A stretch of 64,000 bases of DNA from positions 1,668-65,667 of the forward strand of contig JAAYCJ010000174.1 of assembly GCA_012729815.1 (NCBI GenBank), written 5' to 3'. The translations under genes were made by a program, and so were the position numbers. Origin of the DNA: Phycisphaerae bacterium. GTDB lineage: Bacteria; Planctomycetota; Phycisphaerae; JAAYCJ01. Under the pieces are notes generated by a model. The model had not been told where the DNA came from and made no database searches. It saw only the letters and a program-made list of their open reading frames with translations. Shown here in pieces: positions 1 to 64,000 of this stretch (position 1 is its first letter; the number at the start of each line of letters is the position of its first letter).

Positions 1-216
1 TCGCCGTCCGGCCAGCGGTGCGGACCCTTCGACGACGGTTCCGACGAACTCGTGGCCGGGCACACCGCAGAAATCCATGTAGCCTTTGACGATCTCAAGG
101 TCGGTGGCGCAGATGCCGGCCTGAATGACCTTGACGAGGACTTCGCCGGATCCCGGCTGCGGGTCCGGATGGTTGGGATCGAAGCGCAACGTCCCGTCGA
201 AAACGAGGGCCTTCAT
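1..216 (-). CDS. Zn-dependent alcohol dehydrogenase (MDR family), N-terminal fragment; gene runs off the window start
   Basis: Reverse-complement translation from ATG at 216 gives MKALVFDG...GEVLVKV..GICATDLEIVKGY...GHEFVGTVVEG, the GroES-like N-terminus of zinc-type ADH/threonine-dehydrogenase-like enzymes. Confidence 0.6.
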   Translation of the reverse strand, partial: MKALVFDGTLRFDPNHPDPQPGSGEVLVKVIQAGICATDLEIVKGYMDFCGVPGHEFVGTVVEGSAPLAGRR

Positions 217-240
217 GCCGGCGCAAGCCCTCCAAAGGCG

Positions 241-795
241 CTAGTCGTAGCGGATGACGCTGAACACGTCGTAGTCGTTGAGCTTGTCTCGGCCGTGGAG
301 GAAGGCCAGCTCGATGAGCACAGCCACGCCCACGATATCGGCGCCAAGCTCCTTGACCAGGTCACATGAGGCCTTCATGGTCCCGCCGGTGGCGAGCAGG
401 TCGTCGATCATGACCACCCGCTGACCGGGCTTGACCGCATCGGCGTGAATTTCGAGACTGTCGGTGCCGTACTCGAGATCGTAGGTAACGGCGTGTGTTT
501 TGGCCGGGAGCTTTTTGGGTTTGCGGATGGGCACAAACCCGGCTGAGAGGGCCTGGGCGACGGCGATGCCGAAGATGAATCCGCGGGACTCGGCACCCAC
601 CACCAGGTCCACGTGCTGGCCTCGGAACCGGTGGGCCAGCAGCTCGACCGCCAAGGCCAGAGCCGCGGCGTCGCCCAACAGGGGCGTGATATCCTTGAAG
701 ATGATACCGGGTTTTGGAAAGTCGGGAACGTCGCGAATGAAACCGGCGAGATAATCGCGGCAGCTTTGCATGTCAGCCGAGCTCCTCCTGGACAT
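241..795 (-). CDS. apt: adenine phosphoribosyltransferase
   Basis: 184 aa with DFPKPGIIFKDITPLL, VGAESRGFIFG and VMIDDLLATGGT PRPP-binding motifs. An alternative ATG at 771 would leave 1 nt between the sigma-factor stop and the apt start. Confidence 0.9.
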   Translation of the reverse strand: MSRRSSADMQSCRDYLAGFIRDVPDFPKPGIIFKDITPLLGDAAALALAVELLAHRFRGQHVDLVVGAESRGFIFGIAVAQALSAGFVPIRKPKKLPAKTHAVTYDLEYGTDSLEIHADAVKPGQRVVMIDDLLATGGTMKASCDLVKELGADIVGVAVLIELAFLHGRDKLNDYDVFSVIRYD

Positions 796-1615
796 AGAGT
801 TCGAGTTTTGACAGAGCTTGTCGTTCGAGCTGGCGGACCCGTTCGCGTGTCAGTCCCACCCGCTGTCCGACCTCCTTGAGGGTGAGGGACTTCTCTTCGA
901 TCAGGCCGTAGCGGAGTTGGACGATCCGCGCCTCTCGCTCGTCAAGCTGGTCCAAGAGTTCTTTTACAACCTGCCGCTCGGTTTCGTCAAACAATTTCTC
1001 TTCGGGGCTGCCGACGCGGGTGTCGACGAGGATTTCGCTGAGGTCCATCTGCTCGTCGCCGAAACCGGCTGTGCCGCCGCTGGAAAGGGCAACGATGGCC
1101 TCCTGTACGGCCTTGGCCCGCTTGGCCGGCATCTTGAGGTCCTTGCGGATCTCCTCGGGAATCGCGGGTCGGCCCTTGAGGTGTTCCAGCTCGGACGCCT
1201 TCTGTCGCCAGCGTGAGATTTCCTCAGCCATGTAGGCTGGGATGTGTACGGGTTGGCCCGCTCCGATCAGGGCCCGGCGGATAGCCTGCTTGATCCACCA
1301 ACTGGCGTAGGTGCTGAACCGCGAGCCCTGCTGCGGGTCGTAGCCTTCGACCGCGCGGAGCAGTCCGAGGTTGCCTTCCTCGATGAGGTCCGAGATGGGC
1401 ACGCCGCGTCCGGAGTAGTTTTTGGCGATGTTGACCACGAGGCGCAGGTTGGCCCGGACCATGCGGTCGCGGGCCTGCCAGGCCAGATCGTTATCGGAAT
1501 TGCGAAGCTGGGTCGCCAGTTCCTTCTCCTCGTCGGCGGTCAGGAGGGCGGTTTCGTTGATCTGGCGGAGGTAGACTTCCAACCCCTCTTCCGGGGCGAG
1601 CATCTTTTTATCCAT
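773..1615 (-). CDS. RNA polymerase sigma factor, sigma-70 family (regions 2-4; group 2/3-like, no region 1.1)
   Basis: Region 2 motifs (NLRLVVNIAKNY, DLIEEGNLGLLRAVEGYD, FSTYASWWIKQAI), region 3, and a region 4 HTH (LTLKEVGQRVGLTRERVRQLE). Confidence 0.85.
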   Translation of the reverse strand: MDKKMLAPEEGLEVYLRQINETALLTADEEKELATQLRNSDNDLAWQARDRMVRANLRLVVNIAKNYSGRGVPISDLIEEGNLGLLRAVEGYDPQQGSRFSTYASWWIKQAIRRALIGAGQPVHIPAYMAEEISRWRQKASELEHLKGRPAIPEEIRKDLKMPAKRAKAVQEAIVALSSGGTAGFGDEQMDLSEILVDTRVGSPEEKLFDETERQVVKELLDQLDEREARIVQLRYGLIEEKSLTLKEVGQRVGLTRERVRQLERQALSKLELYVQEELG

Positions 1616-1778
1616 TCACATGGTCCTATAATCTCGGGTCTTCCAGACTGATGTCCGCTGCTCATGTTGTCTATCGGCAAATGGGAAGGTCGGCGTTATG
1701 GTCTGGCCACCGTCATTATGCCCGGAAAGGCGATCGACCGCAAGGGTCGCGACGGTACCGGTCGGGGCGAAACGTAAA

Positions 1779-1817
1779 GCGGCCGGCGAAAGGGATCCTT
1801 CGCCGGCCGCCGATTTT
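1779..1817 (-). terminator. perfect 12-bp stem hairpin (GCGGCCGGCGAA / TTCGCCGGCCGC, 8-nt loop) 44 nt downstream of the rpsA stop; T5 run on the plus side, broken U-tract on the minus side; possibly bidirectional
   Basis: Read directly: 1779-1790 pairs with 1799-1810; TTTTT at 1813-1817. Lies between rpsA and the sigma-factor gene. Confidence 0.45.
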
Positions 1818-1853
1818 TCCGAATTGTCCATTCCGCTGAAGCCTCAGGGTTTA

Positions 1854-3650
1854 CTAATTCTCCTCGTTCTCCTGGTTTTCCTGCTTCCTCAAGGGAACCT
1901 GGACGCGATTGAGGCCGATGAAGCCGCCGCCGGAGTCCAGACCGCCGCGCAGCTCGCGCGGGGCCGGCTCTTCGCGACCGCCGGTATCCTGGCCTTCTTC
2001 GCTGGCCCACTCGGCCCGCTTCTTGGACAGCCCGATCTTGCGGTCCTGGGTGTCGACCCGGAGAATCTTGACCTCGATCTCGTCGCCGATCTTGAGTTCT
2101 TCCTGCGGGTTCTCGACCTTGTGGTCGGCGATTTCGCTGACGTGCAGGAGCCCTTCGAGGCCCGGTTCGAGCTCGACGAAGACGCCGAAGTTGGTGATCT
2201 TGGTGACCACGCCCTTGACGATCTGGCCGGGGATGTAGCGGGACGGCACGGCGTGGAGCCACGGGTCCTCGGTCAACTGCTTAACGCCCAGTGAGAGGCG
2301 CATCTTTTCCTTGTCCACGCCGAGCACGACGCACTTGATGCGGTCGTTCTTCTTGACCACTTCGCTGGGATGGGTAACCTTCTTGGTCCAGCTCATGTCC
2401 GAGACGTGCAGCAGGCCGTCGATACCTTCTTCCAGTTCGATGAAGGCGCCGTAGGTGGTCAGGTTGCGGACGGTGCCCTCGACCACGGTGTTCGGCGGGT
2501 ACTTGTCGGCGACCAGTTCCCACGGGTTGGTCTCGACCTGCTTGATGCCCAGCGAGATTTCCTTCTTGTCCTTGTTGACGTCGAGCACAACCACGTCGAT
2601 GGTGTCGCCAACGTTGACCAGTTCGCTGGGGTGGTTGATCCGCTTGGTCCAGCTCATCTCGCTGATGTGAACCAGGCCTTCCACGCCCGGCTCGATCTTG
2701 ACGAACGCGCCGTAGGAGGTGATGTTGACCACCTCGCCCTGGACGCGGGAGTTGATCGGATACTTGTCCTCGATTCGCGACCACGGATCCTCGGAGAGCT
2801 GCTTGAGACCCAGGGCCACTTTTTCCTTTTCGAGATCGAAGCCGAGGACCATGACCTCGATATCCTGGTCGATCTTGACCATCTCGGTGGGATGGCCGAT
2901 GCGGTCCCAGCTCATGTCGGTCACGTGCAGCAGGCCGTCCATGCCACCGAGGTCGACGAAGACGCCGAAGTCGGCGATGTTCTTGACCACGCCCTTGCGG
3001 ATCTGCCCGATCTCGAGTTCGGAGAGCAGCTTGGCCTTGGCCTCGGCCCGCTCTTCTTCGATGAGTCGCCGGCGGGAGATCACGATGTTCCGCTGGGCCG
3101 GATCGATCTTGATGATCTTGGCCTCGATGCTCTGGCCGACGTACTCGCCGATGTCCACCGGGCGGCGGATATCGACCTGGCTGGCGGGCAGGAACACGGG
3201 CACGCCGATGTCCACCAGCAGGCCCGACTTGATCTTCCGCATGACCTTGCCGGTCACCTGGTCGCCTTCCTTGCAGGTTTCGATGATGCGTTCCCAGCCG
3301 CGGATGCGGTCGGCTTTGCGCTTGGAGAGGGCGACCATGCCGGTGTCGTCCTCGACCGTCTCCAGGTAGACCTCGATCTTATCGCCGGGGTCGATCTCGC
3401 TGGGTTCCTCGAACTCATGCAGCGGGACGACGCCCTCGCTCTTAAAGCCGATGTCGATGATGACACTGTCCCCAACCACCTCGATGATCCGGCCGGGCAG
3501 GATGGTTCCCGGTTTGAAGCTGGTGATGGTCTTGTCCACCGCCTTGTCCAGACCGCTGCCGAAGTCCTGCGTGCCCAGCGCTTCGCTGAGGGCCTTCTCC
3601 AGTTCCTCCTCGTTGAGGTCAATGTCTTTGATGATGTTGTGATCGACCAT
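1854..3650 (-). CDS. rpsA: 30S ribosomal protein S1
   Basis: 598 aa with several S1 domains (repeated GxV..I...GxFV.L.....GL.H.S motifs) and an R/G/E-rich C-terminal tail. Confidence 0.95.
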   Translation of the reverse strand: MVDHNIIKDIDLNEEELEKALSEALGTQDFGSGLDKAVDKTITSFKPGTILPGRIIEVVGDSVIIDIGFKSEGVVPLHEFEEPSEIDPGDKIEVYLETVEDDTGMVALSKRKADRIRGWERIIETCKEGDQVTGKVMRKIKSGLLVDIGVPVFLPASQVDIRRPVDIGEYVGQSIEAKIIKIDPAQRNIVISRRRLIEEERAEAKAKLLSELEIGQIRKGVVKNIADFGVFVDLGGMDGLLHVTDMSWDRIGHPTEMVKIDQDIEVMVLGFDLEKEKVALGLKQLSEDPWSRIEDKYPINSRVQGEVVNITSYGAFVKIEPGVEGLVHISEMSWTKRINHPSELVNVGDTIDVVVLDVNKDKKEISLGIKQVETNPWELVADKYPPNTVVEGTVRNLTTYGAFIELEEGIDGLLHVSDMSWTKKVTHPSEVVKKNDRIKCVVLGVDKEKMRLSLGVKQLTEDPWLHAVPSRYIPGQIVKGVVTKITNFGVFVELEPGLEGLLHVSEIADHKVENPQEELKIGDEIEVKILRVDTQDRKIGLSKKRAEWASEEGQDTGGREEPAPRELRGGLDSGGGFIGLNRVQVPLRKQENQENEEN

Positions 3651-4141
3651 AAATCCTTGCCACCTAAACGTTTAAAAAGGTAAAATGTAACGTCCGCCAG
3701 CCACGCGCCGGCGGCCTATTTGCCATCGCTGATACTGCGGCCGCAAGCGGACATACCGCCAGCACGGCCAAAAGTCTTGATAGTATAGCACCCGCCAGGA
3801 CGTTTGTAAACCGATTATTCAGCGACACTTGATCGTTGATCGTCGTGTGGGAGGCCGTGGCCGTACTGCCGGGATCGCCGGGCGCATCGGCAGCACAGAA
3901 ACAGGGGCTTGCGTGCACAGGTTTTCCACAATCGCGATCCCAGCATTGATAAAGCCTGACCGGTAGTTATCGGACGAGGTGCAGCGGGAAAACCGGCCGT
4001 ATCAGGCCTAGGATTACTTAACGTCCGATTAACAAGCGGCCGATAGAACAAATGCCATGTACCCGGACATCGCGGCTGGCGGCTTGCCCGAAAGTCCTGG
4101 TGCGGCAGTAACATAGACAAAAGCGCCCATAAGGAGGAGAT

Positions 4142-5914
4142 ATGCGGACCGTCGTCCACGTGACCCACGAAGCGGTAGAGAAGATCGGCGGCATCGGCGC
4201 GGTGCTGGAGGGATTGCTGACCAGCGCCGCGTACAACAAGGCGGTGGACCGCAGCATCCTGGTCTGCCCGCTTTTCACGACCGAAGGGCCAATGCAGACC
4301 CGGCTGGGTCGCGGCGGCGAGGTGCTCTACAGCTCGGTGGACGGCCACATCCGCAACGAGTGGGCTCTGAAATTCCGGAGCGTGGAACTGGAGCACAACG
4401 TGGGGATCGTCTACGGCCGGCGGACGTTCGTGAACTTCGACACCGGGCTGCGGGTCAGCCCGGAGGTCATTCTGATCGACCTGTCGCGGGCCGACTCCCG
4501 GAAGACCAACGAGTTCAAGGCCAAGCTGTGGGAGGTTTTCGGGATCGACTCGATCCGTTACGAGAACAGCTGGGACTACGAGCAGTGGGTGAAACTCGCC
4601 CCGTCGGCCCTGGCGGCGATCGAGGCGGTGGGCGGCGTGCCGCAGGACGGCCATTGCGTGATCACCGCCCACGAGTTCATGGGCATGCCGACCGCGCTGG
4701 GCGCGATCGCCAGTTCGCGACCCAACTACCGCACCATGTTCTACGCCCACGAGGTGGCCACGATTCGCAAGATCGTCGAGGACCATCCCGGGCACGACAC
4801 GATGTTCTACAACGTGCTGCGGGCGGCCCGGCGCGACGACCTGTTCCTCGAGGACGTCTTCGGTCCGCAGGACCACTACTTCAAGCACGCGCTGGTCAGC
4901 GCGAGCAAGTACTGCGACAACATTCTGGCGGTCGGCGACTACGTGCTCAAGGAGTTGCGATTCCTGGGTCCGGAGTTCGAGCACGTCGATATCGAGCTGT
5001 GCTATAACGGCATTCCGGCCAGCAAGAGCGACATGAAGCAGCGGCTCTTGAGCAAGGCCAAGCTTCAGCGGTATTGCGAAATCCTGCTGGACTACCGGCC
5101 GGACTACGTGTTCAGCCACGTCTCGCGTCTGACGGTCAGCAAGGGGCTGTGGCGCGACCTTCGGATTCTCGAACACATCGAGCGGGCCTTCCGCCAGCAG
5201 AATAAGAGCGCGATTCTCTACATGCTCTCGACTGAACTGCCGCGGCGTCGGCGCGACGACATTCTGCACATGGAGCGATGGTGGCGGTGGCCGGTGGCGC
5301 ATCGTGAGACCGCTCCGGACCTCTCGGGCGGCGAAGCGGCGTTGTACGCGGGCATTCAGGAATTCAACGCCAAGGCCCGGAACCTGAAGGTGCTGTTCAT
5401 CAACCAGTTCGGCTTCGACCAGCAGAGCTGCGGCTTGCGGATGCCAGCGGACATGGAGTTCATCGACATCCGCCGCGGCACCGACCTGGAGTTCGGCCAG
5501 TCGGTCTACGAGCCATTCGGCATCGCCATGCTCGAGCCGCTGACCTTCGGCGGGATCTGCGTCGAGAGCAACGTCTGCGGCAATGTCGGCTTCCTGCATG
5601 ACGTGTCGGGCGACGAGCTGCCGGAAAACGTGATCATCACGGACTACACGGACCTGGACGAACCCGCGGCGGAGATCGAGGAGTTGCTGCGGATCGACCA
5701 GACCAAGCGGAACCACGTCGAGCAGCGGGTGGCCCGGCGGATCGCCGAGCAGATCCTCCGCACGCTGCCTCGCGACAACGCCCACATGGAAAAGCTCATC
5801 GAGACCGGCTACCAGATGGCCAGTAAGATGAACTGGGACGTGGTCGCCCGCGACTACTTCCTGCCCGCGGTCGACCGCGCGTGCCGCAAGCAGCGTGTGC
5901 TCGAGGTGGCGTAA
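4142..5914 (+). CDS. glycosyltransferase, eukaryote-type glycogen synthase-like (GT3 family)
   Basis: Strong RBS AAGGAGGAG. The N-terminus VTHEAVEKIGGIGAVL matches the GT3 glycogen-synthase FEVAWEVANKVGGIYTVL. Also HCVITAHEFMGMP, and YEPFGIAMLEP matching YEPWGYTPAEC (E-x7-E). High GC3. The antisense ORF 3815..5785 is rejected. Confidence 0.7.
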   Translation: MRTVVHVTHEAVEKIGGIGAVLEGLLTSAAYNKAVDRSILVCPLFTTEGPMQTRLGRGGEVLYSSVDGHIRNEWALKFRSVELEHNVGIVYGRRTFVNFDTGLRVSPEVILIDLSRADSRKTNEFKAKLWEVFGIDSIRYENSWDYEQWVKLAPSALAAIEAVGGVPQDGHCVITAHEFMGMPTALGAIASSRPNYRTMFYAHEVATIRKIVEDHPGHDTMFYNVLRAARRDDLFLEDVFGPQDHYFKHALVSASKYCDNILAVGDYVLKELRFLGPEFEHVDIELCYNGIPASKSDMKQRLLSKAKLQRYCEILLDYRPDYVFSHVSRLTVSKGLWRDLRILEHIERAFRQQNKSAILYMLSTELPRRRRDDILHMERWWRWPVAHRETAPDLSGGEAALYAGIQEFNAKARNLKVLFINQFGFDQQSCGLRMPADMEFIDIRRGTDLEFGQSVYEPFGIAMLEPLTFGGICVESNVCGNVGFLHDVSGDELPENVIITDYTDLDEPAAEIEELLRIDQTKRNHVEQRVARRIAEQILRTLPRDNAHMEKLIETGYQMASKMNWDVVARDYFLPAVDRACRKQRVLEVA

Positions 5915-6036
5915 GGAAGGCGGCGGTTTTCCCCTGTGGAGAGTCAGCGGAGATCACGGAGATCATCCGCGCCAAACGCCCAATCGGTTCGTCCGGCGCC
6001 GGCGCTTCATCTTCCCCTGAAAATGACGGGCCGCGT

Positions 6037-6354
6037 TCAGGCTTCGATGTCAATGTGGGCGTTGGCTTCGGCCTGATCGTCGGGATCCTGGCCGTTGCCG
6101 TCCTCGGGCATGGCCTGGTGTTTGTGCCGCCCCTGCTGGTGCGATTCCTCCTCGTCGTGGCGGCGAACGCGGGTGCCTTCGGTCTCGAGGGTGTCTTCGA
6201 CCTGGTGTTCCTGCTGGTCGGAGGCGCTGGCCTGCTCCCTGAGTTCCTCTTTCCGCCGGCGTTCTTCGACGGTCTTCTCTTCGGCCCGCTGCTTCTGGCT
6301 GACCGTAGCGGCGACCACTCCGGTCACGAGATTGGCTGGAGGTATTCCGGACAT
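6037..6354 (-). CDS. hypothetical small protein (105 aa), short hydrophobic N-segment then extremely charged and probably disordered; last gene after fliA
   Basis: High GC3 codon usage in this frame. 27 nt downstream of fliA in the same orientation. No recognisable domain. Confidence 0.45.
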   Translation of the reverse strand: MSGIPPANLVTGVVAATVSQKQRAEEKTVEERRRKEELREQASASDQQEHQVEDTLETEGTRVRRHDEEESHQQGRHKHQAMPEDGNGQDPDDQAEANAHIDIEA

Positions 6355-6384
6355 CGGGGGCCTCCCTTGGATCCGGCGACGGAT

Positions 6385-7212
6385 CTATTCCTCGTCAAGC
6401 TCCTCCCCACCCGCGGGAATTTCGGTCTCGAATTCTCTTCGGCGATCGAGGAGGTGCTGCTTGAGCCTTTTGACGATGGCCGAGTGCATCTGGCTGACGC
6501 GTGATTCGGAGAGGTCGAGGGTCTTGCCGATTTCCTTCATGGTCATTTCTTCGTAGTAGTAGAGGAGGATGATCAGGCGTTCGGTCCGCGAGAGGCCGCG
6601 CATGATCAGCTCCTTGACGTCCTTCTTCTGCATTTCGACGACCGGGTCGTCGGAACGGCGGTCTTCGAGGACGTCGATTTCGCGGAGGTCCTTGTGGCTG
6701 TCGGCCTCGTTGCGCGGGCGGGAGAGGCTGATGAACGTGGTGCTGGTGGTATCGTTGATGACGCGGTCGAACTCCTCGCGCGAGAGGTTCATCCGCGCGC
6801 AGAGTTCCTGGTCGGTGGGCAGGCGGCCGAGTTCGGCCTGAAGGGCCTTGACCGCGTGATCGACGCGGCGCATGCGGTTGCGGACGATCCGCGGGACCCA
6901 GTCGCGTTCGCGGAGCTCGTCGAGAATGGCCCCGCAGATCCGCTGGGAACAATAGGTGGAGAACTTGACGCCGCGATCAAGGTCGAAGGCCTCGATGGCG
7001 TCGATCAGGCCGAGAATGCCGGAACTGATCAGGTCATCGAGATCGACCTCGTTGGGCAGTTTGGCCCAGACGCGTTCGGCGTTGTACTTGACCAGGGGGA
7101 GGTAGTTCTCGATGAGCCGGTTTCGCAGATCCACGCTGCCGGTGGCGCGATACTCCCGCCAGACCTGGTCGATGTTGGCATCCTTCTCCGCTACGGTCGC
7201 CGTCTGTTTCAT
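6385..7212 (-). CDS. fliA: flagellar sigma factor sigma-28 (FliA/WhiG family)
   Basis: 275 aa with LVKYNAERVWAKLP, DLISSGILGLIDAIEAFD, FSTYCSQRICGAILDELR, and a region 4 EMTMKEIGKTLDLSESRVSQMHS. Confidence 0.9.
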   Translation of the reverse strand: MKQTATVAEKDANIDQVWREYRATGSVDLRNRLIENYLPLVKYNAERVWAKLPNEVDLDDLISSGILGLIDAIEAFDLDRGVKFSTYCSQRICGAILDELRERDWVPRIVRNRMRRVDHAVKALQAELGRLPTDQELCARMNLSREEFDRVINDTTSTTFISLSRPRNEADSHKDLREIDVLEDRRSDDPVVEMQKKDVKELIMRGLSRTERLIILLYYYEEMTMKEIGKTLDLSESRVSQMHSAIVKRLKQHLLDRRREFETEIPAGGEELDEE

Positions 7213-7262
7213 AAGTCATCCTCCGTGAGACTGTGGGTCTTGCTGTAAAACCAATCCGTGGT

Positions 7263-7529
7263 TTACTTTTTGCCGCCGTCGGCGGCACTGGCCGGTTTCA
7301 TGTCGTCCGCGGCCGCTGCGTCCTCCTGTTTGGACTGCATTTCGAGGTATTCGTTGATCGCGATCTGGGCCAGCCATCCGAGGACGGCCCCGAGCACGAC
7401 GAACAGGATCAAGGCCCACCAAGCCCGGCGGAGAATGGTGGTCATGTCGTTGCCGGCCCAGAGGCCGGCCATGATGGCGGCCGAGAAGGCCAACAACCCC
7501 AACGATCCTGACGTCATCCTGACGATCAT
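7263..7529 (-). CDS. hypothetical two-TM membrane protein (88 aa) between flhG and fliA
   Basis: High GC3. Two hydrophobic helices (LGLLAFSAAIMAGLWA; ALILFVVLGAVLGWLAQIAI). GGAGGA RBS region. Tightly packed in the flagellar operon. Confidence 0.5.
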   Translation of the reverse strand: MIVRMTSGSLGLLAFSAAIMAGLWAGNDMTTILRRAWWALILFVVLGAVLGWLAQIAINEYLEMQSKQEDAAAADDMKPASAADGGKK

Positions 7530-7550
7530 GCTTCCCTACGCTTCCTTGCG

Positions 7551-8399
7551 TTACGAGAACAGGCTGGCCACCTTTCGAAAGAACCCGACCTTCTGGGCGG
7601 GCACGTTGACGTTGCGGGCGAGCTTGGCGGCCAGGTTCATCAGGCAGTAGCTCGCCTGCGACTTGGGATACTCCAGGACGAACGGGCGGCGTTTTTTGAC
7701 CGCCTGTACGACCGCGCCATCCTCGACGACGTATCCGGCGTCGTAGAGGGTCAGGTTGAGAAACTTCTTGGCGACCTGGGCGAGCCGCTGCTGGCAGGTA
7801 CGGGCCTCCAGCCGGCTGGAAACGCGGTTCATGAGGACCGAGATGTGTCCCGAGGCGCCATCCTGAACGGCGGTTTTGATCATGGCGTAGGCGTCGGTAA
7901 TGGCCGCGGGTTCCGGAGTCGTCACCACCAGGACCAGATCGGCCAGATCGACGAAGGTCATGACATTGCGGTTGATACCCGCTGCGGTATCGAAAATAAC
8001 GAGGTCAGCCTGGGACTGGAGGTCCGATAACACCTGAACCAGGCGGTGGCGTTCGAACTCGGAGAGGTTGGCCAGTCCAGCCAGCCCGGACCCCCCCACC
8101 ACGACCTGAAGGCCGCCCGCGACGGTGTGGATGATCTGGTCGAGTTCGACCTCGTTGTGGAGCACGTGGTGGATGTTGTACCGGCTGTTAACGTTGAGCA
8201 GGACATCCACGTTGGCCAGACCCAGGTCCGCGTCCACGAGGATGACGCGCTTGCCGCTGGCGGCCAGACAGATGCCGAGGTTGATCGAGGTGACGGTCTT
8301 GCCGACGCCGCCCTTGCCCGAGGCGACGGTGATGATCCTGGCCCTGGCGGGCAGGTTTCGCATCATTTCCCTGAGTTTGGCTGCCTGATCGTTAAGCAT
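7551..8399 (-). CDS. flhG: MinD/ParA-family ATPase FlhG (FleN/YlxH)
   Basis: Deviant Walker A VASGKGGVGKT. Sits between flhF and fliA. Confidence 0.9.
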   Translation of the reverse strand: MLNDQAAKLREMMRNLPARARIITVASGKGGVGKTVTSINLGICLAASGKRVILVDADLGLANVDVLLNVNSRYNIHHVLHNEVELDQIIHTVAGGLQVVVGGSGLAGLANLSEFERHRLVQVLSDLQSQADLVIFDTAAGINRNVMTFVDLADLVLVVTTPEPAAITDAYAMIKTAVQDGASGHISVLMNRVSSRLEARTCQQRLAQVAKKFLNLTLYDAGYVVEDGAVVQAVKKRRPFVLEYPKSQASYCLMNLAAKLARNVNVPAQKVGFFRKVASLFS

Positions 8400-8412
8400 C
8401 CGAATATCTCCG

Positions 8413-9633
8413 TCAGGTTTGCGCCTGCGGGGTCAAGGGTTCGCCCGAGCCGCCGGGCGATCCGAATTCCGTACACTGGTCGAGAATGAGCTTGGCCAGC
8501 CGTTTGCCGCTGCCCAACTCGATGTCGTCCGGGACATTCTGTCCGGTGGTCAGGTAGGAGATTGAGCGGTCGAGCTTGCGGACGACATTCAGGAGCATGC
8601 CGACCCCGACCGCCTCGTCGAGCTTGGTGAAGACGACCTTGTGAATACCCAGAGGCGAGAACTGGTTGATGCTCGCCTGGAGGGTGGCGTGGCTGGAGGT
8701 GCTCGAGAGCACCAGGTGGACCTCGTCGGGCGAGGCGGCGTCGAGAAACGACTTGAGCTCCTGGAGCTTGATCCGGTCGTTCTGGCTTCGGCCGGCGGTG
8801 TCGATGAGGATCAGGTGGTGCTGCTGCTTGAACGACTCGATGGCCGACCGCAGTTCGTCGGGCGAGAGGACCACGCGAAGCGGAATGTTGATGATGTTGG
8901 CGTAGGTCCGAAGCTGATCGACGGCGGCGATGCGGTAGGTGTCGATGGTGATCAGGGCGACCGATCTGTTTTCGCGAAGGCGGAAGTTGGCGGCAAGCTT
9001 GGCGATGGTGGTGGTTTTGCCGACGCCGGTAGGTCCGACGAAGGCGATGACGCGGGGCTTGCCCGGCTGGCCGGCGGTGATCGGCTCGGGATCGGGGATC
9101 ATCTTTTCGACGCAACGGGAGATGGCGGCGCGAACCAGTCCCTCGTCGCGAAGCTGCTCGGACGTCAACTCGTCATGGACCTGACGGGCGATGCCGTCGG
9201 CGAGTTCCTGAGCAACTTCCTGGTTGACCAGGCCCAGGTACATTGAGAAGAGTTCTTCGGGCACATTGGGCGTCTGGGACCGCCGCTGCTGGTCCACCAG
9301 TTCGCGGACCATCTGCTTGACCGCCTCGATCTCCTGCTTGAGCTGAACGGCGTCGGACGACGCGGCCGGCGGCATGGCCGGAGCGGCGACCGCGGGCGAT
9401 GCGGGAACGGCCTCGTCGGTCCGCCCGGCCAATACGGTTTTGCGGACGCCGGGCGGCAGGACGTTGACGCCGGCGCCGGCGGTGATCTCGACCACGCGCC
9501 GGGCTCCCAGTCCCAGAAGTCCGCCCTTCTTGACCGTACGGGTGTTGAGGATGACCGCGTCGCGTCCCAGTTCGCGCCGCACCTGGGCGAGGGCGTCAGC
9601 CATGGAGTCCGCCTGGTAGGTCTTTAGCTTCAT
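8413..9633 (-). CDS. flhF: flagellar biosynthesis GTPase FlhF (SRP-type)
   Basis: NG domain with GPTGVGKTTT, DTAGR and TKLDE motifs. Overlaps flhA by 4 nt. Confidence 0.9.
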   Translation of the reverse strand: MKLKTYQADSMADALAQVRRELGRDAVILNTRTVKKGGLLGLGARRVVEITAGAGVNVLPPGVRKTVLAGRTDEAVPASPAVAAPAMPPAASSDAVQLKQEIEAVKQMVRELVDQQRRSQTPNVPEELFSMYLGLVNQEVAQELADGIARQVHDELTSEQLRDEGLVRAAISRCVEKMIPDPEPITAGQPGKPRVIAFVGPTGVGKTTTIAKLAANFRLRENRSVALITIDTYRIAAVDQLRTYANIINIPLRVVLSPDELRSAIESFKQQHHLILIDTAGRSQNDRIKLQELKSFLDAASPDEVHLVLSSTSSHATLQASINQFSPLGIHKVVFTKLDEAVGVGMLLNVVRKLDRSISYLTTGQNVPDDIELGSGKRLAKLILDQCTEFGSPGGSGEPLTPQAQT

Positions 9634-11747
9634 GTCGCTGCGCTCACATTCATGGATACCACGCCGTGGGACTTCAACTGCACGTCGCGTACGATCTCAT
9701 TAAACGCCAAAACGGGTGTATTTGGAAGCGCCGATTCGATTAATCGGCGTAAATGGAGACGAATTTGCGGGGAGCAGAGGAGGATCATCTGCTGGACCGC
9801 GGAGTGCTTGTCGACCTCCTCCCGTACGGCGGCGACGATGGCGTTGGTCTGGCTGGGCGGCAGGGTCAGATAGGAGCCGGCGTCGGTGCGTTCGACGTGG
9901 GCGTTGACGGTGTCTTCGAGGGCCGGGTCGAGGGTCAGGCAGTTGACGGTGTTGTCGCGGTCCTGGACCTGGGCGCAGATGGTCCGGGCGAGGGCGTTGC
10001 GGACGTACTCGGTGAGTATCTCAAGGTCCTTGGTCTTGTTGCCCCAGTCGCCGAGGGTTTCGAGGATGGTCTGGAGGTCGCGGATCGGGACCCGCTCGCG
10101 GAGGAGGTTCTGGAGAACCTTCTGGACGTCGCCGAGCTTCAGGACCGGGCCGACGACCTCCTCGATGACGGCGGGGCATTTCTCCTTGAGGCCGTCGAGC
10201 AGCTTGCGGGCCTCGTCGCGGGTCACCAGTTCGCACGCGTGGCGTTTGATGACGTCGGTCAGATGGGTAGCGATGACCGAACTGGCGGGGACGACGGTGT
10301 AGTTGTTGCGTTCGGCGCGGGCGCGATCGGCTTCGGTGATCCAGACGGCGGGCAGTCCGAAGGCAGGCTCCTGGGTCGGTTCGCCGCCGATCCGTTCGCG
10401 GACGGCGCCGGAGTCGATGGCGAGGAACTGGCCGGGGAAGGCTGAGCCGCGGGCGATCTCAACGCCGCGAAGCTTGATCGCGTAGTCGTTGGCGTCGAGC
10501 TGCATGTTGTCGCGGATGCGGATGGGCGGGATGATCAGGCCCAGTTCGATGGCCATCTGGCGGCGGATCATGCTGATTCGGTCCAGCAGGTCGCCACCCT
10601 GGGACTTGTCGACGAGGCGGATCAGGCCGTAGCCGACTTCCAGCTCCATCGGATCGACGTTCAGGAGCGTCTCGACGGGCTCCTGTCTGGTCTCCGGTTT
10701 GGCCTTGGCGACGGCTGCGGCCTGGCGGGCGACTTCCACCTTCTTGGTTCGGGCCAGCAGCCAGGCCAACCCGGCGCAGGAGCCGCCAAGCATGAGCAGC
10801 GGGAGTTTGGGCAGCGGGGTGAGGGCGAGCATGCCGAGGAAACCGGCGGCGATGGCCAAGGCCACCGGCTTGGCGGTCAACTGGCCGAGCAGGTCCTCAC
10901 CAAGGCTGCTGGTGGCGGTCGAACGGGTAACGATCAGGCCGGCGGCGATGGAGATGATGAACGCGGGAATCTGGGTGACCAGGCCGTCGCCGATGGTCAG
11001 CTTGGTGAAGGTCTCCATGCACTGGCGGACGTCCCATCCGTACTCGACCATGCCCACGTAGAGGCCGCCGAGAATGTTGACCAGAGTGATGATGATGCCC
11101 GCGACGGCGTCGCCGCGGACGAATTTGGAGGCACCGTCCATGGCCCCGTAGAAGTCGGCTTCGCGGGTAATCGCCTCGCGGCGGCGTCTGGCCTCGGGCT
11201 CGTCGATCAGGCCGGCGTTCAGGTCGGCGTCGATCGCCATCTGCTTGCCGGGCATGCCGTCCAAGGTAAACCGGGCGGCGACCTCGCTGATGCGGGTGGC
11301 GCCTTTAGTGATCACCACGAACTGGATCACGACGAGGATGATGAAGATGATCAATCCAACCGCCAGCGAGCCGCCGGCGACGAAGTTGCCGAAGGCCTGG
11401 ATCACGTGGCCGGCGGCCGCGGTGGCCTCAGCGGCGCTGCCCGACCGTTCGCCGGCGGTGAGGATCAACCGCGTGCTGGCGGTATTGAGCACCAGGCGAA
11501 ACAGGGTCATGGCCAGCAGCAGCGAAGGGAACGATGAGAACTCCAGAGGGTGCACGACGTAGATCGTAGTCAACAGGATGACCGCGCCCACCGTGATGTT
11601 GGTCGAAAGCAGCACGTCCATCAGGGCCGGAGGAAGTGGGATCAGGATGACCAGCACCAGCGACGTCGCGCCCAGCGGCAGCAGCAGACCGCGGTGCCGG
11701 TGCAGCACTCCGATCACCGGGATTTTGTCGAACGCCGCTGTCGCCAT
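9630..11747 (-). CDS. flhA: flagellar export apparatus protein FlhA
   Basis: 705 aa with an N-terminal polytopic membrane domain and a large cytoplasmic domain typical of the FlhA/SctV family. Confidence 0.95.
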   Translation of the reverse strand: MATAAFDKIPVIGVLHRHRGLLLPLGATSLVLVILIPLPPALMDVLLSTNITVGAVILLTTIYVVHPLEFSSFPSLLLAMTLFRLVLNTASTRLILTAGERSGSAAEATAAAGHVIQAFGNFVAGGSLAVGLIIFIILVVIQFVVITKGATRISEVAARFTLDGMPGKQMAIDADLNAGLIDEPEARRRREAITREADFYGAMDGASKFVRGDAVAGIIITLVNILGGLYVGMVEYGWDVRQCMETFTKLTIGDGLVTQIPAFIISIAAGLIVTRSTATSSLGEDLLGQLTAKPVALAIAAGFLGMLALTPLPKLPLLMLGGSCAGLAWLLARTKKVEVARQAAAVAKAKPETRQEPVETLLNVDPMELEVGYGLIRLVDKSQGGDLLDRISMIRRQMAIELGLIIPPIRIRDNMQLDANDYAIKLRGVEIARGSAFPGQFLAIDSGAVRERIGGEPTQEPAFGLPAVWITEADRARAERNNYTVVPASSVIATHLTDVIKRHACELVTRDEARKLLDGLKEKCPAVIEEVVGPVLKLGDVQKVLQNLLRERVPIRDLQTILETLGDWGNKTKDLEILTEYVRNALARTICAQVQDRDNTVNCLTLDPALEDTVNAHVERTDAGSYLTLPPSQTNAIVAAVREEVDKHSAVQQMILLCSPQIRLHLRRLIESALPNTPVLAFNEIVRDVQLKSHGVVSMNVSAAT

Positions 11748-11776
11748 GTGTGTCGTCGGTTCCTATCGCCTGTGGT

Positions 11777-12877
11777 TTACGTAGCCGCCGCCCGGGCCGC
11801 AGCCGCCTTGGCCGTCGATCTACCGGAAAGTTCGTAGACATAGGCCAGGATCTCAGCCACCGCCTTGTAGAAGGTGGGCGGGATTTCCTGGCCGACTTCG
11901 CACGTCTTGAAGATCGCTTGGGCGAGCGGCTTGCGCTCGACGATCGGCACGCCGTGCTCGATGGCAATTTTGCGTATCCGCTGGGCCACGAAGCCCGCGC
12001 CCTTGGCCACCACCTTCGGGGCTGACATGGTGTCCGGATCGTACTTGAGGGCGATGGCCAGTTCCGTCGGGTTGGTCACCACCACGTCGGCCCTGGGCAC
12101 GGCCATCTGCATCCGCTGCATGGCGAGCTGACGGGCCACGCGACGGCGGCGTTCGCGGACCAGCGGGTCGCCTTCCTGACGCCGCATTTCCTCCTTGACC
12201 TCCTGCTTGGTCATCCGCAGGCTCTGCTCGTGGCGGTATTTCTGGTAGATGTAATCGATGATGGCCAGTACCAGAAGGGCCGCCGCCAGCCTCACGCCGA
12301 GCGAGTACATCAGGTCGCCCGAGAGGCTGATGATCTGCAGGAAGTCCAAGCTGCTCATGGCCACGATCTGTGGCAGCCACGACTGGATGGTCAGGAACGC
12401 CACCGTTCCGATCACCAGCACCTTGAACACGCTGATCAGCAGCCGCATCAGCGACTGCATCGAGAAAATCTTGCCGAAACCGGAGATCGGATCGATCTTC
12501 TGGATATCCGGCTTGAGCGGGTGGAAGGTAAAGAGCAGCCCCACCTGCCCGAGGGTGACGATCAGGGCGACAAACAAGAAGGCCAGGCACAGCGGCCCGG
12601 CCGTCCAGACCAGGACGTGGGCGGCGAACTCGCCGAAGGTCATCATCGAGTCGATCGACACCAGATCGGGTCCGCGATACCCCAGCAGCAGCTGCATCAG
12701 TCCCGCCAGATCGTGGAGCAGACCGGGCGCGGCGATCTTCAGCGCCGCCATCGCCCCGAGAAGAGCCACCGCCGCGGTCAGGTCCTGCGACTTGGCGACC
12801 TGTCCCCGCTCGCGGGCCTGCTGGCGCCGTCGTGGGGTTGGGGCTTCGGTCTTTTCGCCTGCGTCTTCCGGAGGCAC
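11777..12877 (-). CDS. flhB: flagellar export apparatus protein FlhB (autocleavage motif reads NPTE instead of NPTH)
   Basis: 366 aa FlhB/SctU-family. The conserved site N269-P270-T-H is encoded here as AAC CCG ACG GAA (N-P-T-E; rc of 12062..12073). Confidence 0.9.
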   Translation of the reverse strand: MPPEDAGEKTEAPTPRRRQQARERGQVAKSQDLTAAVALLGAMAALKIAAPGLLHDLAGLMQLLLGYRGPDLVSIDSMMTFGEFAAHVLVWTAGPLCLAFLFVALIVTLGQVGLLFTFHPLKPDIQKIDPISGFGKIFSMQSLMRLLISVFKVLVIGTVAFLTIQSWLPQIVAMSSLDFLQIISLSGDLMYSLGVRLAAALLVLAIIDYIYQKYRHEQSLRMTKQEVKEEMRRQEGDPLVRERRRRVARQLAMQRMQMAVPRADVVVTNPTELAIALKYDPDTMSAPKVVAKGAGFVAQRIRKIAIEHGVPIVERKPLAQAIFKTCEVGQEIPPTFYKAVAEILAYVYELSGRSTAKAAAARAAAT

Positions 12878-12892
12878 TGATTTCTCCTGCCG

Positions 12893-13675
12893 CTAGAACC
12901 CGAACAACCGGTGGACCTTGAGGAACACGTCATCGAACATCCGCATGAATATGTCGATTCCGGCGCCGAGGCTCACCACCGTCAGTAGAAAACCCATCAC
13001 CGCCCGCAGCGGAAAACCCACGGAAAGGATGTTGAGCTGCGGAACGGTCCGGGCGACAAAGCCCAGGGCCAGAGTGGCCAGGAAAATGGTCACGATCACC
13101 GGGGCCGAGACCTGTATGGCCACTACGAAGGCAACCTGCACGATGCCGCTGAGCAGCACAAGGCCGTCTTCGCCGATCATGAAGCTGCCGGCCGGCAGCG
13201 TGGCAAAGCTTTTGATGACCGCGCCAAGCAGGGCGTGGTGGCCGCCGATCACGAGGAAGATGATCGTGGCCAGCCAGAAGAAGAGCTGCCCGAGCACCGA
13301 GGTCTCCTCATTGAACAGCGGGTCGAAGACCTGGGCCATGGCGATGCCCATCTGTTGGCCGATCATCAGACCCGCCAGTTCCAAGGCCGAGAATAGGGCC
13401 AGGATGGCGAACCCGAAGACCAGGCCGATCATCAACTCCGAGACGACGGCGGCGATCAGCACGGCCGGCTGGTTCGGGATGACGATCGCCGACGGATCGA
13501 GAAACGGCAGCACGACCAGGGAAATCACGCCGGTCAGCAAGGCCCGGATCTGTACCGGGATGCTCGCGCTGCCGAAGAACGGGGCGAACGCCACCAATCC
13601 GCCGATGCGGGCCATCACCATGGCCAGCAGCGGCAGGTTCAGCAGTGCGGTCAGCGCTTTGAGACTCTCGTCCAT
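12893..13675 (-). CDS. fliR: flagellar export protein FliR
   Basis: 260 aa polytopic membrane protein, FliR family, in position after fliQ. Confidence 0.85.
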   Translation of the reverse strand: MDESLKALTALLNLPLLAMVMARIGGLVAFAPFFGSASIPVQIRALLTGVISLVVLPFLDPSAIVIPNQPAVLIAAVVSELMIGLVFGFAILALFSALELAGLMIGQQMGIAMAQVFDPLFNEETSVLGQLFFWLATIIFLVIGGHHALLGAVIKSFATLPAGSFMIGEDGLVLLSGIVQVAFVVAIQVSAPVIVTIFLATLALGFVARTVPQLNILSVGFPLRAVMGFLLTVVSLGAGIDIFMRMFDDVFLKVHRLFGF

Positions 13676-13676
13676 G

Positions 13677-13949
13677 TCAGTGTCCCGCTGAGACGTTGCC
13701 GAGCATGTCCCGGGCGAACTCCATCATCCGGCTTGATATCCACGGGGCGAAGACGACCACCGCGGCGGCCATCGCCAGCATCTTGGGAATGAAGCTGAGG
13801 GTCTGCTCCTGGATCTGGGTGACCGCCTGGAGCAGGCTGATCAACAGACCGACGAACATACCGATCAGGAGGATCGGAGCGGCCATCTGGAGCGTCACCA
13901 TCATGGCGTATCGCGCCAGGTCCAGCGCTTCCGGTACCGTGATCGTCAT
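13677..13949 (-). CDS. fliQ: flagellar export protein FliQ
   Basis: 90 aa with two TM helices and the typical FliQ sequence (MMVTLQMAAPILLIGMFVGLLISLLQAVTQIQEQTLSFIPK). Confidence 0.9.
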   Translation of the reverse strand: MTITVPEALDLARYAMMVTLQMAAPILLIGMFVGLLISLLQAVTQIQEQTLSFIPKMLAMAAAVVVFAPWISSRMMEFARDMLGNVSAGH

Positions 13950-13986
13950 CTTCCTTCCCTCGATCTTGACTGGTTGCGGACGACGG

Positions 13987-14802
13987 CTAGGCGAAACTGG
14001 ACAGCAGGCTGCCCACCACCAGATGCCAGCCGTCGACCAGCACGAAGAGCAACAGCTTGAACGGTAGCGATATGAGCATCGGGGGCAGCATGAGCATGCC
14101 CATCGAGATCAGCACGGCGGCGATCACCATGTCGATGACCAGGAACGGCAGATAGACGCGGAACCCGATCACGAATGCGGTCTTCAGTTCGCTGGTCACG
14201 AACGCCGGCACCAGGACGCTGGTCGGCACGTCGCGCCAGCGCTCCACTTCCGGGTTGCCGGTCCGGGCGAGGAACATGAAGACGTCCTGCTCGTTGTTGG
14301 TCGCCTCGATCTGGCGGATCATGAACTCGCGGATCGGGCCCAGGGCGTTGGTCAGGGCCTGGCCCTGGTCGAGTTGGTTTTCGAGGTAAGGCGTGAGGGC
14401 GTCCTGCTGAACGCGGTACCAGGTCGGCGCCATCACCATGAAGGTCATAAACAGGGCCAGCCCGATCAGGACCTGGTTGGGCGGAAGCTGCTGAGTGGCC
14501 AGGGCCTGGCGGAGCAGCGCGAGCACGACGATGATGCGGGTGAAGCAGGTGACCATTACGAGGATGGCCGGCGCTAGTGACAGGACGGTCAGGAGGAACA
14601 GGATCTGGAGCGCGGTGGACATGCCCGTGCCGTCTTTGACCGGCGGAATCACCTGGCGGATGTCGGGGATGTAGGCCCCTTCGCCTCCGGCGGTCTGTCC
14701 CCACGCCGAAGCGGCCAGCGCAAGAACCGCCACCGCGATCGGAAGCACAAAACCCCTTCGCGAGCGGCGGACGGAACAACCATCAGAGACGATGCCTTCC
14801 AT
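13987..14802 (-). CDS. fliP: flagellar export protein FliP
   Basis: Signal peptide plus FliP core (LLTVLSLAPAILVMVTCFTRIIVVLALLRQALATQQLPPNQVLIGLALFMTF...). Confidence 0.95.
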   Translation of the reverse strand: MEGIVSDGCSVRRSRRGFVLPIAVAVLALAASAWGQTAGGEGAYIPDIRQVIPPVKDGTGMSTALQILFLLTVLSLAPAILVMVTCFTRIIVVLALLRQALATQQLPPNQVLIGLALFMTFMVMAPTWYRVQQDALTPYLENQLDQGQALTNALGPIREFMIRQIEATNNEQDVFMFLARTGNPEVERWRDVPTSVLVPAFVTSELKTAFVIGFRVYLPFLVIDMVIAAVLISMGMLMLPPMLISLPFKLLLFVLVDGWHLVVGSLLSSFA

Positions 14803-14805
14803 GGC

Positions 14806-15510
14806 TTAGCGCTGGCCTCCAATGCCCTTGAGACGGTTGATCTTATTTATCAACGAATTCAGCTCGGATTTCAACTCCAAAACACTTTCTTCTTCATTTT
14901 CTTTGCTGTTTTCGCGGTTTTTATCGGACGGATCGGGCTCGGAGTCCTCCTCTTCGAACCTCGCCCGCTCACCGGAGAACAGGCCCATGAAGCCGGCGGT
15001 GACACTGGTCGAGCGTCCCTGCTCAATCTGGCTGAGCAACTGGGCGACTTCGTCGGGATCGGAGACGGTCAGGAGATGGCTGACACTCTGCTCGCTCAGG
15101 CCAATCAGGACGAGTTTTCGGCCGACCTTGACCATGGCCAAGGCCTGTTTGGGCGAAAGGTAGGTTCGTCCGAGAACCTGGACGGCGGCCAACGATGAAA
15201 ACATCCTGGCTCCCGGGTAGGCCTTACGGATCACCGCCAGAGCGACCACGATGAGCACGAGCACCAGGGCCAGGGCGGCCCACAGCGTTCCGCTGAAGGC
15301 GCTGAAACCGCCCTTCTCGTCGTTCCGTTCGCCGGACCGGAATTCCTCCGACCCTTTGATCGGGCTGTCCTCGACGCCCGGTTCATCGAGCGAGGCGGGG
15401 TTGTTGGCGCTGGAGGTCTCCTGTCCCGCGCATGGCAGAGCGGGACAGAAGAGACTCAGTCCGATAATCACGAGCAGGAAGCGCAGTTTTCCGTTCCGGC
15501 GAAGAAACAT
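14806..15510 (-). CDS. fliO: flagellar protein FliO (FliZ-like) with acidic C-terminal extension
   Basis: Single TM plus LSPKQALAMVKVGRKLVLIGLSEQSVSHLLTV, the FliO signature. Sits upstream of fliP. Confidence 0.8.
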   Translation of the reverse strand: MFLRRNGKLRFLLVIIGLSLFCPALPCAGQETSSANNPASLDEPGVEDSPIKGSEEFRSGERNDEKGGFSAFSGTLWAALALVLVLIVVALAVIRKAYPGARMFSSLAAVQVLGRTYLSPKQALAMVKVGRKLVLIGLSEQSVSHLLTVSDPDEVAQLLSQIEQGRSTSVTAGFMGLFSGERARFEEEDSEPDPSDKNRENSKENEEESVLELKSELNSLINKINRLKGIGGQR

Positions 15511-15595
15511 GGCCTGGCTGTATCCTTTGACGGCTGTGGGTCACTATTGAGTTGTGAACATGCGGTATTCGCCCCTTGAGGCGTCCGGCGATCGA

Positions 15596-16000
15596 TCAAG
15601 GGGTCTGGTCGGCGACGATCTGACTGACCCGCACGCAGAAGTTGTCGTTGAGCACAAGGACTTCCCCGCGAGCCACCAACCGCTCGTTGACGTAGATATC
15701 GACGGGATCACCCGCCAGCTTGTCGATCTCGACGATCGAACCTTCGCCAAGCCGCAATACGTCCTCGACGAGCATGCGGGTGCGGCCCAGCTCGATCTTG
15801 ACGTCCAGTTCGACGTCCTGAAGCAGGTCGACCGAGGTCGCGGCGGCGGGCTTGCCAGCTTGCGCAGCGGCCAGTTCCTTGGCCAGATCGGGAAGCCCGG
15901 CGGCTTGACTCTCAGCGGCGGGCGAAGACGGCTTCGGTTCGGCCGCCGACGGTTCGGCGGATTGAACCGGCTTGTCCTTTTTGGGTTCTTCCGGCGACAT
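15596..16000 (-). CDS. fliN: flagellar motor switch protein FliN (SpoA domain)
   Basis: C-terminus [55 protein letters not shown]. Confidence 0.9.
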
Positions 16001-16020
16001 GAGTTCCTCTTTCGGCCTCC

Positions 16021-16623
16021 CTAATCGATGGGGGTGGGCATGTAATGGGCAATCAAAACGTCCTGGATCTTCCCTTTTCCAATCAGTTCTTCAAGCACGC
16101 CTTTGAACTGGCGCCGGAGGGTCGAAAGGCCGTAGTCGGGCTTGTCGGTCCTGGCCAGACCCAGGGCGCCGGCGTCGGCCCCGGCGATGATCGTCCGCAT
16201 GCGGTCGCGGATGGTGGCTTCGTGGTGCTTGATTTCCTCTTCGATGCCGCCGCCCGCCGCTTCGCCGCCGTGTCCGCCGTGGCCGCCGCCTTCACCTTCG
16301 CCGCCGAGCAGGTGCTTAGGCACCAGGGCGTGGACTTCCATCTCGATCACGTAAAGGCGGTTGGTGTTGGTGTGCGGACAGCGGATTTTGGCGATGGGGA
16401 TCTCGGCCGTCTCCTGGCTCTCCGGGTGCTCGCCCTCGCCGTGCTGCTCGACGATCTCGATGCCCATGGCCTCGGTGGGACTTTGTCCGAAGATCTTGAT
16501 GCCCACGAACACGCCGACGACCATGAAGACCAGCATGCCGCCGACGATCCCGCCGCCCAGGACCAGCTTGTTCGACTTCTTCGGCGTTGCTTCGGCGGTC
16601 TTTTCCTCTTCAGCCTTGGCCAT
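16021..16623 (-). CDS. fliL: flagellar basal-body-associated protein FliL with Gly/His-rich insertion
   Basis: N-terminal TM and FliL core ([12 protein letters not shown]...[19 protein letters not shown]). [21 protein letters not shown] low-complexity insert. Confidence 0.8.
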
Positions 16624-16645
16624 TGTTCAACTCCCTGTCGCGGCG

Positions 16646-16840
16646 TTACGTTCCGAAGTTGCAGCGGATGCTCCGGGCGTACTCGATAGCCCGCGAGACG
16701 ACCACGTCCATCGGTTCGCGGACCAGGAGGCGGTCGCCGCTGGTCAACGTGATCAACGTATCCGGCGTCTGCTCGACGAACCGGATCAGTTCGGCGTTGA
16801 CCACGATCTCCTTTCCGTTCAGCCGCGTAACCTTAATCAT
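16646..16840 (-). CDS. flbD: flagellar protein FlbD
   Basis: 64 aa MIKVTRLNGKEIVVNAELIRFVEQTPDTLITLTSGDRLLVRE, near-identical in pattern to the FlbD family. Confidence 0.9.
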   Translation of the reverse strand: MIKVTRLNGKEIVVNAELIRFVEQTPDTLITLTSGDRLLVREPMDVVVSRAIEYARSIRCNFGT

Positions 16841-16895
16841 GTTCTTTCGTTACCGTCCCATAACCGCCATCGGCCGGATCGGGCGCTGACTTTCG

Positions 16896-18605
16896 TTACC
16901 GCACCATCGAGAGCAGTTCGCTCAGGAGCTGCTGCGAGGTGCTGATGACCCGACCCGACGCGCTGAACGCGGTGGTGGCGGTGATCATGCTGATGAACTC
17001 GCGTGTCAGGTCCACGTTGCTCAGCTCCAATGCTCCGCCGATCAGGCTCCCGGCCCCCATCGCACCCGGCGTGACCAGTGCCGGCTCGCCCGAGTTGGGC
17101 CCGGCCACGAACGCGTTGTCGCCCTGGGCGATCAGTCCGCCGGGGTTCGAGAAGGTGGCCAGGACCACCTGCCCCAGGGTCCGGGTCAAACCGTTGGAGA
17201 AGGTGCCGATAATGCGGCCATCATTGGCGATGGCGAAATCATTCAGCGTGCCCATCGGGAAACCGTTTTGCTGGTCCATCAGCGGACCGGTCGAATTGCC
17301 GCCGAGCGGCGTGAGTCCCTGGAGTTTGGAGAAGTCCAGCGAGACCACCACCGGGTCCACAGCCCCCAGGTCGGCCCGGTTGACGGTGACCGAATTGCTC
17401 GTGGTGCTGACCAGGGTTCCGGAGGTATCAAAGGTCAAGGTGCCCGATCCGACCACCGGCGAAAGGTCGCTGTCGTCCTGCGACTCGGCGTAGAACCGCC
17501 AGGTGTTGCCGGTGCTGGTCTTTTCGATCAGCGTGAAGGTGATGTCCACGTTGGCCGGGTTGCCCAGGGAGTCGTAGACCTGGAAGCTCGTGAACTCGCT
17601 GGCTCCCTGGACGTCCTCGTCGATCTCGACGCTGCCGTAGGTGACGGCTGATCCGCCGGAGCCGGTCATCGAGGTAATATTGATCACGCTGTCGGCTCCG
17701 AGATTGCCGACGATCTCAATCTCACCGTTGGCGTTGACGCTGATCCCCGCGGGCGGGTTCTGGGCGGTGCTGGTGTTGATCCCGCAGACGCTTTCGAGCC
17801 ATTCGGTCAGTTCGGCGAGGGTGGCTCCGGAGTCCAGAGCGGCGGTGCTTCCGTTGGTGACGGTGAAGGTGGCCGGCTCCAGGTTCCGTCCGCCCTTGGT
17901 CGCCTCGACGGTGATCGTATCGCCGGCGGCGAACAGCGCCACACCCGGAGCGGTGGCGGAGGCAACCGCGGTCAGGGCGGTGTTGCCGGTGGCGGGCACC
18001 GCGCCTCCGGCGATTACGAGGGCCTGCGAGGTGGTGGTCGCGGGCGCCGCGGCCACAATCCCGCTGGCGTCGAGGTTGCCCTTGAACCCGGCTTGAGTGG
18101 TCGCCTGGGCGATGGACAGCCCGCCGACCGGGATGGTCAGGGCCGAAAGCGTGCCCTGGGCGATGTTGAAATTCTCATCCACCGCGAAACCGAGCAGCAT
18201 GTTTCCATCGGCGCTCACGAGGCGCTGGTTGGCGTCGATCTTGAACGCCCCGTCGCGGGTGTAGACGCGACTGCCGTCGGAGGTCTGGAGCATGAAGAAG
18301 CCGTTGCCCTGGATCGCGGCGTCGGTGTTCACTCCGGTCAATTCGATCGAGCCGGTGCCGAAGTCTCGTTCGACGGCTCCGGTGCTCACGCCGAGGCCGA
18401 ACTGCATCGGGTTGGTGCCGCCGCTGGCCGTGCCGGGCGGCGTGCCGAACGACATGGTCTGGCTCAACTGGGTCTGGAACGTGGCCCGCGAGCCCTTGTA
18501 GGCCACCGTGTTGACGTTGGCGATGTTGTTGCCGCTGACGTCGAGCCGGGTCTGCGAGGCATTGAGGCCCGAGAGCGCCGAATACAGCGTCGAAGTGATA
18601 CCCAT
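16896..18605 (-). CDS. flgE: flagellar hook protein FlgE
   Basis: Flg_bb_rod N-terminus (MGITSTLYSALSGLNASQTRLDVSGNNIANVNT) and conserved C-terminus (ELSNVDLTREFISMITATTAFSASGRVISTSQQLL). Confidence 0.95.
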   Translation of the reverse strand: MGITSTLYSALSGLNASQTRLDVSGNNIANVNTVAYKGSRATFQTQLSQTMSFGTPPGTASGGTNPMQFGLGVSTGAVERDFGTGSIELTGVNTDAAIQGNGFFMLQTSDGSRVYTRDGAFKIDANQRLVSADGNMLLGFAVDENFNIAQGTLSALTIPVGGLSIAQATTQAGFKGNLDASGIVAAAPATTTSQALVIAGGAVPATGNTALTAVASATAPGVALFAAGDTITVEATKGGRNLEPATFTVTNGSTAALDSGATLAELTEWLESVCGINTSTAQNPPAGISVNANGEIEIVGNLGADSVINITSMTGSGGSAVTYGSVEIDEDVQGASEFTSFQVYDSLGNPANVDITFTLIEKTSTGNTWRFYAESQDDSDLSPVVGSGTLTFDTSGTLVSTTSNSVTVNRADLGAVDPVVVSLDFSKLQGLTPLGGNSTGPLMDQQNGFPMGTLNDFAIANDGRIIGTFSNGLTRTLGQVVLATFSNPGGLIAQGDNAFVAGPNSGEPALVTPGAMGAGSLIGGALELSNVDLTREFISMITATTAFSASGRVISTSQQLLSELLSMVR

Positions 18606-18628
18606 CGTTCAGGTTCCTCTCTGAAAAA

Positions 18629-19075
18629 TCAGGCGGTTTCGCCGGTTGCGGTCTGGCCGTTGACCTGGATCACGTTGTCCATCGACAGGCGCTGGCCGCT
18701 GTCAAGTTCGAGGTGGACCTTTCGGTCCTCGACCTTCACCGCGGTGACCACGCCGGAGACCTCGTTGGCCGACCCGTCGAGTCCGACCACGACCTTGCCG
18801 ATCATGGACGAGGCGGCAGAGAGACTCTGGTTGAGCGACAGGTTTTCCAGCGTTTCGCTCAGGCTCATCGTGCTCTGGATGTTCTGGATCTGACCGACCT
18901 GGTTGACCAGATCCTTGCTTGACATGGGCTCGAAGGGATCCTGCTGCTGGAGTTCCTGGATCATGATCTTCAGGAAATCCTCAATTTTCATGCCTTTCGA
19001 ACCCGTCGTCGCGGTGCCGGTCGCGGCGTTCGCGGTTTGTCCAACTCCACTGATTGTGCTCATAACGTCCTCCAT
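18629..19075 (-). CDS. flgD: flagellar hook assembly/capping protein FlgD
   Basis: 148 aa with KIEDFLKIMIQELQQQDPFEPM and a C-terminal beta-rich domain. Confidence 0.85.
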   Translation of the reverse strand: MEDVMSTISGVGQTANAATGTATTGSKGMKIEDFLKIMIQELQQQDPFEPMSSKDLVNQVGQIQNIQSTMSLSETLENLSLNQSLSAASSMIGKVVVGLDGSANEVSGVVTAVKVEDRKVHLELDSGQRLSMDNVIQVNGQTATGETA

Positions 19076-19087
19076 CTCCGGTCGCCG

Positions 19088-20515
19088 TCAGGCGACGATG
19101 TTGACTGTTTTGACATTGGTCCGGCTCCGGCCGACGGTCATCGTCGGTCGCGGGCTTTCCGGCTCGGTTCTCTCCGCTTCATCCTGCGGTCCCTGTTGCC
19201 GCTGCGGTGGCTGGCGGTCCTGCCGGCCCGAATCGAAATTCTGGTTATGCTGGCCATGCTGGTGCTGCGGGTTCTGCCACTGCGGGTGCTGGGCCTGCGG
19301 CTCGCGTGTCTGGATTTCGAAACGGTTGACCGTGATGCCCTGGCTCTCGAGGGCGCTGCGCAGCTGCTCGAACCGCTCGGAAAGCACCTGCCTGGCCTCG
19401 TGCGTTTCGGTCACGATGTTCAGCCGCATCTGGTTGTCGACCAGGCGAACGTCGATCTTCAGACGTCCGAGTTCCGGCGGGTCGAGTTGCACCGTCAACT
19501 GGCTCTGGCGTTCGCCGACGTTGCTGCGGATCACGTGCAGGATGCGGCCGATGTTGGCCTGGCCCGCCTGCGAGGCGTCCGCCTGACGCGAGACCAGGGT
19601 CTCGAGCGATTGGCCGAACGACGCGGCGGAAGTCCTGCCCGAGACGTCCGTTCCGCTGAGGGCAAGGTTCGGCGCCATTCGCGGAGCCGAGTCGCCTCCG
19701 CTGTTGCGCGAGCCCGAGCCGTCGAACTCGTCGGTCATGGCCCGGAGGAACTGCTCGGCCAGGCCCGTCTCGAATACCACCCGCCGATCGCCAGCGTTCA
19801 GCCAGTTGGCCATCATGGCCGTCCGGTCCGGGATCACCCGGGCGGCGATCCGCGTCGCCTCCTGCAGCTTTTCGGCCCTGGCGGCGGTCTCCAGTTCCAG
19901 CGGGGCCTCCGTCGCCGGATCGGCCAGTTTCTCGATGGGCGGCTTGTCCGAACTCACAGCCGGGGCTTTCGCCTCGGACCGTGGCGGCGCGGCCTCCTGC
20001 CCCGCCTCAACCGCGGTCTGTGAGTCCGCCATCGGCTGACTGGCGAGAGCGCTGACGGTGGCCTCCGTGCTCGCCCCGGGGGAAAATCCGTTTTTACTGC
20101 CGTCAACGCCCTTGTCGGAACCGGCGTCCTGCATCTGCCCGGAGTCAGATGATTTTTGAACGCCGTCGCCAGTATCATTCGCGGCGCCGCCCTCCGACGC
20201 CGACGCTTGCCGATCCGGTGCCTCCGTTCCCTTCGCCCCGTCGGTCCGCGCTCTCTCGCCATCGTTTCGCGACTCGTCGGATGTCCGTTCGGCCCGCGCG
20301 CGGGTCTCGTCGGGACGTTCCTCCGCCCGATCCGACTTGGCGCCCTCCCGCTCCTGGCCGGCGGCCAGGCGATGCGAATCCGGCGAAGCCGATCCCGCCG
20401 CCCCGCCGGCCAGCATCTGGGCGAAGTCGTCATCGTTCTGCAGCTGCACGCTCGACCGTCCCCGTTCGGGGCTCTGAGCGGTCAACGACTCTCTTGGTGA
20501 AACCTGGATCATCAT
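19088..20515 (-). CDS. fliK: flagellar hook-length control protein FliK
   Basis: Long acidic/Ser-rich N-terminal region and a C-terminal Flg_hook domain (LTVQLDPPELGRLKIDVRLVDNQMRLNIVTE). Confidence 0.85.
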   Translation of the reverse strand: MMIQVSPRESLTAQSPERGRSSVQLQNDDDFAQMLAGGAAGSASPDSHRLAAGQEREGAKSDRAEERPDETRARAERTSDESRNDGERARTDGAKGTEAPDRQASASEGGAANDTGDGVQKSSDSGQMQDAGSDKGVDGSKNGFSPGASTEATVSALASQPMADSQTAVEAGQEAAPPRSEAKAPAVSSDKPPIEKLADPATEAPLELETAARAEKLQEATRIAARVIPDRTAMMANWLNAGDRRVVFETGLAEQFLRAMTDEFDGSGSRNSGGDSAPRMAPNLALSGTDVSGRTSAASFGQSLETLVSRQADASQAGQANIGRILHVIRSNVGERQSQLTVQLDPPELGRLKIDVRLVDNQMRLNIVTETHEARQVLSERFEQLRSALESQGITVNRFEIQTREPQAQHPQWQNPQHQHGQHNQNFDSGRQDRQPPQRQQGPQDEAERTEPESPRPTMTVGRSRTNVKTVNIVA

Positions 20516-20516
20516 G

Positions 20517-21149
20517 TCAGATGCTCTCGCTGTCCTTCTGCCCGTTCAGGATGATTTCCTGGGTGCGTATCCGTTCGGTGATCTGCCGGCGCTTCTCCTG
20601 CTCAGCCGGCGTGGCGAATTCCTGGAGGATCTTGGCCTGGTTCCGCTTCGGCATGCTCATCAGATAGCGGACCACGATCTCCAGGTCGAGTTTCATAAAG
20701 TCCTCTTTGACCTGGTCCGGCGGAAGCTGGGTGTACATGCTCAGGGCCTGGCGGAAACCCTCGTCCTCGTTGGCCTTCTGCTGGAGTTCGACCTGGCGGG
20801 CGAAGAGGCCTCGCTCGTCCTGGAACGCCTCGCGATCGCGGATGAGCTTGAGTTCGGCGTCCTTGAGGCGGGTCAGCCGGTCGTCGACCACCCGGAGTTG
20901 ACGGTCGAGCATGGCCGAGCGCATCTCCACCTGTTCCAGCCCCATCGCCGGCGCCTCAGCCGCCGGCTGGGTCGTCGGCGTCTCCTCGTGAACCACCTCC
21001 ACCATCTCCTTACCCGCCAGCACCGCGGCGATGGTGTTCGCCACATCAGCGTTGAGTCGTCCGGACAGCACGAGATAGCCGAACAGCCCGCTCAGCACGA
21101 GCACGACCGCCAACGACACCAGGGCCAGCAGGTGGTAGATCAGTTTCAT
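20517..21149 (-). CDS. flagellar operon protein, YlxF/FlbB-like (MgtE-N-like), N-terminal TM
   Basis: Sits between fliJ and fliK, as ylxF does in Bacillus fla operons. Coiled-coil plus a KILQEFATPAEQ-type motif. Family assignment is tentative. Confidence 0.55.
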   Translation of the reverse strand: MKLIYHLLALVSLAVVLVLSGLFGYLVLSGRLNADVANTIAAVLAGKEMVEVVHEETPTTQPAAEAPAMGLEQVEMRSAMLDRQLRVVDDRLTRLKDAELKLIRDREAFQDERGLFARQVELQQKANEDEGFRQALSMYTQLPPDQVKEDFMKLDLEIVVRYLMSMPKRNQAKILQEFATPAEQEKRRQITERIRTQEIILNGQKDSESI

Positions 21150-21619
21150 GCGTCGGTATCCTCATCGCCCATCTGGCGGCGCCACGCGTACTTGGACGTC
21201 GCCACGTCGTCCAGGGCCAGCGTTTCCTTGCGCCGCAACTCGGCCATGAAACGCTCGCGGGTCCGCTCCTTGAGTTTTTCCATGATGTCCGTCTGCTTCT
21301 TGGCCTCGGCCAGTTCCAGCTTCGCCTCGTCCACCAGCTTCTGGGCGCCGGCCAGCGACTGCATTTCCGTGTGCCGCACCACGTGCAGGTGGTTCAGGTA
21401 ACGGCGGTCGCCGATGAGGCGGTCCGGACTCAGCGTTCCAACCAGGTCCGTCTGACGGATGCTCTCGTAGTGCTGCTCGATCTGCTGATCGACGGCGGCC
21501 AGTTGGTCACGGGCCCGGACAAGCAGCGCGACGCGCTGGGCAACCTTCCGCTCCTGCTGCTCCTGGCGGAGCTTGCGAAGCTTGAGGATTGGTTCCAGCC
21601 TGAATTTGAATGCCGCCAT
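21146..21619 (-). CDS. fliJ: flagellar export chaperone FliJ
   Basis: 157 aa coiled coil starting MAAFKFRLEPILKLRKLRQEQ. Immediately after fliI. Confidence 0.85.
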   Translation of the reverse strand: MAAFKFRLEPILKLRKLRQEQQERKVAQRVALLVRARDQLAAVDQQIEQHYESIRQTDLVGTLSPDRLIGDRRYLNHLHVVRHTEMQSLAGAQKLVDEAKLELAEAKKQTDIMEKLKERTRERFMAELRRKETLALDDVATSKYAWRRQMGDEDTDA

Positions 21620-21622
21620 CGA

Positions 21623-22999
21623 CTATTCCTTTCCCGCCGGCTGTGCCGACCCGCTGCGCTTGCCGTGGGCATTCTGGGCTTCCTGGTCGATCTTTGCGTT
21701 GAGTTCGAGCAGCGCCTTTTTGGCCTGGCCAAAGAGCACCCGGTCCCGCATGCCCTGGCGCACGAAGTTGTCGATGGCCGGGTGCGTTCGCACCGCCAGA
21801 TCGATCTCCGGATTGCTGCCCGGCACGTAGGCCCCGATGTTGACCAGGTCCTCGACGTCGTTGAAGATCGCGATCAGCCGCTTGATCCGCGAGGCCACGT
21901 CCCGGTGCGGCGAGTCCACCACGTCCGGCATCACGCGACTGACGCTTTCGAGCACCGAGATCGCCGGATAGTGTCCGCGGTTGGCCAGCGACCGCGACAG
22001 CCAGACGTGGCCGTCGAGGATTCCGCGGACCGCGTCGCTGACCGGTTCGGTAATATCGTCACCCTCGACGAGCACGGTATAGAAGCCGGTGATCGAACCC
22101 TGATCCGACTGCCCGGCCCGTTCGAGGAGTTTGGGCAGCATGGCAAAGACGCTGGGCGTATAGCCCTTGGTCGCCGGCGGCTCGCCCGCGGCGAGCCCGA
22201 TCTGCCGCTGGGCCATCGCCAAGCGGGTCAGCGAGTCAACCAGCAAGAGCACGTTGAGCCCCTGGTCGCGGTAGTACTCGGCGATCGACGTCGCCGCCAT
22301 GGTCGCCCGGATACGCAACACCGGCGACTGGTCCGAGGTGCTGACGACGACCACCGCCCGCTTGCGCCCCTCTTCGGTCAGATCGCGATCGAGGAAGTCG
22401 CGAACCTCCTTGCCCCGCTCGCCGACCAGGCCGATCACGATCACGTCGGCTGAAGTGTACCGGGCAATCATGCCCAGCAGGATGCTCTTGCCCACGCCCG
22501 GCCCGGCGAAGATGCCCATGCGCTGGCCCTTGCCGCAGGTCAACAGCGAATCGATCACGCGGATGCCCGTGCCCAGCGGCTCGGTGATGCGTTTCCGCGT
22601 GGTGGCCGAAGGGGCGGCATTGGTCAACGGGTAGTAATCCTGCGGGCAAATCTCGCCCAGGCCGTCGACCGGCTGCCCGAACCCGTCCAGCACGCGTCCC
22701 AGCATCGACATGCCCACCGGCACGTGCTGCAGACTGCTCGTGCAGCGAACGCGATCTCCCCGGGCGACACCGACCAGTTCGTCGTAGGGCATGATGACGG
22801 TCTGGCTGTCCTTGAAGCCGACCACCTCGCCCAGCAGCGGACGCCCCGTCCGCCGAACGATCTGGCACTGCGACCCGACCGGCACCGGCAAATCGTCCGC
22901 GGTGACCGTCAGGCCCGCCACGCCGGTAACCACACCGGTCAGCCCGAACGGGCTGATCTGCTCGAGCAGTTCGTGTTGTCGGGCGAACATCGTGGTCAT
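21623..22999 (-). CDS. fliI: flagellum-specific ATPase FliI
   Basis: Walker A GPGVGKSILLG and the F1/T3SS ATPase fold motifs. Confidence 0.95.
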   Translation of the reverse strand: MTTMFARQHELLEQISPFGLTGVVTGVAGLTVTADDLPVPVGSQCQIVRRTGRPLLGEVVGFKDSQTVIMPYDELVGVARGDRVRCTSSLQHVPVGMSMLGRVLDGFGQPVDGLGEICPQDYYPLTNAAPSATTRKRITEPLGTGIRVIDSLLTCGKGQRMGIFAGPGVGKSILLGMIARYTSADVIVIGLVGERGKEVRDFLDRDLTEEGRKRAVVVVSTSDQSPVLRIRATMAATSIAEYYRDQGLNVLLLVDSLTRLAMAQRQIGLAAGEPPATKGYTPSVFAMLPKLLERAGQSDQGSITGFYTVLVEGDDITEPVSDAVRGILDGHVWLSRSLANRGHYPAISVLESVSRVMPDVVDSPHRDVASRIKRLIAIFNDVEDLVNIGAYVPGSNPEIDLAVRTHPAIDNFVRQGMRDRVLFGQAKKALLELNAKIDQEAQNAHGKRSGSAQPAGKE

Positions 23000-23811
23000 G
23001 CCGTCGGATCATCCTCGCTCTGCGGCGGCGCATCGGGTGCTTCCTGAACCGCTGGAACCCGGCTCCAGGCCTCCGTTCTGGCCTCCATGCCCGGCACCAG
23101 GTGCTTGGCGATCATTTCGATCTGGGTGGCGATGCGGCCATCCACCTCGCCGCCCGCCGACCGGACCAGACAGCCGAACCGCTCCACCGACGGGTCGGCA
23201 ACGAATTTGACGTTCTCCATTCCCGCGCGGAACTCGGCATGCTGAGGATCGAGTTGCTCCAGCGACTCGAGGTCCACCGGGTGCATGCGGACGACCACCT
23301 GGTGACTCGATGCCACCAGATCGACCGCTGACCGGACGGAGGCCAGCACCGCCTCCGGATCGTGCTCCACCGTCCGCCGGATCACCTTTTCCGCGATCGC
23401 CAGGGCCAGGGCGAGCAGGTCGCGGTAGGCCCGGCTCACCAGTTCGTGGCGCTCGCGGTCGAATTTCGTCAGGAGGTCCTCCAGCGATTTGCGGAGCTCA
23501 GCCGCCTGCTCCGCGTGCTGCTTTCGGCTCTCTTCGAGGGCCCGCTTCTGTCCCGCTTCGCGTCCTTCGGCCAGCCCCTGTTCGATCCCGGCCTTGCGGC
23601 CCTGCTCTTTGGCCTCCGCCTGGAGCTGTTCCGCCTTCGTCTTGGCCTGTTCGAGGATCCTGGCCGCCTCGGTCCGCGCCGTCTCCAACTCGGCGAGGCC
23701 CTGCCGGCGGATTTGATCGGCTTCTTCCCGCACGTCTGCGATATTGAACCGCGAGGGCCGAAGCCCCTCAACGCCCAGCATCCTGTTCTTCAGCACTACC
23801 GCCATAGTCAT
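22996..23811 (-). CDS. fliH: flagellar assembly protein FliH
   Basis: E/A/K-rich N-terminal coiled coil and a C-terminal FliH/NolV domain (RSAGGEVDGRIATQIEMI). Confidence 0.8.
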   Translation of the reverse strand: MTMAVVLKNRMLGVEGLRPSRFNIADVREEADQIRRQGLAELETARTEAARILEQAKTKAEQLQAEAKEQGRKAGIEQGLAEGREAGQKRALEESRKQHAEQAAELRKSLEDLLTKFDRERHELVSRAYRDLLALALAIAEKVIRRTVEHDPEAVLASVRSAVDLVASSHQVVVRMHPVDLESLEQLDPQHAEFRAGMENVKFVADPSVERFGCLVRSAGGEVDGRIATQIEMIAKHLVPGMEARTEAWSRVPAVQEAPDAPPQSEDDPTA

Positions 23812-23814
23812 CCG

Positions 23815-24861
23815 TTACACAATGATGTCGCCGGCTCCGCCGCGACCGGCGATCACGATCTCGCCGGCGTCGTCGAGCCGCCGAACAATGTCCACGATCT
23901 TCTGCTGCGCCGCTTCCACGTCGGCCAGCCGCACCGGACCCATGTACTCCATCTCCTCGTTGATCATCGCCGCCGCCCGCTCCGACATGTTGCGGAAGAT
24001 CTTCTCCTTGAGCTCTTCCGAAGCCGTCTTGAGGGCCAACGCCAGGTCCGAGTTGTCCACCTCCTTGAGCACCGTCTGAATGCCGCGGTCGTCCACCAGG
24101 TTGATGTCCTCGAACACGAACATCAGCCGGCGGATCTGCTCGACCAGCTCCGGATCGACCGTCTCGAGCTGCTCCAGGATCGCCTTCTCCGTGGTCCGAT
24201 CGGCCAGGTTCAGGATGCTCGCCACCGTCTCGACTCCGCCGGCCTTCTCGAACGTCTGCGACACGATCGCCGAAAGCCGCCCTTCCAGGCCTCGCTCGAC
24301 CTCGCGGATCACCTCCGGATTCGTCTGCTCCATCCGGGCGATCCGCACCACCACCTCCGACTGCTTCTCCTGCGACAAACCGCCGAGCACCTCGCCCGCC
24401 TTCTCCGGCGGCAGGTGCGAGAGGATCAGCGCGATCGTCTGAGGGTGCTCGTCCTGGATGAACGTCAGGAGGTTTTCGCTCTCAGCCTTGTGCAGAAACG
24501 CGAACGGCGTGGCGTTGACCGTCTGCTCGATGTGCTCCATCACCCGCTCGGCCTCTTCCTTCGGCAGCGACTGTTCCAAAAGGGTCTTGGCCAGCAGGAT
24601 GCCGCCCTGCTCGGCGTACGACTGGGCGAGGGCGAGGTTGTAGAACTCCTCGACCACCGAGTTGCACAGGTCCGGCTTGACCTGCCCGAGCCCGGCGATC
24701 TCCCGCGTCACGTCCGTCACCGAGTCCCGGTCCAGCCGCTTGAGGATCTCGGCCGCCGCGTCCTCCGAAACCGTCAGCAGCAGGATCGCCGCCTTCCGGA
24801 TCCCGGAAAGCCGCTTGTCATCCACCGCCTGTTTCGATTTCTGCTTCTGCTGGACCGCCAT
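23815..24861 (-). CDS. fliG: flagellar motor switch protein FliG
   Basis: 348 aa with the FliG N/M/C domains. Confidence 0.9.
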   Translation of the reverse strand: MAVQQKQKSKQAVDDKRLSGIRKAAILLLTVSEDAAAEILKRLDRDSVTDVTREIAGLGQVKPDLCNSVVEEFYNLALAQSYAEQGGILLAKTLLEQSLPKEEAERVMEHIEQTVNATPFAFLHKAESENLLTFIQDEHPQTIALILSHLPPEKAGEVLGGLSQEKQSEVVVRIARMEQTNPEVIREVERGLEGRLSAIVSQTFEKAGGVETVASILNLADRTTEKAILEQLETVDPELVEQIRRLMFVFEDINLVDDRGIQTVLKEVDNSDLALALKTASEELKEKIFRNMSERAAAMINEEMEYMGPVRLADVEAAQQKIVDIVRRLDDAGEIVIAGRGGAGDIIV

Positions 24862-24876
24862 GCGTCTTGGGCTCCG

Positions 24877-26517
24877 TTATTTGTCCTGCACGATCCACTG
24901 CCGGACCAGACTCGCCGCCGAGTCCGGATCCTCCTTGACCAGCGTGGCAACCTGCTCGGCCATGTTCCGCACCCGCACCGTGTCCTCATCGACCTCGACA
25001 CCCTGCAGGACCCCTTCGGTCTGTCCCGCCTCGCCCACCGGACCCTGGTCCGATTCGAGGGCCGGCGGCGGTTCGTTGAGGGCCTCCAGATCGGTTCGCG
25101 GCAGCGAGATGCTGGACGAGGCCTTACGGAGCATCATCAGCACCATGGCCAGACTCGAGAGGGCCAGCACCAGCAGGCCCGCCGGTTTGGCGTACTCCAT
25201 CACGCCGCCCGGCAGCACGGTCCCGCCGGCCCCGGCCGTCGCCGCCGTCGCCGCCTCGGCGCCGGGCGTCTGCCGCTCGTAGTACCAGCTTGCCTGGACC
25301 TGGTTCAGGTCCGTTCCTCCGATCACCGGAAGAACGGTCTTGCGGATCTCGGCCAACTGGGTCTGGATCAGCGTGTCCAGTTGTTCGGGGCTGGGCTTCT
25401 CCTCGCTGCCCGTGCGGTCGCGGTAGACCTGGAGGAAGTAGCTTCGGGGAACGTTCACTGTCGCCTGGATCGACTTGACCTCATCGGGCAGCGTCTGACG
25501 GACGATCGTCGTCTTGTCCCGCTCGTTGTTGAATTCCGTCTCGCTCTCCTTCTCGGTCGACTGCTCCAGTTGTTCAGCGGAGCTGGCCAGCGCCACGCCC
25601 ACGTTCGGCCGCACCCCCGGTTCGCCGCCCGAATCGCCCCGGCTGTTGGTGCTCTTGATTTCATGCTCCTTCGAGACCACCGGTTCGCCGAGCTTCTGCT
25701 CTTCGGTGTGGACCTTTTCCGACTCCAGTTCGACGTAGACCTCGACCAGCGCGTCCGGAATGCCCAGGACGTGCACGACCTTGTCCACGAAGTGCCGCTC
25801 GTACTCCCGGCGACGGTCCAGCAGGTCGCCGCCAAACGCCGAGTCGCTGCCCGGCGCCCGGTAGGCTGAGCCGTCAGCCACGATGTTGACCCGGTCCCGG
25901 GTCAACCGATCCACCGCCCCGGAAACCAGGTCCGCCACCGCCATGACCAGATGTTTGCTCGGCTTGTTGCCGCCCCGCATCTGCAGGTAGACCGACGCCG
26001 ACGGGTCGCTGCTCGGTCCGTCCGAGAGCAGCCGCCGGCTGCCCTGGTTGATAATCACGTGCGCGTCGTGGACGTCGTCCATCATCGCCACCACCTGGGC
26101 CAGACGCTGCTCCAGCGCCAGTTGCCAGCGCCGCTGGCGGTCCTCGGAGGTCAGCCACATGTCCGACTCTTCAATGTACTTGCGCCACCCCTCGCGCATG
26201 TCCTTGGGCAGCGCGCCGGCCAACTGAAGCCGGGCCAGCAGGCGGTCGCGGTCCTGCCGGCGAACCAGTATCTTGTTGCCCTCCACCTGGTACGTCACGC
26301 CCCACGTGTCCAACTGGTTCTGGATCGACGCCACCTCGCCCGCCGAGAAGTCCTGTTCGAGCAGCGGGATCAGTTCCGGCGTGGCCGTACCCACGATCAA
26401 CCAGACGAACGCCAGCCCCATCAGAACCAGAATCAGCAGGAACAGAATCTTGTCCCGGGCGTTCAGCGAACCCAGATGCTCCTGAATCTGAACCAGCGCC
26501 TTTTTAACGAACTCCAT
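24877..26517 (-). CDS. fliF: flagellar M-ring protein FliF
   Basis: 546 aa with an N-terminal TM, a YscJ/FliF domain (KILVRRQDRDRLLARLQLAGALP) and a C-terminal TM. Confidence 0.9.
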   Translation of the reverse strand: MEFVKKALVQIQEHLGSLNARDKILFLLILVLMGLAFVWLIVGTATPELIPLLEQDFSAGEVASIQNQLDTWGVTYQVEGNKILVRRQDRDRLLARLQLAGALPKDMREGWRKYIEESDMWLTSEDRQRRWQLALEQRLAQVVAMMDDVHDAHVIINQGSRRLLSDGPSSDPSASVYLQMRGGNKPSKHLVMAVADLVSGAVDRLTRDRVNIVADGSAYRAPGSDSAFGGDLLDRRREYERHFVDKVVHVLGIPDALVEVYVELESEKVHTEEQKLGEPVVSKEHEIKSTNSRGDSGGEPGVRPNVGVALASSAEQLEQSTEKESETEFNNERDKTTIVRQTLPDEVKSIQATVNVPRSYFLQVYRDRTGSEEKPSPEQLDTLIQTQLAEIRKTVLPVIGGTDLNQVQASWYYERQTPGAEAATAATAGAGGTVLPGGVMEYAKPAGLLVLALSSLAMVLMMLRKASSSISLPRTDLEALNEPPPALESDQGPVGEAGQTEGVLQGVEVDEDTVRVRNMAEQVATLVKEDPDSAASLVRQWIVQDK

Positions 26518-26546
26518 TTCGTTTCACCCCGTAAGTGCGCGGATCG

Positions 26547-26867
26547 TCACATCCGCATGTTGCGTATCTCCGTATACGCATCCACCAACTGGTTCCGTAT
26601 CTGCATCAGCAGCGAGAAGGCGACGTCCGCCTTCCGCACCGCCGAGAACACCTCAGCCACGTTGGTCGCCTGACCCGTGGCCAGTTTTTCGGTCGCCGTC
26701 TGCGCCTCCTGCTGCAGACGGTTGACCTCGCTGATACTGTCGAGCAACTGCTGCTTGAAGTCCTTGCCGTCGGCCGAGCCCGCTCCACCCGCCCCACCGA
26801 CTCCCTGGCCGCCCTGGGTCGGCCGGACCTTGCTCAGGTTGTTCAGAAATTCCAGTTTATCCACCAT
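26547..26867 (-). CDS. fliE: flagellar hook-basal body protein FliE
   Basis: 106 aa with C-terminus AEVFSAVRKADVAFSLLMQIRNQLVDAYTEIRNM. Confidence 0.9.
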   Translation of the reverse strand: MVDKLEFLNNLSKVRPTQGGQGVGGAGGAGSADGKDFKQQLLDSISEVNRLQQEAQTATEKLATGQATNVAEVFSAVRKADVAFSLLMQIRNQLVDAYTEIRNMRM

Positions 26868-26899
26868 GCCTGCTATCTCCCGTCTCTATCCGCTCCACG

Positions 26900-27313
26900 T
26901 CACGCGAGCAGCCGCATCGAATTGGCGATCATCGACTTGGACAGTTCGTACGCCGCCAGGTTCGCCTCATACGCCCGGCCCGCTTCGATCGCGTTGATGT
27001 ACTCGAACGTAGGATCAATATTCGGATACTGCACATGACCGGCGTTGGGACCCGAGGCGATCGCGTGCTTGTGGCCCGGCTCGTACTTGAGCCGGAAGTC
27101 CGAAGGGTCCTGTTCGACGCTGGCCACCGTCACGCCCAAACCGTCGCCGGCCGACGAACCGGGACGAAATACCACGAACCGACGGCGGTACGGATTGGGC
27201 CTGCCGTATTCGTCCTCGGTCACGTCGGACATGGCCAGGTTTCCCGCGACCACGTCCATCCGCGTCCGCTGGGCGACCATCCCGCTCGTGCTGATGTCCA
27301 AACTCGTAAACAT
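26900..27313 (-). CDS. flgC: flagellar basal-body rod protein FlgC
   Basis: 137 aa with GMVAQRTRMDVVAGNLA...YPNIDPTFEYINAIEAGRAYEANL. Confidence 0.9.
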   Translation of the reverse strand: MFTSLDISTSGMVAQRTRMDVVAGNLAMSDVTEDEYGRPNPYRRRFVVFRPGSSAGDGLGVTVASVEQDPSDFRLKYEPGHKHAIASGPNAGHVQYPNIDPTFEYINAIEAGRAYEANLAAYELSKSMIANSMRLLA

Positions 27314-27339
27314 CTAATCCTGTCCTCTATCCGGTGAAG

Positions 27340-27717
27340 CTAGAACCGCATCCGGATCGCCGTGTCCAGCAGATGGAACCGGCTCCGAAGCAGTTCCATC
27401 GCCACGTTGTGCATGATTCCGTTCCGGGCCATCTCCGAAACCTGCTTTTCGACGCTGCGGTTGTTGCCGTCGTGGAACAGCAGGTACTGGTCATGGTCGA
27501 TCTGAGGTTCCCGGTCAATCGTCGTCTGTCCGGATTTCCGCTGCTCGACCATCCGCTGCAGGTCCGACTGAAACGCCTCGCAGTCCAGGTCCTGGCACTT
27601 GTAGCCGGGCGTATCGATGTTGGCGATGTTATTCGCCAGCAGTTCGTGGCGGGCCTGGCAAAACGTTGCCACCCGCTCCAGAACGCCTATCTCCGGCATG
27701 TCCAACAGCCCTGACAT
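27340..27717 (-). CDS. flgB: flagellar basal-body rod protein FlgB
   Basis: 125 aa with NNIANIDTPGYK; first gene of the rod/hook cluster. Confidence 0.9.
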   Translation of the reverse strand: MSGLLDMPEIGVLERVATFCQARHELLANNIANIDTPGYKCQDLDCEAFQSDLQRMVEQRKSGQTTIDREPQIDHDQYLLFHDGNNRSVEKQVSEMARNGIMHNVAMELLRSRFHLLDTAIRMRF

Positions 27718-27758
27718 CGCTCAAACCTTTCCGTCCCGCGGCGCGGAACCCGTACTGC

Positions 27759-27774
27759 CGATTCCTACAGCAAC
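27759..27774 (-). promoter_or_regulatory. sigma-54 (-24/-12) promoter candidate upstream of flgB
   Basis: The minus strand reads TGGTACGGCGGTTGCT, against the consensus TGGCAC-N5-TTGCW. It has the GG and GC at correct spacing and one mismatch in the -24 box. The GC sits about 42 nt upstream of the flgB ATG, immediately downstream of the sigma-54-dependent activator gene. Confidence 0.6.
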
Positions 27775-27835
27775 CGCCGTACCAAATACCAAGTCGTTCA
27801 TTTGCAGCGATTTAGGATTCGCGCCCGATCCCGCT

Positions 27836-29239
27836 CTATCGCACATATTGCGCCTCCCGCGCAAAACCTGCGCCGGCGTAGTTCATCTCGACCCCGTCTT
27901 CCTTCCAACGTTTCAACTTCAGGCCCAGCGTCCGCAGGCCGATGCCCAGAGCCCTGGCCGTCCGGGCCCGGTGGCCGTCGTGCTCGGCCAGCGTCTTGAG
28001 GATCAGGTCGCGTTCCATATCCTCCAGCAGGTGCCCGGGCCGTCCGCTCAGTTCCGTGTCGGCCCGCTCCGGTCCGCGAAGCCACGGCTCAATCATCTCA
28101 GCCGAGATCCGCTCACCGCAACTGAGCACCCACGCCCGCTCGATCAGGTTCTCCAGTTCGCGGACGTTGCCCGGCCATGCGTAGCTCTCGAGCAGGCTCA
28201 TCGCCTCAGCGTCCAGGCGGGCCTGAGCCCGATCGTCCCGGCGGGCCAGACGCTCGAGGAAATGCTCCGCCAGCATCACGATGTCGTCCCGCCGTTGGCG
28301 AAGCGGCGGGATATGGATCGGCAGGACGCTGAGCCGGTAGTACAGGTCTTCCCGGAACGCTCCCTGATGCACCCATTGGCGGAGATTCCGGTTGGTCGTG
28401 GCGATGACCCGGACGTCGGCGTCGCGGGTCACGCTGCTGCCGACGCGTTCGAATTGCTTCTCCTGCAGCACACGCAGCAACTTGGCTTGGAGGGTCAACG
28501 GTATTTCCGAGATCTCGTCCAGCAACAGCGTCCCGCCGTCGGCGAGTTCGAAACGTCCCCGGCGAAGCTTGTCGGCCCCGGTAAAGGCCCCCTTTTCGTG
28601 CCCGAACAGCTCGCTCTCCAGCAGATTTTCCGAGAGGGCCGCGCAGTTGAGGCACAGCAGCGGCTTGCCCGACCGGGCCGAGGCGGCGTGAATGGCCCGC
28701 GAAACCATCTCCTTGCCCGTCCCGCTCTCGCCTTCCACCAGCACCGTGGCCTCGCTGCGGGCCAGTTGGGCGATCTGCCGGCGAAGCTGCCGCATCGCCT
28801 CCGATTCGCCGATCAGTTCGCGGCCGCGGCACAGGTCGCCCACCGTGCGGCGCAGGGCCTCGTTCTCCCGCTGAAGCTCGCGCTGCTGCATCGCCCGCTC
28901 GACCAGCAGTTCAATTTCCTCGGCCTCGAAGGGCTTTTGAATGTAGTCATAGGCACCCAGCTTCATCGCCTCGACCGCGGTGGCCACCGTCCCGTAGGCG
29001 GTCATCAGAATCACCGGCAGGTCCTGCCCGGCCGCCCGAAGCCGCCGCAGCAGCTCGACGCCGTCCATGCCCGGCATCTTCAGGTCCGTGATCACCAGGT
29101 CGAACGGGCCCTTGCGGACCGTCTCGAAGGCCGAGGCGGCCTGATCGAACGTGCGAACCCGGTATCCGGCCCGCCCGAGCGTGTGCATCAGCGAATCCCG
29201 CATCAGTTCCTGGTCATCAATCACCGCAATCGTTGCCAT
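27836..29239 (-). CDS. sigma-54-dependent response regulator (NtrC family; FlgR/FleR-like): REC + AAA+ + Fis HTH
   Basis: Receiver [17 protein letters not shown]+ [12 protein letters not shown] and GAFTGA (the sigma-54 contact motif). [14 protein letters not shown] and a C-terminal HTH. Overlaps the kinase gene by 23 nt. Confidence 0.9.
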
Positions 29240-30098
29240 CGTCCTCTTCCTGTTGATCCGTCCGTTTGCTTGATCCCTTGACCGGCAGCTTGATCGTCAC
29301 CTGGGCTCCGCCCATCTCGCTGCGCCCGACCGCGACGGCCCCCTCGTGGGCCTCCACGATCCGATGCACGATCGCCAGACCAAGGCCGGTCCCGTTGTCC
29401 TTGGTGGTGAAGAATGGATTGAAGATCCGGTCGGCGACTTCCGGGGCGATTCCCGGACCGCTGTCGCCGACGCTCAGCGTCACGCGCCCGCCGCGCCGCG
29501 AGAGGGCGACCGCCACCACGCCGCCTTCGCCCGCAGCCTCGATGGCGTTGCGCACCACGTTGAGCACCGCCCGCTGCATCATATCGCGGTCGCAGACCAC
29601 CGTCGTCTGGGCCGGTCCACGATACGAAAGCTGCGTTCCGCGCGCCGCGACCAGATCACCGAGCAACCCGGTCGCTCCCTGCACGACCGCCACGAGATCC
29701 GCCTCGTGCATCCGCGGCTCGACCGTGTGGGTCAGGGCCAGCACTTCCGAAACCAGCGACTCGAGCATGCGGACGCCGCTGATGATCTTGTCGGCCAGGT
29801 CCACCGAACCGCCCAACTCGCGAAGATCTCGCTTCAGCAAATCGGCGTAAAGCCGAATCCCGCCCAGCGGATTCCGAATCTCGTGGGCCAGGCCGGCCGC
29901 CATCTCGCCCAAGGCCGCCAGGCGCTTACGCCGTTCGAGCTGGCGGTTCTTACTGGCCAGTTCCGAACGCAGCCGGCGGACCTCCCGCTGCAGGACGTCG
30001 TGGCTCTCGCGAAGCTTCTCCGTCGCCTCGTTGTAACTGGTCAGCAGCCCGAGCAGTTCGTCTTCCGTCAGATTGAGTTTCGCCAACGTCTCGCTCAT
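29217..30098 (-). CDS. cytoplasmic sensor histidine kinase (no TM; FlgS/FleS-like)
   Basis: HisKA H-box LAHEIRNPLGGI and HATPase N/G boxes (VLNVVRNAIEA, GDSGPGIA, GTGLGLAIV). Coiled-coil N-terminus and no hydrophobic segment. Confidence 0.85.
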   Translation of the reverse strand: MSETLAKLNLTEDELLGLLTSYNEATEKLRESHDVLQREVRRLRSELASKNRQLERRKRLAALGEMAAGLAHEIRNPLGGIRLYADLLKRDLRELGGSVDLADKIISGVRMLESLVSEVLALTHTVEPRMHEADLVAVVQGATGLLGDLVAARGTQLSYRGPAQTTVVCDRDMMQRAVLNVVRNAIEAAGEGGVVAVALSRRGGRVTLSVGDSGPGIAPEVADRIFNPFFTTKDNGTGLGLAIVHRIVEAHEGAVAVGRSEMGGAQVTIKLPVKGSSKRTDQQEEDDGNDCGD

Positions 30099-30101
30099 GG
30101 C

Positions 30102-30599
30102 TTACCCGCTGATCTCCAAGTTCAGGCCCGCGCCGTTCGACGTCGGACGACCCGCCTGTCCGCCGCCGTACGCCTGCGTCGCCGCCCGGCCCTTCGAAGC
30201 CGCGGTGATCTTTCCAGCCACCTGCTGCTTGCGCGAAAACAGCTCCTGGCAGTCCTCCTGATCGTGGGTCAGCAGCAGGTTGAGCATCTCCTGAAGCTCA
30301 CCCAAAAGCTGCTCGATCTCCCGGCGGCACTCGTCGTCGAGCTGTTCCCTGACCCGCTCCCAGTCCTGCTGGTACGGGGCCAACTGACGGTGCACCTTGC
30401 CGATCGTCTCGACGATCCGCTGGCGTTGCCCGAGCAGGGCCAGCAGCGCCTCGGAGTCCTCGGCTTTGATCAGGGCCCGCTGCTGCTGGGCCAGGTGCTG
30501 GAGTTGCTCGTAGCACTCCCTCTGTTGCTTCAGGAGCTTCAGAAGCTCAGGGCCGATGGCTGAGGGGCTTTCCACTTGTTCCACGATCCGCTCCGTCAC
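30102..30599 (-). CDS. FlgN-like protein (putative flagellar export chaperone)
   Basis: 165 aa, Gln/Leu-rich helical, similar in flavour to the FlgN family (ELLKLLKQQRECYEQLQHLAQQQRALIKAED). Assignment is tentative and from context and composition only. Confidence 0.35.
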   Translation of the reverse strand: MTERIVEQVESPSAIGPELLKLLKQQRECYEQLQHLAQQQRALIKAEDSEALLALLGQRQRIVETIGKVHRQLAPYQQDWERVREQLDDECRREIEQLLGELQEMLNLLLTHDQEDCQELFSRKQQVAGKITAASKGRAATQAYGGGQAGRPTSNGAGLNLEISG

Positions 30600-30600
30600 A

Positions 30601-33018
30601 CTAGAAATCGTTTGCCGTTTCCGTTCCCTGGGCCAGCGTGCTCATCCGGCTCTCCTCGAGCACGCCCGACCCGTAGTTCCACTCGATCCATCGCCGCCAC
30701 TCCTGGCGGGAGAAGATCGTGCCCGGCCCGGTGAATGCCTCGTCAGGCAGTTGCTGAATCAGCCACTTCATCTGCTCCAGCACGGCCTTGATCTTGCCCC
30801 AACGCCCCAGCCGCTGGTAGGCGTTGACGATCTGCAGGTAGGCGGCCAGGGCGATCTGGTCCCGCTCGTAGTGATCGACCACCCGCTTGTAGGCCCGGAC
30901 CGACTCATCGTAGTCGCCCAGGTCATAGAGGCAGTCGGCGTAGTAGAGGTAGGACAGCTTCAGATACGTATTCTCGAGGTCCGAAAGGTCCGCCAGCGAA
31001 TCCAGCGAACGCATCGCGTCGAGGTACAACTCGGAGGCCCGGACCAGACTCGTCTTCCAGTTCAGCAGCAACTGCGACTTGAGCTCGCGATCGTTGGTCC
31101 GATCCACCTGCCGCAGGTGCTCTTCGGCCAGACGCCGGTAGGACTGGGCGATCAGGAACCGCGCCTCCGGACAGGCCCGATCATCCGGGTAACGCTGAAG
31201 CGACTCCTCCAGCCTCGCCGCGCACTCCTCGTATCTCTCCTGGAAGTAGCAGAGCTTGCCCAACAGGAACAGGGCCTCACGGAATTCGAGGGCCGAAGGG
31301 TCCAACTGCTGCTGGTTCGACGTGTCATCCACCATGGTCCGCAGCAGCGTCTCCGCCTCGCCGTAGTGCTCCGGTCCCAGTGTCATGAGGCACTGGGCCG
31401 TCAAGACCATCGCGCGAAGAGCCGGGAGCGTCCGAGGATACTCGTCGATCAGACGCTGATACTGCTCAATCGCCTTCTCCGGCTCGCCGCGACCCTGGTA
31501 GAGCTGCCCCAGCCGGGACAGGGCTTCGGCCAGGTGCGGGTCGGCCGGCCAGGACGCGACGAACAACTCCAGCATCGAGGTCGCCATCGAACCGTCGCCG
31601 GCCAGGTCGTAGCACGTCACCGCCTCCCACAAGGCGTCGGCCGACGCCCGATCGGCCATTCCGCGGCCGTGAGACAGCGAGATGAAGTCATCCGCCGCCT
31701 CGCGATAGTGCCGGCTGGCCCGTTCCCGAAGTTCGGCGGCCAGCTCCGGCGAGCCCACCTTCGCCAGTCTGCCCGAGAGATCCTCGGCGACCTGGCGATG
31801 CCACACCGCGATTTGACCCAACAACTCGTGGCGAACCCGCTCATCCTCCACCGCCGTCTGATCGTATTCCAGTTGGGCGAACGGCAACGCCTCTTCCAGG
31901 TTTCCGCCGTCGGCCAATTTGCCCGCCACCGAGGCGATCGAGGCCACGACGTCCTCGCGATTCATCAGGCGATTGTGGCCAACCTTCGCCAGGAGCGCGA
32001 AGGCCTGATCGTAGGCCATCCGCGACGCCTCGAAACGATGAACCCGGGCCAGGGCCGCAGCCCGACCCACCAGACCCGCCAACGCGTATTCGCTGCCGGG
32101 ATGATACGTCATCACATCGTGGAAGAACGCCAACGCCTCCTCCGGCCGGTCGTCCTGCAGACAAAGCCGTCCCAGAAGGAGCGTCGTCCGGGCCTCCAGA
32201 TCCCCTCGAGTCTCCAGCCGATCCAGGATGTTTCGTAACGAACGCTCCGCGGTGTCGATATCGCCTTTGGAGTACTCGCCGAACGCCAGAGCGTATTCCA
32301 ACTCGTCCCGCTCGTCCTGTTCCGTAACCCGCGAGAGGACCTCGCGGATCAGCGTCACCGCCTCGTCGAATCGGCCCTGCCCAAAGAGCCGCTCCGCCTT
32401 CAGGCCCGCCGCCCAAGCCAGTTCCGAACCCGCCAGATGCGGCTCGGCCAGCAAGGCGTCCAGGACCGCATCATATTCTTCGTCGAGGCCGTGCCCGGTC
32501 TTGGGAAAGAGCCTGACCAGCGAACTCAGCAGAGCGATCCGGTCGCAGCCGTCGAGTTCCAGCGCCATCTTCAGATGGTCCACCGCCAGGCGATAGCGAC
32601 CCAACACTTCCGCAATCTGCGCCGAGATCACCAGTTCATCGAGAGTCAGCGGCCGTCCTTCGGCCGAAGCGGTCAGGTGCTGTTGGGCCAGCATCAGAAT
32701 CTTTGGTCGCGGCGTCCGCTGCGACATCTCACCCCGGTAAAGGGCCAGGGCCACCAGGTGGTGCAGATGACGTGCCTGGTCCTCCTCCAAGTCCCGTTCC
32801 GCCAACAGATGAAGCCCAAGCTTGGCCGAGTCGAAGTGTCGACCGCGGCTGAGCAACTCCTCGCAAAGACTGGCATATTCCGCCGTGCTGAGCTTTTTTT
32901 GACTCGAGAAGAGCTTCACCACGCCCAAACCGGTCAGAACCAGGGCCACGATCAGCGCGGGGATCTGCCACTTGTCGCTCAGATCCTTCAGAAGAATGTT
33001 CAGCCATCTCGGCTTCAT
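30601..33018 (-). CDS. large TPR-repeat protein with N-terminal TM anchor (805 aa)
   Basis: N-terminal hydrophobic helix (IPALIVALVLTGLGVV), then many TPR-like helical repeats. First gene of the TPR-flgN-like-HK-RR unit. Confidence 0.7.
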   Translation of the reverse strand: MKPRWLNILLKDLSDKWQIPALIVALVLTGLGVVKLFSSQKKLSTAEYASLCEELLSRGRHFDSAKLGLHLLAERDLEEDQARHLHHLVALALYRGEMSQRTPRPKILMLAQQHLTASAEGRPLTLDELVISAQIAEVLGRYRLAVDHLKMALELDGCDRIALLSSLVRLFPKTGHGLDEEYDAVLDALLAEPHLAGSELAWAAGLKAERLFGQGRFDEAVTLIREVLSRVTEQDERDELEYALAFGEYSKGDIDTAERSLRNILDRLETRGDLEARTTLLLGRLCLQDDRPEEALAFFHDVMTYHPGSEYALAGLVGRAAALARVHRFEASRMAYDQAFALLAKVGHNRLMNREDVVASIASVAGKLADGGNLEEALPFAQLEYDQTAVEDERVRHELLGQIAVWHRQVAEDLSGRLAKVGSPELAAELRERASRHYREAADDFISLSHGRGMADRASADALWEAVTCYDLAGDGSMATSMLELFVASWPADPHLAEALSRLGQLYQGRGEPEKAIEQYQRLIDEYPRTLPALRAMVLTAQCLMTLGPEHYGEAETLLRTMVDDTSNQQQLDPSALEFREALFLLGKLCYFQERYEECAARLEESLQRYPDDRACPEARFLIAQSYRRLAEEHLRQVDRTNDRELKSQLLLNWKTSLVRASELYLDAMRSLDSLADLSDLENTYLKLSYLYYADCLYDLGDYDESVRAYKRVVDHYERDQIALAAYLQIVNAYQRLGRWGKIKAVLEQMKWLIQQLPDEAFTGPGTIFSRQEWRRWIEWNYGSGVLEESRMSTLAQGTETANDF

Positions 33019-33304
33019 CGGGGCTCCATCCCCAAAACCGGTTTCCCGTTCGTCCCGCCGATTCCCCGGCGGCTATTCAGTTGTCGCGTTCGCCGCTCGC
33101 GCCGCAATCTCATTCGCCAACGGGTGGCCCGGTAATTCCTTCACAGCCAGAGCGACCTCCTGTCGCCGACCCGTTCCGCGTGCGACGCCTGACCTCGCCG
33201 ATCGGTCTGCGCAACGCCTCGGCGGTTCGTCGCGGAGACACTGCGTCCGATGCATGCGTCGTCAAATCCTCGTTTTCAACCCCAGTGACGGGTTCGGCCG
33301 CCGC

Positions 33305-33664
33305 TCAACCGGCGACCGCGTTCTGCTGCACCCGGCTCGCCAGGAGCCGCTTGATCTGCCCGAGAGGAAGACTGCTCTTGAGCCGCCGGATCTCCGCCAG
33401 CGTCTCGAACACCTCCGGGCCGTACAGCCGATGTCCTCCATCGGTCCACCGGCTTTCGCGAATCAGGCCCATGACGGTGTAGTTGTGAATCGTCTGACGG
33501 GAGAAGCCCGAATGCTGCACCACTTCGCCAATTCGGTAGAGCTTGGGCGGGATGATCTGCCCCACGTTCCCGCCTGCCTCGTTCCGCTGCTCCGCCGACA
33601 CCCAATTTTCTCCTCTGCCGTCGCGTGATTCGTCTACGTTGAATTCCGTCATCCGACGTTCCAC
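33305..33664 (-). CDS. MerR-family transcriptional regulator
   Basis: HTH YRIGEVVQHSGFSRQTIHNYTVMGLI and a downstream dimerisation helix. Confidence 0.8.
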   Translation of the reverse strand: MERRMTEFNVDESRDGRGENWVSAEQRNEAGGNVGQIIPPKLYRIGEVVQHSGFSRQTIHNYTVMGLIRESRWTDGGHRLYGPEVFETLAEIRRLKSSLPLGQIKRLLASRVQQNAVAG

Positions 33665-33740
33665 TTCCGTCTCCGAAAGACTGGAAGGCAGCCAGCTACC
33701 GCCCGTTCGCCAGCCTGCCGCACAGGCCTAAGCCTTATGT

Positions 33741-33752
33741 GTTTTATAAAAC
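33741..33752. promoter_or_regulatory. perfect 12-bp palindrome GTTTTATAAAAC in an AT-rich divergent intergenic region (MerR <-> Gfo/Idh/MocA)
   Basis: Read directly. The surrounding ~590-bp spacer is markedly lower in GC than the coding sequence. Confidence 0.4.
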
Positions 33753-34252
33753 GTCTAAGTGAGGATTCCGTCAAGCGAATAAAGTCCTATAACCTAGAAC
33801 TTCATAGGTTTTGGCATCGTGGTGGGCCTGCAGGTGTCAACTGGCAGCGAATGCGTTAACTTATTGTGAACACATCTGCCCTGACACTCCCCTTATTTCC
33901 CCCGTTTTTCCCCAGCTATCCCAGCTTTTCAACAACCTTTGAACAATTATTCGCCCTACTGCTTGAATCCAGCACCCTGGACAGCGGCGCAAGTTCCGAT
34001 AATATAACAACATACACATGCTGCCTAACAAAATACAAACACCGCTTCTGCCGACTGGCTTTTTGCCCCTGGTAAGCCCCTTTCTGGCGGGTTGTTCGCA
34101 GCCGCACCAAATGCCACCGGCGCCTCGTTGCTGCTATTTCGGCAAACTGTCCCTTCAAACATGAAGGCGCTTGAAGGCATCCGGCCCAACCGATACAATC
34201 CGCCCCAACTGTCATGACAATACCCGGTTCGTCCGCTCTCGGAGGATAGCCC

Positions 34253-35212
34253 ATGGCGACCAACCCATTGCGACTGGCCATGCTCGGCATGGTCGAGGGA
34301 AACGGCCACCCCTACTCCTGGTCGGCGATCATCAACGGCCGGTACGATGCCCAGGTAATGGCCGACTGCGGCTACCCGGTGATCCCGCAGTACCTGGCCG
34401 CCAACCAGAACAAGCTCGGCATACCCGGAGCCAAGGTCACTCACGTCTGGACCGACAATCCGGCTGAGGCGCCCAAGGTCGCCAAAGCCAGCTTCATCGA
34501 TCAGGTCGTCTCAAAGCCCACCGACGTGATCGGACAGGTTGACGCCGTCTTTGTCGCCACCGACATCGGCTCCGAGCACCTTGAACGCGCCAAGCCCTTC
34601 ATCGACGCCGGCATTCCCACCTTCATCGATAAGCCGCTGGCCGACAATCGCGACGATCTCCTGATGTTCATCGACCTTTACCGCCAGGGCAAGCCGATCC
34701 TCTCCACCTCGTGCATGCGCTATGCCAGGGAAGTCGAAGCCCTCAAACAGGCCAAGGTCGGCCAGCCGAAGCTGATCACCGGCTTCACCTGCAAGTCCTG
34801 GGCCCGCTACGGCATCCACGCCCTCGAAGGGCTCTACCAGCTTACCGGCCCCGGATTCGTCTCGGTCCGCGACGTCGGACAGGAGAACCGCCACACCGTC
34901 ATGCTGACCCACCGCTCCGGCGTCGACTCGCAGCTCTGGGCCTACTACGACGCCTTCGGCGGCTTCGGCTCGTATCAGCTCATCGGATCCGAAGGCGCCG
35001 CCTACGCCAGGTTCACCGACACCTTCCACGCCTTCAAACGTCAGATCGAGGTCTTCATCGACTTCATCCGCAGCGGCGGCCGACATCCGTTCCCGCCCGA
35101 GCAGACCTTCGAGCAGATCGCGATCATCGCAGCCGCCATCGAATCGCACAAACGCGGCGGCAAGGAAATTGTGCTCGCCGACTTCATCCCCCCTGAGCAT
35201 CTGCCCAGGTAA
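34253..35212 (+). CDS. Gfo/Idh/MocA-family NAD(P)-dependent oxidoreductase
   Basis: N-terminal Rossmann (LRLAMLGMVEGNGHPYSW...VFVATDIGSEHLE...FIDKP) and a C-terminal alpha/beta domain. Confidence 0.8.
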   Translation: MATNPLRLAMLGMVEGNGHPYSWSAIINGRYDAQVMADCGYPVIPQYLAANQNKLGIPGAKVTHVWTDNPAEAPKVAKASFIDQVVSKPTDVIGQVDAVFVATDIGSEHLERAKPFIDAGIPTFIDKPLADNRDDLLMFIDLYRQGKPILSTSCMRYAREVEALKQAKVGQPKLITGFTCKSWARYGIHALEGLYQLTGPGFVSVRDVGQENRHTVMLTHRSGVDSQLWAYYDAFGGFGSYQLIGSEGAAYARFTDTFHAFKRQIEVFIDFIRSGGRHPFPPEQTFEQIAIIAAAIESHKRGGKEIVLADFIPPEHLPR

Positions 35213-35233
35213 ATCAATCCAGGAGGTCCACCG

Positions 35234-36013
35234 ATGGGAATTCTCGACAGCTTCTCGCTCAAAGGCAAAGTCGCCATCGTCACCGGCGGCGCCGGGCTCT
35301 ACGGACGGCAGGTCGTCGAAGCCGTCGCCGAGGCCGGAGCCACCACCGTCACCGCCTCGCGCAATCTCGAAGCCCTGGAAAAGGTGGTTGAGGGCCTCCG
35401 CGCCCGCGGTCTCGACGTGCACGCCGATCGGGTGGATCAGGCCGATGAGCAGTCGGTACGCGGTCTCGTGGAGCGGACCATCGACAAGCACGGCCAGATT
35501 GACATCCTGGTCAACAACGCGGTCCTGCGGCCACTGAAGGCCGGCAGCACCGATATCGAAGGCTTCCGCAAGTCGATGGAGGTCAACGCGGTCGGACTCT
35601 ACATCATCACCGAACTCGTCTCAGCCCACATGAAGCAGCGGAAACAGGGCTCGATCGTTATGGTCGGCTCGATCCACGGCATGATCGGCGTGGACATGAC
35701 CCTCTACGAAGGCCTCTCGATCACCGGCCTGTACCCCGACTACTTCTTCCACAAAGGCGGGATGGTCAACTACACCCGATGGTTGGCCGGAGCTCTCGGC
35801 GGCTACAACATCCGCGTCAACTGCGTCTCGCCCGGCGGCTTCCTCTCCGGTCAGCCGGAGGAATTCATCCGACGCTATTCGGCCCGGACGATGCTCGGAC
35901 GCATGGCCAACGACGAGGACCTCAAAGGAGCCATCGTCTTCCTCGCCTCCGACGCCGCCGCCTACATCACCGGGACTAACCTTCCCGTCGACGCCGGTTA
36001 CACGGCGAAATAG
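35234..36013 (+). CDS. short-chain dehydrogenase/reductase (SDR)
   Basis: TGGAGLYG cofactor motif, NNAV, and catalytic region with Y-x3-K context. Confidence 0.85.
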   Translation: MGILDSFSLKGKVAIVTGGAGLYGRQVVEAVAEAGATTVTASRNLEALEKVVEGLRARGLDVHADRVDQADEQSVRGLVERTIDKHGQIDILVNNAVLRPLKAGSTDIEGFRKSMEVNAVGLYIITELVSAHMKQRKQGSIVMVGSIHGMIGVDMTLYEGLSITGLYPDYFFHKGGMVNYTRWLAGALGGYNIRVNCVSPGGFLSGQPEEFIRRYSARTMLGRMANDEDLKGAIVFLASDAAAYITGTNLPVDAGYTAK

Positions 36014-36044
36014 ACGACATCGGTCACCGTACCGACAGCCCCGC

Positions 36045-37340
36045 TCACTCCTGCGGGCATCGCCACCGAAGCAAACCGATATCCCGCGGCGGACCGATCT
36101 GACCTTCCGGCGTGGGCAGGCAGCCTTGCGCCCGTCCGTACACCGTCAGGATCGACCCATCCGGCAGCAGCACCGACGACGTCGACTGCGGACTGGACCA
36201 CCATGCCCCCTTGTCCCGCAGGTTGCCCGTCCACTCGTCCAGGATGATCCGCCGGTCCATGTCCCACGTCCGCCCCTCGTCACGGCTGACCATCGCCTCA
36301 ATCCCGTACGTGGGGAAACCATCCGCATTGAACGGATAGCCGACTCGCACCACGTACGTCATCACCATCCGGCCGTCCGGCAACACCACGAAGCTGACGA
36401 AGTGCCGGCCGTAGTCGAACAGCACCCGCACCGGCGACCACGTGAGCCCGTCATCCTCTGAAATGGAGATTCCGAAACCCGAGTACAGGTCCGGCGGCTC
36501 CATGCCCTCCGGCTGACGCTGCGCCCGGTCGCGGAAGCGCGCAGGCAGATCGGTCCGGCAGTACGCCACGAGGTGCCCAGCCGGCGCCCGAACCAAGCCG
36601 ACCTCGTTAACTCCCTGCCACTGAGGGACGGCGATCTCCTCGCCCCACGTGGCCCCTTCATCGTGGCTGAAGCGGATGTAGGCTTGGCTATAGTACCCTT
36701 GGGCCGGATACGCGTCGCCTTCATGGCTGTACGCCGTTTCGGCGATGCGGGTCACCTTGCCCGTCTTGGCGTCGCGATCGACCAGGTACGGCTCCCACTG
36801 CCAGCCGGCCCACGGCTTGCCGTTGCGGCCCGCGGGGATCGGACGAGCCTCCCACGTCCGGCCGAAGTCCGTGCTGACCCACCGTTTCTCCACCCCGGAG
36901 AACATCACCGTGCCGCCGCCCAGATACGTCAGAGAAAGCGGTGTATCGCCGAAGTTCTCGCCAAACTCCGGATTCCTCGCGTCGCTGGCGATGAGCTGCG
37001 GCTCGCTCCACGTTTCGCCGCGGTCGTCGCTGAACATCACCGCCGGCCTGCACGGCCGGTAGTCCAGGTAGGCCGCCATCAACAGCCGATCCTTCTCCGG
37101 CATGTACACCAGGTACGGCATGCCCACTACCCGGTTCCATCCCTCAGTGAGCACCTGGAACTCGGCGTCGAACTGGACGTACCGCTCGCCCTCGATCCGA
37201 CGAAACGCATGAGACCTCCAACCCGCCTGCTTCGCCACGATGCCATCTCCTTCCAGCCGATCATTCTTGCCAACGACGCAGCCCGATAGCATAGCAGCTT
37301 GACCGGCCGTTGCCAGTAACGATTGGCTCAAAATTCGCAT
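36045..37340 (-). CDS. BNR/Asp-box repeat lipoprotein, sialidase-like (GH33-like) glycosidase
   Basis: Lipoprotein signal (AAMLSGC). Five Asp-box motifs S-x-D-x-G-x-T-W: SDDRGETW, STDFGRTW, SHDEGATW, SEDDGLTW, SRDEGRTW. Confidence 0.75.
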   Translation of the reverse strand: MRILSQSLLATAGQAAMLSGCVVGKNDRLEGDGIVAKQAGWRSHAFRRIEGERYVQFDAEFQVLTEGWNRVVGMPYLVYMPEKDRLLMAAYLDYRPCRPAVMFSDDRGETWSEPQLIASDARNPEFGENFGDTPLSLTYLGGGTVMFSGVEKRWVSTDFGRTWEARPIPAGRNGKPWAGWQWEPYLVDRDAKTGKVTRIAETAYSHEGDAYPAQGYYSQAYIRFSHDEGATWGEEIAVPQWQGVNEVGLVRAPAGHLVAYCRTDLPARFRDRAQRQPEGMEPPDLYSGFGISISEDDGLTWSPVRVLFDYGRHFVSFVVLPDGRMVMTYVVRVGYPFNADGFPTYGIEAMVSRDEGRTWDMDRRIILDEWTGNLRDKGAWWSSPQSTSSVLLPDGSILTVYGRAQGCLPTPEGQIGPPRDIGLLRWRCPQE

Positions 37341-37383
37341 TCGCTCGGATGCAGTCCGACTCCCCCGTTGACGAGGCAGGGGT

Positions 37384-39654
37384 GTGGGTTACAATCGGCC
37401 GAAAGGCTTTCTTTCCCTGATGAGGACACGCTTGAACTACTCCTGGACCGGTCTGTCGCTTCGGGCGACGACGTTGCTGTTTTTTCTGGCCGGCGGATTC
37501 GCCGCAGCCATGCTGCAGAAGGTGCTCAATACCGCCCTGTGGCCGGGCAACCACGCTGCGCTGGGTTTTGCCCTGTTTCTGCTGCTGGGTGGCCTGCTGG
37601 GTCTTTCGCTGCCGGAGCTTCGCGCGGCGGCGACGCCTCTGCTGCAGCTTCAAGTGAGGGGCGAGGGGGCCGGCCGCCGCCCGGGGCAATTCCAAACGGC
37701 TCAGACCGCCCTAACGCTGTGCGGACTTCTACTGATCGTCGTCGCGATCGTCTGCTCCGCCGCCACCTCGTTGATCGCCGACTCGCCGCTGTACTGGTCC
37801 GACCGGCTGGCCCTGACCCGCTGGTCGTGGCCGCTGCTGGCCATGCTGCTGGCAGGCCTGCCCGCTTGGCCGCTGGGGGTGTGCCTGGGGCTGCTGGTGC
37901 AACTGGTGTACAGCGGTTTTGTCCGCCTTCATTGCCCAACTGGCCTGCAGGCGTCGCACCCGCGCGTCCAGCACGTGCTGGCTTCGGCGATCGCGTGGAT
38001 GCTGGCTGGTCTGGTTGCCGGGTTTTTGCTGGGTAACCTCTCAGCCGACCGGTGGTTTGTTCGGTGGCACGTGCTGGTGCTGGTCCCGTGTCTGGGTTGG
38101 CTGGCCGGCATGCTGCCCGCCCTGGCCCGCAAGACCGCTGCGGTACCCGCCCAACCCGACGCGACGGAGGACCAACTGCCTCGCCCGGTCTCAGCCAATC
38201 TGCCCGAGGTGGCCACCGCGCCAAGCCAAACCGCCCTGCTGGCTGCGGGTGTGCTCGGTTGGCTGGGCCTCTGGCAGGCCTACCACTGGCACTTCGCCCT
38301 GACCAACTGGTTTCGGGATCCGCCGATGGCGACTCGGACGATGCTTCTCGCCGTTCTGCTGGGACCTCTGGCCGTTATGGCCGGACGGTTCTTGCACCGC
38401 CACCTGTGCAGCCGGATCGCGCCGTTGCGGCTGACCCCCATCGATCGCCAGGGCCTCTCGCTGGCCGTTCTGGCCCTGGTCAACCTGATCTGCCTGCCCC
38501 TGACGGTCGCGGCCGATGCCTCCCCTGCGACCACACAACTGCTTTTGTTGCTGATGCTTGCGATCTACGTCCTGTGCATCGAGTGCGCCTTGCCGGCCCT
38601 GGCCCTGGGCCGAACCAGCCGCTTTGATCTCTGGTCGGTCCTGGCCAAGGCCCTGGCGTTCGGCGCCGTACTGGCGATCGGGTCGCTGATCGTCTGGCAT
38701 CGCACCTCGACGGGCAATCTGGCGGCCTTGGCCTTGGGTTCGATCATTGCGATCGCCGCCGCCGGCGTAGCCCTGATCTACGACGAGCCGCACGTCCGCG
38801 TCCGACGGCTGGCCCCGCCGACCGCGACGGCGATGAACGCGGCCACGTTCCTGTCGCTCTATGCCGTTCTTGTCGCCGTCGTGCTCGTAACACCCAAGCT
38901 CAAGCCCTACTGGCTTCGCGGCCAAGCCCTGGCTGCGGCTGAAACCCACAGCGGCAGTGCGTTTGTGCATGAGGGACCGCAAGGTCTTGTGATCAGTACC
39001 CCTGAATTGACGTTCACCGGCCGCAACGGCGGTGTATTGGGCGAGGAAAGCCTCCACCTGGCCCGCCTGCTGATCGAGCCGCTGGAGATCTCGCGAGCCG
39101 CCCGCGTGTTGCTCGTGGGTTTCCCTTGTCCCGCCGGGCAGGACGACGGCAGCCCGCTCGCGATGTGCATCCAGACCGATTTTCAGGTGGCGGCCGCCCG
39201 GCTGGCTTGCTCGTGGACCTCCACATCGACCGCTGACACAACCGCCCCAGCCTCCAAGCCTGCCGGGCCGGATGATCCCGAGAGTCTCACGAACTACCGA
39301 AAGCTGGATCGTCTGGATCTCCGGATTCTTCGAGACCGTTACGATACGGTGGTCGTCCTGCTGCCGACACCGAGACGCCCTGCCACGTGGCCGAAAATAG
39401 CCCTTACCCTCCAGAAGACGATCCGCCTAGCCGGCGACGTCGACCGCCTCTATTTCATCCTGCCCGGCAACTATGGCCCGGCCAATGGGGCAGTCCAAGC
39501 CGCACTGGCCGCTGCCGTACCCGACCAAGGCCTGATGCGGCTTGATATCTCCGGCCAATCCGGAGACTGGACCATTCTGGGTACTCATAGGGGCATTGAA
39601 TCAGCAGCTACAAAATTACTTATGGTTAGCGATCCCTACTTCACACGTCGCTGA
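37384..39654 (+). CDS. large polytopic membrane protein, unknown function (756 aa; true start may be ~37420)
   Basis: More than 12 hydrophobic helices and a C-terminal soluble region with a Rossmann-like stretch (VLLVGFPCPAGQDDG). Confidence 0.6.
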   Translation: MGYNRPKGFLSLMRTRLNYSWTGLSLRATTLLFFLAGGFAAAMLQKVLNTALWPGNHAALGFALFLLLGGLLGLSLPELRAAATPLLQLQVRGEGAGRRPGQFQTAQTALTLCGLLLIVVAIVCSAATSLIADSPLYWSDRLALTRWSWPLLAMLLAGLPAWPLGVCLGLLVQLVYSGFVRLHCPTGLQASHPRVQHVLASAIAWMLAGLVAGFLLGNLSADRWFVRWHVLVLVPCLGWLAGMLPALARKTAAVPAQPDATEDQLPRPVSANLPEVATAPSQTALLAAGVLGWLGLWQAYHWHFALTNWFRDPPMATRTMLLAVLLGPLAVMAGRFLHRHLCSRIAPLRLTPIDRQGLSLAVLALVNLICLPLTVAADASPATTQLLLLLMLAIYVLCIECALPALALGRTSRFDLWSVLAKALAFGAVLAIGSLIVWHRTSTGNLAALALGSIIAIAAAGVALIYDEPHVRVRRLAPPTATAMNAATFLSLYAVLVAVVLVTPKLKPYWLRGQALAAAETHSGSAFVHEGPQGLVISTPELTFTGRNGGVLGEESLHLARLLIEPLEISRAARVLLVGFPCPAGQDDGSPLAMCIQTDFQVAAARLACSWTSTSTADTTAPASKPAGPDDPESLTNYRKLDRLDLRILRDRYDTVVVLLPTPRRPATWPKIALTLQKTIRLAGDVDRLYFILPGNYGPANGAVQAALAAAVPDQGLMRLDISGQSGDWTILGTHRGIESAATKLLMVSDPYFTRR

Positions 39655-39872
39655 CAACAAGTCTCTTCCGCCACCCCCTAACACTTCTGCTTTTATTAGA
39701 ACATCATTACTAAATATAACTCCCCACCGCTGCAGTTTCACCACTAGACATATGGCATAGTTAATATAAGGAAACGAACACGATCATCGACGTCCCGCGC
39801 ATTAAGTCGCCCTGCACAACCGTCGATAACAACACTGGAAAGCTGGGTTTGCAGTTACTTTGAAAGGTCGCC

Positions 39873-40010
39873 ATGAAAGACAAGTCGCCCTGGCTGATTG
39901 AAGTGATTATTACAGCCATCGTCCTGCTGGTGATGGCTTCGGTGCTCGTGCCACACCACGGCGAGGCGAGTTCCAACCCGCCCTCGCAGGAAAGTTCGGC
40001 CGCCCGATAG
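39873..40010 (+). CDS. unannotated small ORF, 45-aa single-TM protein (MKDKSPWLIEVIITAIVLLVMASVLVPHHGEASSNPPSQESSAAR)
   Basis: Below the 60-aa cutoff of the ORF track; found by reading. ATG at 39873, stop TAG at 40008-40010. GC3-biased codons. 73 nt upstream of the PAS histidine kinase. Confidence 0.45.
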   Translation: MKDKSPWLIEVIITAIVLLVMASVLVPHHGEASSNPPSQESSAAR

Positions 40011-40083
40011 CCGTGACGATCGGCAACCCGATCGGCACGCAAGCCCGCTGGACGACGGAGACAACGAGAGAGGGGTAAAGAAA

Positions 40084-41550
40084 ATGAGTCTGACCGAACG
40101 CATACACGAAGTGCTTCTGACCCTGTTCGTGGTGGTCTTCCTGCTGGCCGTCTGGGGCCTGACCGGGGTGGGCGGAGCCGACAGTCTTCCCGTGAGCATC
40201 TGGACCGCGATCGGCGCCGTCAGCGCGGCCGGCGCCCTGCTCGAGATCTTCATGCACCTTCGCACCCGTCAAGCCCTGAAGGTCATGCGAACGCAGCTCG
40301 AGCGGATGTCCAACCAGTCGCAGGTCGGCATGGTCATGATCGACGACCACTGGCCGGTGGCCGGCCTGGCCAACATGCTGAACCACTACTTGTCCCGCAT
40401 CCGCCAGGAAATGGACGAGCAGACCCGCCGGCGGCGCGAGCTCGATCTGCTGGTCGCCGCGGTCAATGCCGAAAAGAGCAACACCGAAGCCGTCATCAGG
40501 AGCATCACCGATCCGGTGCTCGTGCTCAACGCGTTCGGCGAACCGATCCTCTCGAACTGGCACGCCGAACAGCTCTTCGGCTTTTCGGCCAAGGAAGCCA
40601 AGGGCAAGTCTCTCGAGGACCTGGTGAATGTTCAGCGGATCCTCGCCCTGGTGACCGAGGCCCGCAGCGGCCGCAAGGAACCGATCCGCGACGAATTGTG
40701 GATTCGCGACCCGGCGGGAACCGACCGCTGCTTCGACGCGACGGTCTCTCCGGTATTCATCAAGGACGACGCCCCGTGGGCGATCGTGCTCACCCTGCAC
40801 GACCTGACCCGCGAACGCCAGTTGGCGGAACTGAAGAACGAGTTCGTCAACCACGTCACCCACGAGCTTCGCACCCCCCTTTCGAGCATCCGCGCCTACA
40901 CCGAACTGCTGCTTGACGACGAGCTTCAAAGCGCCAACCAGCGGGCCGATTTCTACCGCATCATCGATAATGAAGCCGCCCGTCTCGAGCGGTTCATCGA
41001 GAACATCCTGAACCTCAGCCGGATCGAATCGGGAGTCATGCCGTTTGTGCCCGTCCCGGTCGACCTGACTCACGAACTCAGGGAAGCAGTCGCCCTGATG
41101 CAGATGCAGGCCCGCGAAAGGCAGATCGATCTGACCCTGGAGGCGCCGGACAGCCTGACCGTCCAAGCCGACCCCGACCTGTTGCGCCAAGCGGTGCTCA
41201 ACCTCGTGGGCAACGCGGTCAAGTACACGCCGCCCTCCGGCAGCGTCACCGTCTGCGCCTGGCCGGTTCAGGACGGCGTCTGCCGCATCGACGTCAGCGA
41301 CACCGGGATCGGAATTGCCCCGCAGGACCAGGAACGGGTCTTCGAAAAATTCTATCGCACGCGGACCGGCCACCAGATCGCCCCGGGCACCGGGCTGGGC
41401 CTGGCCCTGACGCGAAAGATCGTCGAGGAACTCCACGGCGGACAGCTCACGCTCGAATCGACCCCCGACAAGGGCTCGAAGTTCACCATCAACCTGCCCC
41501 AGCCGGTCGACCTGACGGTCGAGGAAGCCCGGACGCTGGAAACGGTCTAG
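40084..41550 (+). CDS. membrane-anchored PAS sensor histidine kinase
   Basis: Two N-terminal TM helices, a PAS-like region, HisKA (HVTHELRTPLSSIRAY) and HATPase (GNAVKYT, DTGIGIA, GTGLGLAL). Confidence 0.9.
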   Translation: MSLTERIHEVLLTLFVVVFLLAVWGLTGVGGADSLPVSIWTAIGAVSAAGALLEIFMHLRTRQALKVMRTQLERMSNQSQVGMVMIDDHWPVAGLANMLNHYLSRIRQEMDEQTRRRRELDLLVAAVNAEKSNTEAVIRSITDPVLVLNAFGEPILSNWHAEQLFGFSAKEAKGKSLEDLVNVQRILALVTEARSGRKEPIRDELWIRDPAGTDRCFDATVSPVFIKDDAPWAIVLTLHDLTRERQLAELKNEFVNHVTHELRTPLSSIRAYTELLLDDELQSANQRADFYRIIDNEAARLERFIENILNLSRIESGVMPFVPVPVDLTHELREAVALMQMQARERQIDLTLEAPDSLTVQADPDLLRQAVLNLVGNAVKYTPPSGSVTVCAWPVQDGVCRIDVSDTGIGIAPQDQERVFEKFYRTRTGHQIAPGTGLGLALTRKIVEELHGGQLTLESTPDKGSKFTINLPQPVDLTVEEARTLETV

Positions 41551-41562
41551 CCGCAGGGAGTC

Positions 41563-41961
41563 ATGGAACGCCAGACGCAAACCATCATCATCGTCGATGA
41601 CGAGCCTCACATCGTTCGCGTGGCCGAGTTGAAACTGGCTCGCGCCGGCTGGCACGTGGTCGCGTGCCACGACGGACAAGGGGCCTGGGAATCGCTGCAG
41701 CGACACTCACCGGCCATGGTAATCACCGACTATCAGATGCCGCAAATGGACGGGCTGGAACTGGCCCGAAAGATGGCCCGCGATCCACGCTTCGCCTCGG
41801 TGCCGGTCATCCTGCTGACCGCACGCGGCTTTGCCCTGTGCGAAGCGGACCTGGAGACCACAAACATCGTCAAGATTCTGAGCAAGCCCTTCAGCCCGCG
41901 CGGGCTCGTGGCTCTGGTTCGCCAGGAACTGGAGAAAGCGGTAGCGGAGGCGGTGACGTGA
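41563..41961 (+). CDS. single-domain response regulator (CheY-like REC)
   Basis: IIIVDDEPH...DYQMPQMDG...ILLTARG...KPF. Confidence 0.9.
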   Translation: MERQTQTIIIVDDEPHIVRVAELKLARAGWHVVACHDGQGAWESLQRHSPAMVITDYQMPQMDGLELARKMARDPRFASVPVILLTARGFALCEADLETTNIVKILSKPFSPRGLVALVRQELEKAVAEAVT

Positions 41962-43487
41962 CCCATGCGCACGCGGACACCGCCGTCCTCTCGCCGATGA
42001 TCGAGCACGTGCGGGCGCTGTGGTCGCGGCTGGAAGGGAACGTCGGCTGGATGGACCGCGACGGCCGTTCGGATCTGGCCGGCTGCGACCCGGACCACTG
42101 GAATGCCCTGGAAGACGCCCTCGCCGAGTCGCTACGGCAGTGCGCTCCGGTCCAATTCCAGGCCGCTCGCCGTAGCGGCTTGGCCGTTCCCATTCTGTCG
42201 TTCGGAAGGTGCGTCGGCAGCGTCGCCTGCCTGGTCGCAGGCCGCTCAGTGGACGAGACGGACGCCCTTCTGGCCGTCTTCGCCGACCAGCTCCGCGGCG
42301 TGGAACGGCAGACACAGGACCGTTTCGAGTTGGACTCGATGTCCGAACAGCTTGGGCAAAGCTATGAGGAGCTGAGCCTGGTCTACAAACTCGGCGGCGG
42401 AACGAACCTGACCGACGGCCCGAAGGAGTATTTCCAGCGGTTCGCCGATGAACTGCTGGAGATCATCGGGGCCCGAACCCTGGTGGCCCTGATCCAGCCG
42501 CCCAAACAGGACTACAGCCAACCGTTCATCGCGGGCGAGGGACTCGGCTCGGAAGTACGGACCGAGGCGGTCGCCCGCTACGTGCTCCAACTCGCTTCGC
42601 GAACTGCGGGGCCGGTCATTCTGACCAACCTCTCGGCCCATCCGACGCTGGTGCAACTGACCGGAGGAACCGACCGAAGCATGCTGGCCGCTCCCTTGCG
42701 GGCGGGCCAGAGCGTGCTCGGCGTGATCGTGGCCATCGACAGGCACGGCCGGGACACGTTCGACTCGGCCGATGCCAAACTGCTCAACTCGGTGGCTGAG
42801 CAGACCGCTGGATTCCTCGAAAACCGTTTTCTGGTCCAGGACCTCAACGAGCTGTTCATCGGCCTGCTGACCAGTCTCGTCAGCACCATCGACGCCAAGG
42901 ACCCCTACACCTGCGGACACAGCCAGCGGGTCGCCCTCATCTCGCGGTGCATCGCCGAATCGCTGGGCCTGGGCATCAACGAAATCACGGAAGTCTATCT
43001 GGCCGGGCTGTTTCACGACGTGGGCAAGATCGGTGTCGATGACGCCGTCCTGGCCAAACCCGGACGCCTGACCGCCGAAGAGTACGAAAAGGTCAAAGAA
43101 CACCCGGTGATGGGGGCCAGGATCATCTCGGGCATCAAGCAGCTTCGCAACATCATTCCCGGCGTGCTCTACCATCACGAACGCTACGACGGCTCCGGGT
43201 ATCCTGAAGGGCTCAAGGAGGATGCGATCCCGATGATGGGAGCGATCGTGGCCCTCGCCGACTGCCTCGACGCCCTGACCTCCGGCCGAACCTACCGCAG
43301 CGCCCTGAGCTTCGAAGCGGCCATTACCGAACTCACCAGGCCGGAAGAGAAGAAGTTCTCGCCGGCGATCCTGCATGCCCTGCTCGAATGCCCCGCCAAC
43401 ACGCTGGAGCGCCAACTCCAAGCCGCCCAATCGGAAAACAGAAGCAGCCAGCCCATCCCGTCGATCGGCTGGCTGCAGGACTATTAA
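41958..43487 (+). CDS. GAF-domain HD-GYP phosphodiesterase (c-di-GMP hydrolase family)
   Basis: GTG start at 41958 overlaps the REC stop by 4 nt (GTGA); an alternative ATG lies ~41996. HD motif LFHDVGKIGV and HHERYDGSGYP (HD-GYP). Confidence 0.85.
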   Translation: MTHAHADTAVLSPMIEHVRALWSRLEGNVGWMDRDGRSDLAGCDPDHWNALEDALAESLRQCAPVQFQAARRSGLAVPILSFGRCVGSVACLVAGRSVDETDALLAVFADQLRGVERQTQDRFELDSMSEQLGQSYEELSLVYKLGGGTNLTDGPKEYFQRFADELLEIIGARTLVALIQPPKQDYSQPFIAGEGLGSEVRTEAVARYVLQLASRTAGPVILTNLSAHPTLVQLTGGTDRSMLAAPLRAGQSVLGVIVAIDRHGRDTFDSADAKLLNSVAEQTAGFLENRFLVQDLNELFIGLLTSLVSTIDAKDPYTCGHSQRVALISRCIAESLGLGINEITEVYLAGLFHDVGKIGVDDAVLAKPGRLTAEEYEKVKEHPVMGARIISGIKQLRNIIPGVLYHHERYDGSGYPEGLKEDAIPMMGAIVALADCLDALTSGRTYRSALSFEAAITELTRPEEKKFSPAILHALLECPANTLERQLQAAQSENRSSQPIPSIGWLQDY

Positions 43488-43503
43488 TTCACCGAGTAAG
43501 CGC

Positions 43504-45948
43504 TCAGTCTCTCGTCCACCGCACTCCGATCAGTGCGAAACCTGTCAGCAGCAGAGCCGCCAGGATCGCCGCCAGACCGCTGCACGGCAACGGCATGTCC
43601 AGATCATCCACCTGGGCATCCGTCTCCTTGGGCTGCTCGACCGGAGCCGCCGGCTCCGGGGTCTCGTCGGGCTCCGCAATCGGCTCCTGCACGTCGCGGA
43701 CCGGCGAAGCCGCTTGTCCGCTCTCGGCGAACACCGCCACGACCGACTTGGGACCGTTCATGATGAAGCTCAGCGGATTGTCCGTGCTGATCTGGTCGCC
43801 TTCCCATCGGACGAAGCTCCACCCCTCCGACGGAGTGGCCGTCAGTTCCACGATGCTGCCGGCGGCGAACAGGCCGCCGAACGGCACCACCTCGCCTTCG
43901 CCGACGATGGAGATCGACAGCGGATGGTTGATCGTGTCGGGCCGGATGAACTCCGCCTGGACGGTCCGGTCGCGATTCATCAGCACGGCGATCGACGGTT
44001 CGTAGATGAACTCGGTGTCCAGATCGCCCCACCACCGCCGGAACTCCCAGCCTTCTTCCGGCTGGGCGACGAGGTCCACGAACGTATCGTCGTCGTAGAT
44101 CGGCCCGTTCGGATCGCGAACGATCCGCCCCAGACCGGTGACCACCGGGGTCAGAATCCGCTGCTTGATGAACACGGCCTGAACCGCCTTGTCCTCGCCC
44201 ATCACCACGGTCAGCGGATTGGTCGTGCCGGAGGCGTCGCCCTCCCAATGGTCAAACCGCCACCCCTTGGCCGGCGTCGCCGTCAGCGCCACGTTCTGAT
44301 CCGGCGAGTAGTACGTATCTTCCGGATCCGGATTGACCGTCACCGTGCCGCCGCCCACCGCGCTGGCGTAGATTCGATACGCCGGCTCGAACTTGGCGAC
44401 CACCGACGTGGGATGAACCACCTCAACCCGGGTCGGATTCTCCAGCGGCCTCTCAGCCCCGACCCACTCGCTGAACCGGTAGCCGGGGTACGGAACCGCG
44501 GTCACCGAAAGGTAACTCAGCTGCTGATAACTGAATTCATACCGATCTCGCAGCACCGCGCCGGCCCCTTCCGGCTCGGTCGTCGTGCTCACCAGGGCGC
44601 CTCCGCCGATCCCGATGACAGCGGCTTGGCTGAAGCTGTACGGAGTGGTGCATCCGTCTCCAGGCAGATCGATGCTGTACCATCCGTCGCACTGCCCGGA
44701 CCACCCGAGATTGAAATGGTACAAGTAGTATCGCTCATCCTCGTTGTCGTCGTCCTGAATGTACTGGTAGCCGTCCAGAACGAACGCGTGTCCGCCAAAT
44801 CCATTCTGGCCGCCGTAGAAGACCGGCCGTCCTTCATCCAGTTCCAGCCTCATCAGGCTTTCCCAGTCGCTGGTGGTGAGCATATAGCTCGGAACATACT
44901 GGACACTGCTCGAGTACTTCCAGTTGTTCCTCAGGGCATAGGGAACGCGACTCGAGAAAGCACCCGACCCGCCCAACTCCGCCGGCCCATAGTCCATGCC
45001 CACCGTAGCCCCGACGTAATAGCCGAGCCGCGCCACCGCGTCGATCTCACTGGTCGGGCTGCTCGGTGTAACGTATTGGCTGGTAATCGCCTGCCAGTTG
45101 ATCGCAGGCTCGTCGGTCAGGTCGTCGATCTCCACGTGAAGGTCGAGCGAGGAGGTATAGTAGTTGACGCCGCCTTGCCCCTTGCCATCAAAGGGATATT
45201 TCCAGTAGTTCATGATCTGAGCCGTCGCGGTGGCCACACATCCGACCACGCAACGGGTTCCGCCATACATCGGACAGAACCGATTGTATGGATCCCCCTG
45301 GTCCCACCGCGTCGTAACCATCGGACCCACCTGGTTGATGACGGTGGTCTCGCCCGCCTGCGCGCTCAAGTCGCGAAACTGCTCCGCCCTGGACTCGACC
45401 GTGGTCCACAATGGGTTGGCCAAGTTCCGATCGTTGGCCCGCGCGCACTCGATCCTGCTGAGCAATTCCTGGTAGAGCGCCTTGGCCGTCGGATTGGCAT
45501 TGGGATCGAAGGTGTTGGTCTCCGAATAGAAAAAGACCGGGACCACCCCATCCTCATTAACCACCACCAGATCACCGCCGGTGGGCAGACGGTATTTGTA
45601 GGCCACCACGTCGCCGGTCTCGCTGGCCAGTTCACCGGCGAAAGGCGTCGCCGGTTCCGGTGCGTTCGGGGTGGGAGTCCATCCCGCGCGAGCCAGGTGC
45701 CAGCCGGACAGGTACGCCCAGTCCGACGCCATCTGGTCGGCTGCGTCACGCGATACCGGCGCAGCCTGCACCATGCCGCTGATCGTCAAACCACAGAGGG
45801 CGAGAAGGGTGGAAAGGACAAAGAAGCTGCCGGACCTTCGGGGGGCTCCGGAAATTCCGTCTGCCATGGCATCCTCCAGGCAAATGAACGAGGTTCTCTG
45901 CAGGGGTCGGGCCTTTTCTACCGATCTTAAAGCCAAATCTATAAACAA
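43504..45948 (-). CDS. C10-family cysteine peptidase (streptopain/SpeB-like) with tandem beta-repeat domains and C-terminal hydrophobic anchor
   Basis: QGDPYNRFCP...CVVGCVATATAQIMNYWKYP, VGMDYGP, GGHAFVLDGY and YHFNLGWSG match the SpeB catalytic core. Four repeats carry W/F-x-x-W-x-G-D motifs. C-terminal LAAILAALLLTGFALIGVRWTRD. The signal peptide probably starts at the internal Met, ~45870. Confidence 0.85.
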   Translation of the reverse strand: MFIDLALRSVEKARPLQRTSFICLEDAMADGISGAPRRSGSFFVLSTLLALCGLTISGMVQAAPVSRDAADQMASDWAYLSGWHLARAGWTPTPNAPEPATPFAGELASETGDVVAYKYRLPTGGDLVVVNEDGVVPVFFYSETNTFDPNANPTAKALYQELLSRIECARANDRNLANPLWTTVESRAEQFRDLSAQAGETTVINQVGPMVTTRWDQGDPYNRFCPMYGGTRCVVGCVATATAQIMNYWKYPFDGKGQGGVNYYTSSLDLHVEIDDLTDEPAINWQAITSQYVTPSSPTSEIDAVARLGYYVGATVGMDYGPAELGGSGAFSSRVPYALRNNWKYSSSVQYVPSYMLTTSDWESLMRLELDEGRPVFYGGQNGFGGHAFVLDGYQYIQDDDNEDERYYLYHFNLGWSGQCDGWYSIDLPGDGCTTPYSFSQAAVIGIGGGALVSTTTEPEGAGAVLRDRYEFSYQQLSYLSVTAVPYPGYRFSEWVGAERPLENPTRVEVVHPTSVVAKFEPAYRIYASAVGGGTVTVNPDPEDTYYSPDQNVALTATPAKGWRFDHWEGDASGTTNPLTVVMGEDKAVQAVFIKQRILTPVVTGLGRIVRDPNGPIYDDDTFVDLVAQPEEGWEFRRWWGDLDTEFIYEPSIAVLMNRDRTVQAEFIRPDTINHPLSISIVGEGEVVPFGGLFAAGSIVELTATPSEGWSFVRWEGDQISTDNPLSFIMNGPKSVVAVFAESGQAASPVRDVQEPIAEPDETPEPAAPVEQPKETDAQVDDLDMPLPCSGLAAILAALLLTGFALIGVRWTRD

Positions 45949-46075
45949 ATTACGTCATTCGACATCGCTTTTCAACAGAAAATTCCGCCCGTGTTCAAAC
46001 AGGAAAGCCGCTGCGTCACACAGCGAACGCAACCCGATACGAACACGGGCGATAGGCCCCTGTGTCCCGGCAGCT

Positions 46076-46116
46076 ACAGTTATTTGATATAACTGTCAGT
46101 GTACGACGCACTGACC
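46076..46116. promoter_or_regulatory. two adjacent inverted repeats upstream of tRNA-Leu: ACAGTTAT-N5-ATAACTGT and GTCAGTG-N7-CACTGAC
   Basis: Read directly in the 240-bp intergenic region between the C10 peptidase gene and tRNA-Leu. Confidence 0.4.
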
Positions 46117-46146
46117 GCATTGTCCCTTCCCGATATGACGGTTGCT

Positions 46147-46175
46147 TGTAACGGTTCACTGCCACGTCTATAATC
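46147..46175 (+). promoter_or_regulatory. sigma-70-like promoter for tRNA-Leu (TTGTAA-N17-TATAAT)
   Basis: Perfect -10 TATAAT at 46170-46175, 15 nt upstream of the tRNA 5' end. -35-like TTGTAA with 17-bp spacing. Confidence 0.5.
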
Positions 46176-46190
46176 GGGACGGCGCGATTG

Positions 46191-46274
46191 GCCGGGTGGC
46201 GGAATCGGCAGACGCTGGGGACTTAAAATCCCCTCCCCGAAAGGGGGTACGGGTTCGAGCCCCGTCCCGGCCAA
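46191..46274 (+). tRNA. tRNA-Leu (anticodon UAA), class II with long variable arm
   Basis: Folded by hand: acceptor GGCCGGG/CCCGGCC, anticodon stem GGGGA/TCCCC with loop CTTAAAA (U33, anticodon TAA, A37), variable arm CCCCC-GAAA-GGGGG, T-arm ACGGG-TTCGAGC-CCCGT, discriminator A. No encoded CCA. Confidence 0.85.
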
Positions 46275-46375
46275 TACTCGATCCTGCCGCCGATGTTGCC
46301 CTTGACGCTGGAACCATCGTTGCGGATAATCCCACGGAATGTGTCGGCCCAGGGATGTGCCGGCCTGCATGGCAG

Positions 46376-47143
46376 ATGGAAACAGGAACATCAGCGGTGT
46401 CCAAAAACGCATTGCTCATAGCCGCAGCAGGCCTTGTCCTGTGCGGATGCCAGTCCCAACTCACGTGCCCTCGAACCATCTACCTCGATGGGGCGGGTTG
46501 GTACAGCGGCCACTTTTCGGTTCGAAAAGGGCTTCGGGAGGCCGGATACACCGGCGACATCGAGCGGTTCGGCTGGTCCAGCATGCTCGGGCCGCTCCCG
46601 GACCACCTGCTGGCTGGTCCGGACCATCCGCGGGTCGACAATCTGGCTGACCGGATTACCCGGTTGCGGCGGGCCTGTCCCAAGGGGCAGATCGTCCTGG
46701 TCGGCCTCTCAGCCGGGACCGGCATCGTCATTCACGCCCTTGAACGTCTGCCCGTCGGCATCTCCGTCGACTACGTGGTGCTCCTGAGCCCTTCGATTTC
46801 AAGCCGCCACGACCTGACCCGGGCCCTGCAGCACATTCGCTACCGTCTCTACGCCACCAGCAGCCCGTATGACATGATCCTGGCCGCCGCGCCCAGCGCG
46901 GGCCTCGAGGGCGGTCGCCCGGCTGGGCAGGTCGGTTTCCAGACGCCCAGGATATTCACCTCCGGCAAGCGGGAGCTGTACGAGAAGGTGGTCAACCTGG
47001 CCTGGCGACCGGAGTACGCGGCGTGGGGCTGGGACGGCGGACACACCTCCGCCACCAACAGCGATTTCATCCGGGTGGTGATCGCCCCTCGGATCATGGA
47101 CGAACAGCCACATCCTTTGGACGCCTCCATTGTGGAGCGATGA
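46376..47143 (+). CDS. lipoprotein, alpha/beta-hydrolase-like (putative esterase/lipase)
   Basis: Signal plus lipobox (LVLCGC). Nucleophile-elbow-like VGLSAGTG. Start chosen at ATG 46376, because the track ORF from 46142 overlaps the tRNA. Confidence 0.6.
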   Translation: METGTSAVSKNALLIAAAGLVLCGCQSQLTCPRTIYLDGAGWYSGHFSVRKGLREAGYTGDIERFGWSSMLGPLPDHLLAGPDHPRVDNLADRITRLRRACPKGQIVLVGLSAGTGIVIHALERLPVGISVDYVVLLSPSISSRHDLTRALQHIRYRLYATSSPYDMILAAAPSAGLEGGRPAGQVGFQTPRIFTSGKRELYEKVVNLAWRPEYAAWGWDGGHTSATNSDFIRVVIAPRIMDEQPHPLDASIVER

Positions 47144-47155
47144 AGCGGGTTGCCG

Positions 47156-48037
47156 ATGAATGGGTTGGTCAGACAGTGGATTGGCGCGGGTCTGCTCGCA
47201 CTGGCGCTCGCCGGATGCTCCGGCAGCGAGTTTGAGGACCGCGGGCTCCATCACAAAGCCTATCAGGTGTATCTCAAGCAGGTCGAGGCCAGTCCCGGCA
47301 GCCGGTCCGCCGTCCGCGGCATGGCGAGGACCGCCCCGCTGGCCGCCGCCTACTGGCAGCGCCAAGCCTATGCAGCCGAGGGCGCCGACAACCTGCTCGA
47401 GTCCGCCCGCTCTCACAAGCGGGTCCTCGAGATCAAACCCAACGAGATCGGCAGCATCGCCGCCCTCCGTAACATCGCCAAAAACCACCCCGACGTCTAC
47501 GCCCAAGTCCTGCCCAGATCGCCCGAAGTCAGCCTCGCCCAAGCGGACGCCGAAGTGAACGAATCTGCCACGCGTCCGTCCGTTCAGGACAGCGCCGAAG
47601 CTGAGCAACCGCAGCCCGAACCGCCTCCGCCGGCCCCGGAAGCCAAACCCGAACCGAAACCCAAGCCCATCGAATACGGTCCCATCAACCGCCCAATCCG
47701 GGCCAATCCGTACGAGTTCAAACCCACCGTCCGCCGCACAGATCGTGACGGCGAGTTCCTGTTCTCGCTGCGGGTGAGTTGCGAGGATAACCGCTATCCG
47801 AAGGAGGCAAGACTCAAGGACGGCCTGAGCGTCGAGTTGAAGGACACCGACCCGGATCCGCTCGACGCCGATATGAACGTCTACCTGCGCGGACGCCGGA
47901 TCGGCAAATTCAAGAACCTCGCCGAAGGCGACGCCATGGTGGTCATGGGTGCAAGCTCGCGGATTTACGAGATCATCGTCCTGCACATTCACGATATGAC
48001 CGAGACGGTCACCGTGGCTCTGCGACAAAGCGAGTAA
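47156..48037 (+). CDS. lipoprotein, unknown function (Pro/Glu-rich linker, C-terminal beta domain)
   Basis: Signal plus lipobox LALAGCSG. The track ORF starts at TTG 47150; the ATG at 47156 is the likely start. Confidence 0.6.
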   Translation: MNGLVRQWIGAGLLALALAGCSGSEFEDRGLHHKAYQVYLKQVEASPGSRSAVRGMARTAPLAAAYWQRQAYAAEGADNLLESARSHKRVLEIKPNEIGSIAALRNIAKNHPDVYAQVLPRSPEVSLAQADAEVNESATRPSVQDSAEAEQPQPEPPPPAPEAKPEPKPKPIEYGPINRPIRANPYEFKPTVRRTDRDGEFLFSLRVSCEDNRYPKEARLKDGLSVELKDTDPDPLDADMNVYLRGRRIGKFKNLAEGDAMVVMGASSRIYEIIVLHIHDMTETVTVALRQSE

Positions 48038-48046
48038 TGCCGCTTG

Positions 48047-48065
48047 CCGGGCGTCTTCGGTTTTT
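48047..48065 (+). terminator. weak intrinsic-terminator-like hairpin + T5 after the lipoprotein gene
   Basis: CCGGG-cgtc-TTCGG (with G-U pairs) followed by TTTTT. Weak. Confidence 0.25.
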
Positions 48066-48085
48066 GCCTCTTCGCCATACGGCTT

Positions 48086-49081
48086 CTACGGCACGATGCT
48101 TCGGGCGTTGCTGAAGGCCGAGGCGCTGGGCAGCAAGCCGGTGTCCGTGCCGCTGGGAAACCAGAACCGCGCCTGACGCGCCCCGGATCCCAAGCCCTCG
48201 TCGGCGTCGCTCGGCCCATCCGGCTGATGCTCGACGTGGCCGTCGAAAAACAGCATGTTCAGCCCGTCCAGATGCCGGAACGCCTCCCGCCGTCCCGAGC
48301 GGAACCGGTACGAGAGGCTCGGACTTTCGGTCTCAACATCCTCTTCGTCCAGCCACGCCCCGTGGGTCGTATAGCTGTAGTCCACGTTGCTCATCCGCTG
48401 CGGGTTGCCCCGATCAATCTTGCAGGCGTCAGCCAGAAACACCTTCCAGGACGGATTGGCCAGATTGTCCAGCCGTGGGAAATGACCATCCGGGACGAAC
48501 GGATGGGACCAGAACAGTGTGCCCGGGCCAAACCCGGTCCGCCGGCTCACCGGAACGTAAGTGAAGTAGCGGCAGGTTGCGTAGCTTGAGACGTAAGTCT
48601 CAATGTTGATCCGGCTGGCGTGATTCAAAAACGCCCGCCACTGGTTGGCCGGGCAACGGAACGCCCACCGCTTCGATTGGTCGTACCGCTCGGGTATGTC
48701 GGCCGGTACGTCCGTCACCATCATCGCCAGAAGCGGCGAGGCCCAGTCAAAAATGTGCACCGCCGGCCAGGCATCCCGCGTCGAGTTCCATGCGTAGTAC
48801 CCGCCGTAGACGGGCCAGCCTACCCCGCCGGGATTGGCCCCATTGCCGCTGGTATTGGGCGATCCGGGCAGGTAGTCGTCGTATTCCCGCGCGTAGGCGG
48901 CCATCGCCTGCCCCAGCGCGTGCAGATTGCCTCCGCAGACCGTCTGGCGGCCCAACGCCCGGGCCGTGCTCAGCGTCGGCAGCAAGATGGCAATCAGCAG
49001 CACAATCACGGCGACCACCACCAGCAGCTCGATCAGGCTGAACGCCCCGCGCGCACCGGTTAACCCCGCGCTACCTCGCAT
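48086..49081 (-). CDS. DUF1559-family protein with prepilin-type N-terminal methylation/cleavage motif (Planctomycete-typical pseudopilin-like protein)
   Basis: GFSLIELLVVVAVI-type N-terminus (here ARGAFSLIELLVVVAVIVLLIAILLP) and C-terminal LFFDGHVE. Start taken at the internal Met (49081) preceding the prepilin motif. Confidence 0.8.
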   Translation of the reverse strand: MRGSAGLTGARGAFSLIELLVVVAVIVLLIAILLPTLSTARALGRQTVCGGNLHALGQAMAAYAREYDDYLPGSPNTSGNGANPGGVGWPVYGGYYAWNSTRDAWPAVHIFDWASPLLAMMVTDVPADIPERYDQSKRWAFRCPANQWRAFLNHASRINIETYVSSYATCRYFTYVPVSRRTGFGPGTLFWSHPFVPDGHFPRLDNLANPSWKVFLADACKIDRGNPQRMSNVDYSYTTHGAWLDEEDVETESPSLSYRFRSGRREAFRHLDGLNMLFFDGHVEHQPDGPSDADEGLGSGARQARFWFPSGTDTGLLPSASAFSNARSIVP

Positions 49082-49309
49082 CGTACCAGCCCTGCCTCTG
49101 TGATAACCGGCTGTCACTATACCATACACCGCCAATGGACGCCAACCTTTTTTGAGGCAATCTGAGCCGTCCCGGGCCCAGCCAGCGGCAAGAACCGCAG
49201 AACCCTCCGCACCCCCCTCCCATCCCACGCCGCCGCCCTTCCCGTTGCGCATCGCCCTGGGCCACTTGCCCGTTGCGACGATTCCGCCGACGACGTATAA
49301 TCCTCACTC

Positions 49310-49918
49310 ATGTCCACACAGAACAACAAACAGTCCAAACAGTCGGGTTCGCTCAGGTTCGTCGTGGCCGTCATGAGTCGCGACCGGGTCGGCATCGTCC
49401 GCGACGTCACAGCGGTCCTAAACCGCCAGAACGCCAATATCGACAGCATCAGCCAGACCGTCCTGAGCAACTACTTCGCGCTCACCTTCGTGGTCAGCTT
49501 TCCTGAGCCGATGGAAGACGAGGCGGTGCGCGAACTGCTCCGGTCGGCCGGCGCGGCCGGCGAGTTTGAGGTCGGCATCAAGACTTTCGAACCGGGAGTC
49601 GAGGACAAACCCGCCCTCACCGACGCCGACAGCTTCGTACTCACCGTCACCGGTCAGGACCGCCCGGGCATCCTCGGCCAGCTCGCCGCCTACCTGGCGG
49701 GCAAGGGCATCAACATCCTGGACCTCTACGTCCGCCGGCCCGACGCCGAGCAGTTCGTGCTGATCTCGCAGCTCGCCGTCCCGCGCCGGATGAACATCGC
49801 CCAGATCCGTCTCGACATCGAGGAACTCGGCCGGCGGATCCACCTCACGGTCGCCCTCCAGCACGAGAACATCTTTCGCGCCACCAACGAACTGACTCCC
49901 CCGTCCACTTTCTTTTAG
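49310..49918 (+). CDS. tandem ACT-domain protein (UPF0237-like)
   Basis: Two ACT-like beta-alpha-beta-beta-alpha-beta units (VVAVMSRDRVGIVRDVTAVL; VLTVTGQDRPGILGQLAAYL). A TATAAT sits 9 nt upstream of the ATG. Confidence 0.7.
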   Translation: MSTQNNKQSKQSGSLRFVVAVMSRDRVGIVRDVTAVLNRQNANIDSISQTVLSNYFALTFVVSFPEPMEDEAVRELLRSAGAAGEFEVGIKTFEPGVEDKPALTDADSFVLTVTGQDRPGILGQLAAYLAGKGINILDLYVRRPDAEQFVLISQLAVPRRMNIAQIRLDIEELGRRIHLTVALQHENIFRATNELTPPSTFF

Positions 49919-49927
49919 GATCCCATC

Positions 49928-51301
49928 ATGCTGCGTACGGATGACATTCTCTCCACCGTCCGAATGCTCCGCGAGGAGCAGCTCGACGTCCGCACCGTCA
50001 CCCTCGGCATCAATCTCCAGGAGTGCGCCTCGTACGACGTCGATCACCTCTGCCAGAAAATCCACAACAAGATCCTGGCCAAGGCCCGCCAGCTCCTGCC
50101 CGTCTGCGAGGAGGTCGGCCAGAAATACGGCATCCCGATCGTCAACAAACGCCTGACCATCAGCCCGATCACATGGTTGATGGAAGGCCATCACGAGCAG
50201 GCCTACGTGCAGGTCGCACGCCAACTCGACACCTCAGCCCGGGCCGTGGGAGTCGATTTCCTGGGCGGCTTCACCGCGCTGGTCCAGAAGGGCATGACTC
50301 CCGGCGAGCGGGCCTATTTCAACGTCCTGCCCGAGGTGCTGGCCAAAACCGACGTGATCTGCGCCTCGGTCAACGCCGCCTCGACCAAAGCCGGGCTCAA
50401 CGTCGATGCGATTCTCCTGGTCTCCGAGGCGATCAAGCGGGCGGCCGAACTGACCGCCGACCGCGGCGGGTTCGGCTGCGCCAAACTGGTCGTCTTCGCC
50501 AACATTCCCGAGGATAACCCCTTCATGGCCGGCGGGTTCCTCGGACCCGGCGAGCCCGAAACGGTAATCAACATCGGCGTCTCCGGTCCCGGCGTCATCA
50601 AACGCCGTCTCCAGCAGATGCTCCAGGACCATCCGGAGGCCAACCTCGGCCAGATCGCCGAGCAGATCAAGGAAACCGCCTTCCGGGTCACCCGCGTCGG
50701 AGAACTGATCGGCCGCGAGGTCGCCGCCAAGCTCGGCGTCGAGTTCGGCATCGTGGACCTCTCGCTGGCCCCGACCCCGCGGGTCGGCGACTCGGTCGGC
50801 GAAATCCTCCAGGTCATGGGCCTCCAGCACATCGGAAGCCCCGGCACCACCGCCGCCATCGCCCTGCTGACCGACGCGGTCAAGAAAGGCGGCCTGTTCG
50901 CCTCCAGTTCCGTCGGCGGCTTGTCCGGCGCGTTCATCCCTGTCGCCGAGGACGCCGCCATGGCCCAGGCCGCGGGCGACGGCTCGCTGACCATCGAGAA
51001 ACTCGAAGCCGTCACCAGCATCTGCTCGGTCGGCCTCGACATGGTCCCCATCCCCGGCGACACCTCAGCCCAGGCCATCGCCAGCCTCATCGCCGACGAA
51101 CTGGCCATCGGTGTGATTAACAACAAGACCACCGCCACCCGCCTGATCCCGGTGCCGGGCAAGAAGGCCGGCGAGGTCGTCCGCTGGGGCGGGCTCTTCG
51201 GCGAAAGCCCCATCCTCGACGTCCGAAATCTCTCGGCCGGACAGACCCTGATCTCCCGCGGCGGCCGAATTCCCGCCCCCGTTCACAGTTTGCGAAATTG
51301 A
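49928..51301 (+). CDS. UPF0210/DUF711-family protein (PFL-like fold), conserved partner of the ACT protein
   Basis: 457 aa, Gly-rich with mixed alpha/beta character. Starts 10 nt after the ACT gene. Confidence 0.65.
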   Translation: MLRTDDILSTVRMLREEQLDVRTVTLGINLQECASYDVDHLCQKIHNKILAKARQLLPVCEEVGQKYGIPIVNKRLTISPITWLMEGHHEQAYVQVARQLDTSARAVGVDFLGGFTALVQKGMTPGERAYFNVLPEVLAKTDVICASVNAASTKAGLNVDAILLVSEAIKRAAELTADRGGFGCAKLVVFANIPEDNPFMAGGFLGPGEPETVINIGVSGPGVIKRRLQQMLQDHPEANLGQIAEQIKETAFRVTRVGELIGREVAAKLGVEFGIVDLSLAPTPRVGDSVGEILQVMGLQHIGSPGTTAAIALLTDAVKKGGLFASSSVGGLSGAFIPVAEDAAMAQAAGDGSLTIEKLEAVTSICSVGLDMVPIPGDTSAQAIASLIADELAIGVINNKTTATRLIPVPGKKAGEVVRWGGLFGESPILDVRNLSAGQTLISRGGRIPAPVHSLRN

Positions 51302-51373
51302 GATTTACCTGCGATCAGCCGGCGCGTAAGATGGGCGGGGGTTTCGGTTTCCCTGGTTCTGGAGGCGTGGTTT

Positions 51374-52168
51374 ATGGTGAAAGTGGCGATCCTGGGCGCG
51401 TGCGGACGCATGGGGCGTCGGCTGGGCACGCTCGCCCATCAGGATGAGCATCTGCAGGTCGTCTGTGCGATCGAACGCGAAGGCCACGAGGATCGGGGCA
51501 AGGACTACGGCCGCGCCCTCGGCCTTGCGGACATGGGAGTCAAGGTCGGCCCGACGTTGACCGGTCACCCGCAGGTCATCATCGACTTCACCACGCCCGA
51601 AAGCACCACGGCTTGGGTCGAACAGGCCCGTGACAACGGCATCGCCCTGGTCATCGGCACCACCGGCCTGGGTGACCGCGAACTTGACCTGATCCGCTCG
51701 GCCGCCCATCAGATCCCCATCGTCCAGGCCCCCAACATGTCGGTCGGCGTCAATCTGCTGTTCCGGCTCGTCGGCCAGGTCGCCAAATCCCTGGGGCCCG
51801 AGTACGACATCGAGATCGTCGAGGCCCACCACCGCTTCAAGAAGGACGCCCCCAGCGGCACCGCGCTGGGCTTGCTGAGTTCCATCTGCGACGGAATCGG
51901 CTGCGACGCCAGAGACGTGGCGGTCTTCGGCCGCGAAGGCAAATCCGCCGAACGCAAAAAGGGCCAGATCGGCGTCCACGCCGTCCGCGTCGGCGACACC
52001 GTCGGCGAACACACCGTCTACTTCGGCACCCTCGGCGAGACCGTCACGATCGGCCACAGCGCCCACAGCCGCGATACCTTCGTGCTCGGCGCCCTGCGGG
52101 CCGCCCGCTGGCTCGAAGGCAAAGCAGCGGGACTCTATTCCATGCAGGACGTGCTCTTCGGAGATTAG
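51374..52168 (+). CDS. dapB: 4-hydroxy-tetrahydrodipicolinate reductase
   Basis: VAILGACGRMGR NAD-binding N-terminus and EIVEAHHRFKKDAPSGTA catalytic motif. Confidence 0.9.
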   Translation: MVKVAILGACGRMGRRLGTLAHQDEHLQVVCAIEREGHEDRGKDYGRALGLADMGVKVGPTLTGHPQVIIDFTTPESTTAWVEQARDNGIALVIGTTGLGDRELDLIRSAAHQIPIVQAPNMSVGVNLLFRLVGQVAKSLGPEYDIEIVEAHHRFKKDAPSGTALGLLSSICDGIGCDARDVAVFGREGKSAERKKGQIGVHAVRVGDTVGEHTVYFGTLGETVTIGHSAHSRDTFVLGALRAARWLEGKAAGLYSMQDVLFGD

Positions 52169-52186
52169 CAAAGGGAGGTTCGCGCC

Positions 52187-52762
52187 ATGTCGTCCATTCG
52201 GTTCAAATGCCCGGCCTGCGAAAAGGCCATCGAGGTTGACGAGAGCGACGCCAATCAGCGGGTGATCTGTTTCTACTGCCGCCAGGTCGTCATCGTGCCC
52301 GAAAAAAGCGACCCGCAACTCGTCGGAACCGGCGCCCCGGGCGGCGCCAACTACCGCCACATCTCCGAAGGCGGGCCGGGCCCCGGGCCCGGCCGGCCCG
52401 GCAGCAAGTTGATCGGCCTCACGGGGTTCGTCTGCATCCTGGCCGCTCTGGCGCTGATGATCGTCCTGGTCGGCTGGCTGTTCATCCAGATGATGCCCGA
52501 GCTTCAGCAGGCGGCCCAACAGGAGCTGCCTCAGGACCAGATCCAGCAGATGATGGCCCAACGGGTCCAGGAACTGATCCGGGACGATCCGATTCCCCTG
52601 ACCCTCATGTCGCTGTCCATGATGGTTCTCGGACTTATCGGACTGGTCTTCGCCATCATGGGTATCGCGCTGAACAACGGCCGGGGCTTCGGCATTGCTG
52701 GAGTCGCCATCGTCACCGCCATCGTCGCGCTGCTGCTGTTGCGTCTGCTGATCGGCATCTAG
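52187..52762 (+). CDS. zinc-ribbon (C-x2-C...C-x2-C) membrane protein, unknown function
   Basis: FKCPACEKAIEV...VICFYCRQVV, then a Gly/Pro-rich linker and three hydrophobic helices. Confidence 0.6.
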   Translation: MSSIRFKCPACEKAIEVDESDANQRVICFYCRQVVIVPEKSDPQLVGTGAPGGANYRHISEGGPGPGPGRPGSKLIGLTGFVCILAALALMIVLVGWLFIQMMPELQQAAQQELPQDQIQQMMAQRVQELIRDDPIPLTLMSLSMMVLGLIGLVFAIMGIALNNGRGFGIAGVAIVTAIVALLLLRLLIGI

Positions 52763-52933
52763 CACTCCCGATCCAGCCGCCGCGTTCATCATGCGACGAT
52801 CTCCCTGCGCCCCAATTGTCTCTGAACCGCGCCGGTTGCTTGTCTACCTAAAGCCACCCTGATTTCCCGCCGAAACATCAATCAGCCGGTTGTTAACGGC
52901 CTATCGGGGGACTTGACAAGGGAGAGAGTCAGC

Positions 52934-53302
52934 ATGATCGCCAATCTGCACCACGTCCACCCGGAACGTCGACGGGAACCGAGGCTCAGGTACTCCTGGG
53001 AGGCCTTTCTGAATCTGCCCGAACACCGCGGCGGAATCATGGGACGCATGGTCGACCTCAACAGCGACGGAGCCGCCCTGCTGGTCGGTCGAGCCTGCAC
53101 CCCCAACCCCGGCCAGCCGGTCGAAATGAAGCTCGCCTATCCCCGCGTCAGCGACGGCGAATTCCAGATCCTCAACGACCAGCGGTGGGCGACCGTCCTG
53201 CGAACCGAACCCTATAACGACGCCCTCAGTCGCGTCGTCCTCCGCTTTCACCAACGCCTGGAAGAAGCCCCAGCCGAGGCCAACGAATACGTTCTGCACT
53301 GA
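52934..53302 (+). CDS. stand-alone PilZ-domain protein (putative c-di-GMP receptor)
   Basis: RxxxR (RREPR) and D-x-S-x-x-G (DLNSDGAAL) PilZ motifs. ATG 52934 preceded by GGAGAG; the track ORF begins at a TTG at 52913. Confidence 0.7.
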   Translation: MIANLHHVHPERRREPRLRYSWEAFLNLPEHRGGIMGRMVDLNSDGAALLVGRACTPNPGQPVEMKLAYPRVSDGEFQILNDQRWATVLRTEPYNDALSRVVLRFHQRLEEAPAEANEYVLH

Positions 53303-53336
53303 CCGCCTCGGGGCCTTCACAGCGGCCGCGCGTCCG

Positions 53337-53645
53337 CTACCGGTATCCGTCCGGTGAACTGTCCCGGCCCTCGTCGTCCTCGTCGTCCTGGTGCTTCCAC
53401 CGGTCGGCATCCTGGGCGTCGTCGATCTCCCGCTCCAGGTATTTGAACATCTTCTCCTGCATGGGGGCAAACTTCTGGTAGTAACCCACCGTCGTTTGGT
53501 AGGCCCGCAGCAGCATGTCCATCTTCAGCAGCGTCCACTTTTGCAGACACTCCGGCTCCCGGATGTTGTCGAACGGATTGCACTTGAACTGCATTCTGCC
53601 GTGCTCATCGATCACGCAGAACTCACAGTCTCGGCACTGGATCAT
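53337..53645 (-). CDS. hypothetical small Cys-containing protein (102 aa) with acidic tail
   Basis: Good codon bias. CRDCEFC...C...C arrangement. No recognisable family. Confidence 0.45.
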   Translation of the reverse strand: MIQCRDCEFCVIDEHGRMQFKCNPFDNIREPECLQKWTLLKMDMLLRAYQTTVGYYQKFAPMQEKMFKYLEREIDDAQDADRWKHQDDEDDEGRDSSPDGYR

Positions 53646-53766
53646 ATTTCTATCCCTCTCTGTTGGAAATCGTTGCGTTTCCCGCTATCATTTCCATTAT
53701 ACAAGCCTGAACCGACAAACCGACCAAAATATGGTCGAGCGGCCGAGGAGGCGAGACGAGCCAAGC

Positions 53767-54549
53767 ATGACCTTTTTTCTGTTAATCACACTGATGCTAT
53801 TTCTCCTGTGCAGCCAGTCGCTGTCGTGGGGTCCGGCTACGCACGTGGAGTTGGCCCAGTCGGTGCTGAGCCGGCTCTCGAGCCTCGGATCGGGCCTCGC
53901 CGATCTGCTCGGCAGATACCGCAGGGACTTCCTGTTCGGCAACGTCTTTGCCGACGTCATCATCGCCAAAAAGCTCAGCCCGCGCCGGCAGGCGGCGCAC
54001 AACTGGGATGCCGGACGGCGCGCCCTGACCAACGCCGACGACGACCGTTCTCGAGCCTTCGCCTACGGATTTCTGACCCACCTGGCCGCCGATACCGTCG
54101 CCCACAACCTCTACATCCCGTCGCTGATCCGGCAGACCGGCTCCAGCGTCACGCTCGGCCATCTCTACTGGGAGCTTCGGGCCGACCGGCTCGTCGCCCC
54201 GGAGCACCGCACCACCGCCCGCCGGCTGCTGCGGCTCCGCAAGCCGGACCACGATCAAGCCATCGCCGATCACGTCTTTCCGGAAGTCAGGTGGCTCGGC
54301 CTCAATCGCGGCATTTTCACGAGTACCAACCGCATCACCAACGGTCCCAATTTCGGCCGGGCCATGGGCGTCTGGGAGGACATCTCGCGCTGGCAACTGC
54401 TGCCCGAAACGATCCAGCGTCACAAATCCGACGCCTGTGACCGGATGATCGACCTCCTGCTCAACGGCCACGCCAGTGCCCTGCTGCAGGAAGATCCCAA
54501 CGGACTGGCCGTGCTGCAGCGGCTCCGCGACCAGCGCCGAAGCGCCTGA
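53767..54549 (+). CDS. secreted Zn-dependent phospholipase C / S1-P1 nuclease-like protein
   Basis: Signal peptide, then WGPATHVELAQ (the N-terminal Trp-x-x-x-x-His zinc site typical of Zn-PLC and S1/P1 nucleases) and HLAADTVAH. Confidence 0.55.
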   Translation: MTFFLLITLMLFLLCSQSLSWGPATHVELAQSVLSRLSSLGSGLADLLGRYRRDFLFGNVFADVIIAKKLSPRRQAAHNWDAGRRALTNADDDRSRAFAYGFLTHLAADTVAHNLYIPSLIRQTGSSVTLGHLYWELRADRLVAPEHRTTARRLLRLRKPDHDQAIADHVFPEVRWLGLNRGIFTSTNRITNGPNFGRAMGVWEDISRWQLLPETIQRHKSDACDRMIDLLLNGHASALLQEDPNGLAVLQRLRDQRRSA

Positions 54550-54580
54550 AAAGCCCCTTGTTCGGCAACGGGCCAGAATA

Positions 54581-55855
54581 ATGCAAGGACCGAAGCGACA
54601 TACTGCCGCCGTCCTGATCGCAATCGTCGCCCTCACGGTCTGCCCCGCCCTTGTCGCGGCGGCCGATCTGAACGACGCCGCCTCGACCTTCCTGGTCCTG
54701 GAGTTCCAGGGGCAAGGCACCGCCGGCCGCAAGCTCGCCGATTCGGTGCAGGTCCGTCTCCGCCGGCAAGCCACGTCGCTCCTGCCGGACGCCTACGTCG
54801 TCAGTTGGATCGAGATCGAAAATCAACTGGGCGGACAGATAGACACCCTTTCCGGCGGCCTGCCGGAAACACTCCCGCAGATCGCCCGTCGTCTTGGGCT
54901 GGCCGAAGGTCAGAACCTCTACGTCCTTCGCGGCACGCTCACCGACAAGGGCCGGGCGGAGGTCGAGCTCTTCAGCCACACCGATGGACAACAGAAACAC
55001 CTGTGGCAAAAGCGGTTCTCGGCATCGTCGGAACGGTGGCTGCCGCTTCTCTCGCAGCAGATCGTCGAAGCGGTCCTGCAGACGACCGGTGTAACCAGAC
55101 CGCCTCCAGCCTCTCGCCCGGCTGTCACCTGGGGCCGGTCAATCCTGCCCAACGGCGACTTCCAGACCGGCGGCGAATTCCCCGCCCACTGGGCCAGACC
55201 CGATGGACTGTGCACCTTCTGGGGAAAATCTCCCGACGGCAACGGCCTGGCCCGGTTCGACACCGACGTCTCACAGGACCAGGCCCTGGAGTGGTGGAAG
55301 GCCATCGAGGCCGGGGCCGATCCCTGCTCAGCCCCCAAACCCATCCGCACCCAGCCTCCACACTACGATGCGGTCGGCGGCAACTACGGGGCCAGCCTCT
55401 ACAGCGACTGGATCGAGATCAAGCCCCCCTGCCGGCTGCGACTCTCAGCCGACGTCCGCGGCCCTCGCAACGGCCAAGCCAAGATCTTCGTCAAAGGCTA
55501 CGCCCTGCTGCCCAAGGGCAAAGAGGGAAGAACCGAACGGCGGGAAATCTGGCAGACCTATCTGCAATGCGACACCGACGGCGGCCCGGCCAAGGTCTAT
55601 GCGGCGGAATTCGAAATCCCGGGCAAACCAGCCCAACTGAGCAAGCTGGACAAAACGGGAGAGCGCCAACTCCACCGTCCGCAGGTCCAGTGGCTGCGGC
55701 TCATGCTGTACGCCTACTGGCCGGTGGGCATCTACGAATTCGACAACGTGCTCCTTCAGCCCGCCAAACCGCTAGAGAAACAGCAGCGTGATCACGTACA
55801 AACCCGCCCCCACGCCCAGCATGGCCCCCATGATGGTCAACCACAGCAGCAGTGA
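54581..55855 (+). CDS. secreted hypothetical protein (425 aa); its 3' end overlaps the convergent gene 55772..56020 by 84 nt
   Basis: Signal peptide (AAVLIAIVALTVCPALVAAA). No recognised domain. The C-terminal ~30 residues may be read-through. Confidence 0.5.
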   Translation: MQGPKRHTAAVLIAIVALTVCPALVAAADLNDAASTFLVLEFQGQGTAGRKLADSVQVRLRRQATSLLPDAYVVSWIEIENQLGGQIDTLSGGLPETLPQIARRLGLAEGQNLYVLRGTLTDKGRAEVELFSHTDGQQKHLWQKRFSASSERWLPLLSQQIVEAVLQTTGVTRPPPASRPAVTWGRSILPNGDFQTGGEFPAHWARPDGLCTFWGKSPDGNGLARFDTDVSQDQALEWWKAIEAGADPCSAPKPIRTQPPHYDAVGGNYGASLYSDWIEIKPPCRLRLSADVRGPRNGQAKIFVKGYALLPKGKEGRTERREIWQTYLQCDTDGGPAKVYAAEFEIPGKPAQLSKLDKTGERQLHRPQVQWLRLMLYAYWPVGIYEFDNVLLQPAKPLEKQQRDHVQTRPHAQHGPHDGQPQQQ

Positions 55856-56020
55856 CGCCACCGGAAGCTGGCGAACGTCTTCGACCTTGGTCGCCTTATA
55901 GACCACCGCGATAATCAGCGTCAGCGGAAGCAACATCCACAATCGGTGGCTGTCGAACCGGATCGGGTCGAGGATCAGTGTCGCCGGAACCAGCATGTGG
56001 ATCAACAAATGCCCGATCAT
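55772..56020 (-). CDS. small membrane protein (82 aa), translationally coupled to the upstream membrane-protein gene (ATGA overlap)
   Basis: Its start codon overlaps the stop of 56017..56424 (ATGA). Three hydrophobic helices. Confidence 0.5.
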   Translation of the reverse strand: MIGHLLIHMLVPATLILDPIRFDSHRLWMLLPLTLIIAVVYKATKVEDVRQLPVASLLLWLTIMGAMLGVGAGLYVITLLFL

Positions 56021-56424
56021 GACGCCTTCCTCGCCGGTGTGTCCACAGTCGCCTGCGCGTTGACCCGGCCGATCGCATCAAGAATAACCAGAATGTTCAG
56101 CAGCCCGGCCACGCCCGTGTAGATCGTAGCCAGATCGAGCGTCTTCCCGTAGGATGGCATGGCTGAAGGAAGCTTGCCGATCGCCATCGTCAGCATCGTG
56201 TACCCGCCGGTAAAGACGTGAGCGGCGAACCACCAGCGGTTGGTGTCCCAGCTGACCGTGCTCTGGGCCCCGCCGATGACCACCCCGGTCCAGAACGCCA
56301 GGCTGATCGCCACAAAGATCACCAAGCCGCGAGCCCGCATTCCCGCATACAGGTGGCCCAGTCCAGGCACCAGCCACGCCAGCACGCCTGCCACAATCGG
56401 ATTTTTGCCTCTGATCGCGCCCAA
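56017..56424 (-). CDS. membrane protein (135 aa, ~4 TM), unknown function
   Basis: Hydrophobic helices. Follows the FmdB-like zinc-ribbon gene by 12 nt. Confidence 0.55.
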   Translation of the reverse strand: MGAIRGKNPIVAGVLAWLVPGLGHLYAGMRARGLVIFVAISLAFWTGVVIGGAQSTVSWDTNRWWFAAHVFTGGYTMLTMAIGKLPSAMPSYGKTLDLATIYTGVAGLLNILVILDAIGRVNAQATVDTPARKAS

Positions 56425-56436
56425 TTCACTCCTCGC

Positions 56437-56679
56437 TCAACCGTTGCCAAACGGGCAGGTCCCGCCGTCACAGCAGGCCGTGCCGGTCGGACAGCTTCCC
56501 GTCGCCGCACAAGGAGCCTGTGACGATGAACCACCCGAGCCGACCCCGAAAACACTGAACTGCTGCGGGGCGGTGCCCCCGCACTCCGGGCACTTCTCCC
56601 GCGAATTCTTGCTCATCTTCGCCTTCAGCAACTCAAATTTGTGGCCGCACTGGCCACAGAGGTACTCGTATATCGGCAT
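56437..56679 (-). CDS. FmdB-family zinc-ribbon protein with Gly/Ser/Cys-rich tail
   Basis: MPIYEYLCGQCGHKFE...CPECGG is the canonical FmdB zinc-ribbon signature. Start at the internal Met (56679). Confidence 0.7.
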   Translation of the reverse strand: MPIYEYLCGQCGHKFELLKAKMSKNSREKCPECGGTAPQQFSVFGVGSGGSSSQAPCAATGSCPTGTACCDGGTCPFGNG

Positions 56680-57576
56680 AAAAACTTCTCCCACGTCGGT
56701 GACGCCGGATCCGACAGTTCCCGAATAATGATAGCTTCAGACAACAGCACCGGCCAGAGCAAAATCCGCTTCAGGGCCAAAACCCGCGGATCACGCCCCT
56801 CCACGACGCCCAACCCGCCGGCATCCCGCATGGAGTCCGAGAATTGCCACATGGAGCACTCAACCGTGGTAGCTGAATTCCGGGATGGCGCAGCCCATCC
56901 TCGGCTTGTGCATTATCGGTCTTTCCCTCCGTTTCGAAACCGCTGCGGTCTTCCGCAAATCCATCCCGGCCGAGACCCGCACCAACACGGAAAACGACTC
57001 TCTCTGGCCCCAATCACGATCATGCCGTCAATAATGGAAGAACTCCGGCCGCGCGGCAACCACTTCGTTCGAACCAGTCACCAACACATGTTCATCCGCC
57101 GCTGAGCGGGAACCGCACCCCAACCACACGTGCCGCTCTCATAAATGACGACTGAAATGGTCGTTACGATGGCCACGAGATCGAACACTCTACGGCATCA
57201 ATCTCGATCGCTAATTTCTATCATGCAACACCACACGTCAAGTGCTATACACAACGAAAACACCGTACAGTACGACTTTGTGAAGGGGTTGCCGGACAAG
57301 AACTCCGTCCAAGCCGACTCTCGTGCGAATCATCCACAAGCCGGCAAAGCCCACCTCCGCCCACTAAGGTTGTATCAACTATCTTAATCCATCCGCCGAT
57401 ATTGTATGTTGGCAACCCGGTGCTGCTGACACCAACGCACCAGGCGCCCAGGCAGCATAAATGAGTTAATCGCGTCTTAACACTGATCGATGACGCTGTC
57501 CAGCGGTCGACAGGCAGACGGGCAAGGTCGCTCTCTTTACCGCCGGGACCCCGCGCGACCACCGAAGGAAAGTACG

Positions 57577-58854
57577 ATGAAGCAACTCATACCATTTGGC
57601 TGGAGCTTTTTTTTCCTACTGCTGAGCATCCCTTCCTACGGCGCCGAACGGGATTCAATTCTGGTGGGTTGTCCGCTCCCGCTGGACGCCTCCTACGGGC
57701 AGAACGGGCTGCGCGGAGCGACGCTGGCCGTCGAGCAGATCAACGCGGCGGGCGGAGTAGTGCTTAACGGCCTGCACCTGCCAATCAAGCTCGAGGTCTT
57801 GGACACAGGCGATCTGGACCCGAACGTCTCGGAAAGCGAGGCAATGGCCGGAATCGAACGGTTGATCACTGAGAAGAAGGTGGACGTATTGGTCGGAGGG
57901 CCCGCCCGATCGGAGTACGGCGTAGCGGCGATGGACGTGATAGCCCGACACGACGTGGTGCACCTGGCCGCCGTCGGTTGCTATACGCCCACGTGGGACA
58001 TGAAAAAGTTCGCCTCGGACCCGAAAAAATACCGCCGGTCGTTCCGCATGAGCGGCAGCATCGCCTGGTACATCGACGAGACGAAAGGACTGCTGGTTCA
58101 CCTGAAAAAGGAATATGGTTACAAGAAAATGTTCATCCTGACCCAGGACGTCCTGATGTGCCGTGACGCCGCCGAACTGGTCAAGAAAGCGGCGGTCGAA
58201 AACGGCTGGGAAATCGTCGGACAGGAATCCAATCCGACTGAAACGACGGATTTCTCAGCCAGCCTCACCAAGTGCAAGCGATCGGGAGCGCAGGTCCTGT
58301 TCCTCTGGAGTTACAGTCCGAATACGGCATTCCTGTTCGAGCAGTGGCGGACCATGGAAATCCCGGCCCTGCCGCTGGGCTTCGTCGAAGCCGCTGAGGA
58401 TCCCGATTTCTGGAACACCACCAACGGAAAATGCGCGTACTCGGTCATCACGCTCTCCGAGGCGGGAACCAGCCCCTCGGACGTGACGCCGCTGTCGAGG
58501 AAGTTCTACCAAGCCTACGAAAAACGCTGGAAAACCCCGCCGCGAAGCACCGGATCGGCGGCCGCCTACGAGGCCGTCTTCGCGATAAAGGACGCCGTGG
58601 AGCGGGCCGGCACGCTCGAAACGGATTCGCTCATCGAAGCCCTGGAACAGACGGACCTTCAGGTCGTTCGGGGCCGGCTCCGTTTCGACCAGAACCATCA
58701 GAGCGTGTTCGGCTACGATCCCAACACCGCCGTGCTCGGAAACTGGGCCCAATGGCAGGATGGGCAGCGGGTAACCGTCTGGCCCCTCGCGGCCAGGACC
58801 GGAAAACTCAAGATGCCGCCATGGCTCCAATGGTGGTGGCTCAAGACCCGCTGA
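57577..58854 (+). CDS. periplasmic substrate-binding protein, LivK/branched-chain amino acid ABC type (Peripla_BP_6-like)
   Basis: Signal peptide plus a type-I PBP fold. No ABC permease or ATPase genes follow; it is instead followed by a hybrid histidine kinase. Confidence 0.65.
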   Translation: MKQLIPFGWSFFFLLLSIPSYGAERDSILVGCPLPLDASYGQNGLRGATLAVEQINAAGGVVLNGLHLPIKLEVLDTGDLDPNVSESEAMAGIERLITEKKVDVLVGGPARSEYGVAAMDVIARHDVVHLAAVGCYTPTWDMKKFASDPKKYRRSFRMSGSIAWYIDETKGLLVHLKKEYGYKKMFILTQDVLMCRDAAELVKKAAVENGWEIVGQESNPTETTDFSASLTKCKRSGAQVLFLWSYSPNTAFLFEQWRTMEIPALPLGFVEAAEDPDFWNTTNGKCAYSVITLSEAGTSPSDVTPLSRKFYQAYEKRWKTPPRSTGSAAAYEAVFAIKDAVERAGTLETDSLIEALEQTDLQVVRGRLRFDQNHQSVFGYDPNTAVLGNWAQWQDGQRVTVWPLAARTGKLKMPPWLQWWWLKTR

Positions 58855-58910
58855 TCGCGAACCGGTGGTTGGAGCGTCCTGAGAGGACAGACAAAAACGA
58901 GGACACACAC

Positions 58911-61613
58911 ATGAGAAGGGCCAGCATCAGTTGGAAGCTCTCCGCAATCACCGTTACCGCCTTCACACTGGGCTTTCTGACGCTCGCCGTCGTCAACATC
59001 CTGGAGTTGAGGCGGGCCTACAAAACCGGTCTGGAAGAGGAAGCCCTGGTCATCTCCCGGCATCTGCGGGGCGTGATCTGCAGCAACCTCGGCGACCTGC
59101 CCCTCGACGGGTTCACCGGCATGAGCTCCTATCTGCAGAGCCTGGTCGAACCCAATCCCCATTTCGGCTACTGCTTCATCGCGGACCGGACACAGACCAT
59201 CCTCTACCAGCATCAGAAACAGGACGCCGCGCCGTTCGATCCCGCTTCCGCAGGCGATCTGGACTTTGCCGCCGAGACCGACCAGCACATCAATCCGATC
59301 GGACCGTACTATGAGATGGTCGTGCCCATCGTCTGGGAGGCAAAGGTGATCGGAACCATCCATGTCGGCATCCCCCGCAACCAGATCGATGCTCTGGTCA
59401 CCAAAGCCGTCGTCACCAACGTGGCCGTGGGCCTGCTCATCCTCTCGAGCGCCTTGTTCCTGCTCTACTTCCTTCTGACACAGTGCGTCACCCAGCCGAT
59501 GGCCAGCCTGGCCCATCGGATCGAGGCGATCAACCGCCATTTCAACCTGGTTCGCCGGAACGAGGACCAGGAGGAGGGCGACGAGTTGGAGCGGTTTGCC
59601 CGGTCGCTCAACATCATGGGACAGGAACTGGAGCAGAAGACCGTTTCCAAGGACTACGTCCAGAACATCATCGAGAGCATGAGCGACGCCCTCTTCGTGC
59701 TGAACAACCGCGGAACGATCGAGACCGTTAACGAAGCGGCGTGCCGGCTGCTGGGCTACAGCGAACCCGAACTGCTCCATCGACCCCTGCTGGATTTCGT
59801 GCAGACCGAGGAGGACCTGTCCTGGAAAACGGTTCTCGCCACCATGGCGGAGGGAGAGAAAACCCGCAACCGCGAAACGCGGATCAGAACGCGAAAAGGC
59901 GAGGTTGTTCCCGTGTTCCTGAGCTGCGCCGCAATGAAGGACGCCGTCAAGGCCACCACCGGCGTGGTCTGCACGGTCAAGGACATCACCGAATCGAAGC
60001 GGGCCGAGGAGGAACTGCGCCAGGCCAAGGAGACAGCCGAGGCGGCCAATCGGGCCAAGAGCGAGTTCGTCGCCAATATGTCCCACGAGATCCGAACGCC
60101 TATGAACGGGATCATAGGAATGACCGAACTGGCCCTCGAAACCGAGCTCACGGAGAACCAGAGAGAATACCTCGACATGGTCAAACGGTCGGCCGACTCC
60201 CTGCTGGGAGTCCTCAACGATATTCTCGATTTCTCCAAGATGGAGGCCGGCAAACTGGACCTGTGCCCCATCGACTTCAACCTTCACGACCATCTCCACG
60301 ACACCATCCGCCTCCTCAGCGAGCGGGCGGACAAGAAGGGGGTCGAACTCGTCTGCCGGATTCTCTCCAACGTCCCCGAATGCCTCGTCGGCGACCCCGA
60401 TCGACTCCGCCAGATCGTCGTGAACCTACTCGGAAACGCCGTCAAGTTCACCGAACAGGGCTCGGTGGTCGTCCAGGCCGCCGTCGAGTCACAGACCGAA
60501 AAGGAAACGGTCATCCACTTCACCGTCGAGGACACCGGCATCGGGATCCCTCCGGACAAGCAGGCGCTCATCTTTGAGGAGTTCTCCCAGGCCGATGCGT
60601 CGATCACACGACGCTACGGAGGGACGGGGCTGGGCCTGGCTATCTCTTCCACGCTCGTCCACATGATGGGAGGGCGAATCTGGGTCGAGAGCGAAGTGGG
60701 CGTCGGAAGCAGGTTCCATTTCACCGCCCGCCTCGCCCCATCGCTCGCCGCTCCCGCCTCCGCCAAACGCGAATTCGATGACGTCGAACCACTGCGGAAC
60801 CTCGAGGTCCTCGTCGTCGACGACCACCCGATCAATCGCAGAATACTCGTCGAAATCCTGACCAACTGGAGCATGAAGCCCTCCGCCGCCGGCAGCGGTC
60901 CGGAGGCGATCAATCGCCTGGTCCAGGCCCAACGGGCCGGACGCCCGTTTCCCCTGGTCCTTCTCGACGCCTGCATGCCCGACATGGACGGCTTCGCCGT
61001 CGCCGAGCGCATCAAGAACGACCCCACGCTCGCCACCGCCCGCATCATGATGCTCTCATCCTCCGCCCGGCAGCAGGACCTCCTCCGCTGCCGCGAACTC
61101 GGCATCGCCGTCCACCTGACCAAACCCATCAGGCAATCCAGTCTGCTGCAGGCCATCCTCCAGGTCTTGGGGCTTGCCGGCAGAGACGCCAAGACCTCCT
61201 CCGCTCCGGAACTCACCGCCCCAAAAGACCACCCCCCCCTCCGAATTCTCCTGGCGGAGGACAATCCGATCAACCAGAAGCTCGCCGTCCGAATCCTCGA
61301 GCGATGGAATCACACCGTCCTCGTCGCCAACAACGGCCGCCAAGCCGTCGAAGCGTCCGAAAAAGAGCGGTTCGACCTGATCCTCATGGACGTGCAGATG
61401 CCGGAAATGAGCGGCCTCGAAGCCGCCGCCGCCATCCGCGAAAGGGAAAAAGCCACCGGCGGTCACGTGCCCATCATCGCCATGACCGCCTGCGCCATGA
61501 AGGGAGACCGCGAACGCTGCCTCGAGGCCGGCATGGACGGGTACATCTCCAAGCCGATCCGCGTGAACGATCTGCTCGGCACGATCGACGAGGTCGTTCC
61601 CGTGCCTCGATAG
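58911..61613 (+). CDS. hybrid sensor histidine kinase: TM-periplasmic domain-TM, PAS, HisKA, HATPase, two C-terminal receiver domains
   Basis: H-box MSHEIRTPMNGIIGMTEL. HATPase LGNAVKFT, DTGIGIP, GGTGLGLAI. REC1 VVDDHPINRRIL...LLDACMPDMDG and REC2 ILLAEDNPINQKL...ILMDVQMPEMSG...GMDGYISKP. Start chosen at ATG 58911 with two flanking TM helices. Confidence 0.9.
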   Translation: MRRASISWKLSAITVTAFTLGFLTLAVVNILELRRAYKTGLEEEALVISRHLRGVICSNLGDLPLDGFTGMSSYLQSLVEPNPHFGYCFIADRTQTILYQHQKQDAAPFDPASAGDLDFAAETDQHINPIGPYYEMVVPIVWEAKVIGTIHVGIPRNQIDALVTKAVVTNVAVGLLILSSALFLLYFLLTQCVTQPMASLAHRIEAINRHFNLVRRNEDQEEGDELERFARSLNIMGQELEQKTVSKDYVQNIIESMSDALFVLNNRGTIETVNEAACRLLGYSEPELLHRPLLDFVQTEEDLSWKTVLATMAEGEKTRNRETRIRTRKGEVVPVFLSCAAMKDAVKATTGVVCTVKDITESKRAEEELRQAKETAEAANRAKSEFVANMSHEIRTPMNGIIGMTELALETELTENQREYLDMVKRSADSLLGVLNDILDFSKMEAGKLDLCPIDFNLHDHLHDTIRLLSERADKKGVELVCRILSNVPECLVGDPDRLRQIVVNLLGNAVKFTEQGSVVVQAAVESQTEKETVIHFTVEDTGIGIPPDKQALIFEEFSQADASITRRYGGTGLGLAISSTLVHMMGGRIWVESEVGVGSRFHFTARLAPSLAAPASAKREFDDVEPLRNLEVLVVDDHPINRRILVEILTNWSMKPSAAGSGPEAINRLVQAQRAGRPFPLVLLDACMPDMDGFAVAERIKNDPTLATARIMMLSSSARQQDLLRCRELGIAVHLTKPIRQSSLLQAILQVLGLAGRDAKTSSAPELTAPKDHPPLRILLAEDNPINQKLAVRILERWNHTVLVANNGRQAVEASEKERFDLILMDVQMPEMSGLEAAAAIREREKATGGHVPIIAMTACAMKGDRERCLEAGMDGYISKPIRVNDLLGTIDEVVPVPR

Positions 61614-61622
61614 CTTCCCGCT

Positions 61623-63563
61623 CTACCGGTCCAGCGAACCGTAACTCTGCCGTATCGCGTGGTACGCAGGCTTCAGTTCCAGGTCGTAGCTGATCACCGC
61701 GTCCGAGACCTGCGGCCAGCAGTCGCAGAGGTTCCACAGCAGCAACCCCCACGTCTTCGGCTCGGCCCCGTAGTGCTCGATCCACCACCGGCAGGCGTCG
61801 GCCTGAATCTTCTGGGTCACCTCGATCATCTCCTCCAGGCTCCTGGGCTCCGGATACCCGTTGTTGCGGACGCCCTCCAGAACCTGCCCGACGTCGCGAT
61901 AGAAGCGCCAGCGGTTGGTGTCGCTGGAGTGATAGTACCACAACGGATGACTCAGCGGCCACTGACGCTCCGCCGGCATGAACGAATCCACCGTCTTCTT
62001 CGACGGCAGGGAGATCCGGCCGATCTCGCTGACGAAGTTCGGCGGCCCGTCGGTGTAGAACTTCTCGTCGTGGCGGATCGTGTGGTTCCACAGGTGGCAG
62101 TCGCCGAACCGCGGGTCGTTGGAATGACGGCCGGGCGCCGAAAACGGACTCGACGGCACGTACGGCCGACCGCCGTCCAGCCGGCCAACCACCTCCGGCA
62201 ACACCTTGTGCGAAATCAGCGTGCCCGACTCGACCCCGCACAGCCAGTCCACCTCGTTGTCGCCCGACCAGACCCCCATCGACACATGCCCGCGCTGACG
62301 GCTGACCACCAGTTCCGCCTCGCGGCGGACCAGCTTCAGGTACGCCTCGTCCTGCGGATACAGCGAGCAGGCGAACATGAAGTCCTGCCAGATCAAAATC
62401 CCCTTCTCGTCGCAGGCCGCCCAGAAGTGCTCATCCTCGTAGACGCCCCCGCCCCAGACCCGCATCATGTTCACGTTCGCCTCAGCCGCCAGCCCCACAA
62501 GCTTCCGCGTCCGCTCGCCCGTGAACCGCCCAAACATCGCGTCGTACGGCGTCCAGTTCAGCCCTTTGGCGAAGTAGTCGCGGCCGTTGATGGTAAACCG
62601 CAGGCCGATCCCACCGTCGTCCCGCGGCTCCTGAAGCATCCGCAACTCGCAGACGCCGAACCGCCCCCGCCGAGTATCGAGGTGATGGTTCTCCGCGTCG
62701 TGCAGCTCAGCGGTAAAATCGTGCAGGTGCTGATCGCCCATCCCGTTGGGCCACCACAGCTCCGGCTGTGCCATCTCGAACGGAATCACCACGTCGTTGA
62801 GCCCGCCCGTCACGTCCACCGTCGTATCGACGCTGGTCCCGCCGTAGCTGCCCGTCACCCGCGCCTTGCCCGCTTGGCCGTGCCAGTCGACGGTCAGCAC
62901 CGCCTCCATCGACGCCCGGCCACCCTTGACCGCGACCGTCCGCGCCCCGGCGTACAGGATGCGCCCGCGGTCGACCAACTCGATCCGCGCCGGACGCCAC
63001 GGCCCTACCGTCACCAGACGCGGGCCGATGTCCCAGCCGTAGCTGATCTGGGCCTTGCGGGTCCGCGTCCGCTGGAGCGGAGGGTGTTGGCACGGGTCGC
63101 GGTCCGAAAAATCACACTCGAAGAGGGACGAACCGAACCGGATCATCAGTTCGACCGGCCGATCCGCGCGAAGGTGTGAGGTGATATCCACCCAGTACGG
63201 CACGAACATGTTCGAGTGTTGCCCGACCCGTCGACCGTCGATCCACACCGTCGCGAACGTGTCCAACCCCTCAAAGTGCAGCAACGCCCGCTGGCCGTCG
63301 GGTATCTCCACCGGACCAATCGGCCGACGGTACCAGAAATCCACCTCCTCGCACCAGCGGTAGTGGTCCAGATTGTCAGCGAAGAACGGATCCTCCACCA
63401 ACCCATGCCGGTGCAGGTCCGCCTGCACGCTGCCAGGCACCGTCGCCTCACGCCAGACCCGCCGCCCCTGCTCCTCCGGCGTCAGAACCTCGCGATCCTT
63501 CGTGGCATACTGCGTCCAGGCAAACTCCCAGCCGTCGTTCAACTCATAGACCCGCGTGGCCAT
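61623..63563 (-). CDS. glycoside hydrolase family 2 (beta-mannosidase-like)
   Basis: N-terminal LNDGWEF sugar-binding domain start, DFWYRRP and GxDxFATVWIDG motifs, and catalytic TIM-barrel region with NEVD/W-rich motifs typical of GH2. Confidence 0.8.
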   Translation of the reverse strand: MATRVYELNDGWEFAWTQYATKDREVLTPEEQGRRVWREATVPGSVQADLHRHGLVEDPFFADNLDHYRWCEEVDFWYRRPIGPVEIPDGQRALLHFEGLDTFATVWIDGRRVGQHSNMFVPYWVDITSHLRADRPVELMIRFGSSLFECDFSDRDPCQHPPLQRTRTRKAQISYGWDIGPRLVTVGPWRPARIELVDRGRILYAGARTVAVKGGRASMEAVLTVDWHGQAGKARVTGSYGGTSVDTTVDVTGGLNDVVIPFEMAQPELWWPNGMGDQHLHDFTAELHDAENHHLDTRRGRFGVCELRMLQEPRDDGGIGLRFTINGRDYFAKGLNWTPYDAMFGRFTGERTRKLVGLAAEANVNMMRVWGGGVYEDEHFWAACDEKGILIWQDFMFACSLYPQDEAYLKLVRREAELVVSRQRGHVSMGVWSGDNEVDWLCGVESGTLISHKVLPEVVGRLDGGRPYVPSSPFSAPGRHSNDPRFGDCHLWNHTIRHDEKFYTDGPPNFVSEIGRISLPSKKTVDSFMPAERQWPLSHPLWYYHSSDTNRWRFYRDVGQVLEGVRNNGYPEPRSLEEMIEVTQKIQADACRWWIEHYGAEPKTWGLLLWNLCDCWPQVSDAVISYDLELKPAYHAIRQSYGSLDR

Positions 63564-63932
63564 CGATCATCCTCATCACTTGTAGTCTCAAAACGACCGC
63601 CCCTCCCGGGGCGCAACGCAAGGATGATACCGAGAACTCCCAGCCATGAAAAGCCCTAACCAACCAATCAGACACCTTTGCCGTTCGCCGCCTTCGCAAC
63701 CCCCCACCGCCCACATTCCTGGCCCATTCCCTGCGTTCCTATAGGAATTCCTGGCGGCGTTTCCACCTGCGCCTCCAAAACCGCCCATTTGCCTTTAGGT
63801 CAAACCCATGATATCTTTATCCGGCGGGAACCACCCCCATCCCCGCCCGCGCGTCGCCCCACGCGACGTTTGACAACTCAAGACCCTCCGGCCGCGGGAA
63901 GGCGATTTCCTCCCGTTCACCCGATCGCGACA

Positions 63933-63998
63933 AATCGCACAATCTGTACAGAATCCCGCGAAGAACCGCTCCCCGACCAATCGTACATTCTGTACAGA
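63933..63998. repeat. two copies of a 20-bp element (AATCGnACAnTCTGTACAGA), each containing the perfect 10-bp palindrome TCTGTACAGA, 46 bp apart
   Basis: Read directly at 63933-63952 and 63979-63998. They lie ~370-435 bp upstream of the GH2 gene start, at the window edge. Confidence 0.5.
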
Positions 63999-64000
63999 GC

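Follow-up and report, generated by a model that had tools for sequence, protein, structure and literature searches.

How is the main cluster of flagellar genes in this Phycisphaerae bacterium switched on, and does the two-component system encoded directly in front of it follow the logic of the epsilonproteobacterial FlgS/FlgR pair, as a preliminary description of the DNA had claimed? In the 64-kb window (the whole stretch of DNA analysed), a histidine kinase gene, a regulator gene, a 118-bp gap, and flgB follow one another in this order, on the minus strand throughout.

Kinase and regulator encoded upstream of flgB

The kinase gene (29217..30098, minus strand) and the regulator gene (27836..29239, minus strand) share 23 nt (29217-29239), and the gap between the regulator gene and the flgB ATG at 27717 spans positions 27718-27835. 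The kinase without transmembrane helices and the GAFTGA-containing NtrC-type regulator, described earlier as overlapping by 23 nt ahead of flgB, are both present as claimed. The 293-residue kinase matches only HisKA and HATPase_c in Pfam, with an N-terminal coiled coil of ~55 residues followed by the DHp domain, which carries the phospho-acceptor H72 within AHEIRNPL, and the CA domain. Its hydropathy peaks at only 1.41 (Kyte-Doolittle, 19-residue window), and it therefore has no transmembrane helix and is classed as cytoplasmic. In being a soluble HisKA/HATPase kinase whose gene adjoins that of a flagellar sigma-54 activator, it resembles FlgS, FleS, and FlrB. The nearest solved structure is the cytoplasmic part of ZraS (PDB 9jfj). 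Residues 19-56 and 53-273 align with residues 21-58 and 186-416 of a 421-residue kinase from a Nitrospinia flagellar locus, so that the two are the same kinase, here minus a middle module of ~125 residues. No PAS or other sensor domain was detected in the Pfam scan of the kinase, and its input therefore probably comes from a partner protein.

The 467-residue regulator has the domain order of an NtrC-family sigma-54 activator in Pfam: Response_reg (residues 4-111, E = 4e-32), with D52 within DLKMP; Sigma54_activat, matched over the whole profile length (1-168, E = 1.9e-71); AAA_lid_14; and HTH_8 (residues 405-445). The Walker A motif GESGTGKE begins at residue 170 and an intact GAFTGA at residue 217. 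The best-scoring models are AtoC (491.8 bits), NtrC (464.3 bits), and ZraR (422.7 bits), but the protein falls below the curated cut-off of each and is therefore an orthologue of none of them. PDB entries 4l4u, 1ny5, and 1ojl match the regulator, and its AAA+ domain fits NtrC1, NtrC4, and ZraR better than FlrC. Against the Campylobacter FlgR model (NF049963, RespRegFlgRCampy) it scores 335.8 bits, where the cut-off is 750, and ten models score higher. Judged by these sequence features, the regulator is of the canonical enhancer-binding NtrC type and is not like the epsilonproteobacterial FlgR. We infer that the kinase is its partner.

Two further genes complete a four-gene block. The first (30601..33018, minus strand) encodes a membrane-anchored TPR protein of 805 residues with a transmembrane helix at residues 19-37, and its orthologues, at ~30% identity, lead the same block in 20+ loci. 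The second (30102..30599, minus strand) encodes a helical FlgN-like protein (Pfam FlgN, 42.1 bits vs 30.5) that is also faintly FliT-like. It lies 3 nt upstream of the kinase gene, a position kept in relatives, and this co-transcribed protein is, speculatively, the obvious candidate for the partner of the kinase. The leader of the TPR gene, at 33020-33072, contains two hairpins with GGA loops that resemble CsrA sites. Many relatives have a box, GCA-N5-TGCCGA, upstream of the TPR gene, with no sigma-54 promoter beside it; the box is related to the dyads described below. Relatives also show a sigma-28-like box ahead of this gene, for which the window offers no clear counterpart.

A probable sigma-54 promoter with tandem upstream sites

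The gap in front of flgB contains a -24/-12 element, TGGTACGGCGGTTGCT (27769..27784, minus strand), that matches TGGYAC-N5-TTGCW with 0 mismatches. The element has the same orientation as flgB (27784->27769), as the preliminary description had it, and its GG and GC doublets are exactly 10 nt apart. It is the sole exact match on both strands of the window (128 kb), where 0.09 would be expected, and the chance expectation for one strand of the single 118-nt gap is ~1e-4. With up to two mismatches allowed, the window contains 3 matches vs ~10 expected; the other two fall inside the TPR coding sequence or read in the wrong direction, leaving no other sigma-54 promoter in a promoter context in the 64 kb. 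Two positions given earlier need correction. The motif ends 51 nt before the flgB ATG rather than ~42 nt, and when position -12 is assigned to the C of the GC doublet, at 27770, the predicted transcription start falls at ~27758 rather than near 27748. The resulting 41-nt leader carries GGAAAGG ahead of the ATG. No terminator was found between the regulator gene and flgB by a terminator scan of this strand or by RNA folding, so transcripts begun farther upstream may also read through into flgB. The fold of the gap is unremarkable (z = 0.22), giving no sign of a structured RNA, and the only Rfam match in the window is one tRNA, with no riboswitch.

Two candidate activator sites lie farther upstream. 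Site 1, GCGCAGGTTTTGCGC (27859..27873, minus strand), is a perfect GCGCA-N5-TGCGC palindrome that begins 89 nt before the T of TGG, with its centre at ~-108 from the predicted start. Site 2, GCGCAATATGTGCGA (27839..27853, minus strand), has one mismatch to the same pattern, starts 69 nt upstream of TGG, and is centred at ~-88. Only 4 near-matches to GCGCA-N5-TGCGC occur in the 64 kb, and 2 of the 4 are this tandem pair. Both sites sit within the 3' coding end of the regulator gene itself (27839-27873), with site 2 ending 1 nt before the stop codon (27836-27838). Alignments of orthologues with the regulator end at approximately residue 449, and the C-terminal tail (~450-467), which is encoded by the enhancer DNA, is species-specific. 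The probable binding consensus is thus GCGCA-N5-TGCGC, present twice, 20 bp apart. From the adjacency of the gene and the HTH_8 domain of its product, the adjoining regulator is predicted to bind these sites.

Conservation in related loci

The order TPR, FlgN-like, kinase, regulator, flgB is kept in 15 distinct Planctomycetota lineages, with regulators that are 57-65% identical, and continues through flgC, fliE, fliF, and fliG in 3 Planctomycetota genomes and ~20 metagenome contigs, among which the regulator identity is 55-65%. The gap between the regulator gene and flgB has a -24/-12 element in 13-15 of the 15 lineages (for example TGGCACTTCGATTGCT, TGGCACGGCGTTTGCT, TGGCACGACAATTGCT, and TGGCATGTGGCTTGCT). 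Relative to the element, two sites of the GCGCA-N5-TGCGC type occupy positions -88 +/-2 and -68 +/-2, the counterparts of site 1 falling at -86 to -89 and those of site 2 at -66 to -70 in the orthologous loci, and the intervening DNA is not conserved. Counting strict composites of the promoter with both sites gave 10, all of them at this position, compared with a mean of 0.01 in 100 shuffles. Among the less regular loci, L007 has a weak promoter candidate at the same distance from its own site pair, and L100 has GT in place of GC at -12. In L009, fliE directly follows the regulator gene, with no flgBC and no promoter motif there, which we treat as a lineage-specific rearrangement. In two Nitrospinaceae loci (L041 and L046), the kinase and regulator genes are followed by a sigma-54 motif, TGGCATGGCATTTGCT or TGGTATAAGTTTTGCT, and then by rod genes.

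Several lineages carry a non-palindromic half-site, TGCCG. Such half-sites are not complementary, which argues for a DNA site, and the reading of the palindromes as RNA hairpins was rejected on this ground and for their fixed distance to the -24 element. The class of half-site tracks the HTH sequence of the regulator, ALGIG occurring with TGCGC and ALGMG with TGCCG; this pattern follows phylogeny and was therefore not used as evidence. Because the promoter elements are conserved in relatives together with two upstream sites at fixed distances, TGGTACGGCGGTTGCT is very probably a functional, enhancer-dependent sigma-54 promoter.

The flgB-to-fliA gene cluster

The first gene past the promoter is flgB (27340..27717, minus strand; TIGR01396, 59.6 bits vs 59.05; Pfam Flg_bb_rod). 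It opens a probable single transcription unit of ~26 genes and ~21 kb (6385..27717, minus strand), assigned from Pfam and NCBIfam matches and a table of gaps. The order is flgB, flgC, fliE, fliF, fliG, fliH, fliI, fliJ, flbB-like, fliK, flgD, flgE, and flbD, followed by fliL-like, fliN, fliO, fliP, fliQ, fliR, flhB, flhA, flhF, flhG, orf88, and fliA. All intergenic gaps from flgB to fliA are 85 nt or shorter, counting flbD (16646-16840). This 64-residue gene had not been listed and fills an apparent 272-bp gap after flgE, where an internal promoter was considered and rejected. Among recognisable types on this strand, no sigma-70-like, sigma-54-like, or terminator-like site suggests a break in the operon. 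Since the downstream gaps are so short, the promoter probably drives the ~26 genes from flgB to fliA, and we infer one transcript that starts at ~27758. The genes motA and motB, fliM, and the che genes are absent from the operon.

The last gene, fliA (6385..7212, minus strand), encodes sigma-28 and scores 244.6 bits against the TIGR02479 (FliA_WhiG) cut-off of 189.6, which bears out the earlier statement that the operon ends in sigma-28. A cascade from sigma-54 to sigma-28 had also been proposed, and this order is plausible because fliA ends the same tightly packed cluster.

Proposed mechanism and alternatives

We favour, with a probability of roughly three in four, a reading in which the region provides enhancer-dependent sigma-54 control of the main flagellar operon by the adjoining kinase and NtrC-type regulator. 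In this process, the soluble kinase would phosphorylate D52 of the regulator, and dimers of the phosphorylated regulator would bind the two GCGCA-N5-TGCGC sites centred at ~-108 and -88. The bound regulator would form an AAA+ ring, with its GAFTGA loops and ATP hydrolysis opening the complex of sigma-54 holoenzyme at TGGTAC-N5-TTGCT, and transcription would proceed from ~27758 through flgB to fliA. Starting ahead of flgB and running to fliA, a single promoter would supply the rod, MS ring, rotor, export apparatus, hook, FlhF/FlhG, and sigma-28, and sigma-28 would then serve late genes elsewhere in the genome. The sigma-54 itself is presumably encoded in the source genome. Pfam scans of ~55 ORFs did not find rpoN in the 64-kb window, and no RpoN box was found in the window or in the sequences of relatives examined. 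Planctomycetes are reported often to have RpoN (PMC3372290), and a genome-wide statistical analysis predicted sigma-54 promoters ahead of the basal-body genes of Planctomycetia flagella (PMC12316311), citing an earlier in-silico study of Pirellula. Literature searches found no experimental work on the control of flagellar genes in Planctomycetota.

Given that the promoter precedes the export and MS-ring genes, the pair would appear to act early or at the top of the hierarchy, possibly with feedback, and not as a mid-assembly checkpoint like those of Campylobacter, Vibrio, and Pseudomonas. The FliF, FliG, and export-gate proteins of C. jejuni, V. cholerae, and P. aeruginosa do not depend on the two-component system for their synthesis and are needed to activate it; FlgSR, FlrBC, and FleSR all require the export apparatus, FliF, and FliG (PMC3760246, PMC7064773). 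A checkpoint with positive feedback is the strongest alternative here, at a probability well below that of the favoured reading: the kinase would sense an assembled complex of MS ring, rotor, and export apparatus, as FlgS, FlrB, and FleS do, and the flgB promoter would only boost expression once read-through from a promoter of the TPR block had supplied a basal amount of the early proteins. With no terminator ahead of flgB, such read-through is possible; like FlgS, the kinase is cytoplasmic; and the operon includes FlhF and FlhG, which are typical of polar flagellates. However, fliF, fliG, flhA, flhB, and fliPQR all lie downstream of the regulated promoter, with no separately expressed class; the stretch that could act as a sensor, from the N-terminal coil to DHp, is missing in full from the kinase; and the regulator stands outside the FlgR family on the features tested. 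The locus raises the question of how a checkpoint-type pair behaves when the structures monitored elsewhere lie downstream of its own target promoter.

Unlikely is a reading in which the promoter is real but another enhancer-binding protein, or a repressor encoded elsewhere, binds the palindromes while the pair controls other targets. The binding protein is assigned here from adjacency and the HTH_8 domain, and the related box upstream of the TPR gene in many relatives, with no sigma-54 promoter beside it, speaks for this reading. Against this, the regulator gene adjoins the sites in every lineage examined, the positions and dyad symmetry of the sites suit NtrC-type HTH_8 dimers, and the window contains no second sigma-54 activator. 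Very improbable, finally, is a chance or relic -24/-12 match in an operon whose transcription depends wholly on a sigma-70 or sigma-28-type promoter farther upstream and passes through the regulator genes. The missing terminator, the failure to find rpoN in the window, and the housekeeping sigma factor of the like-ordered B. subtilis and Borrelia operons would accommodate this reading. It is opposed by the ~1e-4 matches expected by chance in the gap, by the retention of the motif in 13-15 of 15 lineages with constant spacing to two conserved sites in otherwise unconserved DNA, and by the neighbouring activator, whose intact GAFTGA has no known sigma-54-independent function.

Enhancer-dependent control by the adjoining pair could also be one part of a larger scheme, which we put forward tentatively and consider doubtful as a whole. 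The block of TPR, FlgN-like, kinase, and regulator genes would be the master switch of flagellation in Planctomycetota, with a related form in Nitrospinota, replacing FleQ, FlrA, or FlhDC. The kinase would take its input from an FlgN/FliT-like chaperone freed by export of its substrate or from the TPR protein, the block would itself be gated at translation by the two CsrA-site-like hairpins of its leader, and assembly would feed back on the promoter of the whole flgB-fliA super-operon. At a more practical level, the locus offers a testable module of activator, probable site consensus, promoter, and ~21-kb operon, and the composite of sites and promoter can be used for annotating flagellar regulons in Planctomycetota MAGs.

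Comparison with known systems

The locus is well supported as one more instance of an established mode of flagellar gene activation. The FlgS/FlgR label given to it earlier holds in part: as in that system, the locus pairs a cytoplasmic kinase with a sigma-54 activator and couples them to rod and hook genes, here through a genuine-looking flgB promoter, and sigma-28 would act later. That the locus reproduces the epsilonproteobacterial logic is not supported, by either the type of regulator or the content of the operon. The second G of GAFTGA is replaced by D in epsilonproteobacterial FlgR (PMC3162934), the H. pylori protein has no DNA-binding domain, and the C-terminal domain of C. jejuni FlgR is dispensable (PMC3930126). 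In contrast to this enhancer-independent variant, the regulator here has a canonical GAFTGA, an HTH_8 domain, and conserved dyad sites at fixed spacing upstream of the promoter. In the organisms with FlgS/FlgR, flagellar genes are scattered and early genes are sigma-54-independent, whereas here they probably form a single operon.

FleS/FleR of Pseudomonas aeruginosa and FlrB/FlrC of Vibrio cholerae likewise comprise a soluble kinase and a REC-AAA+-HTH activator encoded together in a flagellar cluster, and activate a sigma-54 promoter before flgB, as proposed here (PMC7064773). FlhF, FlhG, and FliA are common to those systems and this locus, and similarity to the regulator also brought up a gammaproteobacterial locus, L079, of the FleSR/FlrBC type. 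In those systems FleQ or FlrA first expresses the MS-ring, rotor, export, and two-component genes, and the pair then activates the rod and hook operons only; in this locus all genes from flgB to fliA stand behind one promoter, and the 64-kb window contains no FleQ or FlrA homologue. FleS and FlrB have a PAS domain at the position of the middle module that the related Nitrospinia kinase has and the kinase here lacks.

By sequence, the best matches are NtrB/NtrC, ZraS/ZraR, AtoS/AtoC, and Aquifex NtrC1/NtrC4, and tandem dyads ~90-110 bp upstream of a -24/-12 promoter are a further likeness to NtrC-type systems. Unlike NtrBC, ZraSR, and AtoSC, the pair has a flagellar target, and its kinase lacks both a membrane sensor and a PAS domain. 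The two Nitrospinaceae loci share the TPR protein, kinase, regulator, sigma-54 motif, rod genes, and fliF. Their TPR proteins are only weakly similar, no FlgN-like gene lies between the TPR and kinase genes, and their 421-residue kinase retains the ~125-residue module that is missing from the 293-residue kinase here.

In gene order, the closest parallels are the Bacillus subtilis fla/che operon and the Borrelia burgdorferi flgB operon, which run in nearly the same order through flgB, flgC, fliE, fliF, fliG, fliH, fliI, fliJ, an unnamed gene, fliK, flgD, flgE, and flbD to flhF and flhG, the Bacillus operon with a sigma-28 gene near its end. Both are transcribed with the housekeeping sigma factor. 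In contrast, the super-operon described here does not include motA, motB, fliM, or the che genes, and it stands behind a probable enhancer-dependent sigma-54 promoter with its own two-component system encoded directly upstream. The locus would thus place an ancestral super-operon of the Firmicute/Spirochaete type under two-component and sigma-54 control, combining two designs that are usually described apart.

Organization of the flagellar locus

All genes of interest in the locus lie on the minus strand (−). The first in the direction of transcription encodes a MerR-family protein (33305–33664, −); it is located 286 bp upstream of the TPR gene, is confined to contigs of this species, and is missing from other lineages. 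It is followed by genes for a membrane-anchored TPR protein of 805 aa (30601–33018, −), a FlgN-like protein (30102–30599, −), a histidine kinase of 293 aa (29217–30098, −), and an NtrC-type response regulator of 467 aa (27836–29239, −), with a gap of 118 bp separating the regulator gene from flgB (27340–27717, −). Next on the same strand are flgC, fliE, fliF, fliG, fliH, fliI, and fliJ, then an FlbB-like gene, fliK, flgD, flgE, and flbD, a FliL-like gene, fliN, fliO, fliP, fliQ, fliR, flhB, flhA, flhF, and flhG, and finally an 88-aa membrane ORF and fliA (6385–7212, −). The kinase contains only HisKA and HATPase_c domains, with H72 as phospho-acceptor, and its maximum hydropathy of 1.41 indicates that it has no TM helix. 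The regulator carries D52, Walker A, GAFTGA, and HTH_8. The preliminary description of a TM-less kinase and a GAFTGA regulator, encoded by genes that overlap by 23 nt upstream of flgB, was right.

Two proteins of the locus faintly match flagellar collar proteins, both far below the cut-off: the product of the gene between fliJ and fliK (20517–21149, −) matches the spirochaete protein FlbB (E = 2e-4), and the TPR protein (30601–33018, −) matches the collar protein FlcA (E = 1e-4). These matches hint at possible collar-like periplasmic components in planctomycete motors.

A conserved, putative enhancer–promoter composite upstream of flgB

The sequence TGGTACGGCGGTTGCT (27784→27769) in the regulator–flgB gap is the sole exact match to TGGYAC-N5-TTGCW in the window, with 0.09 matches expected by chance (128 kb, both strands) and about 1e-4 expected on the correct strand of the 118-nt gap. 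Looser matches (≤2 mismatches, both strands) number 3, compared with 10.1 ± 3.2 expected, and none of the others is positioned before a gene; 99 of 100 shuffles hold at least 3 near-matches. This scarcity could reflect selection against spurious sites or merely local composition. With the C at 27770 taken as −12, transcription is predicted to start near 27758, about 10 nt from the position proposed previously (27748), giving a leader of 41 nt that includes GGAAAGG as ribosome-binding site.

Comparison with relatives strongly reinforces the sigma-54 promoter reading. The exact regulator sequence occurs on at least 21 metagenome contigs with identical neighbors, and the closest genomes are Planctomycetota MAGs (labeled Phycisphaerae or "Planctomycetales"; regulator identity 55–61%). 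A metagenome scan with the TPR-protein alignment as query added 22 loci, across which regulator identity is 57–65%. The order TPR, FlgN-like, kinase, regulator, flgB, flgC, fliE, fliF, fliG is kept in every sufficiently long contig. Merging near-identical contigs that include the DNA immediately 3′ of the regulator gene left 15 distinct lineages, among which this DNA is unalignable apart from three elements. One is the −24/−12 element, with examples including TGGCACTTCGATTGCT, TGGCACGGCGTTTGCT, TGGCACGACAATTGCT, TGGCATGTGGCTTGCT, TGGCATGAGGTGTGCT, and TGGTATGAGGTGTGCA; it is weak in loci L007 and L101, while L100 has GT replacing GC at −12. The others are two copies of the dyad GCGCA-N5-TGCGC (TGCCG in some lineages), beginning 86–89 nt (dyad 1) and 66–70 nt (dyad 2) upstream of the T of TGG. 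A strict composite, defined as a promoter score ≥17 with both dyads within these position ranges, occurs 10 times in the selected loci, always at the regulator–flgB position (shuffle mean 0.01, n=100).

In the window, dyad 1 is perfect (27859–27873, −) and dyad 2 has one mismatch (27839–27853, −), with only two other dyad matches with ≤1 mismatch in the whole 64 kb. Their centers, spaced by two helical turns, are near −108 and −88, a placement that corresponds to a predicted enhancer of classical NtrC-type layout. An inverted repeat at this position might instead form an RNA hairpin or terminator, but the non-palindromic TGCCG half-site recurs in several lineages, the distance to the −24 element is fixed, and the RNA fold of the dyad/promoter region is unremarkable, all of which argue for the dyads being protein-binding DNA sites. 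In the window's species the regulator reading frame continues through both dyads, and therefore the putative enhancer is embedded in the 3′-terminal coding sequence of the activator itself; this arrangement is peculiar to the species, and residues ~450–467 have no counterpart in relatives.

Probable extent of the operon and sigma-28

Once the 64-aa flbD gene (16646–16840, −; Pfam E = 2e-26), which occupies the operon's sole large gap, is counted, no intergenic distance between flgB and fliA exceeds 85 nt. The gene after flbD (16021–16623, −), in the fliL position, encodes a 200-aa protein with a single TM and no family match. No sigma-70-like sites were found in 5500–20000, and terminator-like matches on the operon strand are not commoner than chance. 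The simplest reading is that flgB–fliA forms one ~21-kb transcript, which would cover the proximal rod, MS ring, rotor, export ATPase and gate, hook, FlbD, FliL, FliN, FlhF, FlhG, and sigma-28. The genes fliM, motA, and motB are missing from the cluster; these and the distal rod, hook-associated protein, and flagellin genes are located elsewhere in the genome. FliA scores above the curated FliA/WhiG cut-off, making the previously proposed sigma-54 to sigma-28 order plausible. Vibrio has the same order, with fliA within a sigma-54-dependent class II operon.

Elsewhere in the window, a single sigma-28-like match, TAAA-N16-GCCGAAA (52849–52875, +), lies ~40 nt upstream of a PilZ-domain gene (52913–53302, +; 129 aa). 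FliA may control this gene, possibly as a late flagellar gene or a c-di-GMP brake. Signaling genes in three regions (40084–43487, +; 58431–61613, +; 773–1615, −) encode a PAS histidine kinase, a GAF/HD-GYP-type protein, and a hybrid sCache/PAS kinase that carries two receiver domains, as well as a second sigma-70-family factor similar to RpoS or RpoH. An 814-aa protein (43504–45948, −), with Peptidase_C10 (streptopain-like) and four Flg_new_2/InlB B-repeat domains, has no relation to the flagellar locus. A tRNA gene (46190–46273, +; Rfam 54 bits) lies across the 5′ portion of ORF 46142–47143 from the mechanical listing, so the real start of this hydrolase gene is further downstream.

Kinase input and the TPR-gene leader

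Two Nitrospinaceae loci have a TPR protein, kinase, regulator, and sigma-54 motif followed by rod genes. Residues 19–56 and 53–273 of the window kinase align with residues 21–58 and 186–416 of the 421-aa Nitrospinia kinase. The planctomycete kinase is thus the same protein minus a ~125-aa module between the N-terminal coil and DHp. Because the kinase is without its own sensor, a partner protein is the most likely source of its input. We speculate that the FlgN/FliT-like protein is a candidate, as its gene is 3 nt upstream of the kinase gene and its position is conserved.

The TPR gene heads the TPR–FlgN–kinase–regulator block, and its leader contains two conserved hairpins that present GGA in their loops (33020–33072, −): CCGCCG-GGGAAU-CGGCGG and GGGG-AUGGAG-CCCC. 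Relatives have CGCGUC-AGGAGGA-GACGCG and GCUC-AGGAUG-RGC (coordinates include L007 2173–2257, L087 1022–1107, and L091 7917–8001). Four base pairs of hairpin 1 show compensatory changes, and hairpin 2 contains the ribosome-binding site, about 8 nt ahead of the start codon. The hairpins look like CsrA binding sites; neither csrA nor fliW was seen in the window. A box, tTGCCGA(C/A/T)A, is conserved ~50–100 nt upstream of the TPR start and 16 nt downstream of a TCAAG-like element in related loci L007, L008, L087, L091, L092, L096, L099, L101, L102, and L106, with no clear counterpart in the window. The box is similar both to a sigma-28 promoter (TAAA-N15-GCCGATAA), though with a longer spacer, and to the TGCCGAT version of the half-site at the putative flgB enhancer. 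It might serve in autoregulation or as a sigma-28-type promoter; in the latter case a feedback loop would be closed.

Comparison with known two-component flagellar systems

Predicted sigma-54 promoters are enriched before flagellar basal-body genes in Planctomycetia in a 2025 survey with position-specific scoring matrices (PMC12316311), and Planctomycetes reportedly often possess RpoN (PMC3372290). Our literature search found neither a description of this kinase–regulator–enhancer–promoter module nor any experiments on how flagella are regulated in Planctomycetota.

Judged by sequence, the pair is a generic NtrC/AtoC/ZraR-type system: neither protein reaches a curated equivalog cut-off, and the best solved structural relatives are ZraS for the kinase and, for the regulator, Aquifex NtrC4 and NtrC1 and ZraR. 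On the regulator, the model for Campylobacter FlgR gives 335.8 bits (cut-off 750) and is outscored by ten other models. In epsilonproteobacterial FlgR, D replaces the second G of GAFTGA and action is enhancer-independent (PMC3162934, PMC3930126). In contrast, the regulator here has canonical GAFTGA, HTH_8, and conserved upstream sites, and therefore is not a FlgR family member. The "FlgSR logic" proposed in the preliminary description is correct only in part. FleSR and FlrBC, soluble kinases with DNA-binding activators, are nearer in design.

The MS ring/rotor/export complex activates FlgSR, FlrBC, and FleSR, and the genes of the complex are expressed independently of these systems (PMC3760246, PMC7064773), whereas here the MS-ring, rotor, and export genes are downstream of the regulated promoter. 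A terminator scan and RNA fold detected no terminator ahead of flgB, so read-through is possible. Either the pair would act as an early or top-level switch, or basal read-through would prime a positive feedback loop. The system adds a new member to an established class, flagellar operons under two-component and sigma-54 control, from a phylum in which this control had yet to be characterized, and some of its features could represent a distinct variant.
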